A DNA stretch of 64,000 nucleotides from Antedon mediterranea (taxonomy: Eukaryota > Animalia > Echinodermata): the NCBI RefSeq assembly GCF_964355755.1, contig NC_092673.1:35709648-35773647 (forward strand), read 5' to 3'. Position numbers and translations under genes: made by a program. The notes under the pieces are model-generated. The model saw only the letters and a program-made list of their open reading frames with translations. It did no database searches and had not been told where the DNA came from. Within the stretch, counting starts at the first letter, position 1, and the number at the start of each line of letters is the position of its first letter. Positions 1 through 64,000 of the stretch are shown here, one piece after another.

Positions 1-847
1 TCACGATGTGTTATGATTGTATTAAAAAGCAGAAAGTTACTGAAAGTCAAATAAAACTAGTTGGCTTTGGTCGTCTGTTTTATCAGCATTCATTGTATAA
101 ACAAGTTAATTTTGCCAGTATAAAAGATCGCTTGGCGCCAGAAAAATCACCACCAGCTTATTTTCTTCATTCTGGTCATTTTTATATTCTCAGTTACAGC
201 AAGCAAAATTCATGCAAGTGGCATCGTATAAAACACCGATATTTCAACAGAAAAATATACATAAAAACAGGTAATAAAAGAAAAAAGTGTTACACATTCC
301 TACAGTGTTACTGGCATAAGCGGAAATATTACTGCTTTAAAAATGGACGTTACATAAAGCAACGTATAGTCCATAAATATGGTAAAACCTGCATTCATCA
401 TGTACATCGCTGTAGGCATCCGGAAAATCATCATCTATTTTCGAATTCAGAGGCGATGTTCACTTTTAGACATCGCTTTACATATAAATAACATTACGAC
501 CATAATTGTCTTGACATCTTGTGTAATGATAAGTTTTAATTTCTTTGTTGACAGTAATTATACGATATATAAGTTGAAAGATTATTATTCATGGATTGCG
601 ATTTTGCACCATTACGTGAGTTGACAAATCACAAGCGACAGTTCGGATGATCTATCGCGTCGTGATTGGTCCGAATTACTTGTGGCGTGCTTCTTACGTC
701 CGTTCCGCGTGCGGGTGGGTACCAAGAAAAAAAAAGCTTTAGTCTAGATACTCAAGAAAACACTTCTTACTTTACATCCAACAGTATTGTAATCCATCTA
801 CACAACGCACGACATCAAGAACAATACTAATAATACTAGCGACCACA

Positions 848-1729
848 GTATACGACCAGCAGTGCATGCACACAGCGTACAATCAGTACAACGTACACGC
901 AGTATACGACCAGCAGTGCAGCTGCACACAGCGTACAATCAGTACAACGTACACGCAATATACGACCAGCAGTGCATGCACACAGCGTACAATCAGTACA
1001 CGCAGTATACGACCAGCAGTGCAGCATGCACACAGCGTACAATCAGTACACGCAGTATACGACCAGCAGTGCATGCACACAGCGTACAATCAGTACAACG
1101 TACACGCAGTATACGACCAGCAGTGCAGCATGCACACAGCGTACACTCAGTAAAACGTACACGCAGTATACGACCAGCAGTGCAGCATGCACACAGCGTA
1201 CAATCAGTACAACGTACACGCAGTATACGACCAGCAGTGCATGCACACAGCGTACAATCAGTACACGCAGTATACGACCAGCAGTGCATGCACACAGCGT
1301 ACAATCAGTACAACGTACACGCAGTATACGACCAGCAGTGCATGCACACAGCGTACACTCAGTACAACGTACACGCAGTATACGACCAGCAGTGCATGCA
1401 CACAGCGTACAATCAGTACAACGTACACGCAGTATACGACCAGCAGTGCATGCACACAGCGTACACTCAGTACAACGTACACGCAGTATACGACCAGCAG
1501 TGCAGCATGCACACAGCGTACAATCAGTACAACGTACACGCAGTATACGACCAGCAGTGCAGCATGCACACAGCGTACACTCAGTACAACGTACACGCAG
1601 TATACGACCAGCAGTGCATGCACACAGCGTACACTCAGTACAACGTACACGCAGTATACGACCAGCAGTGCATGCACACAGCGTACAATCAGTACAACGT
1701 ACACGCAGTATACGACCAGCAGTGCAGCA
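848..1729. repeat. Minisatellite, 54-bp core unit with 47/50/57-bp variants; left part, interrupted by the BEL element
   Basis: Unit accagcagtgcatgcacacagcgtacaatcagtacaacgtacacgcagtatacg repeated about 16 times; variants gain gca or lose a 7-bp segment. Explains the periodic ORFs at 836-1757. Confidence 0.95.
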
Positions 1730-2220
1730 TGTTACCGTAGGCGTCCATCATAAATAAATTACAAATTTTGTAGATACTGATGTTCCTTTATTTATTCTCT
1801 GAACTATCTCTTGTATCTCTACAAATTACAGTATCATTAGCAACTTGAATAAACACCGTGAAAACTATAATAAAACAAAGATTAGCATTACAATGTAGGC
1901 CTAATCATATCATCATCGTACAGGCAGACAAGCACAGGTCTGACTCATGGGGCCGGGGAACATGGTACCCTAAGGCCTAGGGCTAGCTCTCAGCAATGAA
2001 GTAAAACTCAACTAATTAAAAATACAAGTCATAAGTTATAATTACAATCACATGAATAACCATGTGTAAATACCTTGTAGCCTTATTGGAGCCTATGGTA
2101 AAGATACTTTTAACAATGATTATCTCTAAACTTTATGTCATAAAAAATGTCTTATTCTCTCTTATCACTTTTTATCTATCTGAGCTCTAGAGGGCCTCCT
2201 GTAAGTAGGCTGCAGTTACA
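1730..2220 (-). repeat. 3' LTR of BEL element
   Basis: TG...CA termini; no differences from 8352-8842 seen by eye; polypurine tract at 2221-2229. Confidence 0.95.
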
Positions 2221-2337
2221 CTCCCACCCAAATCATCTATGATTTAACCTAAACTTCCACCCGTGCCAGAATAAACACAAGCAATGCAAAACTGGAAGTA
2301 CCTTAACAATATTTACCAAAACTATTGAAAGAATAAG

Positions 2338-5300
2338 TTAACAGTTTGTATTTTCTAAAATCAAGGTTAGTTTATGAATTGGCCTTTCCAAATATGTTGC
2401 GCGTTTCAACCGTTTTCCATCATTATCGATATTTGTGTCTGCAACAATTAACCTAACTTTTCTCACTAGTCCGTCCTCACTTGGCATTAATTCAGATATT
2501 CTGGCCAATTTCCAGTCTCCGCGTATCAAATGTTCTTCTTTTAGTAGTACTATGTCTCCTATCTCAAGGTTTCGGCGTACTTGGTTCCACTTAGCTCTCG
2601 ATTGAAGGTTGGTCAAATATTCCTTTTTCCATCTTGACCAAAATTCATTGGCCAGAAACTGAACTCGACGCCATCTTCTTAATGCATATACGTCTTCCTT
2701 GACAAAGAACCCAGGCGGTGGAAAAACGATTTTCGATTTCATTGTGAGTAGCTGGTTCGGAGTTAAGGCTTCGGGTCCATGTGGATCATTTAGATTTTCG
2801 GTTGTTAGAGGTCTACTATTGACGATAGCCATCGTTTCGTACAGGAATGTACGGAGAGACGTGCTATCTAATCTTGACTTGTATTGATTAAGAATGGAAT
2901 AGAGAACGTTACGGATTGTTCTTATTTGTCTTTCCCAAATGCCTCCCATATGACTGGCGGAAGGAACATTAGAAAAGAAGTTACAGTTTTGATCTGCTAG
3001 GAACTTTCGCACCTTATCTTCTTTAATCTCCTTAAAGGCCTTTGTGAGCTCATGTTGTGCTCCCATAAAGTTACTGCCTTGATCACAACGAAATTGACGA
3101 ACATTGCCACGTATAGCAATGAAGCATCTAAGAGCGTTGATAAAGGCGTCTGTTGTCATGTCGTCGAGCATCTCTATATGAATGGCTCTTGATGCCATAC
3201 ATGTGAATAACAATCCATACCTTTTTAATTCTCTTCTTCCCTCCTTAACCAAAAATGGTCCAAAACAGTCAAACCCAGTATATGTAAACGGAGGGGTTGG
3301 TTCCAATCTTTCATTTGGTAAGTTTGCCATTTTTTGGTCTTGATTACGCCCACGTAATTTTCTGCATTGAACACACTTGTAGATATGGCTTGATACAGCT
3401 GAACTTATTCCAACTATCCAAAATCCATTGGATCTAACTGCATTGGTCGTAAAGCCTCTTCCTTGATGGGCTGTTTTCTCATGGTAGTGTTTAATTATTA
3501 AATGTGTTACATGGCTTCTTTTTGGCAATATTGCAGGATGTTTAACACCCATATCTAGAGAGGTGGCTCGTTTCAGGCGACCACCAACTCGCAGTAATCC
3601 GTCAACATCTATGTACGGGTCTAACTTCGCAAGATTGCCTGTGCACTTGGAAGATTGCTTGTAGAGTTGGTCGATGTCTTTTTTGAAGAACTTATGTTGG
3701 ACCATTTTGATGATGGTCTTTTCAGCTTCGATTCTGTCTTCTACAGAGGTAATGGTATAATGATTTTTGGTTTTTCTTGTTTTGATGAATTTCTTAAGAG
3801 CGGCAACTCCTGTAACTGCTCTCTTATAATCGGAAAAACGTTCTACACGATTTAGCAAGCAATTTTCTTCAGTGGAATTTATCGCAAGCACGCTAGCTTG
3901 GTTTACTTCCGGATCGTTGGAAGATACGTCAAATTTTTGATTATTTTCCACTATATTTCCGCATTTCCAAAGGAGTTTTGGTCCTTGAAACCAGTTGGAT
4001 GTCTGTAAGTCCTTTGCTCCAAGACCTCTTGAAGCATGGTCGGCTGGATTCTCATTCGTAGATATGTAGTTCCATTGTTCAGGATTTGTGGTATCTCTAA
4101 TGCGTTGGACGCGATTAGCTACGTACACATGGAAACGTCTGGCTTCGTTTCTGACATAACCAAGTACTACCTTCGAGTCAGTCCAGAAGTAGTGTGCTGA
4201 ATTTTTATATTCTAGTTCTTGATATAGAATGGTACTGACTTTTGTTGACAACACCGCGGCTTGTAGCTCTAATCTTGGAATACTAACAACCTTTTTGGGT
4301 GCCACTCGGGCCTTTGCCATTATCAGCGCACAGTGAATCTCAGAGAAGTCATTTTCAAGTCTTATATACGAGCACTGCCCATAACCAGAATTACTTGCGT
4401 CGGAAAAGTGATGAAATTCGACCTTTCTTTGTTGGAAATCTTTTGGTTTGAAGCACCTATTAATCGTAATGGTGGCAAGCTTTGGAAGGTCTAATCTCCA
4501 TTTCTCCCATTTTGGACGAAGCTCCTCGGAAAGTTTTTCGTCCCAGTCTGTTCCCTCCTTGCACACTTCTTGCAGTATTTGCTTACCCTTGAGTGTAAAT
4601 GGGGCAAGAAGTCCAAGTGGGTCGAAAATTGATGCTACAGTGGATAGAATTCCTCGGCGTGTCAATGGAGTGTCTTTCATGGTGATTCTAAATTGAAAGT
4701 TATCTGACTCGACGCACCATTGTATTCCAAGGGCCCTTTCAACTGGTAAGTCTTCGAATGATAGGTCTCGATCTACGGTTCCTTTAGCCTGTTCTGATTT
4801 TGGGATGGTAGACATAACGTCTCGTTGGTTGGAAATAAATTTATGTAGTCTAAGTGAGCCCTTTGCACACAGTTTTCTGGCATCTTCTATTAATTCAACT
4901 GCTTCAGGTACAGTTTCTACGCTCTTTAGACCATCGTCTACATAAAAGTTGTTCTTAATGAAGTTAACTGTCTCTGGTTTGTGTTGTTCGGCAAAGTGTT
5001 CCGCCATGTATTTTAGTCCGAAATTAGAGCAACCTGGTGAGGAAGCGGCTCCAAACAAGTGGACCTTCATTCTGTAATCTATGGGTTGCCTTTCGAGATT
5101 TCCATCTTCCCACCACAAGAAGCGTAGATAGTTTCTGTCATTCTGGTTAACATGAAACTGGTGAAACATCCTCTCTATATCACACATTATGGCTATGGGT
5201 TCTTGTCTAAATCTGCATAGTACACCTATGAGTGTGTTGTTTAGGTCTGGTCCAGTAAGAAGATGTTGATTCAAGGCTGTACCTTTGTAGTTAGCGGAGC

Positions 5301-8300
5301 AGTCAAAGACAACACGAATTTTGGTGGGTTTCTTAGGGTGGTAAATTCCGTGATGAGGTATGTACCATGCTGGCTCTTTTTGTATTTCATTTGCTGGTAC
5401 TTTCTCGGCATCTCCATTTTGAAGTATTTCTGTCATAAATTTTTGATAATCTTCAAAGTACTTCTCATTCGTCAGGAAACGTCGTTTTAGGTGGTTCAAT
5501 CGATGCAGTACACAAATTCTGTTATTCGGTAATACTGGCCTCTTTTTAAAGGGTAATGGCATTTCGATATGTCGGTCTTCATTGATATGGACTTCCTTTT
5601 TTAGAGTATCCATAAACTGCATGTCTTCTTGAGAGAGAACTGTGTCTCTTGTAACTTTCTCCGTGAAGTCGTACTCCAAGGCTCTTATTGCATCTAATGG
5701 AGTAACTATTTCTTTAACAGCTGTTTTTAAGACATAGTGAACTTCTTTGGTTGGTTCCGATTTCAAATTAGATTCGTACGTTAAGTGTAGATCGTTTGGA
5801 ATTTCCTTCACCATTACTCTATGACTGTGACCGATTTTATCTTGAGGAACATAAGATGTCTCAGCTCCTCCTCCTACAACACTCCAACCCAATTGAGTTT
5901 TGATAGCGAATGGTTCATTTCCATTTCCTGAAATATGGTCTATGGGTGCCAGAGCCTGTGGAACGTTATACCCAATAAGCAACCCTATTTCACAGTTTTG
6001 TCTAGATGGTATCTGTTGACTTATCCTTTGTAGATGAGCATAACATCTCGTCTTTTCGGGTGTAGGAATATGTGATTGGTCAACTGGTATGTATTCTCTA
6101 GTATATGCCGTTGGTAGCTGAATTTTTGTTTCTTCAAAGAAACCTCTAATCATTAGGTTGTTATACTTCTTGCAAGATACGACTTCCCTTTTAGACGTCA
6201 TCGTAGTCAATCTTAGTGTTGCTGGTTCGCAACTTGCACCAATTTGGTTTGCAGTATCTTCTAGCACAAAGGTTGTGTCGGATTGTGTGTCTAATAGGGC
6301 ATATACAAGATGTTCCTTTTCAGGTTTATGTTCATTGGATATCCAGACGGGAACTATCATTGAAGACATTGTGTTGTTTGTGTTTCTGCGGACATTTTTG
6401 CAGTTTGAAGTCTTTACTGATTTTACCACTTCAGACTTAGCGTCACCATTCAGCCGAGTCTCGGCGTCAATCTCGTTAGCCTGATCTCTCTCCTTTACAT
6501 TTGAAGTCTTTACTGATTGTACTACTTCAGACTTAGCGTCAACATTCGGCTGTGTCGCGGCGTCAATCTCGTTAGCCGGATCTCTCTCCTTTACATGGAG
6601 ACTTGTTGGATGTCTCCTTTGGCAAATTTTACAAATACTTTTCTGGTTACAGTTCCTTGACACATGGCCATGTTGTAAGCAGCTGAAACATAGACCATTT
6701 TGCTTGATGTATTGCTGTTTTTCGGTATCGGGTTTTCTGGCAAACGCTCTGCAGTCAATTAGGTGATGGTTATTCATTTTACACATGAAGCATGATGGCA
6801 TTCCACTGATACTGGTGGCTAGCGTTTGAGATTGGTTTCGATATCTTGAACTTTTCTCTGTGAATTTTGTTTCATTTTCTGGTATTAAGGTAACAGGATC
6901 GCAAACAATTTCAGCTTCGGTCGTCAAAAATGTGGAAAAGTCATTGAATGTTGGATAACTACCCTTGATTTGCATAGCGCTCACTGCGTTTCTTCGCCAT
7001 CTATTCACTAACCAATCTGGTAATTTTTGAAGAATTTTCCGGTTTTCTCTGCTGTCATTAAGAACTTCCAAGCCTTTCATTTCTCTCATTGCTATGTTGC
7101 ATTGGTTCAGAAAGTCAGAGAGTCGCCTAAGGCCATTGTAATCTCTTGCTTGAATCCTTGGCCAGCTGTCTAATTTGTCTCTAAATGCTTCGGAAACTAT
7201 AAATGGATTTCCATATCTTTTTTCTAAAACTGCTTTAGCGTTTTCATAAGCATGTTCACCTTGTAGCAGAAAGTATCCACTGACAACTTCCTTTGCTGGG
7301 CCTCCTATGTATCTCTTAAGGTAGTGAATTCTGTCTTCCTTAGAAATTCCTTTATTTTCGATTAAACATCTAAAGGATGCGTTCCAATCATAGTACTTAA
7401 GAGGATCGCCATCAAATATTGGTGGCTCTGGTGCTGGTATGCGGTTCATACTGAAGGCTGAAGAAAAGGCTTCTGCTAAAGCGTTTAAGTCTGTGGTACT
7501 GCTAGATTGATTTTGAGGCATTGTCGATTGGGCTGTTGTTGCTTGTGTCTGTGTCATTAGAGGTTGAGGTTTGGTTAGGTTGCGAAACCTTAGTGCATGA
7601 TCATTTGAGGTTTGGTGTGGGGTGGTCATAATTTCTCCATATCCGTTCTGAATTTCCTGTTGAATTGCATCAACTCGTGCATTCTCTACAGCTGCAGCTT
7701 GTTTAGCCTCTAAAACTTTGAACTCTGCTTCAGCTTTGGCATGTTCTGTTCTTTGCTGTGCTTCCCGCCTTATTTCTTCAAGCCTTGCTTCTGCTTTCTT
7801 AATTTCCATTTCCGCTTCCTTTGCTGTAAGGTCTGCTTTCTGTTTAGCCATTTTTTCAGCAAATTGAGCAGTTTTGTTGGCTGCAGCAGCATTCGCCACA
7901 GCTTGAGCTTTAATGCTAACAATAGATCGACATGAACTCCTTGATGCTGCAGATTTTGAGGCTTGACACTCCAGGGCTAATGCATGTGCCCTATCCATAG
8001 CGCTTGTTATACTAGCTTGGATGGAGTTGGTAATGGTGAGATATATGTTCTCATTCTCCAGGTGATCTTTGCGATGAATACCATCTCTATCTTGTGCATA
8101 CAATTTATTCAATACGCACCAAGCATCACTATATTCCTTTAATGCAGCTTTAGCTTTGCATAATGCAGTTTGTATCTCAAATTCGTCGCTTGGAACATCT
8201 TCTAGTTCACTTGATGCTTCTTGAGCCTTTCTCTGAGTTTGAGTCAACAGCTTTACTTCAGTAGCAATGCTAATTGACAGGGCCTTAGCTGTAGGGCGTC

Positions 8301-8373
8301 TCTCACTCTGTTCTCTTAGATTCATTGAGTTTTCATCAGCTAAGTTTTCACTGTTACCGTAGGCGTCCATCAT
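2338..8373 (-). CDS. BEL/Pao Gag-Pol polyprotein (Gag with three Cys/His knuckles, aspartic protease, RT, RNase H, integrase)
   Basis: 2011-aa ORF: knuckles CFMC..H..C, CFSC..H..C, CKIC..H..H; protease LLDTQS; RT FYVDD; RNase H FSDAS/WTDS; integrase HHCC zinc finger plus DCFGP, DQGSNF, WERQIR. Confidence 0.96.
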   Translation of the reverse strand: MMDAYGNSENLADENSMNLREQSERRPTAKALSISIATEVKLLTQTQRKAQEASSELEDVPSDEFEIQTALCKAKAALKEYSDAWCVLNKLYAQDRDGIHRKDHLENENIYLTITNSIQASITSAMDRAHALALECQASKSAASRSSCRSIVSIKAQAVANAAAANKTAQFAEKMAKQKADLTAKEAEMEIKKAEARLEEIRREAQQRTEHAKAEAEFKVLEAKQAAAVENARVDAIQQEIQNGYGEIMTTPHQTSNDHALRFRNLTKPQPLMTQTQATTAQSTMPQNQSSSTTDLNALAEAFSSAFSMNRIPAPEPPIFDGDPLKYYDWNASFRCLIENKGISKEDRIHYLKRYIGGPAKEVVSGYFLLQGEHAYENAKAVLEKRYGNPFIVSEAFRDKLDSWPRIQARDYNGLRRLSDFLNQCNIAMREMKGLEVLNDSRENRKILQKLPDWLVNRWRRNAVSAMQIKGSYPTFNDFSTFLTTEAEIVCDPVTLIPENETKFTEKSSRYRNQSQTLATSISGMPSCFMCKMNNHHLIDCRAFARKPDTEKQQYIKQNGLCFSCLQHGHVSRNCNQKSICKICQRRHPTSLHVKERDPANEIDAATQPNVDAKSEVVQSVKTSNVKERDQANEIDAETRLNGDAKSEVVKSVKTSNCKNVRRNTNNTMSSMIVPVWISNEHKPEKEHLVYALLDTQSDTTFVLEDTANQIGASCEPATLRLTTMTSKREVVSCKKYNNLMIRGFFEETKIQLPTAYTREYIPVDQSHIPTPEKTRCYAHLQRISQQIPSRQNCEIGLLIGYNVPQALAPIDHISGNGNEPFAIKTQLGWSVVGGGAETSYVPQDKIGHSHRVMVKEIPNDLHLTYESNLKSEPTKEVHYVLKTAVKEIVTPLDAIRALEYDFTEKVTRDTVLSQEDMQFMDTLKKEVHINEDRHIEMPLPFKKRPVLPNNRICVLHRLNHLKRRFLTNEKYFEDYQKFMTEILQNGDAEKVPANEIQKEPAWYIPHHGIYHPKKPTKIRVVFDCSANYKGTALNQHLLTGPDLNNTLIGVLCRFRQEPIAIMCDIERMFHQFHVNQNDRNYLRFLWWEDGNLERQPIDYRMKVHLFGAASSPGCSNFGLKYMAEHFAEQHKPETVNFIKNNFYVDDGLKSVETVPEAVELIEDARKLCAKGSLRLHKFISNQRDVMSTIPKSEQAKGTVDRDLSFEDLPVERALGIQWCVESDNFQFRITMKDTPLTRRGILSTVASIFDPLGLLAPFTLKGKQILQEVCKEGTDWDEKLSEELRPKWEKWRLDLPKLATITINRCFKPKDFQQRKVEFHHFSDASNSGYGQCSYIRLENDFSEIHCALIMAKARVAPKKVVSIPRLELQAAVLSTKVSTILYQELEYKNSAHYFWTDSKVVLGYVRNEARRFHVYVANRVQRIRDTTNPEQWNYISTNENPADHASRGLGAKDLQTSNWFQGPKLLWKCGNIVENNQKFDVSSNDPEVNQASVLAINSTEENCLLNRVERFSDYKRAVTGVAALKKFIKTRKTKNHYTITSVEDRIEAEKTIIKMVQHKFFKKDIDQLYKQSSKCTGNLAKLDPYIDVDGLLRVGGRLKRATSLDMGVKHPAILPKRSHVTHLIIKHYHEKTAHQGRGFTTNAVRSNGFWIVGISSAVSSHIYKCVQCRKLRGRNQDQKMANLPNERLEPTPPFTYTGFDCFGPFLVKEGRRELKRYGLLFTCMASRAIHIEMLDDMTTDAFINALRCFIAIRGNVRQFRCDQGSNFMGAQHELTKAFKEIKEDKVRKFLADQNCNFFSNVPSASHMGGIWERQIRTIRNVLYSILNQYKSRLDSTSLRTFLYETMAIVNSRPLTTENLNDPHGPEALTPNQLLTMKSKIVFPPPGFFVKEDVYALRRWRRVQFLANEFWSRWKKEYLTNLQSRAKWNQVRRNLEIGDIVLLKEEHLIRGDWKLARISELMPSEDGLVRKVRLIVADTNIDNDGKRLKRATYLERPIHKLTLILENTNC

Positions 8374-8842
8374 AAATAAATTACAAATTTTGTAGATACT
8401 GATGTTCCTTTATTTATTCTCTGAACTATCTCTTGTATCTCTACAAATTACAGTATCATTAGCAACTTGAATAAACACCGTGAAAACTATAATAAAACAA
8501 AGATTAGCATTACAATGTAGGCCTAATCATATCATCATCGTACAGGCAGACAAGCACAGGTCTGACTCATGGGGCCGGGGAACATGGTACCCTAAGGCCT
8601 AGGGCTAGCTCTCAGCAATGAAGTAAAACTCAACTAATTAAAAATACAAGTCATAAGTTATAATTACAATCACATGAATAACCATGTGTAAATACCTTGT
8701 AGCCTTATTGGAGCCTATGGTAAAGATACTTTTAACAATGATTATCTCTAAACTTTATGTCATAAAAAATGTCTTATTCTCTCTTATCACTTTTTATCTA
8801 TCTGAGCTCTAGAGGGCCTCCTGTAAGTAGGCTGCAGTTACA
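8352..8842 (-). repeat. 5' LTR of BEL element
   Basis: Direct repeat of 1730-2220; has AATAAA on the minus strand near 8410-8419. Confidence 0.95.
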
Positions 8843-9071
8843 CAGCATGCACACAGCGTACACTCAGTACAACGTACACGCAGTATACGACCAGCAGTGC
8901 AGCATGCACACAGCGTACAATCAGTACAACGTACACGCAGTATACAACCAGCAGTGCAGCATGCACACAGCGTACAATCAGTACACGCAGTATACGACCA
9001 GCAGTGCATGCACACAGCGTACACTCAGTTCAACGTACAACCCAGAGTATACGACCAGCAGTGCATGCACA
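8843..9071. repeat. Right part of the 54-bp minisatellite (about 4 units)
   Basis: Same unit as 848-1729, resuming in register after the TSD. Confidence 0.93.
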
Positions 9072-9558
9072 AAGCGCGCGTATCGGTATCAAAAGTATCC
9101 GGATGTTTTTTCAGGCGCCGTGCAACACCAAACAACAAGAATTGCCACACTAAGATTAATCACGGAGGATACCTCCATGGATTAAATCATTCATCAGCAA
9201 GGCTCGAGTAAACAAATGTAAAAATGTACACACAAGCCTCATCATTTATTGTGCATTAGGCAAACCATTAATCAACAGGGATTACTGCAGTATTCAACAC
9301 CATTTCCTAAGTAATTTTTTACGAGTTACATGCACATTATCTAAAACATTATCCCACATTCATTGACTCGAGAGTGTTCTATATGGTAATTCACTAAAAT
9401 GATGGACACCTTGATTAATGTATGGGAAGAAAACCTCTTACTAGTTTAAATTTGAATTTGCATAAACATATATGATGAAGTTGTTATATTATGATATTAA
9501 ATTTGGCTGTTATATAGTGCGAATAAAAATATCCTTTCTTTACTTCTTGTACACTTAA

Positions 9559-9826
9559 AGATGTATTGTACCCCCACATGGAAAATGAAGATTGATTAAA
9601 TCAGACGTTGTAGTTTTAATAAAGTTAATCACTTCCTTAAAAAAAAAATGGTTAAATTCAACCAAAAATTCATTTGCTGGCAGACAATTTGACTATTTTT
9701 TTGCTTTAAATTACATTTTTCATGTAATAATTTTGTTTGGGTCAAGATGGATAACAATTATGTGACATTAAAATGGCATATTTAACAACAAATGTTTAAT
9801 AATTTTTAAGGGGGACCATACATCTT
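9559..9826. mobile_element. TTAA-flanked MITE (Kolobok/piggyBac-like); related copies near 27540-27696 and 49082-49395
   Basis: Termini AGATGTATTGTACCCC and GGGGGACCATACATCT with TTAA on both sides; internal sequence recurs twice in the window. Confidence 0.6.
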
Positions 9827-9877
9827 TTAAAGCATAGCTACAGCCATGACTTTCAGATATAATATTTGTGTACATAA

Positions 9878-10150
9878 AGGGTAGTTCCCACTAGCAACGC
9901 AACGTAACGCAACGATAATTGTGTTTGCCCCCACCTACGTGAAACCAAATCTGCGATGTTTGCAGCACTATTGCGTCGTCGGTTCCCACTTGTGATTACG
10001 CAATACAGCACTTTGCGTCAAAACGTCGCTGTGTTGCGTTGCGTCGCTAGAGTAGCTGATGTTGCGTCGCGACGCGTCGTTGTGTCGCTGACGTTGCGTC
10101 GCTAGTTGGAACCACGCTTCCTTCTTGCGTTGCGTCTAAGTGGGAACCAA
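9878..10150. mobile_element. MITE family A related copy (GTTCCCACTAG termini)
   Basis: gttcccactagcaacgcaacg ... cgttgcgtcgctagttggaaccacgct with an extra terminus; a decayed relative lies near 605-726. Confidence 0.65.
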
Positions 10151-10728
10151 ACATTAGCCTATCATCTGGCCTATCATTCTGCGCGTGTAAAGTATGAATA
10201 CATTATGAAGCGATTTAATAAAGCGCTTTAGGTAACATTTTAATTATTCGCATGAATACATTGTTTTCCTGTATCATTATCATAACCTTGATTCGCCTTA
10301 CTGAAAGCCTACTTGAAGTTTTTGTATTGTAATTGATTATTCAAATTTTCTATAAACTTTTAATTAAGATACCAGAGATTGAAATGACATGTTGCATAAT
10401 GACGATGTTGATTTAAAAATTGTTGTATAAATAAAGTAGGCGTATAAGTAGTAAGAGGCGAATGGCCACAATAAAACTAAAACCCGACTTGTTTTAATAA
10501 TTCTTGTTGGTCTTTTAGCGCTGTGAGACATCAGTAAACAGCGCTTTGTACATTATTATTATTATTAGGCCTACTAATTATGAGTCAATTTTAAATCAAG
10601 TTGGTTGACAGGTGGTTGTAGTGGAGATGGAAGAAGTTGAGAGGTGTGGGGGGGGGGGGGGGGGGGGGACGTTTCGGGGAGATATTATGCCCCTCATTTA
10701 TTCTAGGTTTATTATTAACTCAAACACA

Positions 10729-11712
10729 CTATGCATTTAGGCCTATATTCCTCAGTTCTACAACTTGACTACTTTGATTTTCTCCTAACTTAAAATAGTT
10801 AAGTAAGGTTGTCTTGATATTGTTAGTAAATACAATGTACAAATACGGATTAATAGCAGAGTTTAAATATCCTAACCAAGTGAGTCCAAAAAAAACGTTT
10901 AAGTTGATATATACACCTGGGAGATGCGCAATCAAGTTATTCACAGTGAAGTAAGGCAACCAACAAAGGACAAAACAACCCACGATAATACCGATGGTGA
11001 TGGCTGCTTTATTTTCACGCCTTCGTGCCTGATGCAAACACGATGACGTCACAGCATTTATAGCATTTATCTTCTTTGATTGTATCTTTGCTTCGTTGTA
11101 TAACTTGTAGTATAGCGTACATATTATGATAAGCGAAAAATAAAACGTAAAAAATGCGGAAAGAATAGAGTAAATTATGTTATAAATCAAATAACACGTG
11201 CCCTCTGGTCTTGTGTAATTTCGTGGACGGTCGAGTTTGAGACCGACTGGGATTCCCGCCCAACAAGATGACGTCAACCAGATGCAGACGATTAAAGTGC
11301 AAATAACACGTTTTGACATTTTGGAGGAGTAGTAAAATGGCCATTTAATGGATACGAACCGAACACCAGCGATGGTACAAAGGGTGAACATCGAGGCTGT
11401 ACACGACACAAAGTCTGTCATTAACCACACCTCACAAAATATCGAACCCCATTTCCAGATACCAGAAAAATAATAGTCGATTGAGAAAGGCATAACGATC
11501 GCAGACACAATCATATCAGCCACAGATAAGTTCAAAACGAGTATATTTTGATGATTATGCAAATGTTTGTTTACGACAACTACAATAATTAGAACAGCAT
11601 TACCCGCTATCGATACGCAAGCAATACAAGATAATAAAACAGCAATATATATGTTAATAGTTGGCTCATTTGAATGCATCGAGTCGTCGGATGATAAATT
11701 TGACGGAGTCAT
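10729..11712 (-). CDS. Class A aminergic GPCR, divergent (histamine H2 / beta-octopamine / TAAR-like orphan), single coding exon
   Basis: 327 aa, seven TM segments: GN, LSVAD, TM3 Asp (TDFVSCTAS), CWLPYF, WLGYLNSAINPYLY. DRY position reads VRF. Confidence 0.9.
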   Translation of the reverse strand: MTPSNLSSDDSMHSNEPTINIYIAVLLSCIACVSIAGNAVLIIVVVVNKHLHNHQNILVLNLSVADMIVSAIVMPFSIDYYFSGIWKWGSIFCEVWLMTDFVSCTASMFTLCTIAGVRFVSIKWPFYYSSKMSKRVICTLIVCIWLTSSCWAGIPVGLKLDRPRNYTRPEGTCYLIYNIIYSILSAFFTFYFSLIIICTLYYKLYNEAKIQSKKINAINAVTSSCLHQARRRENKAAITIGIIVGCFVLCWLPYFTVNNLIAHLPGVYINLNVFFGLTWLGYLNSAINPYLYIVFTNNIKTTLLNYFKLGENQSSQVVELRNIGLNA

Positions 11713-12572
11713 GACATAACTTTCCTCGTTAATCCACTCTTTGAAGTCTCTGCACTTAAATAAATCTAAATGAAGCTTGTTGAATCTAAATTTGAATCTG
11801 TAAAAGAGAAAGATTTAATGAAGAGAGGTAATGCCTCTCGTCTTCTCTTTGTCAAGATTGTACAGATCACTCTTATAAACCTGATACATCTCGCCATATA
11901 CAAATACGTTTATTGTAATACACAAGAAGTGACCTAAATAATAATATTACAGCACAATTCTGAACAGAAATTCACTTACATGAATCAACTAACACAGACT
12001 CTCCTCAAGTGAACAAAAATGTCTAAGACGGCAAGAAGACGAATATGCAAGCCTAAACAAACGGCGGCGGTTAACGTAATCTATTTAAACTAATCAACGA
12101 ATGCGGCAATTTATATCTAAAACAGGACTATTCCATTATGTATACATTTATTTAGGTCTAGAAATGATGTATATTGTACGGTACACCGTAACAAAAGATG
12201 GATGATGTCGTGCGCAGATTCCGTCATTCACTTCCGAATGTGTGACATCAATTATCTATTTACTTAATTGAAAGGGCGATACGACTTTAATTAAGTAAGT
12301 ACCTGATATTTTACGGTATTGTAGTGTACTTATTATTTTTACATTTATTAAACAACACATTAAACATTTAGTACATACTTAAATTTGCATTTATGATCTC
12401 CATAAGCAAAACAAAAATATATATAAATCTTCGTGTTGGTGGTGTGATATTCTGAAATTAATCAACTTCGATGATGTAATGCTACACTATACCATAGCAA
12501 CAATGTCGGGTCATCAATGATCACTAATGTTAATATAATTGATGAGCTGTTTTATCAAATTCAATTTTTTGT

Positions 12573-12810
12573 AGTGGAGCTGTAGCTTGGTGGTTAACGT
12601 GCTTGCCTTCCAATCCCAATGTCCCGGGTTCAATCCTGACCTAGTGCAGGGTTGTAACTCATGACTCTTTCAACTCCACTCCCTAAGCCTCAAATGAGAC
12701 TTAGTTTATAAGCACGATAAATTATTAAATAGTTTATCCATCCTGTAATTGGCGAGTTACTCGCTGTTGGATGAGTATGAAATAAAAAAAATAAAAAAAA
12801 ATAAAAAAAA
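12573..12810 (+). mobile_element. tRNA-derived SINE family 1 (Gly-TCC-like head)
   Basis: A-box tagcttggtgg, loop gccttccaa, B-box ggttcaatcc, unique body, A-rich tail; copies at about 43296-43566 (-) and 55112-55295 (-). Confidence 0.85.
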
Positions 12811-13808
12811 GTAAATTTATGGATAAAAAATCGATAAAGCGGTCAATTAATGATAATTTACTCATTCAACATTTGACCGACTTTGCTTCGTGTTCAGCAA
12901 AAGAGAAAGTTTGGGTTCCAGACGGAGTTTTGACTTAATATTAGTAAAAAGATAAATAGTTTTGCACATATGGTGTTTCATACGTATACTACGTTTCTCC
13001 AGACAAAAATCGAAACGTCGACAAGTGAACTAACATAAAAAAGACAATAAATACAGGCAAGTCTACAGCAGAGACTGCATCTATGCCGCCATTTTATACG
13101 GATATGCACAGTGATCATGTTAATCAGTATATGCCATAATAAATTAGAATAAAATGATTGTATTAGTAATTTATTTACAAAACAAACAATCACACATACA
13201 TCAAACATGTTATAGACCCGGGAAACTCAAACAGCAAACTTTTGATGGGACGTCTCAGTCTACTACCTATAAAGTTATCCGACGGAACTAAATTTTGGTA
13301 GGCCGCTAATTTCCACGTTTGAATTTGACAACAAGTAAACACATGGCATGGTACACTCGCTCGACCGACTTGCAAACCGGTATAGTCTACGTGCATGAGC
13401 GATTTATCGTCAAAGAGCAAAAGCAAAGGCCAAGTAGTCAATTCGTCACTTGGACTATTTTATTTAAAATTGCATTTCAAACATACCATATCTTTCCTTC
13501 GTCTTCTTCGTTTTTAACGGCTAAAAGGACGTCGTCTGTTGCATGCTCACTGGTTCTTTTGCAACTAAGAAGCATACCGTATTGATTACGTAATATGCTA
13601 GTGTTCTTATGTAAAGAATTTGTGACGTAGTACTCTAATAAGCAACTGTATTTATTTCAAAATAAAACATTGTATTGTATAAACAGAGAGAAACGGAATT
13701 AAGCTGTCTAGGATGTGACGTAACGACGTGGCGCAACGCAACTAGGTTGGCCAATAATCACTTCAAATGATCCGTGTCATTATTGGTCAAATTGCTTGCG
13801 TTGAGCTT

Positions 13809-14042
13809 AAGCTTGGTTCCCACTAGGGACGCAACGCAAGGACGTAACGCAACGTAAGTGATTTGACCAATCACAAGCGATGGATTATTCCAACAGTAGC
13901 TTGTCATTGATCAATTCACTTGCGTTGCGCGTACGTCCGGCTTTGCGTAGCGAGCTAGTGGGAGCCGCCGGCCACGCTTTAGGCCTACGTCCTTGCCTTG
14001 CGCGTACGTCATTGCGTTGCATATCTTGTGGGAACCACGCTT
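13809..14042. mobile_element. MITE family A, palindromic, Harbinger/PIF-like
   Basis: TIR AGCTTGGTTCCCACTAG with long internal palindrome (gacgcaacgcaagg...gaccaatcacaagcga...); about ten copies in the window. Confidence 0.8.
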
Positions 14043-14366
14043 CACACTGTCGGCGTCACTATATTTTATGTCACACAATTATATTTATAATAATATTATC
14101 TGTAATTAGCACCGTCCTTGTCGTCAATAAATAATAACATCGTTGTCACCATCGGCGTTTACTATCGATGTCTTTCCTGTATCGTCGTCACTGTCATCAT
14201 ACCACACATGACCATTCTTCATTTTTATTACGTCATTGTCATGGACAATTATAATTCTTACGGGTTTTACTATTTTTCTTGCTTGGCAATATCAACTAAT
14301 AAATATATTTACAAATGTGTTTTTGAGTATAAATGTTTCTGAAAGTGAATAATGCTGGATGAATTA

Positions 14367-17300
14367 TCAAACAAAGTAACTGCCTCTACGTGTTATCTTT
14401 GAGTCGTCTATAGTTTCGACAAATACGCTTATATGCGTAGATGGCGCACTCGGTCTCCGACCACATTGTTTCAAAGGTTTTGAAGATCTCGTCTGAAGAA
14501 AATGATTATAAATCCTTGTACTTTCCTCAAAAAATCGATCCATGTTTTGTAAATTATTGATAAACGAACATTCATCATCATCATCATCATCGCTACAATC
14601 AATATTATCGCTTACAGAGGCATTACGTAATACTATGTTTTTGGAAAATTCTTCTTGATTTGTATTTCTGGATTTATGGTGATCTTGCTCATCAGTTAGT
14701 GACCGGTCTATTTCTTGTTCAAGTATATCTTGTAGAATGTTATTATCACGACGTTCGTCGATACCTCGTCGTCGCCTCGACATCTTTCGGCTGCTGGCAA
14801 TTGGTTCTAACTGCACGTTATTGTTCATATTGTTGTTATGGTTTCGACACTTTGCAGGAGATATAATCGGTGAATCGGTACCGCTAACTGATGTGTATCT
14901 ATTAATGTTGCTAAGATAACGTAAGTCTCTTTGTTGCCTGCTGGCTTTACTACATCGACACGTCAGAAGTCTTCTAAACGCGTTCCGGAACGCTTTGTTC
15001 GAATAAGCGTATATGAAAGGATTTAAGAAACTGTTGCAATATCCAAGCCACACACACGTTTGGAACACAGTCACAGACACACATGACGCACAAATTTTAC
15101 CTGAAGAAAAAAAACCCAGTAATCATGTTATTAATAATGACAAAACAACGTATTTTTCAGCGGTTACCTAACACATTTAATAGTGTGCTTGTTACTTGTT
15201 TGGATATTTATTTTGTTATGATAGTTTAAATGTATTTAAGGGTAAAGTTGTTAAATCTCTATAATGTTCCAATCTTTGTTTATGTTATTGTTGCTTATTT
15301 GAATGTATTATTATAGTTTATTATGTTTTTAGATTCAACATGTTAGTGGCGGTTTGATCGTTGTTGGTTGTCAACTGAATAAAATAAAACAGTACTGTAG
15401 TAGTCAGATATAACCTGCACTTAGGAAGGTCTACACTATCAAACTAGTTTGCCAAAAAAGTGCGATGTGCCCAAATATTGTAGTGATATTCCCAAATACG
15501 ATAGTGATATGACATCATCATGTCCGTATATGGGCAAATCACATTTGTTAAAGTTTGATAGTGTAGACAGAGCGTTTAGTAGTGTTACCCGAAGGCCCTA
15601 CAATATCTTCCTGTCTGTTTTACTTTATCGTTTAGTAGTGTTACCCGAAGGCCCTACAATATCTTCCTGTCTGTTTTACTTTATCGTTTAGTAGTGTTAT
15701 CCGAAGGCCCTACAATATCTTCCTGTCTGTTTTACTTTATCGTTTAGTAGTGTTACCCGAAGGCCCTACAATATCTTCCTGTCTGTTTTACTTTATCGTT
15801 TAGTAGTGTTACCCGAAGGCCCTACAATATCTTCCTGTCTGTTTTACTTTATCGTTTAGTAGTGTTACCCGAAGGCTCTACAATATCTTCCTGTCTGTTT
15901 TACTTTATCGTTTAGTAGTGTTACCCGAAGGCCCTACAATATCTTCCTGTCTGTTTTACTTTATCGTTTAGTAGTGTTACCCGAAGGCCCTACAATATCT
16001 TCCTGTCTGTTTTACTTTATCGTTTAGTAGTGTTACCCGAAGGCTCTACAATATCTTCCTGTCTGTTTTACTTTATCGTTTAGTAGTGTTACCCGAAGGC
16101 TCTACAATATCTTCCTGTCTGTTTTACTTTATCGTTTAGTAGTGTTACCCGAAGGCCTTACAATATCTTCCTGTCTGTTTTACTTTATCGTTTAGTAGTG
16201 TTACCCGAAGGCCCTACAATATCTTCCTGTCTGTTTTACTTTATCGTTTAGTAGTGTTATCCGAAGGCCCTACAATATCTTCCTGTCTGTTTTACTTTAT
16301 CGTTTAGTAGTGTTACCCGAAGGCCCTACAATATCTTCCTGTCTGTTTTACTTTATCGTTTAGTAGTGTTACCCGAAGGCCCTACAATATCTTCCTGTCT
16401 GTTTTACTTTATCGTTTAGTAGTGTTACCCGAAGGCCCTAAAATATCTTCCTGTCTGTTTTACTTTATCGTTTAGTAGTGTTACCCGAAGGCCCTACAAT
16501 ATCTTCCTGTCTGTTTTACTTTATCGTTTAGTAGTGTTATCCGAAGGCCCTACAATATCTTCCTGTCTGTTTTACTTTATCGTTTAGTAGTGTTACCCGA
16601 AGGCCCTACAATATCTTCCTGTCTGTTTTACTTTATCGTTTAGTAGTGTTACCCGAAGGCCCTACAATATCTTCCTGTCTGTTTTACTTTATCGTTTAGT
16701 AGTGTTACCCGAAGGCCCTACAATATCTTCCTGTCTGTTTTACTTTATCGTTTAGTAGTGTTACCCGAAGGCCCTACAATATCTTCCTGTCTGTTTTACT
16801 TTATCGTTTAGTAGTGTTACCCGAAGGCCCTACAATATCTTCCTGTCTGTTTTACTTTATCGTTTAGTAGTGTTACCCGAAGGCCCTACAATATCTTCCT
16901 GTCTGTTTTACTTTATCGTTTAGTAGTGTTACCCGAAGGCCCTACAATATCTTCCTGTCTGTTTTACTTTATCGTTTAGTAGTGTTACCCGAAGGCCCTA
17001 CAATATCTTCCTGTCTGTTTTACTTTATCGTTTAGTAGTGTTACCCGAAGGCCCTACAATATCTTCCTGTCTGTTTTACTTTATCGTTTAGTAGTGTTAT
17101 CCGAAGGCCCTACAATATCTTCCTGTCTGTTTTACTTTATCGTTTAGTAGTGTTACCCGAAGGCCCTACAATATCTTCCTGTCTGTTTTACTTTATCGTT
17201 TAGTAGTGTTACCCGAAGGCCCTACAATATCTTCCTGTCTGTTTTACTTTATCGTTTAGTAGTGTTACCCGAAGGCCCTACAATATCTTCCTGTCTGTTT

Positions 17301-20300
17301 TACTTTATCGTTTAGTAGTGTTACCCGAAGGCCCTACAATATCTTCCTGTCTGTTTTACTTTATCGTTTAGTAGTGTTATCCGAAGGCCCTACAATATCT
17401 TCCTGTCTGTTTTACTTTATCGTTTAGTAGTGTTACCCGAAGGCCCTACAATATCTTCCTGTCTGTTTTACTTTATCGTTTAGTAGTGTTACCCGAAGGC
17501 CCTACAATATCTTCCTGTCTGTTTTACTTTATCGTTTAGTAGTGTTACCCGAAGGCCCTACAATATCTTCCTGTCTGTTTTACTTTATCGTTTAGTAGTG
17601 TTACCCGAAGGCCCTACAATATCTTCCTGTCTGTTTTACTTTATCGTTTAGTAGTGTTACCCGAAGGCCCTACAATATCTTCCTGTCTGTTTTACTTTAT
17701 CGTTTAGTAGTGTTACCCGAAGGCCCTACAATATCTTCCTGTCTGTTTTACTTTATCGTTTAGTAGTGTTACCCGAAGGCCCTACAATATCTTCCTGTCT
17801 GTTTTACTTTATCGTTTAGTAGTGTTACCCGAAGGCCCTACAATATCTTCCTGTCTGTTTTACTTTATCGTTTAGTAGTGTTACCCGAAGGCCCTACAAT
17901 ATCTTCCTGTCTGTTTTACTTTATCGTTTAGTAGTGTTACCCGAAGGCCCTACAATATCTTCCTGTCTGTTTTACTTTATCGTTTAGTAGTGTTACCCGA
18001 AGGCCCTACAATATCTTCCTGTCTGTTTTACTTTATCGTTTAGTAGTGTTACCCGAAGGCCCTACAATATCTTCCTGTCTGTTTTACTTTATCGTTTAGT
18101 AGTGTTACCCGAAGGCCCTACAATATCTTCCTGTCTGTTTTACTTTATCGTTTAGTAGTGTTACCCGAAGGCCCTACAATATCTTCCTGTCTGTTTTACT
18201 TTATCGTTTAGTAGTGTTACCCGAAGGCCCTACAATATCTTCCTGTCTGTTTTACTTTATCGTTTAGTAGTGTTACCCGAAGGCCCTACAATATCTTCCT
18301 GTCTGTTTTACTTTATCGTTTAGTAGTGTTACCCGAAGGCCCTACAATATCTTCCTGTCTGTTTTACTTTATCGTTTAGTAGTGTTACCCGAAGGCCCTA
18401 CAATATCTTCCTGTCTGTTTTACTTTATCGTTTAGTAGTGTTACCCGAAGGCCCTACAATATCTTCCTGTCTGTTTTACTTTATCGTTTAGTAGTGTTAC
18501 CCGAAGGCCCTACAATATCTTCCTGTCTGTTTTACTTTATCGTTTAGTAGTGTTACCCGAAGGCCCTACAATATCTTCCTGTCTGTTTTACTTTATCGTT
18601 TAGTAGTGTTACCCGAAGGCCCTACAATATCTTCCTGTCTGTTTTACTTTATCGTTTAGTAGTGTTACCCGAAGGCCCTACAATATCTTCCTGTCTGTTT
18701 TACTTTATCGTTTAGTAGTGTTACCCGAAGGCCCTACAATATCTTCCTGTCTGTTTTACTTTATCGTTTAGTAGTGTTACCCGAAGGCCCTACAATATCT
18801 TCCTGTCTGTTTTACTTTATCGTTTAGTAGTGTTACCCGAAGGCCCTACAATATCTTCCTGTCTGTTTTACTTTATCGTTTAGTAGTGTTACCCGAAGGC
18901 CCTACAATATCTTCCTGTCTGTTTTACTTTATCGTTTAGTAGTGTTACCCGAAGGCCCTACAATATCTTCCTGTCTGTTTTACTTTATCGTTTAGTAGTG
19001 TTATCCGAAGGCCCTACAATATCTTCCTGTCTGTTTTACTTTATCGTTTAGTAGTGTTACCCGAAGGCCCTACAATATCTTCCTGTCTGTTTTACTTTAT
19101 CGTTTAGTAGTGTTACCCGAAGGCCCTACAATATCTTCCTGTCTGTTTTACTTTATCGTTTAGTAGTGTTACCCGAAAGCCCTACAATATCTTCTTGTCT
19201 GTTTTACTTTATCGTTTAGTAGTGTTACCCGAAGGCCCTACAATATCTTCCTGTCTGTTTTACTTTATCGTTTAGTAGTGTTACCCGAAGGCCCTACAAT
19301 ATCTTCCTGTCTGTTTTACTTAGAATCTAGAATTTTGCTTATTTTATTTATCACCGACATAATTGTCATTTTTTCCAGTAATTTGACTTTTGATTTAATA
19401 AAAAAATAACCTGTTATTAGTACAGTATAGTATACTGACTTTTACGAGAACCCGATTTCCTCATACAATCCCCATTGAGTATTATAATAACAAAGAATGA
19501 TTATATTAACGCGTACATAGACATTCCATTCACAGGACGCGGTCGATGACGTGATAAAATTTGATTATTTTTTTTTAAATTGACATAAGATATTGCACTT
19601 TAATGATGTTTGACAACATTACAAATTAATTACAGTATTAACACAGATAAACTTCGAAACATTATTGTCAAACATTAATTGATATTTATATGTATTTAAA
19701 AATTGATTAGAGATTGAAATAAAAAAAAAAACTTACTAAAAGGAAAGACAAAGAAAAACGGGAACCAGCAGACTATGAAACCACCGATAACAAGTCCAAG
19801 CGTCTTTGCTGCCCTCTTTTGACGGTTAAACGTTGCAACTTTTTGAGAGAAACTTAACTTAGCTGCTGCCTTGTGATTGGCTGAAATACTGACATGAATC
19901 CTTAAAGTAACGGTGTTAGCGCCCTCACTAGTAATCACTGAAGTTTTGTAGCCAGCTTTGAGTCCTTCATTTTGTATAGCGACTTCACGGTAAATCCGAT
20001 AGTATATTATAAGGACGATGACTAGCGGTATGTAAAACGAACAAGATGTTGAAAATAGGACATAGTCGACGGAATCGGACATAGGACATTGGTTAGGATC
20101 GTCTAGCGTTGGCCTCCAACCAAACAAAGGCCCGCTTGCCACGGCGAACGAACACATCCAACTAATTCCAATCGTGAATAACGCTTTCTTTTTTGTCATT
20201 ATTAAATGATGCTTCAACGGGATTGTTACACCAATGTATCGGTCTATACCAATACAACATAATCCATATATAGAAGCAGTACAACATAATACATCTGTGG

Positions 20301-20601
20301 CCGCCCATATTAAACAGAAGTTTTCACCAAACACCCATTGTCCCATTATTTGGTAACTTCCGGCGAAAGGTATGACAATTACGCCAAGGAGCAAGTCTGC
20401 CACGGCGAGGTTGACAATGAAATAACTAGTTACGGTTCGCAACGATTTATCTGTTGTAACAGCTAACAAAATCAGAATATTACCAATCACAATCAATACA
20501 TTTACTGATAACAACCCGACTATCTTGCAAATCATACCTGCGTCCACTTCATAAAAGGTCGAATTTGGAGCGGTCGTCGAGTTCAGCGGCTTAACCATCA
20601 T
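14367..20601 (-). CDS. Alpha-1 adrenergic receptor-like GPCR; coding exons 20601-19737 and 15100-14367
   Basis: WAATDVLCCTASI..IGIDRYIGV, LRIH in ICL3, KRAAKTLG, CWFPFFFVFPF. Donor A|gtaag at 19736 and acceptor ttcttcag at 15101 join in phase 1 to SKICASCVSVTVFQTCVWLGYCNSFLNPFIY. A 5'UTR acceptor at 20684 implies an upstream exon. Confidence 0.9.
15428..15573. mobile_element. MITE family B copy (TCTACACTATCAAACT termini)
   Basis: gtctacactatcaaact ... agtttgatagtgtagacagagc; other copies near 22428, 35940-36058, 37143, 37947-38076, 54419-54569, 57032, 62268. Confidence 0.8.
15573..19322. repeat. Intronic satellite, 56-bp unit, about 67 near-identical copies
   Basis: Unit cgtttagtagtgttacccgaaggccctacaatatcttcctgtctgttttactttat, head to tail, no spacers, rare point variants. 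Confidence 0.98.
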
Positions 20602-20919
20602 GACAGGAGGAAAAGGAATTCCGAAGAAGGCGAATCGACATTTAAAAAAGTTAACACTGTGACGTCGGTCGACCCGGACATTTCTGAAAAACAAGCAATT
20701 AAATTGCAATGTTACAATTCTTAGGACCCAGTAAATTAATTAAATATTGCAACGACACACTCGTTAAGTGCAATCATTAATGAGTTATTTGAACTATGAA
20801 CTCCACCACGGCCATAACAAAGTTTAGATTTAAAATACTTTCTTTTGAATTTTGACGTCATACTAAATTCCAGTACTACAACTACACTGCTTCTGGTGGC
20901 AGGGTTTTAGTCAAAACGT

Positions 20920-21233
20920 TTGGTTCCCACGAGGACGCAAGTTGACCAATGACAGGCAACAGTTTGAATAATCCATTGCTTGTGATTGGTCAAATCATTT
21001 ACGTTGCGCTGATACGTCTTTGAGTTATGTCCAATCGTGACCCAATCATAACCAACACTATGCGTTACTTCTATCGGTCCTAAAGTGTGGTTCCAACTAC
21101 AGACGTAACGCAAGGACGTACGCGCAACGCAAGTAGTTGACAATGACAGTTCGAATAATCCATCGCTTTTGTCATTGGTAAAATCACTTACGTTACGCTT
21201 ACGTCATTGCGTTTCGTCATAGTGGGAACCAAG
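20920..21233. mobile_element. MITE family A, compound copies
   Basis: tggttcccac ... agtgggaaccaag termini with the family palindromic core; similar decayed copies at 25370-25670, 53845-53952, 57885-58025, 62631-62787. Confidence 0.7.
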
Positions 21234-22724
21234 TATACCATCGTGCTTGCGAAATTTAAAGAGTTTCTTCTCTGTTTGCTTTCGGCCAGCAGTAAAATAA
21301 ATCACTTACTCATCGTAAACTTACATAATTTCGCTAGTTTGTTTGTCATGTTTGTTATTTTAAACCACGTTAGTTGTTAGCATATCTTGTAAATTCAAGA
21401 AGTTGAAATAGGGGCCTGAATACTTTTGATGGGGTCGAAGATTACAGCTATAACTTTCCTTTTGTTTTACATTTTAGTTTTTTATAGGCCTATCTTTTGT
21501 ATGTTTTTGCTATGCATTTTATTTGCGAAATAAAGTTTTATATAAAGTTGATATTAGGTCTATTATAGCGATTATTATATTCTGCTTACCTTTATTACTG
21601 TATTATGCTCAAACGACGACATAATAATTCTTCGAACGTAATAATATTTACAGGTGTTTTGAGGTTTTTAAATATTAAAAGAAATACACATTTTAACGAT
21701 TTTATCTCTCATGACACTGAGAAATGTAACCGGAAAGTTCCGATTTGATGTTACGCAGATGTAAAGTTACGCGCTTACGTCACACGGTATTATTTATAGT
21801 TGTACAACAGCGGTTCTCTGCTAGCGGAACGTTTGCGTAACAATATAGTTTAACTTACAGCCATAAATTGAAATTATGTTTCTGAAATACAGACTACTTA
21901 TTTAAAATTAGAATTGCCGTAATCGCCATTGTTGCAATAATGCTCAAATGAGGTAAGAAAATGAGATAATTTGGTTATTATAACAGGGTTTAAATAGCCT
22001 CAAGGTACACGCGATATTAGCAATAATATATTCAAACTACTTACGAAGAATTACCCGAATCAGTTACTAACAACAATAATACCCAAAAGAATAACTACAA
22101 TGATGAGAAATAGTAAACAACCTAGACAAGATTTTCAGTAGGCCTAGCTAACTATACTGATAATGTCTATAAACTAGGTTTATTGCAAATAGCTTGATTT
22201 CGCGATCATTGCACAATGCATGATGGGAAGGGTTTTGGAGCAAACGTCACGTCGCGTACGTACAAACAACAAATCACGTTCGTACGCGCCGTGACGTTTG
22301 CTCCCAAACCCTTCTTCCCACCATGCGCGCAAATGACGTGAGTTATCCTGTTATTTAATTGTCTATGTCCTTATATAGTCTATTTTCCCATGTAAAAAAT
22401 GCACGTATACAGTTGCCTTAAGTTAAGTTCTGTCTACACTATCAAACTGTATGACAACAAAAATGTGCCCATATATGGACATGATGTCATATCACTACCA
22501 TATTTGGCCACATCGCACGTTATTCAGCGCTACAACGCGCTTGTTAATCAGAAACATTTCGTACCCAAATCAAAATATTGATTTTGTTTTTGTTTCTTTA
22601 AAATTCATTAAAAAAACTACAATAAGAATATTTTAATGTTTATGAAATAAACAGTAATTTAAAAATACGCCAGAGGCTGATTTATGGATCTTCATTTGAT
22701 CGTTTATAACACATTAATCCTGAA

Positions 22725-23310
22725 TTTATTGGCGCGAATTAAACGCGCTGAACAATTGCTATTTCAGATATTTTTTTTCTGACGTAAAAAATTGCGCAAC
22801 CAATAAGAACTCCGGAGGAATATTCGTTTCGCGCGAATTATATCCACCACCAGAGTGGGGATAACAGTTTAGACCTATACGCGCGTATTGAACACACTGA
22901 CGCGCGAATTGAAAGCATTAACTAATTGTAATCATGTTTTCCATTTTTTTCTGACGTCAGAAATGCGCAACCAATGAAAACTCCGGAGGAATGTTTGTTT
23001 CCCGCGAACATATTATCCACCAATGGATAACAGACTTTAGACCTATTCACGCGTATTGAAAGCATTGACTATTTGTTATTAAGATAACTTTTCCAATTTT
23101 TCTGACGTGAAAAATTGCGCAACCAATCAGAACACCGAAGGAATGTTCGTTTCGCGCGAAAATGTCAAACTTAAAGTCGATTTTCGACTAGGCGAATTTG
23201 TTTGCGCGAATCAAAAGCGTCAGCTTATACGCTTGTGTATTCAGTTTTCCGTCTTATAAATACCCCTCTACGCATGCGTATCAGTTGACGCGAATTGAAT
23301 GCGTTAACAT
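22725..23310. repeat. Three diverged direct repeats of roughly 150-175 bp, probably a transposon subterminal region
   Basis: Recurring ttttctgacgt..aaattgcgcaaccaat..aactccggaggaat.tt.gtttcgcgcgaa near 22775, 22948 and 23098. Confidence 0.7.
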
Positions 23311-23682
23311 AACATATAAATTACACCTCTTCAAAGTATAAAGATGTGAAATTCTATATGTGGAATCATATAGGCCTATTATATATATATTTAAATGGTA
23401 CGCTGTTGGTGTGATGGAAATAAAGATACAATATGGCCAGCATTCTAGTTCAGTTCAATTTATGTAAAGGAAATCATGAACACAATTCACATTGAAGGTA
23501 TTGTTATCTTTATAGATCAATTTTTTTCATTCAGTTCAAGCATGTACAATACGACCTTGATATTTTTTGTGATGGTTTCATTCATAACTACAAAATATAG
23601 TCGATACAAATTGAATATTGAATTTCATTTTTGTAACGCGCCTTGAGCACTCTTGAGTGGTATGTGCGCTATATAAATACTT

Positions 23683-24000
23683 AGTCAAATGGCCGAGCGG
23701 TTAAGGCAGGGGCGCCGTTTACCGTACTAAAGAGCCAACAACTCGATGATGGTTTGAAGTCGACTCGCTCCTAGTTCTGGTGGTGGAACAAGTCTTCTCG
23801 GATAAGGACTATAAACCGTAGGTCCAGTGTACAACACAGTTTTAACCTGTTTGCACTTTAAAGAGAAGAGCAGAGTAGGTGGTTATGCCTACCCCGGTGA
23901 ACTGGTTCACAAAATAGCCCACCTATCTGATAGGACAGTGATCAATTTACTATTGGTAATCGTTGGCCACATTGCCAAAGACATAAAAAAAACATAAAAA
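23683..24000 (+). mobile_element. tRNA-derived SINE family 2, possibly with a Deu-type core; partial copy at about 35640-35790 (-)
   Basis: A-box tggccgagcgg, degenerate B-box, then tcttctcggataaggactataaaccgtaggtcc and gaagagcag...ccccggtg. The resemblance to the DeuSINE core is recalled, not aligned. Confidence 0.6.
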
Positions 24001-24757
24001 TATTATTTATTATTATTGTTAAAAAGTGGAAAATTATCGATGACCTTGTTTATATTCAAACCGGTATGTATTTTGAGGTCAGATTCAGTTAACTACCTTG
24101 ATGTCATTGACGTATATTGGATGATAACAGTAAAATCAAATCTGATGAAATTGTTACACACTCCTCTCAATAAACTTGAATTCACAATTATGTTTTGTGG
24201 CTCGTATAGACGAATCATCCGACGCGAACATTATTGTGAATATGCTGTATTTAATCTTTGTAATTATATTGACACAAGATATTGCACATTAAGAAAATTT
24301 TATGAATTATTGACACAACATTGATGCAATCATAACGCGGAGCAGATAATCTACGGAACATTACCCGAACGTAGCGACACACATCTAACATTATTCTATC
24401 TTAGTGCGTTTCTAAAGCCTACGAAGGAATTATCAACACATCAACGACGAATCTGTTAACAAATTTAAATAATTGCATTCTTCTTTACAGATTAATTGCG
24501 TTGAAATTTGAAAGCAACTTTTCATCATCAATGGTGTCTGCTGTGGAATTAGCAAATACATCACTATACATAACTGTAAATGTGAGTGGCGTATATACAA
24601 TTACGTCTTCGTAAGCTATAACCATAACATTGACAATAACGGGGCATTAACATCTTATCTAGTTAAGTTAATAACGGGGCATTAACGTCTTATCTAGTTA
24701 AGTTAATTTTATTTTACAAGGCACTATCCTAACAACTGAAATGTAAACGTCACTTTC

Positions 24758-25062
24758 AAGCTTGGTTCTCACTAGGACTCAACGCAAAGATGTAGACGCA
24801 ACGTAAGTGAGTTGACCAATCACAAGAGATGGATTATTCGACTGTTATTTTGTCATTGGTTAACACGCTCGCGTTTATGTCCTTGCGTTGCGTCCTAGTG
24901 AGAACCAAGCTTTAGTGTCGTCAGGCTGCAGAACTAGATTATTACGTGTTGCGTTCTAGTGGGAACCAAGCTTTAGTGTCGTCAGGCTGCAGAACTAGAT
25001 TATTACGTGTTGCGTTCTAGTGGGAACCAAGCTTTAGTGTCGTCAGGCTGCAGAACTAGATT
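24758..25062. mobile_element. MITE family A (24758-24912) whose right end plus flank is tandemly repeated (61-bp unit, about 3 copies)
   Basis: aagcttggttctcactag ... ctagtgagaaccaagctt, followed by repeats of ctagtgggaaccaagctttagtgtcgtcaggctgcagaactagatta. Confidence 0.85.
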
Positions 25063-26532
25063 AGATTCGACATAATGCTGTGTATAAATTGATTTTTATA
25101 TGAAACAGGTCATTTTATCTATATTAACAATAATATCTAAATTCTATTACGAGGAGATTAATAACAAACTTGTATAAAGACATTTCTTTTTCTCTGTGCT
25201 ACTGTTTTTTCAAAACATAATTAAAACATCCAGTCTGCTTGTACGCGCGCCTTTGCAGAGAAGAAATTCGACTAGAAAGCTTTTCTCAAATACTTAAAGA
25301 TCTTCTTAAGTATTTCAATTTATACTCAGATTAATTTTCAAGAGATCGAATAAACTGATTATAATGACTACGTAGGCGCAACGCATGGGTTCACATTACG
25401 TGTGGTGCGCTTACGTCATTGCGTTGCCTCTCGCGCAAGGACGTAGACGAAACGCAAGTCAGTTGACCAATAACAAGCGACAGTTCGAATAATCCATCGC
25501 TTGTGATGCATTATGCGAACTGTCGTTTTTTTTTGTGGGTGTATTAATTAAATTATTGGTCAACTCGATTGCGTTGCGTTTACGTCCTTGCGTTGCGTCT
25601 ACGTCCTTGCGTTGCGTTTACATCATTGCGTTGCGTTTACGTCCTTGCGTTGAGTTCTTGTGGAAACAGAGCTAGCTTTAACGTCCACTATGCGTTATTT
25701 CGTCATTCGTGTGTTAGCTTTCAATTCATTGTTTTATAACCTTATTATTGTATAAGTTGTCGATAAATCCTTTTAACATATTTAGAAAGTAGGTTACTAT
25801 CTTAAGAACATGATTAATGTAAAATTGATTTCCTAAAACATTGATACAATAAAGTGTGTCTAAGTGCCTAAAGCAAATACGTATGGCATGTATAGTCCAA
25901 GCCGGTAAGAAATGTATACAAATAATGTACTTACGATCAAACACCGTACGTTAAACCAAAAACAACTCCGTTGGACTAAAGATATGCTAAATTTAAGTAA
26001 AACCATAAGTATGTACCCTAATATCTTGAGTAGGTATACTAAGTATTCATCTTAGTGTTCACTTATTAAGCTTAAGTATACACCACACTTACGAGTCGTG
26101 AGACGATGCCTCTGTGGACAGCAATATACATATAATGGACCGTCCTATTCAGGGCGGGCCTAGTGCATCAAAGATACTAACATATTGTAGTGGCCATTAA
26201 AGATGCATTGCGTGGTTGCTATAGGTATTTTATTTCATATACGTTCGCTGTAAAGGCCGGTGCACACCAAACGCGAAGCCGCGAATTTCGCGTTAAAAAG
26301 TGACGCACGCGGCAGGCGACGGACGCTTCCAGTGTGAACGTACAAGCGAACAGTGTACGATAGTCGAATTTCAACTTCAACGCGTTGAAAACGACAGCAG
26401 CGAAGGCTTCGCACGCGAATTTTCAAAAGTTGAACCTTGGTCAACTTTTTGAGGCGTCGCGAGCGCGGTTTGCGTTCGTCAACCAATCAGAAGTCAGGAA
26501 TATCTCTCATCGACGACACCGACGGCAAAAAA

Positions 26533-26720
26533 ATGCTGGCTGACGAGCGAGGTCTTTATGGAAATACTTACCCTTCTTGTCTTTACGATAAGTGAAGTAA
26601 GTTATACACAGACAGAAACATAAGGATTAATGCATGAAGACAATAATTTCAGACAAACATCTGTGTAGAAGAATGCCAGAAAAACTAGGCCTAAAACGCG
26701 TCAGAGATCAATTTGTAAAG
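26533..26720 (+). pseudogene. Decayed MADF (Myb/SANT-like) domain of the Harbinger second ORF
   Basis: Fragments YPSCLYDK*SKLYTDRNIRINA*RQ, VEECQK and RDQFVK fit the MADF pattern, with stops and frameshifts. Confidence 0.6.
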
Positions 26721-28173
26721 TGAGTTGGCAAGCCTATTTCTAGCCTAGGCTAGGCCTAGCTAGGCCTACCTAGGTTTAGGCAATACTAGGGCCTAGCTAG
26801 GCCTACCTAGCCTAGGCTACATATACCCTAGTAGGCTAGGCCATGCCAAGTAGTACTTATAGGCCTACATAATACTTACTAATCCCTACTAGTCTACTAT
26901 GTGCTAGGCCAGGCCTAGCCTAGGTTAAGCCTACTACTAAATATGAGTACAGTATCTAGCCTACTTATTATTATTAATTAATATTTATAGGCCTAATATT
27001 TAGTTGATTTAGTGTTGTAAGGCTAGGATAGGCCTAGTAGTAGTAATATTAATACATAAATACTGTTGTTTTTTTTAGGTCAATTAGATGAACATTGATA
27101 AATGGGATCCTTCAGGCTATTACCAGCGTTACAAACTCCACCAATGACCAAGCTAGTAGTTTAAGCGGCCAGTATTATTATTGCCATGGAATTAAGAGCA
27201 ATTGCTCCTCAAAAACGTGGACTGGCAATTATGAGGCTGATACAGGTTTGTATAGACTTTTTTCAAATGGGTATGTCAGTTGGTGACATACATTGGCCAG
27301 AAAAAAATGATTTGAGCAATATGCCTTACTATAGCAATTTTTTAATACTTGTTTCATTTTTTTTTTAATAGAAAATGGAAGAGATTAAGGAGGAGTTGGA
27401 CTGTAACTAGTATTTATTAAGTGGTTATAGAAGGAAAGCTGAACTGAATGTCTTTTTTTAGCAATAGAGAACACATGGAAATATATGTATATGTTTTGTT
27501 ATACTCCAATACTAAAAAAATAGTCAAATTGGCTGCCAGCTAATGGAATGTTTTTCATTTTATAAGTGAAAACATAAGTTTTGTTGGGTTTTTTCTATGT
27601 AAGTGATTAACTTTGTTAAAACTACAAAATGGCATATTCAAATTTGATTTTAATCATCTTCATTTTTCATGATTCTATGGGACAATACATCTTTAAGTTT
27701 AGTGTCATTTTTTGGAAAAGATATATTGTCTTCCTGAAAATATAATTTAAAACATTTTCGTTGTGTGTAATACAGTATAACACTTTAGGGTTAGTTATTC
27801 ACTTTTAACAATAATAATATTCAATTTTCATTTTTTTTGGGATGATACATTTTAAATTTATTATTTTGATATTATTTTGCAAAAGTATTCAGGAGTAGTA
27901 AAAAAGAAAATCTGGTTGATATTTAATGATACCTTTAAAAACAATGATTCACTATTTCAATAAGTGTATTTATGTGAAAAAAAAGTCATAAGATAATAAA
28001 TACAGTGTAAATATGAGTTTGGGATATTTATTACATTTAATCAAATGAGAATAAAACTGTATGTTTTGTCATGAATAATATAATATTTAATAATAATTAG
28101 AAAATAAATGTGAAAACTTTACATTAATATATAGGCATATAGTTTATATTTTTAAAGTGACAAACCCATGAAG

Positions 28174-29832
28174 CAGGGGTGGCGCCAGGATCTTCCCGAC
28201 GCGGGGGCTACATTCCCCGACGAGGGGGCTATGCGAGCGAAGCGAGCATCACAAGGCTGGGGGCCAGGGGGGCCGCCAAGGGCCCCCGGTGGGGGTCCAG
28301 GGGGAGAAGCCCCCGGAAGCAACGCGTTCTAGCGTCATTTGAGGTCATTTTAATCAGATTTAGGGTAGCCATTTTTTCCATTTTTTATAATGCATAAATA
28401 AAATACTGCGTGCAAAAAAACGATGCGCGATGACTGTTTCAATCCATATTTTTCAATTTAAAAAATAAAAGTTCAAAGAAAATTTAGAAAAATAGAGTTG
28501 GAGGTCTTGGAAATTGGACTTATTATACTTCAAAACATGAAACAAAATATATAAGTCCCTATCATGGTTGTGACTGAGCTAAGAAATGTTTGAAAAATAG
28601 AGATGTTAGGTCCCGGAAAATGCACTTCTTGTACTTCGAAATATGACCAGCTTTATTGTTGGGGCTGAGCTAAGAAAATGTTTAAAACTAGAGCTGCAGG
28701 TCTTCAAAAAATTGAATTTCATACTTTGGAAACATCAGACCCAGAGGCTTAAAAAACGCAAGCGTAGACCTTTTTCAGTCGGGGAAATAAGTTTATTCCT
28801 CCAAAGTGTATGCCTGCGTACCATCTGGACTTCCGGGTGGTGAGAAATTCATGACATACAGTACAGGACATTGAAAATGTAATAACTTAGCTATAATAAG
28901 ATGTTGGCTAAGCGAAAATGGCATGTTTTTTTGTTTAGTAATGGATGAAATATTTATTTTAGGTGCCCCACGGTACAGAAGGTTACTTTTAAATTAAAAA
29001 ATTGGTGAACATACGAACAATTAACATAATTCGTTTTTGCTGTAGTGTAGCGTACGTCGACACAGTACACGACGTAACCGTCGGTAAACTTCGCCTGGAA
29101 AATAACTACAGTACACATTTTGGTCCCTGGATGGAACATGATATCACGACCCAACGTTGAACGATTCGTACAAAGGGATACCGCCAGACAAGTGCGTACC
29201 GACCCAACGTTGAACGATTCGTACAAAGGGATACCGCCAGACAAGTGCGTACCTATAGCTATTGTTTAGTAGTAAGTTAGATCGCTGGCAATAATGAATG
29301 CATATAAATTGCATAATAGCACTCTGACGTACTCTCAATGTCAATGAAACGTCGCGGTTTTCTAGGCGCTGAAGCTACCAAGTGAACGCGAACGCTTTTT
29401 ACTGTATATTATATTCCCCGACAAAAAGTACCCGTGTTCCCTTCGGTAACCGTCGGTAAACTTCGCCTGGAAAATAACTACATTACACATTTTGGTCCCT
29501 GGATGGAACATGATATCACGCGTCTCGACCCAACGGTGAACGATTCGTACAAAGGGATACCGCCAAACAAGTGCGTACTAGCTATTGTTTAGTAGTTAGA
29601 TCTCTGGCAATAATGAATGCATAAAAGTGCATAATAGCCCTCTGACGTACTCTCACGGTCAATGGAACGTCGTGGTTTTCTAGGCGCTGAAGCTATATGA
29701 AGTGAACGCGAACGTTTTTTACTGTATATTATATTCCCCGACAAAAAGTACCTGTGTTCCCCGACGGGGGGGCTAGGCTCCCCGACGAGGGGGCTAGAGC
29801 CCCCGTAGCCCCCCCTGCTGGCGCCACCACTG
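28174..29832. mobile_element. Non-autonomous hAT-type transposon nested in the Harbinger element
   Basis: TIRs CAGGGGTGGCGCCAG / CTGGCGCCACCACTG; 8-bp TSD CCATGAAG at 28166-28173 and 29833-29840; subterminal ccccgacgagggggcta motifs; internal direct duplication 29074-29440 / 29446-29762. Confidence 0.9.
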
Positions 29833-30469
29833 CCATGAAGATTCCCAGTTCGTGTTTATATGAAATGTTTTATATGGTTATAATAACCTCTGTTGAAAGA
29901 TATTTGTAACACCACTAATAAATACAGTCAGCAGATCACATGTACGTGTAATCAACATGCAATAAATGCTTTAATTCTTGTAACTGTATTGATATTGGAT
30001 ACATCTTCTTCTGTCCTTGTTATATATACATACAATCATGCATATTTCAGGCTTTGGAAAAGGATAACATTTTCCCACCAAAACCAAACACTGTGATTGG
30101 TGTAACCAGGGAAGAGTTAAATTACATTTTAATTTAACTCTTCTCTGGTTAAACTTACATAGGAAATACTTCAGAGTCATCTTCTCTGATTATTTTAAAT
30201 GTAGCATTGTATTATTGGCCAACCCACTATCTCCTAGGCCTAGCAATCGCGACGAATCAGCACATCGTGACGCGTTTAGTGGGAACCGACAAGAAAAACT
30301 AATAGACGCATGACAATTCAACTTTCAAAGCGATCCGTCGAATGACGCGTGACGCATGACGCTTCGCGGCTTCGCGTTCGGTGTGCACAGGCCTTAAACT
30401 GAGATCCCGACGCGCACGCGCACCCTCATATCGGCGCCATCGTTTGGAGACGGCGTGCACCCGAACGAT

Positions 30470-31880
30470 CATGGAACGAAAATCACTTGCAATACAAGAA
30501 GATGTGCTGGAGATTTCTGCTGGAAATGTAACATTTGCAGCTACAACTCCACTTGTACAGCATACGGTGGCTAAGCCCACCAAAAAGGCCAGGAAGGCGG
30601 GGTCTAGCTGTACTATTACTAGGCCTCCTAAAGAAGGTAATACGCATAGCAACAGCGATGCCGTTGCTATCGCCGGGCAATCATGCACTAACGTGCTGCA
30701 GCCTAATCAACAGGTCGGAGTAGGCCTGAACTATGAGGCTAGGGTTGAAAACCTTGAGCGGTTGGTTGAGCAGCAGGTTAAAGAGACGAAGGCTGCTCAA
30801 CAAATAAATGAGTCAACGCACGACCTTTTATCTCAGTTGATGACACAAATGTCATCACAATGTCACAACAATGAATATGATGACATTGACAGTAGCTCGG
30901 TGGTTAGCCTCACGAGTAACATTTACGATAGGCATCATCAGTACGAACGTGATGTGTCTGACCTGGAGGAGGGGGAAGTAACAGGTACACAACTATCCAA
31001 GAAGGATGAAAATCCTGAGCGGCCAGCCACTAATAGTAATAGTAAGGTCAAAGGCCCCCTTCCTCCGGGTTTTGCAGCAAGATTTGCTGTTTCTAACGAA
31101 TTGGCACCAGCAGTCAGCCAAGAGTTGGCTGACACGCTAACATACTTATTGCACTCGCATATGAGTGAGAGTGTAATGACCGAGCTGATCAAAAGCTATC
31201 CTATACCGGAAAATCTAGAGGCCCTAATGGTGCCAAAGGTCAATCCAACTATTTGGGATTCCATTACACCAAGGGCACGGTCTAACGATCTAAAATTTCA
31301 AAAGGTACAAAAACCTTTGATAAAGGGAATTACCGCCCTTGCAAAATTAGTTGATGGAAATGAGTCATCGGAGATAGCACAGGACACAATCGGCCTACTT
31401 GCCAATGCGAACTTCGAGTTACTTGCACTTCGTAAGGAGATGTTGAAACCGGAAATAAATGCCAAATATACTCATTTATGTAAACCCAGCATTAAGCCTA
31501 CAGAGTATTTATTTGGTGACCTGAGTACTACAGTTAAAAAACTGGATGAGGAAAGGAAGGCTACGGCAGGCTTATTTAATTTTAAGTCGTACCAACCAAA
31601 GACCAGGTCCAACAACTACAGATACCAGCCATACAATAGAAATGGCAAACCTTTTTTAGGTCAAACCCGGCGACACAAATGGTCAACAAACAACTACAAC
31701 CAGACCAAATTTTATCAGGGGAAAAAGGACCTAAAACAACAGCCGAAGAGGTATGAGTCGATTGATAATATAAGTATTTCTCCTAACAATAAGGTTAACA
31801 AACATAATAACCTTGACATAGTAGGAGGTCGACTCAGGTCATATATACATAAAAATATACTTCGGATCCATACATCCTAA
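30470..31880 (+). CDS. DIRS Gag-like ORF1, reading on into the Pol N-terminal VGGRL motif
   Basis: First ATG inside the element is at 30470; PENL..L.VPKVNPTIW, DLKFQKVQ, YLFGDL and PFLG are typical of animal DIRS ORF1. Confidence 0.8.
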
Positions 31881-33728
31881 ATGCGGTTTCAGGATATAAA
31901 ATAGAGTTTGATAAAGCCATACCCTACCACCTAAAAGGAAAAATACCTCATCCATACAAACTCAGCAGCATAGATATGGAGGCTATTGATGATCAAATAG
32001 TTAAATTGATATCAAAAGGGGTGGTCAAACCAGCCATGTTTGAACATGACCAGTTTGTATCAAATATTTTTACAAGGCCAAAGAAAGATGGAGGGTTCAG
32101 AATGATATTAGACCTCTCTAAATTAAATGAATATGTGACATACAAACATTTCAAAATGGAAATGTTTGGAAATGCATTGACACTAATTTCACCAGGTGTA
32201 TATATGACGTCAGTCGACCTCAAAGATGCATATTTTACTGTACCCATAGCAGAGTCGGACACTAAATATTTAAAATTTGTTTGGAAAGACAACCTGTATA
32301 AGTTTGTCGCATTGCCTAATGGGCTTAGCTCAGGGCCTAGACTTTTCACGAAATTATTGAAGCCCCCAATTGCGTTTTTGCGCAGCAGAGGGCATATTCT
32401 GTTGGTTTACATTGATGACATTTTGTGTATAAACCAGTCAGAAGACTTGGCCGGCGGTACCGCCAGGGAAACTAGTGAACTTCTAGCCTCATTGGGTTTT
32501 ATCATTAATAGAGAAAAATCAGTAATGAATCCTACGCAGATCATAACTTTCTTGGGATTTGAAATAAATTCTATAAGTATGACGGTTTCCCTTCCATATC
32601 ACAAGAAGGAGGAAATTAGAGTTCAAAGTAAACACATACTTACATTAAGTCATACTACCATTAGGAAAGTTGCGCAATTTTTAGGCAAAATTATAGCAAC
32701 ACTACCTGCTGTAGAGTATGGAAAGCTTCATTATAGGGCACTAGAGAAGGAGAAAATACTAGCTCTAAAACTAAATAAAGGCCATTACGATAGGCCTATT
32801 AGTATTTCCGTCAATGGACGGGACGATATTCTTTGGTGGCAAAATAATGTCAAAGACGCATATAAATTGATATATCATGGGTACCCCGACCTAACAATTG
32901 AGACAGACGCTAGTGGTCTAGGCTGGGGTGCCACTGATGGACATACCCACACTGGGGGAAGGTGGATAAACAAAGACCTAGACATTGCATATGCTACAGG
33001 GGCACTAAATATTAATTACTTAGAATTGCTGGCTGCTTTTTTCGGCCTTAAAGCATTGTCCCGTGAGAGAAAAGCTAAGCACATAAGGTTGAAGGTTGAT
33101 AATACCACGGCAGTAGCTTACATAAACAACATGGGCGGCGCAAAATCAATTGCGTGCAATAAAATTTCAAAAGCCATCTGGTCTTGGTGCATTGAGAACA
33201 ATTTTTTGGATAAGTGCAGAATACATCCCAGGTAGAGATAATATAATAGCTGATGCAAAGTCTCGTCAGTTTAAAGATGAGACAGAATGGATGCTTAACA
33301 AAGAATTGTTTATAAAAATCACTAAAACATTCGGCGAACTAGATATAGACCTATTCGCTTCTAGGCAAAATGCACAGCTTCCGAAATATATATCATGGAA
33401 ACCGGACCCAGATTCAATTGGTATCGACGCATTTCTACAAAATTGGTCCTCTGCCAAGCTCTATGCTTTTCCGCCGTTCTGCCTTATAGGTAGATGTTTG
33501 CAAAAAATATTGACAGATAATGCCATAGTTATCATGGTGGTCCCAAACTGGCCAACACAGTATTGGTATCCTAAATTACTATCAATGATGGTTGGGGAAC
33601 CACTGAGGTTTAAGAATACCAAACATGCCTTAACATTACATGGTTCAGATGATTGTCATCCTCTTTATAACAGACTTAACCTTTTTGCCTGCAGGCTATC
33701 AGGGCGGAACTCTACAACAAAGGAATAA
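31817..33728 (+). pseudogene. DIRS Pol (RT, RNase H, adenine methyltransferase-like domain), frameshifted
   Basis: VDLKDAYF, LPNGLSSGPRLFTK, YIDD; RNase H TDAS, LELLAA, DNTTA, ADAKSR; MT DLFAS and YAFPPF. Frame breaks near 31850-31950 and in the T run near 33201-33207. Confidence 0.88.
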
Positions 33729-34678
33729 GCAATACTGCAGCAGACGTCATTCTGCAATCCTGGAGACGGTCAACGTGGAAGCAATATAACTCACAGCTAA
33801 CAAAATTTATAGACTTTTGTGAAATCAGAGGAATCACATGGCAACAGCTAAACACCGGTCACGTCCTCGATTTCTTGATAAAGCTGAAGGACGAGGGCTT
33901 AGGCTACAGTACTATCAGTACGGCGAAAAGCGCAATTGTAAACTTTCTCGAAATCTTAGATATAAACATGAAGGAGTCTATTGAACTGAAACGATTTATG
34001 AAAGGGTTATTCAATTTTAACCCACCGACTCCAAAATATGCACAAATTTGGGATGTTCGCTTAGTTACAGACTATCTGAGGCGAACAATTAACGACGATA
34101 CATTATCGCTTAAAGAATTTACCATAAAAGTAGCATTGTTATTAGCATTATTGTCCTCAAGTAGGCTTCAAACCTTATATAATTTCAAATTTTCAAATAT
34201 GAATATCGAGAATGAAGCAATCACCTTTTACATTTGTACATTACTAAAAACTAGCAGACCAAACAATACAGGTCAACTGGTGGTTTTCCACAAAAGTGAA
34301 GACCCTGCCCTATGTCCGGTCAGAACAATTCTAAAGTACAGGGAAAAAACTAATAATTTAAAGGAAAATAAGGACAGATTTTTTATATGTCATAAGAAAC
34401 CGTATGCCGAGGCATCAAAAGACACAATTGCTCGATGGATAAGGACAGGTTTATCAGAAGCAGGAGTAGATACAACAAAATTTAAAGCCCATTCGGTCCG
34501 AGCGGCTGCATCTTCATCAGCAAAATTAAGGAATGTCCCGGTTGACTTAATAATGAAAACAGCTGGGTGGAGAAACGAACATACACTAAACAGATATTAT
34601 AATAAGCCTATAAAATTTGTAGAAAATCCGTCATTTCAACAGGCACTGTTGAGAAAAGTTGATTCATCAACTCATTAA
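33680..34678 (+). CDS. DIRS tyrosine recombinase; open frame with no ATG ahead of its N-terminal domain
   Basis: Frame opens after TAA at 33677-33679: ILQSWRRSTWKQY, catalytic R (SSRLQ), K (LKTSRP), HSVR, AGW, RYY. Confidence 0.9.
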   Translation, partial: PFCLQAIRAELYNKGISNTAADVILQSWRRSTWKQYNSQLTKFIDFCEIRGITWQQLNTGHVLDFLIKLKDEGLGYSTISTAKSAIVNFLEILDINMKESIELKRFMKGLFNFNPPTPKYAQIWDVRLVTDYLRRTINDDTLSLKEFTIKVALLLALLSSSRLQTLYNFKFSNMNIENEAITFYICTLLKTSRPNNTGQLVVFHKSEDPALCPVRTILKYREKTNNLKENKDRFFICHKKPYAEASKDTIARWIRTGLSEAGVDTTKFKAHSVRAAASSSAKLRNVPVDLIMKTAGWRNEHTLNRYYNKPIKFVENPSFQQALLRKVDSSTH

Positions 34679-37445
34679 TATTGGTTGTGTTTGTTGTTGG
34701 CTACTACAAATAGCCCCTGTTTGCATTTTGAACCAGTTTAATATTGTTGTTTAGTTTTCTAATTGATGTTTTTAGGGTGAGAATCCTAAAACGTTGGACT
34801 ATTGATTATAAGCAAAATAAATGCTTTATTATTAATACAACACGATAGTTGTCATATTTAAGTTGCCCGTTAGGGCAAACATCCTTATGAATGAATGTAG
34901 ACTTTTGGAAATAAAGTTGTTTTATTGAAACTAACATTTCCGTCAATTATTTGGTTTACAGTTCAAACATGTTTCCAGAGTTGGCTTTAAACATCTCAGT
35001 TTACAGCGAACGTATATGAAATAAAATAGGAAGATTAAACGAGACTTACCTGTAAGTTGAAGTTTGATCACTATTTTATGAATATGTGAGTGAGGTGTAA
35101 ACTGCCCGCCTCAACCCACCCCAAGTAAAACAATTATTATTATAGAACAATGCAGGTTATCATATATATACTTATCGCTGCAAATTATTACTCTGGACAT
35201 GTTTGATTTAAAGTATGAGGGTGCGCGTGCGCGTCGGGATCTCAGTTTACACCTCACTCACATATTCATAAAATAGTGATCAAACTTCAACTTACAGGTA
35301 AGTCTCGTTTAATCTTCCTATTTTTAGTGATTGCACCAGTTAATTTCTGTACATTGGTTTTCACCGGATTGGAATGTTTATTTAACCCGTGTATACATAC
35401 GTTGCCTACCAAAATAATAGAGATAGACACTCACTCTAAGTTGCTCCAAGTATTTTTAGTTTCCTGTTTTTCTTTGTAGATTTCCAAATAATTGTTTGTT
35501 GTTATAATAATAATAAAATAAGATTTTATATTCCAAAAATTCCAACGTAGAGATCAAAGGCGGTCACGTGAAATGTAAGAAAACAATACACTGTAAAGTT
35601 ATAGTGTAAGTGTAGAGTTTAAAGTTTCAAAGAAGTTTAAAGTGCACAGACGCATTTTATGTACACTAAACCTACGGCTTATAGTCCTTTTCCGAGAATA
35701 CTCATTCTACCAAAATAACCATGGAGAGCATCGAACCCTCGTCGATGATTAGCTACGGTTCCACGTTCTTAACCGCTCGGCCACCTAACTCAAAATGTAT
35801 CCTATATTTTATATAATATTCTGAAGATACACTATAATTTATATATATACAGTATATATATTATTATTACAAATTTAAATTTAAATCGTTATAATTTTCA
35901 TAAATGTAAATCATAAGAAGAATCAAATTTGAAATTGTCAGAAGTGATATGTCCAAATATGGTAGTGATATGACATCATCATGCCCGGACCATATATGGG
36001 CACATCACATTTGTTTTTCATACAAAAGTAATAAGTTTGATTGTGTAGACAGAGCTTTATAATTGGAATTAAACAGCAGAATATTTGCTATTGACAAACA
36101 TTAACTTGTTGTTTGAACACAGAATGGGTTTGCTACGTTTAAATCGACAGAAAACAAGGCCCTGTCGAACTTAAGTTCACTGATGTTGTTGACAAGTTGG
36201 AATATAGCCATGGAAATAAAGTTGAGTTGCTACCAGACTGTAGACTCATGTTAACTCCAGTTACTAACAAAGCACAACGGATCAGCCCAACAATAATCTT
36301 GTAATAATATAAATAAAATGTTTCTTTGTTGTTGTTGACAAGTTGTACCATAGCAGTCATGATAATAAAGTTAACTGCTCAAGTTAACGCCAGGAAGTCC
36401 AACAATACCCATCCCATAACAGTAGCCTTGTAATAATAAAATAAAATAGAATATTTCTTTGTTGTTAAGTTTGAACATAGAAGTCAGGTAAATCCAACTA
36501 AACCCATCCCCTAACAATAGCCTTGTATTTAATAGATCTCGTGAATATTATGGAAGAGACAAAAAATAGTTAGATTTTAATATTACGAAAACCATAACAA
36601 TTATTTTTACTTTCTTTTGTTAAAGATTGTAAAACGCATAGTCACGGTTCATAGTTGCCAATAGAACAGTGCAACATCAGAATTAAAGGCAAAGTAGTCG
36701 GGTATTTACCCTTTTAAAATTAACCAACCTCTACAAACATTTAAAAAAGAGAACGACCGTTGAACGGTATATCGTTTACATATCCATACTCTATTTTAAT
36801 TATACAAACGTTGATAGTTAATTAAGATATTTTCTAGAAATTGAAACGTGAAATGTTTCAGTGAATACGATATTTAATATTGTTTGATGCAGCAGCAGCA
36901 ACCATGACACCTTGTGGCATACTTGTCATGTAGTAAATTAACGTACTATATCATAAAATCAATATTGAGATTTTAGTACACTATAGAATGCATTTAGAAG
37001 ATAGTTTACGAGTAAGGACTAGGAACACAGCAGTAGTCATAATGAAGCAGTTCTAGTTTCAACTATGATCTCTGCTGGAGAATATCTCGCTTCCTTTCCT
37101 CATGCACATAGGCATATTTTGTGAGGGGTACTAATAAAGCTTAAGCTCTGTCTACACTATCAAACTAGTTTGACAACATATATGGTAATGATATGCCCAA
37201 ATATGGTAGTGTTTTATGATGACAAATTAGTAATAATTATCTTCATCTTGTTAATATTTATTCATTCGTTTCATTTAATACAGCAACACAAACTACATCA
37301 TGATGTGAGTGGACAGCAATTTGAATCTAAAGCTTGACCCATTGGACGCGACGCAAATAATTGACCAATCACGACACGATGGATCACAACTGTCAACTCA
37401 CTTGCGCGTATTTCATTGCGTTACGTCCAATGGAGTCAAGCTTAA

Positions 37446-37595
37446 AGCGTGGTTCCCACTACCGACGCAACACAAGGACGTAACGCAACGCAAGTGAATT
37501 GACCAATCACAAGCGATGGCTTATTCGCTTGTCATTGGTTAAAACGCTTGCGTTGCGTTTACGTCCTTGCGTTACGTTCTAGTGGGAACCAAGCT
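37446..37595. mobile_element. MITE family A, complete copy with TAA target duplication
   Basis: taa|AGCGTGGTTCCCACTA ... TAGTGGGAACCAAGCT|taa. Confidence 0.85.
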
Positions 37596-40500
37596 TAAGA
37601 GGAAACATCAGTGCAATCATCCACCATCATTAATTCATTGTCACCCTCCTACATTGGTTCAAGACCATCATTAATTCATTGTCACCCTCCTACATTGGTT
37701 CAAGACCCATCATTGCAAATCGGTAGGCCTACCCTTCTCATATTCTGACGAGTGAGCGGTAACGAAAGTTATAAACAATGCTTAATGTTATTTCACCTAA
37801 TTTATTATGAAGGAAATTATAATGTTGGCATTTATGGCATTTATAAAACAAGCCGACAATAAGTCCCAGGAGCCCATGCGACCTGCAAAAGTTACTTCAC
37901 AATGTTCAGTGAATATACTAGGTACATTATAGGCCTACGTAGGCCTTGTCTACACTATCAAACTACATGTGACAAAAAAGTGTGGTAGTGATATGTTTAA
38001 ATATGGTAGTGATATGACATCATCATGTCCATGGGCACATCACATTTTTTTGTCACACAAAGTTTGATAGTGTAGGCTTTATGAATAATATAACTGCCTA
38101 TGTTGATCGAAGGAATCTGTTGTATCACCGTAGTCTATTGTATCATTATTTATCTGTTGTAAATCACACACCAAAAAATGAAAATGAAGAAATAACCAAC
38201 CAATTAGAAAGATTCTTGTCAACGCCTATCAAAATATTCTATCACGATTGTTTCCAATTGATATTTCGACGTTCAATAACGATTAATAATAATAATGCGA
38301 ATCATTTTAATCTAAAATAATACGGTGATGATATTATGTGTTTTCGTTTGTCACTTTTGATCGATTGATTGATTTACAATTACAAATTCAGAGCATATAG
38401 CTTACAATATGTACAAAAAACATGGAAATACAGTACATTATACAAAATATGACTGCATTCAATATTCGAGCAGAGAATCACAAGTGAAACGCTACGAAAA
38501 CCTGTATTCATAGACCATGAACCTAACCATGCGTAATACATGGGCGGCTGTATTACGAGTTTGCCTATGATACAGGCAAAATATTGCCATAATGTGTGGA
38601 GATATATAGAATTGATAATCGGGTCATTAGACAAAATTTTAAATATTCTTGTAGAGGGCTGAGCTACATGCTGAATTGTGCCTATGACCAAAAAAAGCAT
38701 TTTGAAATAAAAATATTTCAAATTTCAGATTAAAGCAAATTAAATGATAGACGGAGGCGGAGAGATGATTTACAATTGGTTTTCTTAATCTTCGACATTT
38801 ACGTTTGGTATGTGATTTTGTTGTGATGATGGTGTAGGTTACAATATTAATTGGGTGTTCCTGTCGTATCAATTTTTTAATTACATTCTTGTATGTCTTT
38901 GACATGAGCCGACTACATCTTATTTGAAATACGAATACATAGTTTTATATCATTCCCCCTGGTCCCGAACTCAATGCAATTTATCAGAAATTGTCACGCA
39001 TACGTACAACGTGACCGTTTTTTGTGCAACAAACCGTATCACACAAACCGCGTATCACGCAAACCGCGTATCACGCAAACCGCATAGTCGATTACTTTTT
39101 ACGAGAAACGCGTATTAGCGTCAATTAGTAGACCTACAAAATCACCAGTCATCGGGATTGCAAAGTGTTGTTTTCTTAAAGAAAGACAAATAATACCCTT
39201 AAATTAACAGTGTCTATTTACTTATTTGAATTTCACACTAAATTACCTTGATCAAAGACCACAAGGATACGTACCACGAAAGAAGTGGCTAAACCTAAGT
39301 GACGTTACGGGTACAGGCCTATATGGTCACAGTAGTGTCATTTACACAATTCAAAATGAAAACACATAGGCCTAACCTTAAGGAATAGTTCGTTATCATC
39401 TTTATAAATCATATTACATTAATATCAGCAAGCAGGTTACGTAGGCCTAAGCAAAATCTACAACATTTGCACATTGAGAACCAAAGACCTACTAACCATG
39501 GCCCTGGGATAGACAGACAGACAGATAGATACAGTAAGTCAATTTCTATCCTAACCAACCGAAAGATGTTTCTAAAATAATATTAATAAAGATAATTACC
39601 TGTTCATTAAGTACGTCCTTCAATCGACAGGACATAGTCCAAGTCTACGTACCTATCGACGTATTTTGTAGGTAGGCTGTTTATGACCGTGGTTCAAATG
39701 AATCAGATCGCAGCGGATACTGATCGATTGTTGATCTTTGTAAAAAGCAGCAATCCTCAAAAGAGCAAAGCGAATCAATGGGAAAGAAAAGAACAAACTA
39801 TATCACGTGAAAACAAACAAAACAAAACAGTAACGCCCTCACGGACCGGCGCCGCATTTGTGAATCTTTTGCGAACTGCTGCTGGTCTGCTCTGCATGCG
39901 GCTCAAGATCGGTAATGACGTAATCGAAAGAAGAGGAGAAATAAATGGAGTACATCATTAGTACGGTGCAATCATTTGATATATAAAAGGGAATACCTTT
40001 ACAAAATACAACAAAATTGATAAGATAGACCAATTAACCATGATAAATTCATCTGGTTTGAAGTATAATTAACCAAACGTCACTAAAAGTATTTATACCA
40101 ATTGTTTATGTTTTTGTTTTTTTTGTTCAACAAAAAAAGTAATAATTTTCCAGTTTGATTGCATTCTATGTCTATAACAATATACGATAGTAAAATTACG
40201 GAAAAAATGAATAATAACATTAATTGGTATAAAACATAGACAAATTCAATCTAGCAGTATCGGAATGCCACTGTCAAAAACGAGTATATTTACATATAAA
40301 TACAGCACTACTATCATATTATTATGTACACGTGAATTCCTGGCCCCGAACATCTTAATATCAGTTACGGCAAACCTTCGGTGAAGTACTTGCTCACACC
40401 GTGTTAGATAATTCCACACTTTATAAAATAGTAATTACGGAAGTTAATGATCATATTAATGACCTATCCAAATCAGTCAGACAGCTGTTCATACAATGTT

Positions 40501-41871
40501 TATCTGCCAATGTCATTAGCGAATGAAATGATCATGAATGATAATGATTTTCTGCTTAAATGTTCTTTGCTTCGAATTTTTATACCATTTTAACTAGAGA
40601 TAATGGTTGTAATATTCTTTTACATAATATTGTTATTAATATTGATTGATCAATCAATCAATCGAACAAATGTGTACAGCCCAACACAGACAACGACGTC
40701 TGCCAACGACTCTTCTTCGGGAGAAAATTAAACATGTTTAAAGTTCCGAACCTAAAAACTACGCCCGACGCTGTCGCAAGATGGCTAGTCTCGTCGGGAT
40801 TCAACTCAGACAGGACCGACGAGTTAAGACGTTCCGTCGGACCTCGTCGTACGACGCTGTCTGGGTTGGCCTTTATGATAATGACGATGAAGAAGAATGT
40901 GACGACAATGATGATAATGACGACCCATGATTTGAAGGAAGTACCGGTAATGGATAATTCGTAATGATTATGACGTATAAAGACATGATTTGAGGAATAT
41001 AACGCGATGATTCTGAAACATAAAAGGCAACAAAGACAATTACTATTGTCATTATTAATACATTAATTACTGGTATTATTTAATTGTTGTTGGCCAGTCT
41101 ACAGATTATTTTAGTATTTATCACTTGTTTTCGACCGTTTCCAATTTCCAGTGAATTAGTATTTTAAGGACAATGACATCATATAACACAATACATTAAC
41201 AAATGACAATGATTACTAGTAGGCCTAATGTACAAGTTGTTTTTGTGATAATATAAAAGTCATTTATTTAGAAATTGTCAAAAACAACTTAGTTGAAAGA
41301 GAAATGAAATGATCAGGTCTACATAGTTTGAAACAGATTCTAATATATTCAGACAGACAACACAGCAACTTCGTTCCGTCATCGCTATTACCGGTAAACT
41401 AAGTATTAACTTGAGCATCGTCTTAGCAGATCATTTGAAAAGTGTAGTAAAATCTATTTATATCGTTAGCAAAGCTATTACTATGGAACGCCAATAAACT
41501 TTTAATGAGCATGGTGCTGTTAGGAAAGTGAAATAAAGTCAATTTACTCGTTGACGCCCCATACCTCTATACAACCATTATCAATGTTTATATTAAATCG
41601 ATGTGAAAACCAATAAATTTAACACAACAAATTATTTTATGTCGTAAATATTTGACCGTGGGCAGTAATGGCGTGTATCAAAGGTCACGAGGTATATTGA
41701 CCATTTCATGATAATAATTGTAATAAATTACTTGATTTCATAAAAAAATATTTAAAAAAAAAGTAAAATAAGATAAAAGTGTAAGGCAATGTGGTTTAGG
41801 TCTACGTAAAAATAAATATTTACCATGCACGGCTGTTGAGAGCGGTTAAGAACAGACGAGCCAAAGAAGCT

Positions 41872-43193
41872 TCTATATATAAATTTACGTAAGGGCAAAA
41901 TTCGGTAAATCGCGCCTTACTTCTATAATTTTTACTCGATGGTATATAAAGTTGGTTCGTACTTTCGGTACTGATTTTAACCACCTGATGTAACCCTGTT
42001 TACTAATTAAATTAAGTTAGATAATAAGTTATTGACGGTTAAAACGAATTTAGGTTCCAAGATTTGCCCCAAATAGGGGTGTTTTCCGACCGTGGTATAC
42101 ACTGTATAATGGATGTCCGTCTTGAAAAATACCCGCCACAAAAATGCGAGGAGGCTTCGCATTTTCCTATCTCCTCCTACGATAATTGTTTTTAATAGCT
42201 GAAAACCGGTTGAACAGCTAGAGTACACCATCATAATGTTGAAGACAGGCCGATTTTCTTTAAAAAATACTATTTTGATAGATTTAATATACGATTATAC
42301 AAATCTATTGATTTGCGATGAATGGAACATCCCAATCTCTCAGTCTGCCAGAGTTTGGTTTAACACAAGTACTGTAGGTAAATTTATGAGCCCTTGGTTT
42401 AACACATACGGTAGGTAAATATATGGGCCCTTTGAGAATAAACTTGCGAGATTGTGGATAGGCTCTACTGTTAGATATATAAACACATTATTATATACAA
42501 ATAAACTTTATACTGACAGTTCTTTCTCAACGTTTGTATTAATTAATAATTACCAAATATAAACGTCGTAGTGGTGTATCGTGACATGGTACTTTAATAT
42601 TTCAATCGATTATGACAGTGACAGTTTTAACTAAACTAAATAAAGAATGTTCTCTAATATAATTAGGAATCTCTTGCCATACACGGGGAAAATAAGTGTA
42701 CAATGAATATTTAAAAGAAATAAATAAATAAATAAAATAAAAAAAGTATTAAATCGCAAATGTTTTACTGTATTTAGAGGTATATTATTTATAGGCCTAT
42801 AAAACATGAAAAAAATATTTCGTTACTGAGTGGATAAAGAATATATTTAAAAATTGTTCCTCTTTGTACCTATCCGCTTTCCCATCCCTCAACCCTAATG
42901 TTACATACAAAACACAAATTGGGTTTCTTTAAATGAGTCCAAATCAAAAACTTGGACTCATTTTGTGATAAGTTTCTCCTTCGGAAGTAATTCCCAGGGT
43001 GCTAATTTTAGTTGACTACATAAATCATCGTGTCTATTTATTTGTTTCTGTAAACGACAATGTATAGGCCTATAGTCCTGCGGTACGTACATTTGAAATC
43101 GCCAGTTTTGTTACGCTGAAATTACTGTGTATTCGAGAACCATCTGTGGGCACGACCTAGATGGTACGCGAGCGAAGCGAGCGTACCATTTAG
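41872..43193 (+). mobile_element. Probable non-autonomous Helitron
   Basis: 5' TCTATATATAAA; 3' GC-rich hairpin atggtacgcgagcgaagcgagcgtaccat followed by TTAG-T (a CTAG variant); no TSD seen. The 5' boundary is tentative. Confidence 0.5.
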
Positions 43194-43295
43194 TTAAATA
43201 TAATTATTAATATAAAATAAAACGATCTCTGATGTGGAGGTGGGGTAGGTGGTGAAAACTAAAAATTTCAGACGAGGAGAGCTTACCGGACATCT

Positions 43296-43566
43296 CTTTT
43301 TATTTGGTTATTTATTTTCATTTCATAGGCATCCAACAGCGGGCACAAACTCGCCAATTATAGGATGGCTAAACTATTTTATAATTTATCGTGCTTATAA
43401 ACGAAGTCTCATTTGGGTTGTGTTTATGAACATTTAAAGTTATCTGGATATGCCAGAGGTCTCTCCTGACAAGGCTAAATAGTGGAGTTGAAAGAGTCGT
43501 GACCCTGGCACTTGAACCACGGACCTTGGGATTGGAAGGCAAGCATGTTAACCACCAAGCTACATC
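43296..43566 (-). mobile_element. SINE family 1 copy
   Basis: Reverse complement of the head and body of 12573-12810. Confidence 0.8.
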
Positions 43567-44359
43567 TGTGTTGACATTAGCATGGACATAACGGCTGGTA
43601 GTACATACACTGATGTCTAAAAATCAATAAAATTTACTTTTTTTGGCAAATATTCTACAAGACATTAACAAGTCATTGGTTTTTACTTGGATTTTGATTG
43701 ATGGTGACATTTATCCTTAGAATGGGTACTTTAAAATGACCATGTTTAGTGGGTTTAGCAAAGGGATTTGATAGATGGATTAGAGGATTAATTTATTACG
43801 ATAAATCCAACGATAATTGTAATATGAATTTACTGTGAAAAATGCAGTTCATTGAACGGATTTTCAAACTAGTACTTTTTAAGTACTTTCATTTCCTAAA
43901 GTAAAGGTTGATGACCGCAATGTTAAGGTTGATGACCGCAATGTTGAAATTTAGTTTTTACGTTTATTTTCTAAAAGCTCTATTACACATTTTATTGTGC
44001 AATAAATAGCAACAATTGGTTTATAACATTATTTTAAATTATGATTTATTTCTCCATTATATAAATTATTATACACGTTATTTGATTTGTTAAACTCTTT
44101 TATTGCTGTGTGAGAATGGCAGCTGTCATGGTTATGTGCATATTATTTCTCTTTTATATTGTTAACAGTGTTTAAAATGTTCTTTTATAAGTAAACCAAA
44201 ATGAAAACAATTTATTTAAAAAATGAATACAAAATAAATATTTTAGAGTATTGAATTATATATTATATTATACCATCATCTTCATTGTATAGTATTCAAA
44301 ATATCAGTACACCAATCTTTTTTCCATAATTCGATTTTTGCAACAAAAAAATGTTTACA

Positions 44360-47300
44360 TTAAACAACTTTATTTGTGATTGTACCAATTTCATCAATTT
44401 CACATTCAACAACATCTCCTCTCTGAAAAATATGAACAAAAATCAAAATAAATTCTAAACAGTTTATAATTGAAATTGATTCAGAATTTGTTATTTATAA
44501 CCCAAGTCGATAATTTATTTCTCGCTTTCCTGAACCAATCAGATTCTCATTTTTAAAATCAACACAAAACATTAGTACATAACAGTATATGACTAATAAT
44601 ACATGCACAGAGATAATTATGAATCAAGTAATTAAAGAGTACTTACCTTGAGAAATATCGGGTTTGGTTTCCTGAAAACGCCAACTCCAGGTGGTGTGCC
44701 TGTTAAAATCAAATCACCTGCCTGTAATGTCATAAACCTGCCACATAACAAAAATACATATAAGAATACTCAAAAAAACATTTTTTTTTTCAAAATACAT
44801 AAAATAGAGTATAAGGGACAAATTCATAACATATGTCCTCTTAATAACCCCTGCGTAGGGTTTGGGACGATAAAGCATATATTTACTCTATTTGTTTCTG
44901 TCTATCTGAATTTACATGGCCATCTGATTATTATCTTTAAAGCCACGTTCCTTACGTTTTTTTCGATCTAATTTAAGGTCACAAACTGCATTTTAAGTAA
45001 AATTAAATACTATGGGCCTATTGCGATTATTTTATGTCGTCAATAAACGGTAAAAATGTGAAATATAAGTCGATTTTAATAATTTAAGCGCTGTAAATAC
45101 TAGCATGCATTGTGCTTGGATTGATATTTTTGTTTTTCTTCTGTGATTCACCCACTTTTGATTGTGAAGGCCAAAAATGGAAGAATCATAACTTTTCAGC
45201 AAAAATACCTGGTTTTGGCAAAAACAGAAAGATGACATCAAAGCAAACATACTTAATTACTGAGTTACAATACATCGTCCATAATTCATCCTTCAACCTT
45301 CACTTTGACAAAACACATGTAGGACGTAATTAAGATGGGTTATGTCATAACTTATATTTAAATTTCATCCTTGGATAAACATGTAAATGTAAACATCCTA
45401 ATGTCATTACATCAACACTCTTGGGCAACATTATCCTTCTTTCAAAAACCACTGTATAAATAAATTAACATTCTTATGGTACAGTGCTGAGTAACATGAC
45501 AGTCTCTCTCTTAATGCTAATTAAGCCTACTCAACAGGAAAATTCTGTAATTGCAATATTTAGTTCAATGAAATATTTCATGTGAGTTACTTTGAAGATT
45601 AATGCAAACATTAACTCGGAAAGGATTGTATTGGCTTACAATACTTTAATGGCAATACCATTTCAACTTTTTAGTGAAGATATAGTAAGAAAGCAATCCC
45701 AGCATACATTTAGCCATATTATGAGTTTGCCTTTCTGACTAAAGATTTAAAAACAAATTGTTTACTAAAGTGGAAAATCTACAGATGATCATAATCTGAA
45801 TAAATTTGTAAGAACCACATGTAACTTTTGTCCTCACAGCAGCAGTTGCACTGCTGATGATAAAGGTTTTAATAATGATGAAGACTTTACTATATTGATG
45901 ATGATGATGACAAACACAATGATAATATATACTGAGGTCATGGTATAGGAATCAGGAATTTGTTGTCAGGTGGGGAAGTTCCGTTTCTGATTCTTTCACT
46001 GTTCGTAATGAGGTTCGCCAGGGAGGCGTTATGTCCCCTCTACTTTACAATGTGTACACTGATCCGTTAACTGTTGAACTGACTAAGACAAAAGAAGGTT
46101 GTGAAATTAACAGTCTTAAACTGAATTGCCTAAGCTTTGCTAATGACTTGGTCCTTTTGGCTCCGTCAGTGACTGGCTTACAAAGCCTAATTGGTCTCTG
46201 TGAAGGTTTTGCTAGTGACCATGATATTACTTTTAATGAAACCAAATCCAAATGCTTGCTATTTTGCCCGAAAGTCCGCAACCTCAAAGGTGTTCCACAT
46301 ATTACCTTAAATGGGGCACCTCTAATCGTTGATAATTCAATAACCTATCTTGGTCATGTGATCAGTAATAACCTGAGTGATGAAAGTGACATCAAACGTC
46401 AATATCGATCTATTTGCATTAGGGCCAACTCTCTAAATAGAAAGTTTGGAAAATGTTCTACTAAGACTAAACGTTATCTATTTAAGAGTTACTGTGTAAG
46501 TCAGCATGTACTGTTCAACCTTATGGTGTAGATATAATAAGAGCACTCTGAGATCACTGAAAGTATGTTATAACAATGCCTTACGTTTGCTGCTGAAGCA
46601 GCCTAGACATTGTAGTGCAAGCATGATGTTTGTCATAAATGACGTCCCATCCTTTGATGAGTTCATTAGAAAATCTGTTTTTAGTTTTAAAAATCGTGTG
46701 AACGCAAGTAGTAATTCCTTGATCATGGCCATTAATCGCTACGTTCTTAATGTGTCAAGAATGCACATACAATGGAATGCTTTGTTGCATTGACTTAATA
46801 TATTTACATATCTTTGTTTTTGTTCTACAGTATGAGCTGTTAGATTAAGATTTTTTTTTCTCTCTTTTGCTATGGATATAATATTATGTCACCATGATAT
46901 TCCGAAATAAAAAGATAAATGAAATGAATGAATGAAATGATAATATGATCATTAATTTTTTTCTCAAAGTACAGAAATCTATATTAGTGGTACTGTGTGA
47001 AAAATAGACCTGCACTTATTATTTGATGGGACCTATACTTCCTCAAATCACAATCTTCATTTACTGTGCAGTATGTGTGGTGTGGTGTGGTGGTAGTACT
47101 TAGTACATTATTATGGGAACAGGGAGCCCGTTCAGACTTTACAATTTACACATGTAATGGTCATGTGCCACAATAAGGAGCAATTTGACCTTTCTAGAGT
47201 AAAAAGATGCATGACACTTGTTGGGTAAACTATTTTAGTTTACTTGTGTAAATTTGTTGTAGTCCGAACAGTTCGTCTGGTTAGTCCCAAGACTAATTAA

Positions 47301-50300
47301 GTCTGAACACAGCTTTAGTGTGGTGGTAGTACTTACTGTGAAATATATGCCACAATTGCATCAGTTTTAAAAACTAGTTGAGTTGTATTACTGTCCTGCA
47401 TCGTCTCTTTGTTCACTCTGCATCTTATTCCCAGATTGTGTGGATCTAAGTAAACAAATGTTTAAATATAGAATTAAGAATCTATGTGTGGACAAACAGG
47501 TATTTGTACTACACAGAGTTGCTTCTATAGTATGTTAATAGTTAGGATACTTGGCTACCGATCACAGGGTACAAATCCTGGTAATAGTTAGGATACTTGG
47601 CTACCAATCACAGGGTACAAATCCTGGTAATAGTTAGGATACTTGGCTACCGATCACAGGGTACAAATCCTGGTAATAGTTAGGATACTTGGCTACCGGG
47701 TACCAATCCTGGTAATAGTTAGGATACTTGGCTACCGATCACAGGGTACAAATCCTGGTAATAGTTAGGATACTTGGCTACCGGGTACAAATCCTGGTAA
47801 TAGTTAGGATACTTGGCTACCGATCACAGGGTACAAATCCTGGTAATAGTTAGGATACTTGGCTACCGATCACAGGGTACAAATCCTGGTAATAGTTAGG
47901 ATACTTGGCTACCGGGTACAAATCCTGGTAATAGTTAGGATACTTGGCTACCGGGTACAAATCCTGGTAATAGTTAGGATACTTGGCTACCGGGTACAAA
48001 TCCTGGTAATAGTTAGGATACTTGGCTACCGGGTACAAATCCTGGTAATAGTTAGGATACTTGGCTACCGATCACAGGGTACAAATCCTGGTAATAGTTA
48101 GGATACTTGGCTACCGGGTACAAATCCTGGTAATAGTTAGGATACTTGGCTACCGGGTACAAATCCTGGTAATAGTTAGGATACTTGGCTACCGATCACA
48201 GGGTACAAATCCTGGTAATAGTTAGGATACTTGGCTACCGGGTACAAATCCTGGTAATAGTTAGGATACTTGGCTACCGGGTACAAATCCTGGTAATAGT
48301 TAGGATACTTGGCTACCGATCACAGGGTACAAATCCTGGTAATAGTTAGGATATTTGGCTACCGATCACAGGGTACAAATCCTGGTAATAGTTAGGATAC
48401 TTGGCTACCGGGTACAAATCCTGTATGTCAGGTGTATCATGACAAAGAACCCCACTCCCAAAAACTTGTTTAAAACTTTATATAGAGTAGGATACAGAAA
48501 GAATTCCCCTTTTATTTTTGGAAATTTATAGAAAAAAAGCTGGGAATTTTATCTAGAGCACTTCCTTGTGCACATAAGTCAAAAGCATAATTTTCTGAAT
48601 ATAATTTACTAGTTATTGTGAAATGTTGTTTAGATACCTACTGTACCTGATATACCTACTGTACCTGATATACTATCTTTAGTGACAATAGCAGGTCCAA
48701 GTGGACAGAATGTATCCATAGCTTTGCCTAACAACCATTGTTTTCCATTGCGTTTCATCTGCCAATCTCTAGCACTGACATCATGTGCTACAGTGTAGCC
48801 AAACACATAGTCCATTGCATCACACTCCTGTAAATAAATAACAATAAAAATCAACAAATGTGATTGTGCGCCTTGAGCACTTTTAGTGGATATGTGCGCT
48901 ATATAAATTGTTATATTATATTATTAAAAGGAATGAAGAGATGTTGCTGCTGGTCCTCCCTCCATTAAACTAAAGTGCACCAAAGCACTACAGGTTTTAA
49001 CAAAATACATGACAAAACCATTAATGCAGTAGGCCTACATTCAACTTGTTTGGATAAAGAAGGATGAGATATGGTGTCAAAAAATGTATTGTCCTCCAAA
49101 AACATGAAAAATAAAGATTAATAAAAAAAGACTTTGAATATGCAATTTCACAGTTTTAGTACAGTTAATCACTTCTGTAGAAAAAAAATAATGTTTTCAC
49201 TTTGTAAACGGTCAAATTCCAAATATAAAATCCAATCAGTTTGACTAATTTTTGCTTTAAATTATATTTTTTCATATAAATAATTCTTTTTAAATCCAAC
49301 TTTTGTTCAAAGTGAATAACTATTATGTGACATTAAAGTGGCATATTCAACAAAAACATTAAAACAAATAATTTTTCAAGGGAGGCAATATATCTGTAGA
49401 TAATGACCATTACATCTATTTTATATTATTTTAATTTTCGTCATAGAGGCCATGTATTAATTTAAACTATGATAGTAACTTTTATTTTATAAATACAATT
49501 GATTGGTTGATTTTAGCGTACTAATCACCTTAACATTTTTACAGCTTTTGCCTATAATGATTACTAACTCAACTTCCCAGTCTAATTCATTAGTGATATC
49601 AGGATAAATGATGTTATCTGTAGGCCCAACGATGCAATTCGCAAACTTGTTGAAGATTACTGGTTCAGTTGGGACGGGTTGATTCTGCTCGGCACAGTGG
49701 TCCACGTAATTCATACCGACGCATAGTACCTTCTCTGGATTTGTGATCGGTGCTAAAAGATGAATGCTGCTACGCTTGACTACATTCTGGCCCGACGATA
49801 TTATGCTATAAATAAAATCAAAGATTTATTAAAATGTTGAGGCTTGTTTGATAGTACGGTATCAGTGCAACGTAAACTATGCTTAAATTAAAAAACTACC
49901 ACTGTCGCTTTTTTTTTATAATAGCATGAAAAACTATAAAAAAATTAGTGTTTTATATTGTTTTATATACTTATTAGGCATTCTGTTTTGGGTATCTCGA
50001 CAGGAATATATTAGTAATAGTACTTAGTAGGCCTAACTAATTTATCTGAAGACACATGATTGATTGATTTAATTTAATTTAGTTTGATTGATTTAATAAT
50101 CTATTATTATCTCATCCATACCAAAGAAACTCTAACCTACAATTGTACTTACCTTTTAGCTATATCTAAATTATGTTGGCCACCCTTGATAAACTCCACC
50201 ATATTCCCACACTGCAGCTTCCCACTGGCCAGTAAGTCAACCACATCGCCTCCATTCTCCAATTCAACCCCTACGCTTTCCTTTCCATTATCTGATGCAA

Positions 50301-50409
50301 ATTGAACAAATCTCATTTTCTCATTAAATTGCCGTGTCTGAAATGAAACACACTGAACGTTAGGCCTGCACAAAACCTTCACTGAATGTTTTATCAGCAG
50401 TGAAAACAT
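44360..50409 (-). CDS. FAHD2: Fumarylacetoacetate hydrolase domain-containing protein 2; exons 50409-50153, 49805-49529, 48827-48665, 47445-47337, 44737-44647, 44422-44360
   Basis: [63 protein letters not shown]; all introns GT-AG with matching phases; basic N-terminal extension resembles a mitochondrial presequence. Confidence 0.93.
45929..46935 (+). mobile_element. 5'-truncated non-LTR retrotransposon (RTE-X-like, tentative) in FAHD2 intron 4, antisense, frameshifted
   Basis: [26 protein letters not shown] (DD motif mutated), YLG; AATAAA then (GAAT)n tail; 11-bp TSD aatgataatat at 45918-45928 and 46936-46946. Confidence 0.85.
47536..48423. repeat. Intronic minisatellite of mixed 39-bp and 46-bp units (about 21)
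   Basis: gggtacaaatcctggtaatagttaggatacttggctacc with or without gatcaca. Confidence 0.95.
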
Positions 50410-50748
50410 CAGTTTTTTGGGACAAAAACAGTTGCCTCGACGACGTTAGAATTGCCCAGGGTCGTAAAAAATAATACAGTAAAATATCAATTTTCGTTTC
50501 GTTTCAAATCGTGCGGGGTTACCGTTACCCTTTGTTTTACCAATTTCTTACGCAATCGGTCAGGTGATAACAACGCTCAGTATGCACAAGTCAGGTGATC
50601 GTGGTAATCACGTGATGTACAACTCAACCACCGGTATCTCATTTTCTTGGTCATTGTTGCAATTGCCATACAACACGAGTGGTCAGTGCGTTGTGTGTAT
50701 TTATAGTAGTAGTGCTGCTGCAGTATATCAAAGGATCAAGGCTTCGTC
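50410..50748. promoter_or_regulatory. Putative bidirectional promoter between FAHD2 and the aminopeptidase
   Basis: Divergent ATGs 340 bp apart; TCACGTGA at about 50608-50615 and two TCAGGTGA E-boxes; CCAAT near 50540. Confidence 0.6.
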
Positions 50749-53700
50749 ATGGCTCCACCAAGGTAAAAGATTTTTTTAGATAAATAAATTATCTTACAAA
50801 TACAATTTTGTATTCCTTTTTTTTCAGGTTTTGAAGTACAATATTACTGTATTTGCCATCATGCATCATGTTAATGTAGGCCTAGCCTACCTATCTAATC
50901 TAGTATAGTAAACTCGACACATTATTATACGAAATTTATAAATCGTAATTTTTTTTTATGCTTAGCCAATCAATTTAAATAATGACACCTGGATTGGAAC
51001 ATGATTTACTAAATACTTTCGCTGCATCTCATGATCAAATCTTATTTTAATATTGACAAACAACCCATGGTTTTGTTTAATTGAAAATTACTGTAATCTT
51101 TTTGTGCTTTTATTTTAACAGACTTCCGTGTCCAGTAGACTTCACAAGTGATCCCCAAGATGCAGCCTATGATGGGATTGTCCTTGTCACAGACTCCTTG
51201 GAAAAACTCACAGGCAAACTAGAGTTCCTTAAAGCACCTCTGGAGACCCTCAAGACTGTAAGAATACTTTGGTGTGGATATTCTGATTAATTATGTATCA
51301 GTTTTTAACACCCTTTCCCCCCTCAGTTTTTCCTATTTTATACGTTTTTACACATTGGCTTTGATACTTCACCTGCACCCCTTCCAAGTATAGCTTTTTT
51401 TATATGAGCTATAACGGGATCAACGCACAGCTTGTACCATATAAATGCAAAAAGATTCTCCATAACCCATAAATCTAGTCTCTCTGTCACTTACTTGAAT
51501 TGCCATTTATGCATGTAAAATCAATCTGTGCACCACTTTTGATTGGTCAGTATTTGCATCCTTTAATTCTGGGAACCACTTTTGATTGGTCAGTATTTGT
51601 ATCCTTGAAATCTTGGATCAATGGATTAAATATATGTCTGTTTGTAACAATAATACAAGATTATTATTTTAAGCTAAGTCATCTTTTAAGCTAAGCTAAG
51701 TTGTATTTTAAGCCATTTCATCTGTTTTATAGGTTGATGCGTCTGTTGGATCAGAAATAGTTGTATGTCCTCTTCCTCCAGAATGTAAAATCAAACGGGT
51801 AATCTTTTCACCAACCGGGCCTCTCAATCGTGATTACGATGATGTCCGAGTATTTGCTGATGCAGCTTTTGCCGGTATTAAAAGGTACAAAATAAACATA
51901 CCTCTATGAGATAAATCATATTTTGTATTAATACTGTGATATAATTTACAACCAAATATGTATGAAACGCCATATGTGCCAAAATATTTATCTTTACTAA
52001 TTACGGGCTAGAACCTAGTCTAGTACAAACCTTTCAATAAAACTTTCAGTGAGGCCCTGAGATATTCTAGGTGGCAGCAGATAGAAAGTGTTCTTACCTT
52101 TTTTGTTCTTCTACTAGAGCTTTGAAAGCAGGTGTAAAACGCCCTCTACTTGTCCGTGCTGAAGATGACAGCTTTCCAGAAGCTTTACTTATATCTGTGC
52201 TTGGTGGATTCTATTCTTTATATGTTGTAAGTAGCATATGAAAAGTTAACAATTGGTCATAACAGAATTATTAAAAAAATGTAAAAAAAATGTTTTAATA
52301 TACCATATTTATATCCCTAAATGGTTAAATCAAAAGAAAAATTACAGACAAATTGACAATGATGTAGGTATCAGTGGATGGATCTCCAATAAAATAAGCA
52401 AATAAACAGTAAAACAGCCAGAAAGAAATTGCAGAGCATCCAAATGAGAAATATAATCAAACTAAGAAGATAAATGTAAAATATTAATAGAGAATAAACT
52501 GTTTAAATATCTAACAAAATTACTTTTCAAATAAACAGCCTCTTGAAATTCGTGATTTGAATAATGAACGCGTCAGTAAAGCAGAAAAGCTAGGCTTCTT
52601 GTGTTCAGACAGCTCACAAGGTGCACGCATCAAGAAGTGGTCAGAAGCTCTTGAGAGTGGACGGTAAATAGTTACTAAGACATGTGGCTACATTTATTAT
52701 ATCATGGAGGATTCCCCCATGATTATACTATTATGTATGGGATTCCATAATCATAAATGAATAATAATTTATTTGTGCACTCTTTTGTACCACAGGAACA
52801 CTCTTTTGTAGAAGAGGTTCAACTCATAACAATAATAATCAATTGTTGATATAAAGTTTGCGGTACACATAGGCCTATCAGTTCTGAAAAGAACTGTTGA
52901 GTTTCCCAACGTTTCAATCAACATGCTTTGATCCTTCTCGGGAGTGCAAACCTTTAAACAATATAATAATAATAATCAAATTCTCTATCTTTCTACATTT
53001 TTCTACAAGTCTTGTAGCCCGTGACATCGGAGGGTCTGACCCAGAGCGTATGGCAGCACCAAGAGTCAAGGAGTATGTACAAGAGTTATTTGGTGGTGAA
53101 GGTTCCTCTATCAAGGTAAACAGTTAACACGGTTCTGGTAAACAGTTAACACAGTTCTGGTAAACAGTTAACACGGTTCTGGTAAACAGTTAACACGGTT
53201 CTGGTAAACAGTTAACATGGTTCTGGTAAACAGTTAACATGGTTCTGGTGAACAGTTAACATGGTTCTGGTGAACAGTTAACATGGTTCTGGTAAACAGT
53301 TAACATGGTTCTGGTAAACAGTTAACATGGTTCTGGTAAACAGTTAACACGGTTCTGGTAAACAGTTAACACGGTTCTGGTAAACAGTTAACACGGTTCT
53401 GGTGAACAGTTAACACGGTTCTGGTGAACAGTTAACACGGTTCTGGTGAACAGTTAACACGGTTCTGGTGAACAGTTAACACGGTTCTGGTGAACAGTTA
53501 ACATGGTTCTGGTAAACAGTTAACATGGTTCTGGTGAACAGTTAACATGGTTCTGGTAAACAGTTAACATGGTTCTGGTAAACAGTTAACATGGTTCTGG
53601 TAAACAGTTAACACGGTTCTGGTAAACAGGTAACATTTGCTCCTATTTATGTCTGTTGTGTCTTTTTTAAGGTTGAAGTTATTGATGACGATGAAACACT

Positions 53701-56248
53701 GCTTTCAAAATACCCTTTGTTTTCTGCCGTCAACCGTTGTGCTAAATACGTCCCTCGTCACAAAGGATGCATTATCAAATTAGAGTACTCTGGCCAGGGG
53801 AAAATTGAAAGCACTATGATGTTGGTGGGAAAGGTAACGTATTAAAGCGTGGTTCTCACTAGAGATGCAACGCAAGCGCTCCGAATAATCCATCGCATGT
53901 GATTGGTCAAATGAGTTACGTCATTGCATTGCATCACTATTGGGAACCAAGCAATACCGCTGAACAATATTTATAAACAAATGCTTCTTATTATTAAATG
54001 GCTTTGATGTGTAAACTAAATTGTTACCTTATTTGTATTACAGGGTGTGACCTATGACACCGGTGGAGCAGACATAAAGGCAGGAGGTGTTATGGCGGGT
54101 ATGCATAGGTAAGGTTCATATTTAATTTTGCATTAACACACACTCAACAATTTAAACAAATGGATACATACCTATTATAATATGCAAATGTTTGATCTAA
54201 ATTATCTTCTGTTTAATGATTGTAGAGATAAGTGCGGAGCAGCTGCTGTTGCTGGATTCTTTCAGACTGTAAACCTGATCAAGCCAATCGGAATCAAGGT
54301 TGTAGGAACCATGGCAATGGTTCGCAATAGTGTAGGATCAGGTACTACTAATGTATATATAATAATTAAATTATATAATCTAAATAATTCCTCCATAATT
54401 TAATCTGCAAAGTGGTTAAGCTCTGTCTACACTATCAAACTATTAAAATATATGATTTAATCCACACTATCAAACTAGTTATATGGTAGTGATTATGACA
54501 TCATTGTGTCCATATAATGTCCACATCACATTTTTTGTCACATAAAGGTTTGATAGTGTAGACAGAGCTTTAGACTTATCACAAGTCTTTGGTTTTGTTT
54601 GTTGCACCACCAGACACTAGAGGATGCTATACAGTATACATAGATATTTACTATTGTAAATATGATATAATATAATGTGATCTGTTTTGTCTTACAGAAT
54701 GCTATGTGGCTGATGAGATCATCACATCTCGTGCTCAAAAGAGAATTCGTATCGGCAACACCGACGCCGAAGGCCGTATGGCGATGGCAGATTGTCTTTG
54801 TGAGATGAAAGAAAAGGTAAATTATAGTGTTTAAACTTCGATATTAATTATAAAAATACAAAAAGCGTAAAATGAATGAGTACATGTCATACAATCCAAA
54901 CTACGATAATGATAATTCCAAAATGATTTGTATAAAATACATACATACTAAATGCCAAAAATATAAATGTTTCTATGCAGGCCACCAAGGAAGTGAATCC
55001 TCAGCTGTTTACAATAGCTACCCTGACAGGCCATGCAGTGCTAGCCATGGGACCGGAGTATTCGGTACAGTTTTCATTTCTTTTTTTTATTTCATAAGTC
55101 GTGCGGTGGTTTCCCGAATAAAACAGCGAGTAACTTGCCAATTACAGGATTTCATAATTTATCATGCTTATAAATCTCTCTAAGGCTAGGGAGTGGAGTT
55201 GAAAGAGTCGTGAGTTACAACCCGGGCACTAGGTCAGGATTGAACCCTGAAACTAGGTCAGGATTGAACCAAGCATGTTAACCTACAGCTCCACTGGGTT
55301 GTTAACGCTAAAACTATTTCAAAATAAGTAATTATTTTATTATTTATATTAGATTATTATGGATAATGGACCAGCTCGTAAAAAACAATGCGCTCAGGAA
55401 ATCCAGAAAGGTTAGTTTTTGCTTACATTAAAATTAAATTGAATTGTACCACCAAAAATGACCAGTCTTCATATTCGACCTACTTTGTTAATTAGCATCA
55501 ATCTTTTTTTTTAGCTGGAGAAAAATTTGGTGATCCATTTGAAATATCAACCATTCGTAGAGAAGTATGTTTTTTTTAAAAGAAAAAGCAGTAGTCTAGT
55601 CTTCTGAAAAAAATTGACAAACCTTTGTAATGTGACAATGGCGTACTAAAAAAGTAAGAAGTATGTACTTAGTTAGTGGTATTGTTTCTCATTAACAGGA
55701 TTACAAGTTCCATGCTGGCAAGTCTGAATATGAAGACGTTCTTCAGTGCAACAATCAACCATCATCAAGGACTGCTAGGGGACATCAAGGTCCTGGTGCT
55801 TTCCTCATCCTAGCTTCTGGTCTTGATAAGGTACGTGTGTTTGATATTGGGCAGCTTCCGATTTGAGATGACCATCAACCAAACTATGTCATGTTGTCAG
55901 TTCATTGTGCATATGCAGGACTCGCTCCTCACCTCTCGACACGTTTGATGGTTCCTAGGGTCAGGCAATGACCGACAACACCACGACCTAGGTTCTTGCA
56001 AATCAAAAGCTCCCTATATTATAAAATACAACCTTTAAATTTGTGCTGATCCTATACATTGCTAACTACACGATTCTGACAAGGATAATGATTAACATAT
56101 TGTATTACCTTTTCAGCATGGTATTGATGGTGAAATTCCACTAGCGTACTCGCACTTGGATATAGCTGGATCATCTGGACCCTTCCCAGGGGTGCCAACT
56201 GGGGCTCCTGTTGTGGCCTTGGCAGCTAAATATCTCATGCCCAAGTAA
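50749..56248 (+). CDS. M17 leucyl aminopeptidase family protein (W07G4.4-like); exons 50749-50762, 51122-51257, 51733-51884, 52118-52226, 52539-52663, 53010-53115, 53672-53833, 54044-54108, 54226-54341, 54698-54816, 54981-55064, 55353-55410, 55515-55564, 55699-55830, 56117-56248
   Basis: PTGPLNRDYDDVR, RDIGGSDPERM, VGKGVTYDTGGADIK, RDKCG, NTDAEGR, ATLTGH, HLDIAG; GT-AG introns with consistent phases. Confidence 0.92.
53115..53631. repeat. 22-bp minisatellite (about 23 copies) filling aminopeptidase intron 6 from the donor site
   Basis: Unit ggt(a/g)aacagttaaca(c/t)ggttct. Confidence 0.95.
54419..54569. mobile_element. MITE family B, complete copy with TTA target duplication (Harbinger/PIF-like)
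   Basis: tta|AGCTCTGTCTACACTATCAAAC ... GTTTGATAGTGTAGACAGAGCT|tta. Confidence 0.88.
55112..55295 (-). mobile_element. SINE family 1 copy with internal deletion and duplication
   Basis: Reverse complement of parts of 12573-12770. Confidence 0.75.
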
Positions 56249-58253
56249 AAAGAACACCACATTTAATGGAATTATAATAGGTGTACTATTATTTAGACCT
56301 ATGCATTCGTGATACATATTGTGCAGCTGACGAGTCTAGATAAATACGGTAGATGGATGAGGCCAATATATGCAAGACTATATATAGCAGATCTACAGAT
56401 CAGGGGTTGTACAGACCAATAATAATATAGACTGCTTATAATAGCAGGTCTATAGGCTACTAATACTAACATAGACCACTAACAATAATATGACCACGCA
56501 CAATAGTAAGCATCCCATCGTTTGTAGTTCATGGTATCGCTACAACCAAAATATACTTGGGTCACAACTTATAATATGCAAGGTGTAACATGACGACATC
56601 AGACTCGTAATAATTTGTCCGATAAAACATTTTTATTTCCAATGTTCCTGAAGACGTGACGTCATGATAATTATAAGCAACTGAAATATTTTTCTTTCTT
56701 TATTTGTAGTACTAGAGAATTGAGGTTAAATAATGTAATAAAACACCTGAATTAAAACAATCCTAATTTGTCTTTACTTATTTGCAAACTATCCGAAAGA
56801 ACAAAACTAATAGCAGAAATAAGAGAGATATCATGGCCATTATAATCCTCCAAACACATACTTTTTCCAGTATATTTGGTGTAAAAAAATTATCTGTAGG
56901 CCTATATCTAGCTCACAATGATAGGAGATAAATATTTGGCAATTAACAGTTAAACTTAACAGTATTCATAAAAAAAATAACTAAAAACGTGAACATTTCT
57001 TGAAATATTGGACATTATACCGCGTTACTTAAAGCTCTGTCTACACTATCAAACTAGTTTGACAAAAAAGTGTGATGTGCTCAAATATGGTAGTGATATA
57101 CCTAAATATGTTATTGGTATGACATGTCCATATATGTCACATTTTGTTGTCACATAGATCTTTAAAGTAAAATGTCAATGTGTTTGCACTTCCATGCAGG
57201 TTTATTCCCGTCATTCATTTCAATGTGCCAATCGAAAGTAAACACAATGTACCGCAGTGTTTCATCTCTTAACATTAGTTTGAACTAATCAAGTATTCAA
57301 ACACACGTATATATTCAATGACACGAATGATATGTCATATTTACTTGCAAGAACACGTTTCATTAGATGTGTGATTTGTTTGTCACGGCTTCTACTAAAT
57401 AAATAGAATGATATATCCACCAGATTAACATAGTGGAGTGAATGATATAAGATCGGATTGACATCAACTTTTATGTATTTTTGTATGTATTTGTACTTTA
57501 TACTAAGTACATTTAGAATTCTTAAAAAAAATATGCAAGTAATTCTCGGACGCAAGCTACTCCACAGTAGTTACAAACAATTACAAGAATTAACGTGTTT
57601 ACGAAGTTATTATAATAACAATAATGCTTTTGTTATTTAAACTTTGACCCTTGGCTTGTGCTACTTAATTAGTTGTTGTTTTATATTTTATTCATTGGAC
57701 TTGATAATGACCCCATGATGGAGTCGAAACGTCGTTCTCTTTTAAGCGTTATTTTTATATTATGAATAATGCTTTATTACACCTAAATGTCCATATAAAT
57801 ATCCTAAAGCAAAACAAAATAAAAAATAGAAAATAAAATTGAAGATGACGCAGAGGAACCATTCTTATCGCTCAGTTCTCCACTTTGTTCCCACTGGGAC
57901 GCAACGCAAGGACGTAAACCCAACGCAAGGCGTGTTGATCAATGACAAGCGACAGCGCGAATAATCCATCGCCTGTGATTGGTCAAATCACTTAAGTTGC
58001 GTTACGTCCTTGTGTTACGTCTCCAATGAATCGTCATTCTTTTTCAATTTTATTCAGGATTTTACAACAATAATAACACACATGATAAAACCCAGAAGAC
58101 TCCATCAACGAACTCAATCACTTTCGATGGGACGTCTCAGCCAGCAGTGACACACATTACATGATTTGAAATAAGTAAAATAGATTAATGGAAATCATGA
58201 ATTGTATTTCTTTAAATTAATAATCAGATCATATCTATACGTAGAAGGAATTA

Positions 58254-59414
58254 TCAAGAATATTTGTAAGTTGATAATTTTAAATCTTCATCTCCATCTA
58301 TAAATGTAGCATTGATGACACCTTTCGAAAGGGTGGTAATTACAGATGATGAGGGGGAACTCTTAGTTCGACAGAAAGAACCAAACAGAATATCACGGAA
58401 TGCTTGACGGAACTGCTTGCTGACAAATGCGTATATCAACGGGTTTACTGTACTGTTAAGCCATCCAAGCCAGCTTACTATTGGAAAGATATGCCCAGGG
58501 TATTTAATGCATTTTATACAGAGAGCTGATAAAACGTTTGTTACAAAGAATGGTAGCCAACAAACGATGAATATACCCATAACGATACCCAACACTTTGG
58601 CGGCTTTATGTTCAGTTTTCATAGTGTTTGTTAGTCTATTTTTCTTTAATGTACCTCCGTAATGTATTCGTAAATTTACGGGTTTTCTATGTTTGTCCGA
58701 TTTCTTTGTACTTGTCATTACACTTTTTGTACCGGTTAGAATTCCTTGTATTTGCTGCTTTAAAACTGTTAAGTAAATCCTTAAATAAATCCTTAAATAA
58801 ATGAAAGTCATAATTATACATGGCAAATAAAACGAAATAAGTGATGAAACAAAAATAAATAGCGAGTTACTTGTGAATATACATTGATTCACAACAAATG
58901 GCGGATCTACTTTCCTCCATAAAATTAACCAAGGGAACGAAATGGTAGATGCAGAAACCCAGACAAACGCAATGAGAAAACAGCTGACGCGTTTCGTCAT
59001 TTTAAAACGGTAAGTCATCGTCCTAGTAATAGCCCAGTACCGATCAAAAGATATGATACATAAGTTTGATATAGATGCAGTGCAACAGAAAACATCTATG
59101 GCATGCCAAATGTCACACCAAATTCTGCCAAAATACCAGTAACCAGAGGAGTATTCCAATGAAATGGCGGTGGGGAGGACAACCACGCCAATTAGAAAAT
59201 CTGCCAATGCCAACGAAGCAATCAGTAGGTTAGTGGTTGAGTGCAGCCGATGATTCCTAAAAACTGCCACGATAACAAGCAGATTTCCTAATATTGTTAT
59301 AAAGTCGATTATCAAAAAAATATAGAGAAGACTTGAACTTCGTAATATAGGCGCAACATCTTCAGTTGAAGTTATGTTAATAGTTGTGGAAGTACCTACA
59401 GTCTCCGATCTCAT
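58254..59414 (-). CDS. Invertebrate-type dopamine receptor (Dop1R2/INDR-like), intronless
   Basis: WHAIDVFCCTASI..SFDRYWAIT, TM5 SSLISFYLP, LRIHYGG, EHKAAKVLGIVMG, CWLPFFVTNVLSALCIKCI, WLGWLNSTVNPLIY. Confidence 0.88.
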   Translation of the reverse strand: MRSETVGTSTTINITSTEDVAPILRSSSLLYIFLIIDFITILGNLLVIVAVFRNHRLHSTTNLLIASLALADFLIGVVVLPTAISLEYSSGYWYFGRIWCDIWHAIDVFCCTASISNLCIISFDRYWAITRTMTYRFKMTKRVSCFLIAFVWVSASTISFPWLILWRKVDPPFVVNQCIFTSNSLFIFVSSLISFYLPCIIMTFIYLRIYLRIYLTVLKQQIQGILTGTKSVMTSTKKSDKHRKPVNLRIHYGGTLKKNRLTNTMKTEHKAAKVLGIVMGIFIVCWLPFFVTNVLSALCIKCIKYPGHIFPIVSWLGWLNSTVNPLIYAFVSKQFRQAFRDILFGSFCRTKSSPSSSVITTLSKGVINATFIDGDEDLKLSTYKYS

Positions 59415-60593
59415 TGTAAGTCACATTGAGTATAAACTCAGACAGCCTAGTCATTGTAATCTTTACATTGACTGGCGACTTTGTATTGACACGGCCGCTG
59501 TTTGTTTATCCGTCTTGAATATGCCTTCATAAATCGAATTCCAATCATTCTTAACGCACAAATTATCTTGATATTCATCTTGTTTTCAAAACGTAAAATT
59601 CATACCTGTTCTGGGATTCTAAATCTTCACTTCATCAAGCTTTTATTTTAGTTTCAATTATCTTCTTCTTCGGAGAAAATTAAGAAGGCAGTTTCTTCAT
59701 TTGATAATTTCAGTTTCAATGTTCTTCTTCAGAAATAATAATGTCGTTCTTCCTTGATCATTTCAGTTACAATTGTCTTCCTCGGAAATGAAGTTGAATC
59801 TTTAAAGCCAGTTTCTTTGGTATCTTTTTTCTCAAGACAATGCTGCATAAAATGTTCCATTACCTATGCGTCTTATGAATAGTCTTGCATTATTAACATG
59901 CTTATATCGGCGATCTATTAACGGCGCTAATATTTCAAAATGTTCAAAGACGCTTAGTTACAATATTACGTACTGTACTATATAAGTATAATAACACATG
60001 CAGGACCGTCCAGTCTACTACAACAATTCGCGACTTAGTGTCTTCATACTCGCTTCTTCCATTCAAAATGACCATTCAATATCGACGTTTTCCTTTCACC
60101 AGCACAATTCACCAGCACAATTCACCATGTTGTGTTAATCCGCTTGTTGTTGGAATTCAAAGATTTCCTAATCCGTGACCTGCATACGGAGTCTAATTTG
60201 CATTTGCAAAACGAATTTCGATTAAGACAAAAAAAAAGCAATATGGCATTAGGCTAATTGAATATTATTGAAATTTTCTGACTAAACTCGCGCAATAAAT
60301 TGTAGTACAGCATTTAACTATTATTTGGATGAAGCAATCAACCATGCAATCAGCTAATCGAAGAAACAATTAACTGGCCAACATTACTCGTCAAACCGAC
60401 ATTTAATAATTAAAACCGAAGGAAGCCATATACTACCTATCTATAGGCCTATATATAAAAGGCAAACACAAAAAGTTTGTCCTCTGCATGCCGCGGTACA
60501 ACCTCTGATTGGTGTGAATTTTACACTTCACTTCAATCGTGCAAAATGTATTTATGTAAATGCATTTTAATTTTACCTTGTAGTGCTTATATC

Positions 60594-60860
60594 GGTTTAT
60601 AGGATACTGTACCTAAGTAAGTGTCAGGGTTTATAGGATACTGTACCTAAGTAAGTGTCAGGGTTTATAGGATACTGTACCTAAGCAAGTGTCAGGGTTT
60701 ATAGGATACTGTACCTAAGTAAGTGTCAGGGTTTATAGGATACTGTACCTAAGTAAGTGTCAGGGTTTATAGGATACTGTACCTAAGCAAGTGTCAGGGT
60801 TTATAGGATACTGTACCAAGTGTCAGGGTTTATAGGATACTGTACCTAAGTAAGTGTCAG
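60594..60860. repeat. 34-bp minisatellite, about 8 copies
   Basis: Unit gggtttataggatactgtacctaagtaagtgtca; one unit has a deletion. Confidence 0.92.
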
Positions 60861-61261
60861 TCTCATTGTATCATCGTATTCGGGATTTTCAACGTTGGAC
60901 CACCTGAGTCTGCTAATTTCCAGTTATTTGATATACCTCCATGGTGTTTAATAACGTAATTTGTTATAAAGTAAAACGTTACACGCCTTAACATTTTGTC
61001 CCCATATAGCTTGTTAGTTTTCAATGTTTGTCTATCCAATAGAAGTACATTAACGACTGCCTGTCCCATTAGTCATAAACATAATTGTATTGAAGAATCT
61101 ATTCTAGTCATTTAAGTTCGGACTAAGTTTTAGTTCGATTAATTATTGCACAGACTTATTAATTCAAATACAAACAGAATGACATACAATGTTATATACA
61201 GTGATCTTTATCTTTTAATTTGCTTTTTAATGGTTTCATAGTAACCATTTAACATTATCAG

Positions 61262-61561
61262 GGCTCAAAGGTGCCTCCTGCATACAGTATATTTAAAAGG
61301 TATACAATACCATTTAGATATTTTAAGAGGCACCTATGAGCCACCGTGTATTTTGACAGGAGGTAGGCTCAAAGGTGCTTCCTGCATACAGTATATTCAA
61401 CAGGTATACAATACCATTTAGATATTTTAAGAGGCACCTATGAGCCACCGCGCATTTTGACAGGAGGTAGGCTCAAAGGTGCCTCCTGCATACAGTATAT
61501 TCAACCGGTATACAATACCATTTAGATATTTTAAGAGGCACCTACGAGCCACCGTGTATTT
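61262..61561. repeat. About 104-bp tandem repeat, 3 copies, with internal inverted repeat
   Basis: ggctcaaaggtgcctc ... gaggcacctatgagcc starting near 61262, 61366 and 61470. Confidence 0.88.
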
Positions 61562-63237
61562 CAAAAGGCTAGTTCCACCAGAACAAAACATGTTAATTAA
61601 AGAGTAGAAAAATCCACTATTATTGCCAAATTTGACAATTTTTATTTGTTTAGTATCAAATGCATTTTGTTTAACAAAAAAAGTAATTACAATACTACAC
61701 TAAATAGAACTGTTTGGTTGGTGAGCATTTTGTTTACAAATAAAACACATTAAATAAAAACAATTAAATACATAGGCCTTTCGATTACATTTAAATGCAT
61801 ATTTCATTAATTTACATACTACTGCCATAGCATGATTTAAGAGTGACTGAGGAAAGACTAGTTATTGCGTTACTGGGTAACAAAGGCTATGAGGACAAAA
61901 ATACAAGTTGAGGGCAGCAAATTCCATATTTCATTTTTGTAACCAAGACTTTTTAAATTGTACAAATACATCATCCCATTCTTGAAAATTAGCAACCTGG
62001 TCTTTAAAAAACAAGAAGAAATATACGCTTGGTAATTATTCTGGGGCAACATTTGATGATAATTTTGTTTGCAAACGATGACAAAGTAACAAAAATAATA
62101 AAATAAATACATTAATTACATTTTTTCATGTTCATTTTGATGCTTCGATTCACAAATGCATATTTTACCCGTTCACAATTATCTACTCTCACTGAATAGA
62201 ATAAGATTCGATAAAAACAGATTTAAACCAATTAAATTCATCTCAATTACATAGAAGACAAATTAAACTGTCTACACTATCAAACTTTATGTGACAAAAA
62301 ATGTGATGTGCCCATATATGGACATGATGATGTCATATCATTACCATATTTGGGCACATCACTAGTCCATAAATTATACGATTAGATTTATAAAAAAATA
62401 TTCTAAACACAATGCTGACAAAAACAAATAGAATATATTTTGTAATTATTTAGTCTTTATATAACTGATTTATCCATATTTCATTAATAGTTTCTTATAC
62501 TAACGGACTGAGTGAGAAGTTGAGTTAAGACTTAGTTTGGTCCTTAAGTTTTGGATTCCAAGTATAAAGTTTTGGTTTGAATGTAAATCAGTGTTTTATC
62601 TCGCAACAGCAGCAGTTACACAGGCAGCATAAGCTTGGTTCCCACTATGACACAATACAAGGACGTGCAACGCAAGTAATTTGACTAATCGCAAGCGATG
62701 GATAATCCGAACTGTTGCTTGTGATTGGTCAACCCACTTATGTTGTGTTTACGTCCTTGTGTTGCAACAAAATGAGAACCAAGCATTAGTGATTAAACAT
62801 GCATAGATCTCCCTTCATATATATATTTACTTTTGGGCATCATTGAAAATTGAACCATCACTTCACAGTACTTAACTGTTAACGGAGCAAACTTAACTTA
62901 TGATAGACATCCGTGATGTCATCATCTAAGACTCCTGCTTACCTCCAGAGGTAACCAACTCAAACCAACTACATTGACAGCACCTGTTTGTTTCTTTGCA
63001 CATAAACATTTGTATCATGAGTTGACAAACATCACAAGAGTTGTTTATTTATAATTTTATAGGTGCTTAAAACAGGTTGCTTATTTATACCACTGTGCAT
63101 TGTAAAGGTAAGCTTCCTGTCATACATTTAGACTGTAGCATACAGCGAGCCAACATGGCCATACCATAATTACTGGAGTTGGTTTCTAAGTTGAGTATCA
63201 AAAGTCTTTACAAATCTACCTAAACACTATACCTAAC

Positions 63238-64000
63238 CTAACTGGGAGGCTTTTCTTGGAATATATACAAATTATTTGTAGCTGCTACAGCAATTATGTT
63301 TTCTTTGGGATGCCATGCGGTGTGCAGGATTTTACGGTTGAAATCTAAACTATCTACACTCATCTCATCCTTCTTGCGCTTCGTTCCTGTACACACTTTA
63401 CGTGGCTTTAGCACCTGCAGTGGCTTCATGTTTTCTTTAGACGCTTCTAATGTTAGATCTCGTTTCGATGTGCGGTCAAACATTCTAAAGAAGTTGTTGT
63501 ATGAACCAGTCATAATTGCACTAAAAATTAAAGCAAATAATATTTATTTAATTTGTTATTCAAATAAAACAGTGGTTTCTATACAAGGAATGACTAGGGA
63601 CCACTGACTTCTTACCATAATAGATATAATCAAAACTGGTACATAAGTTATAAGTTAAACTGGTACATAAGGTATAATTAAAATGGTTGCACAAGTTTAT
63701 TTAAAAATATATAAACCAAAACAAAAAATTACAGTAAAAAAAAAAAATACAAATTACAGGGATGTTTTTTGTAAGAGAACATAAATTATTTGTTTTACTA
63801 TACTTTGGCTTATAATTAATTTGAGATATCTACAAACACAGAAGCCAGCACATTTTGTTAAGCTAAAAGAATTATACTTTACCTGTCATTTCCATTCCAA
63901 ACGCATTCAAATTTATCAAAGATACAATCATTTTCATACAATGAACAAAGTTTACTACGTAGATATTCATGGACTTGGAAGGTCTCGACAGGTGTGCTAT
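63238..64000 (-). CDS. PPP2R2: PP2A regulatory subunit B55, last two coding exons (64000-63883 partial, 63520-63238)
   Basis: [30 protein letters not shown] spliced in phase 2 to [16 protein letters not shown]...[31 protein letters not shown]. Confidence 0.96.

Follow-up and report, generated by a model that had tools for sequence, protein, structure and literature searches.

A BEL/Pao retrotransposon of Antedon mediterranea with its spliced 5′ leader as the likely primer of reverse transcription

A BEL/Pao retrotransposon on the reverse strand of the window (i.e., the whole 64,000-nucleotide stretch of Antedon mediterranea DNA analyzed here) has no tRNA-type primer-binding site (PBS) and likely uses a spliced leader from the 5′ end of its RNA as the primer for reverse transcription, a reading to which we assign a probability of roughly 0.8. 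We also consider it reasonably probable that, in a widespread branch of BEL/Pao elements in aquatic animals, the tRNA primer has been replaced by a spliceosome-assembled, two-exon leader of approximately 37 nt, which would form a pseudoknot clamping the terminal CA of the LTR from either side. The 5′ copy alone would have to be spliced and the 3′ copy would have to escape, so that on the same reading host splicing would gate both reverse transcription and the inheritance of the intron.

Anatomy and classification of the element

The 491-bp 5′ LTR (TG...CA; 8352–8842, − strand) is 100% identical to the 3′ LTR (1730–2220, −), which also bears the intron described below. The limits of both LTRs were confirmed by loose ends from other insertions in the run contigs at positions 8352, 8842, 1730, and 2220, the flanks of these insertions diverging at either end. 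The element splits a 54–57-nt satellite (846–1726 and 8843–9065), within which it is flanked by a 5-bp target-site duplication, TGCTG (8843–8847, with the second copy at 1725–1729). The PBS and the polypurine tract (2221–2236, −), the latter adjoining the TG of the 3′ LTR, each touch the LTR with zero spacer, and two overlapping AATAAA polyadenylation signals (8418–8413 and 8414–8409) occupy positions 8409–8418 (−). A single, uninterrupted gag-pol ORF of 1995 amino acids (2338–8325, −) starts at the first ATG past the LTR. Motif inspection revealed three Cys-His knuckles, PR, RT, RNase H, and IN in that order, and Pfam identified DUF1759, Peptidase_A17, and DUF5641, together with a weak match to Integrase_H2C2.

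The Belpaoviridae (Semotivirus), whose replication is called poorly understood, are described as animal elements with LTRs of 0.2–1.2 kb, a gag-pol with PR-RT-RH-IN, a polypurine tract, and an 18-nt PBS for the 3′ end of tRNA-Arg or tRNA-Gly, with priming by host tRNA (PMC8742986). The present element shares the size range of the LTR pair, the TG..CA termini, the target-site duplication, the polypurine tract, the domain order, the Pao-type Pfam domains, and the animal host. It also has the triple Cys-His box, which is a hallmark of BEL/Pao Gag according to excerpts of PMC554778. In contrast to this profile, the PBSs of the element and its relatives start with GT and are specific to each family, that of the element beginning with GTG and not TGG. 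Judged by its proteins, the element is BEL/Pao, with the PBS as the one differing descriptive feature, and we kept the family name despite this mismatch because the assignment was made on protein grounds.

A 96-nt in-frame tandem duplication (32 amino acids) is present between the zinc knuckles and the protease (6404–6596). The contig depth of gag (6566–8381) was approximately 3-fold (run X2) to 8-fold (run X1) that of pol, and loose ends were seen at 6566 and 2354; this pattern is a hint that a deletion derivative retaining only gag is more abundant.

Primer-binding site and LTR intron

The initial annotation of this DNA proposed that the element has no tRNA PBS and may prime from a complement inside its own LTR. 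Both sequences were present as claimed: the LTR ends in GGTAACA and is followed directly by GTGAAAACT (8351–8343), with no TGG, and the 9-nt complement, AGTTTTCAC, lies at 8488–8480, 5′ of the AATAAA. The sequence directly 3′ of the LTR's CA reads GTGAAAACTTAGC, and the predicted PBS adjoining the CA comprises GTGAAAACTTAGCT (8338–8351, −). When the LTR was shuffled 5000 times with its dinucleotides preserved, the 9-nt complement arose by chance in 9 of the shuffles. ARAGORN found no tRNA genes in the window, and Rfam gave zero matches at positions 8200–8900.

The same annotation had remarked that the complement overlaps a 3′-splice-site-like sequence. This sequence behaves like a genuine acceptor: contigs join position 8486 to 8696, skipping 209 nt (8487–8695, −) that are bounded by GT and AG on the element strand and contain a branch-like CTAAT (8507–8503) and a pyrimidine tract. 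This joint occurred in contigs of runs X2, X4, and X5, and the joint 1864>2074 occurred in X2 and X3. Runs X2–X5 represent one sample and X1 another, and all of the evidence comes from contigs; the intron-skipping joint was absent from X1 and was thus seen in one of the two samples. Its shorter side comprises 28 letters at a likeness of 85–90, a range prone to false joints. The depth in X2 was 442 for the intron-less arm and 609 for the intron-holding arm, depth not being copy number. Because unique intergenic DNA (9000–15179) was evenly covered by X2, X4, and X5 (X2 depth 25–31), and X1 covered intergenic DNA likewise, we read the runs as DNA. The GT donor, branch-like motif, pyrimidine tract, AG, and precise removal, the last observed in the DNA-like runs of one sample, are those of a spliceosomal GT–AG intron, and such precise loss from DNA suggests that a spliced RNA was once reverse-transcribed. 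The intron-less copies are no proof of splicing in the 5′ LTR or of the start site, because our model derives them from splicing in the 3′ LTR.

In the spliced RNA, the 3′ end of exon 1 (8696–8704, −), the predicted 5′ half of the primer, would pair with PBS positions 8–10 and, beyond a 2-nt bulge, form further pairs. The first 7 nt of exon 2 (TTTTCAC; 8480–8486, −), the predicted 3′ half, are the exact complement of PBS positions 1–7. The junction thereby matches the PBS in 10 perfect pairs, with an extension beyond the bulge. The annotation needs one correction: the AG of the 9-mer is the intron acceptor, which is replaced in the spliced RNA by the end of exon 1. Its side remark that splicing or cleavage could create the primer end touched on what turns out to be a central step, but in another form: by joining exon 1 to exon 2, splicing would supply the primer's 5′ half. 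The 3′ end would still need a cut after AC. The intron donor, exon 1, and the second helix described below did not feature in the annotation.

A TATA-like motif, [AT]TAAAG (8753–8758, −), lies 63 nt upstream of the donor, and the same motif was found at −52 to −72 from the donor in 9 of 12 families, against 0.9 expected for a pattern that was picked post hoc. If it is taken as a TATA box, transcription would start approximately 30 nt upstream of the donor, at the beginning of helix arm A.

Related elements and the pattern scan

An alignment search with gag identified 79 metagenome loci, of which 26 with <900 nt upstream of the gag anchor were left out; 53 loci and the window were scanned. In a quick gag-region tree of the window and the metagenome loci, the relatives shared 37–53% identity with the window gag region over the best piece. 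The scan pattern, which was refined during the work, consisted of an acceptor AG plus 5–8 nt whose exact complement stands just after an LTR-like end 40–300 nt downstream. This pattern, with the complement abutting the LTR end and beginning with GT, was found in 22 of the 54 loci, compared with 2 on the reverse strand and 1.3 ± 1.0 (maximum 4) in 50 shuffles, the 22 positive loci collapsing to fewer families. Two further loci, L004 and L012, were added by eye, each having an LTR followed by a PBS near the 3′ side of the contig. An LTR-pair search gave an independent right end of the LTR for no sequences other than the window, L011, and L025. The LTR pair of L035 turned out to be an internal repeat, and the candidate L061 was dropped because it is not an LTR end.

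Of the 32 pattern-negative loci, six had a homologous LTR end and 26 had no recognizable LTR end. The sequences of L001 and L047, both with homologous LTR ends, end early, and no primer was found within the 188 nt of L079. In L027/L032 and L042, the last base of the primer is A instead of C, and upstream of the anchor their reading frames stay open for just 18 and 105 nt. No TGG-type PBS was recognized by eye in 15 non-hit loci, which does not count as evidence because most of these contigs begin within the 5′ UTR. Scans of viral contigs found no relatives. In some LTRs, AATA or TAAA takes the place of the terminal ..CA, and the primer–PBS pairing is intact (L006:1943, L009:123, and L037:223; L012:4707).

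Pairing of the spliced junction with the PBS

The perfect pairing with the PBS was longer in the spliced than in the unspliced form in all 13 families compared (9–13 vs 6–10 nt); the donors for this comparison were chosen by hand, those of L020 and L025 in the second copy of the LTR. The 16 families listed had 12 different exon-2 primer halves, each matching its own PBS, and one further half was found in L043. The length of the exon-2 match varied among the families (5, 6, 7, or 8 nt), and the PBS followed. Within the clade L025/L028/L031 (support 100), compensatory substitutions were found, with TTTTGAC, TTTTTGAC, and TCTTGAC each tracking its own PBS. The covariation check across related BEL families that the initial annotation had called for thus revealed compensatory, family-specific changes between the LTR motif and the PBS, which support self-priming independent of tRNA. 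Neither in the related families nor with respect to the putative start near 8725 did any of the outcomes that the annotation had named as refuting turn up. The exon-2 match held in 16 of 16 families, a test that shows sequence diversity only and is largely circular, because the match itself located the sites.

In a semi-blind test, the G|GT donor with the best intron-side score let 3–6 bases of exon 1 pair with the PBS of the same family in 10 of 12 cases. The sum was 47, against 23.3 ± 3.9 when permuted (1 in 200,000 permutations), a count that, like that for the second helix below, overstates independence, because the families are related and are not independent units. The two misses were L007, in which the top score fell on a G|GT site other than the donor that pairs, and L019, for which a matching donor giving 12 nt of pairing was found 1321 nt upstream of the acceptor. 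The best pairing across all GT sites summed to 50, compared with 13–30 for 13 other dinucleotides, and the family left out of the semi-blind test (L006/10/36/38) showed 11 nt of pairing when spliced vs 9 nt when unspliced. A fully blind choice of donor, scored by base frequencies at intron positions +3 to +6, was not significant (p about 0.1), the real donor of the window ranking 7 of 17.

In four families, the A of the acceptor is unpaired and only the spliced form matches (L002, 11 vs 8 nt; L011, 11 vs 8; L012, 9 vs 7; L020, 10 vs 6). The mean duplex energy was −18.9 kcal/mol for the spliced and −12.6 kcal/mol for the unspliced form, the spliced form being better in 11 of 12 families. The base directly after the primer was G in 13 of 13 families, and in L036/L038 it was A. 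Two relatives, L018 and L075, look intron-less, with a contiguous primer, in L018 in both LTR copies; L018 is the sister (support 99) of the intron-holding L007 and retains both the primer and helix A contiguously. The LTR intron of L019 measures 1321 nt, compared with 90–289 nt in the other measurable families, and the LTR of L004 (L004:6700–7230) seems to contain either two introns or a cassette exon in the interval between its pairing splice sites.

A second helix between exon 1 and U5

The 5′ part of exon 1 (arm A; 8709–8723, −) is complementary to the last part of U5 (arm A′; 8354–8369, −), with a duplex energy of −19.1 kcal/mol, compared with a mean of −7.1 kcal/mol with the U5 ends of other families. 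Across 14 families, the summed energy of helix A was −246.8 for own pairs and −148.3 ± 13.3 for permuted pairs (0 of 100,000 permutations), and three control blocks in the same test were not significant. The family's own U5 was the best partner in 8 of the 14 families, with L004 and L075 weak, and in a 1.4-kb scan the donor of L019 coincided with the best-scoring helix A windows. In pseudoknot-free folding, the primer pairing was lost in several families when exon 1 was at least approximately 25 nt long, and was never favored in L020; the competing pairing was that of the 5′ part of exon 1 with the U5 end (8723–8709/8369–8354). The folding program cannot form both helices, because the order arm A, primer, arm A′, PBS constitutes a pseudoknot. 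By eye, the bases 3′ of the primer showed no consistent pairing with U5 across the families. Two in-frame ATGs lie within U5 (8373–8368, −), at the edge of arm A′, and the reading frame is open from inside the LTR.

Proposed mechanism

The model makes exact predictions for the window element. Transcription would start near 8725 in the 5′ LTR, approximately 30 nt upstream of the LTR intron, and host splicing of this cap-proximal intron would fuse exon 1 to exon 2 (junction 8696/8486), giving a leader of approximately 37 nt. The junction would pair with the PBS over 10 nt plus the bulged extension, and the 5′ part of the leader would pair with the last 16 nt of U5, so that the two helices would abut at the terminal CA of the LTR and resemble a pseudoknot. 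Cleavage just behind the last AC (8480/8479) would free a 3′-OH; by analogy with Tf1, this would probably be carried out by the element's RNase H, the motifs of which are present in the gag-pol ORF. Minus strong-stop DNA would extend no further than the cut before transferring to the short R region in the 3′ LTR. Since it would stop there, the 3′ LTR would be the source of exon 1 and the intron in the next copy: the intron would be retained if the 3′ LTR copy is unspliced and lost from both LTRs if it is spliced, which would explain why the intron has survived in distant families and why intron-less copies occur. In LTR elements generally, the primer is copied into the PBS during plus-strand synthesis, and we infer that such copying would enforce a perfect match across the junction.

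If this is true, a splice-made primer would constitute a third route besides tRNA and Tf1-type priming, and transposition would be tied to the host spliceosome and to the unequal splicing of two identical LTRs in one RNA. It would also explain the failure of PBS-finding pipelines on these elements and the persistence of an intron in the LTR through reverse transcription.

Alternative explanations

The unspliced 9-nt match begins exactly at the LTR end, L018 and L075 appear intron-less, and the unspliced duplex of L031 equals the spliced one in stability, all of which would fit plain Tf1-like self-priming, with a transcript starting at or near the A of the 9-mer, the 9-mer as the primer, and the intron incidental. 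We regard this as unlikely, given that the PBS and U5 covary with the end of exon 1 and helix A, at a distance of 210–240 nt upstream (in L019, 1.3 kb), that the acceptor's A is unpaired in the four families named above, and that an RNA beginning at the AG forms the pair with a probability of 0.16. The primer might instead act in trans, with a spliced leader from solo-LTR transcripts, or from transcripts polyadenylated early in the 5′ LTR, annealing to unspliced full-length RNA. Intron retention would be explained equally well, the LTR depth is far above the internal depth, and a poly(A) signal lies approximately 70 nt downstream of the acceptor; however, the cut after AC would be needed as well, and the tight covariation within families would arise more easily in cis, which makes this route quite improbable.

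The two helices could also serve the leader in regulation or packaging, for instance by hiding the in-frame AUGs at 8373–8368, with priming by a host RNA such as a tRNA half. The ICTV profile of the family, with its 18-nt tRNA-Arg/Gly PBS (PMC8742986), and the existence of half-tRNA priming in Copia lineages (excerpts of PMC6317226) would accord with such a scheme. It is nevertheless very improbable in view of the twelve exon-2 primer halves in 16 families and the one in L043, each with its own matching PBS, and of the pairing that stops exactly at the LTR boundary in every family, this boundary being set by the 3′ end of the primer. Finally, exon 1 released by the first splicing step could provide the 3′-OH with no RNase H cut, and exon 1 alone can indeed pair via helix A and PBS positions 8–13. 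This gives no reason why the first 5–8 nt of exon 2 should be the exact complement of PBS positions 1–8 in every family, and it would leave 7 extra bases past the LTR's CA; we find it hardly credible. Priming in cis by the cleaved, spliced leader remains our preferred reading.

Comparison with known systems

Self-priming has been described for Tf1/sushi, Tj1, Tcn1, and TAR (excerpts of PMC7175516, PMC4600332, and PMC6317226). According to the parts of PMC7175516 and PMC4600332 that concern them, Tf1, Tf2, Tj1, and the Tf1/sushi group of Ty3/gypsy have no tRNA PBS and instead have an LTR-internal complement of the PBS near the 5′ end of the RNA (approximately 11 nt in the Tf1 group), and an RNase H cut between bases 11 and 12 releases the Tf1 primer. 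The present element likewise has an LTR-internal complement, with compensatory change across families. In contrast to the Tf1 group, it belongs to another superfamily, its Pol not being that of a Ty3/gypsy chromovirus and its Pfam families being Pao-type, and its primer is split in the DNA by a GT–AG intron, as it is in 13 families. Whereas the Tf1 primer is the contiguous first ~11 nt of the mRNA, the predicted primer would lie approximately 20–37 nt inside the RNA, counted from the putative start, behind an arm that pairs with the U5 end. The element thus likely works like Tf1 but is not a member of the Tf1 group. For plant Tcn1 (gypsy) and TAR, Houba, and Osr-1 (copia), self-priming was similarly predicted from LTR–PBS complementarity, but these were found as contiguous complements of at least 10 bp, a criterion by which the split primer (6–10 nt unspliced) would mostly be missed (excerpts of PMC6317226).

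Self-priming or an LTR intron in BEL/Pao was not described in the literature that we searched; Repbase reports and subscription journals were outside its scope, and an earlier description is therefore possible. The Cer7 BEL elements of Caenorhabditis elegans encode a separate, tRNA-like primer RNA near their 3′ end and may not rely on host tRNA. The present element resembles Cer7 as a BEL/Pao element that may not rely on host tRNA and differs from it in the predicted spliced 5′ leader. A literature search for the element-encoded primer RNA of Cer7 returned nothing, and a term look-up found no passage on the PBS or tRNA in the main text of the BEL/Pao surveys PMC554778, PMC3118150, PMC6238403, and PMC8556966.

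Other features of the window

The window contains a DIRS-like element (30360–34678, +) with overlapping ORFs, an RT, a Dam-type N6-adenine methyltransferase domain, and a tyrosine recombinase. A cluster of rhodopsin-family GPCR ORFs is located on the − strand (10729–11814, 14367–15122, 19696–20739, and 58254–59420). Positions 15573–19321 are occupied by a very young tandem array, consisting of a 56-nt unit repeated 67 times with a 99% match.
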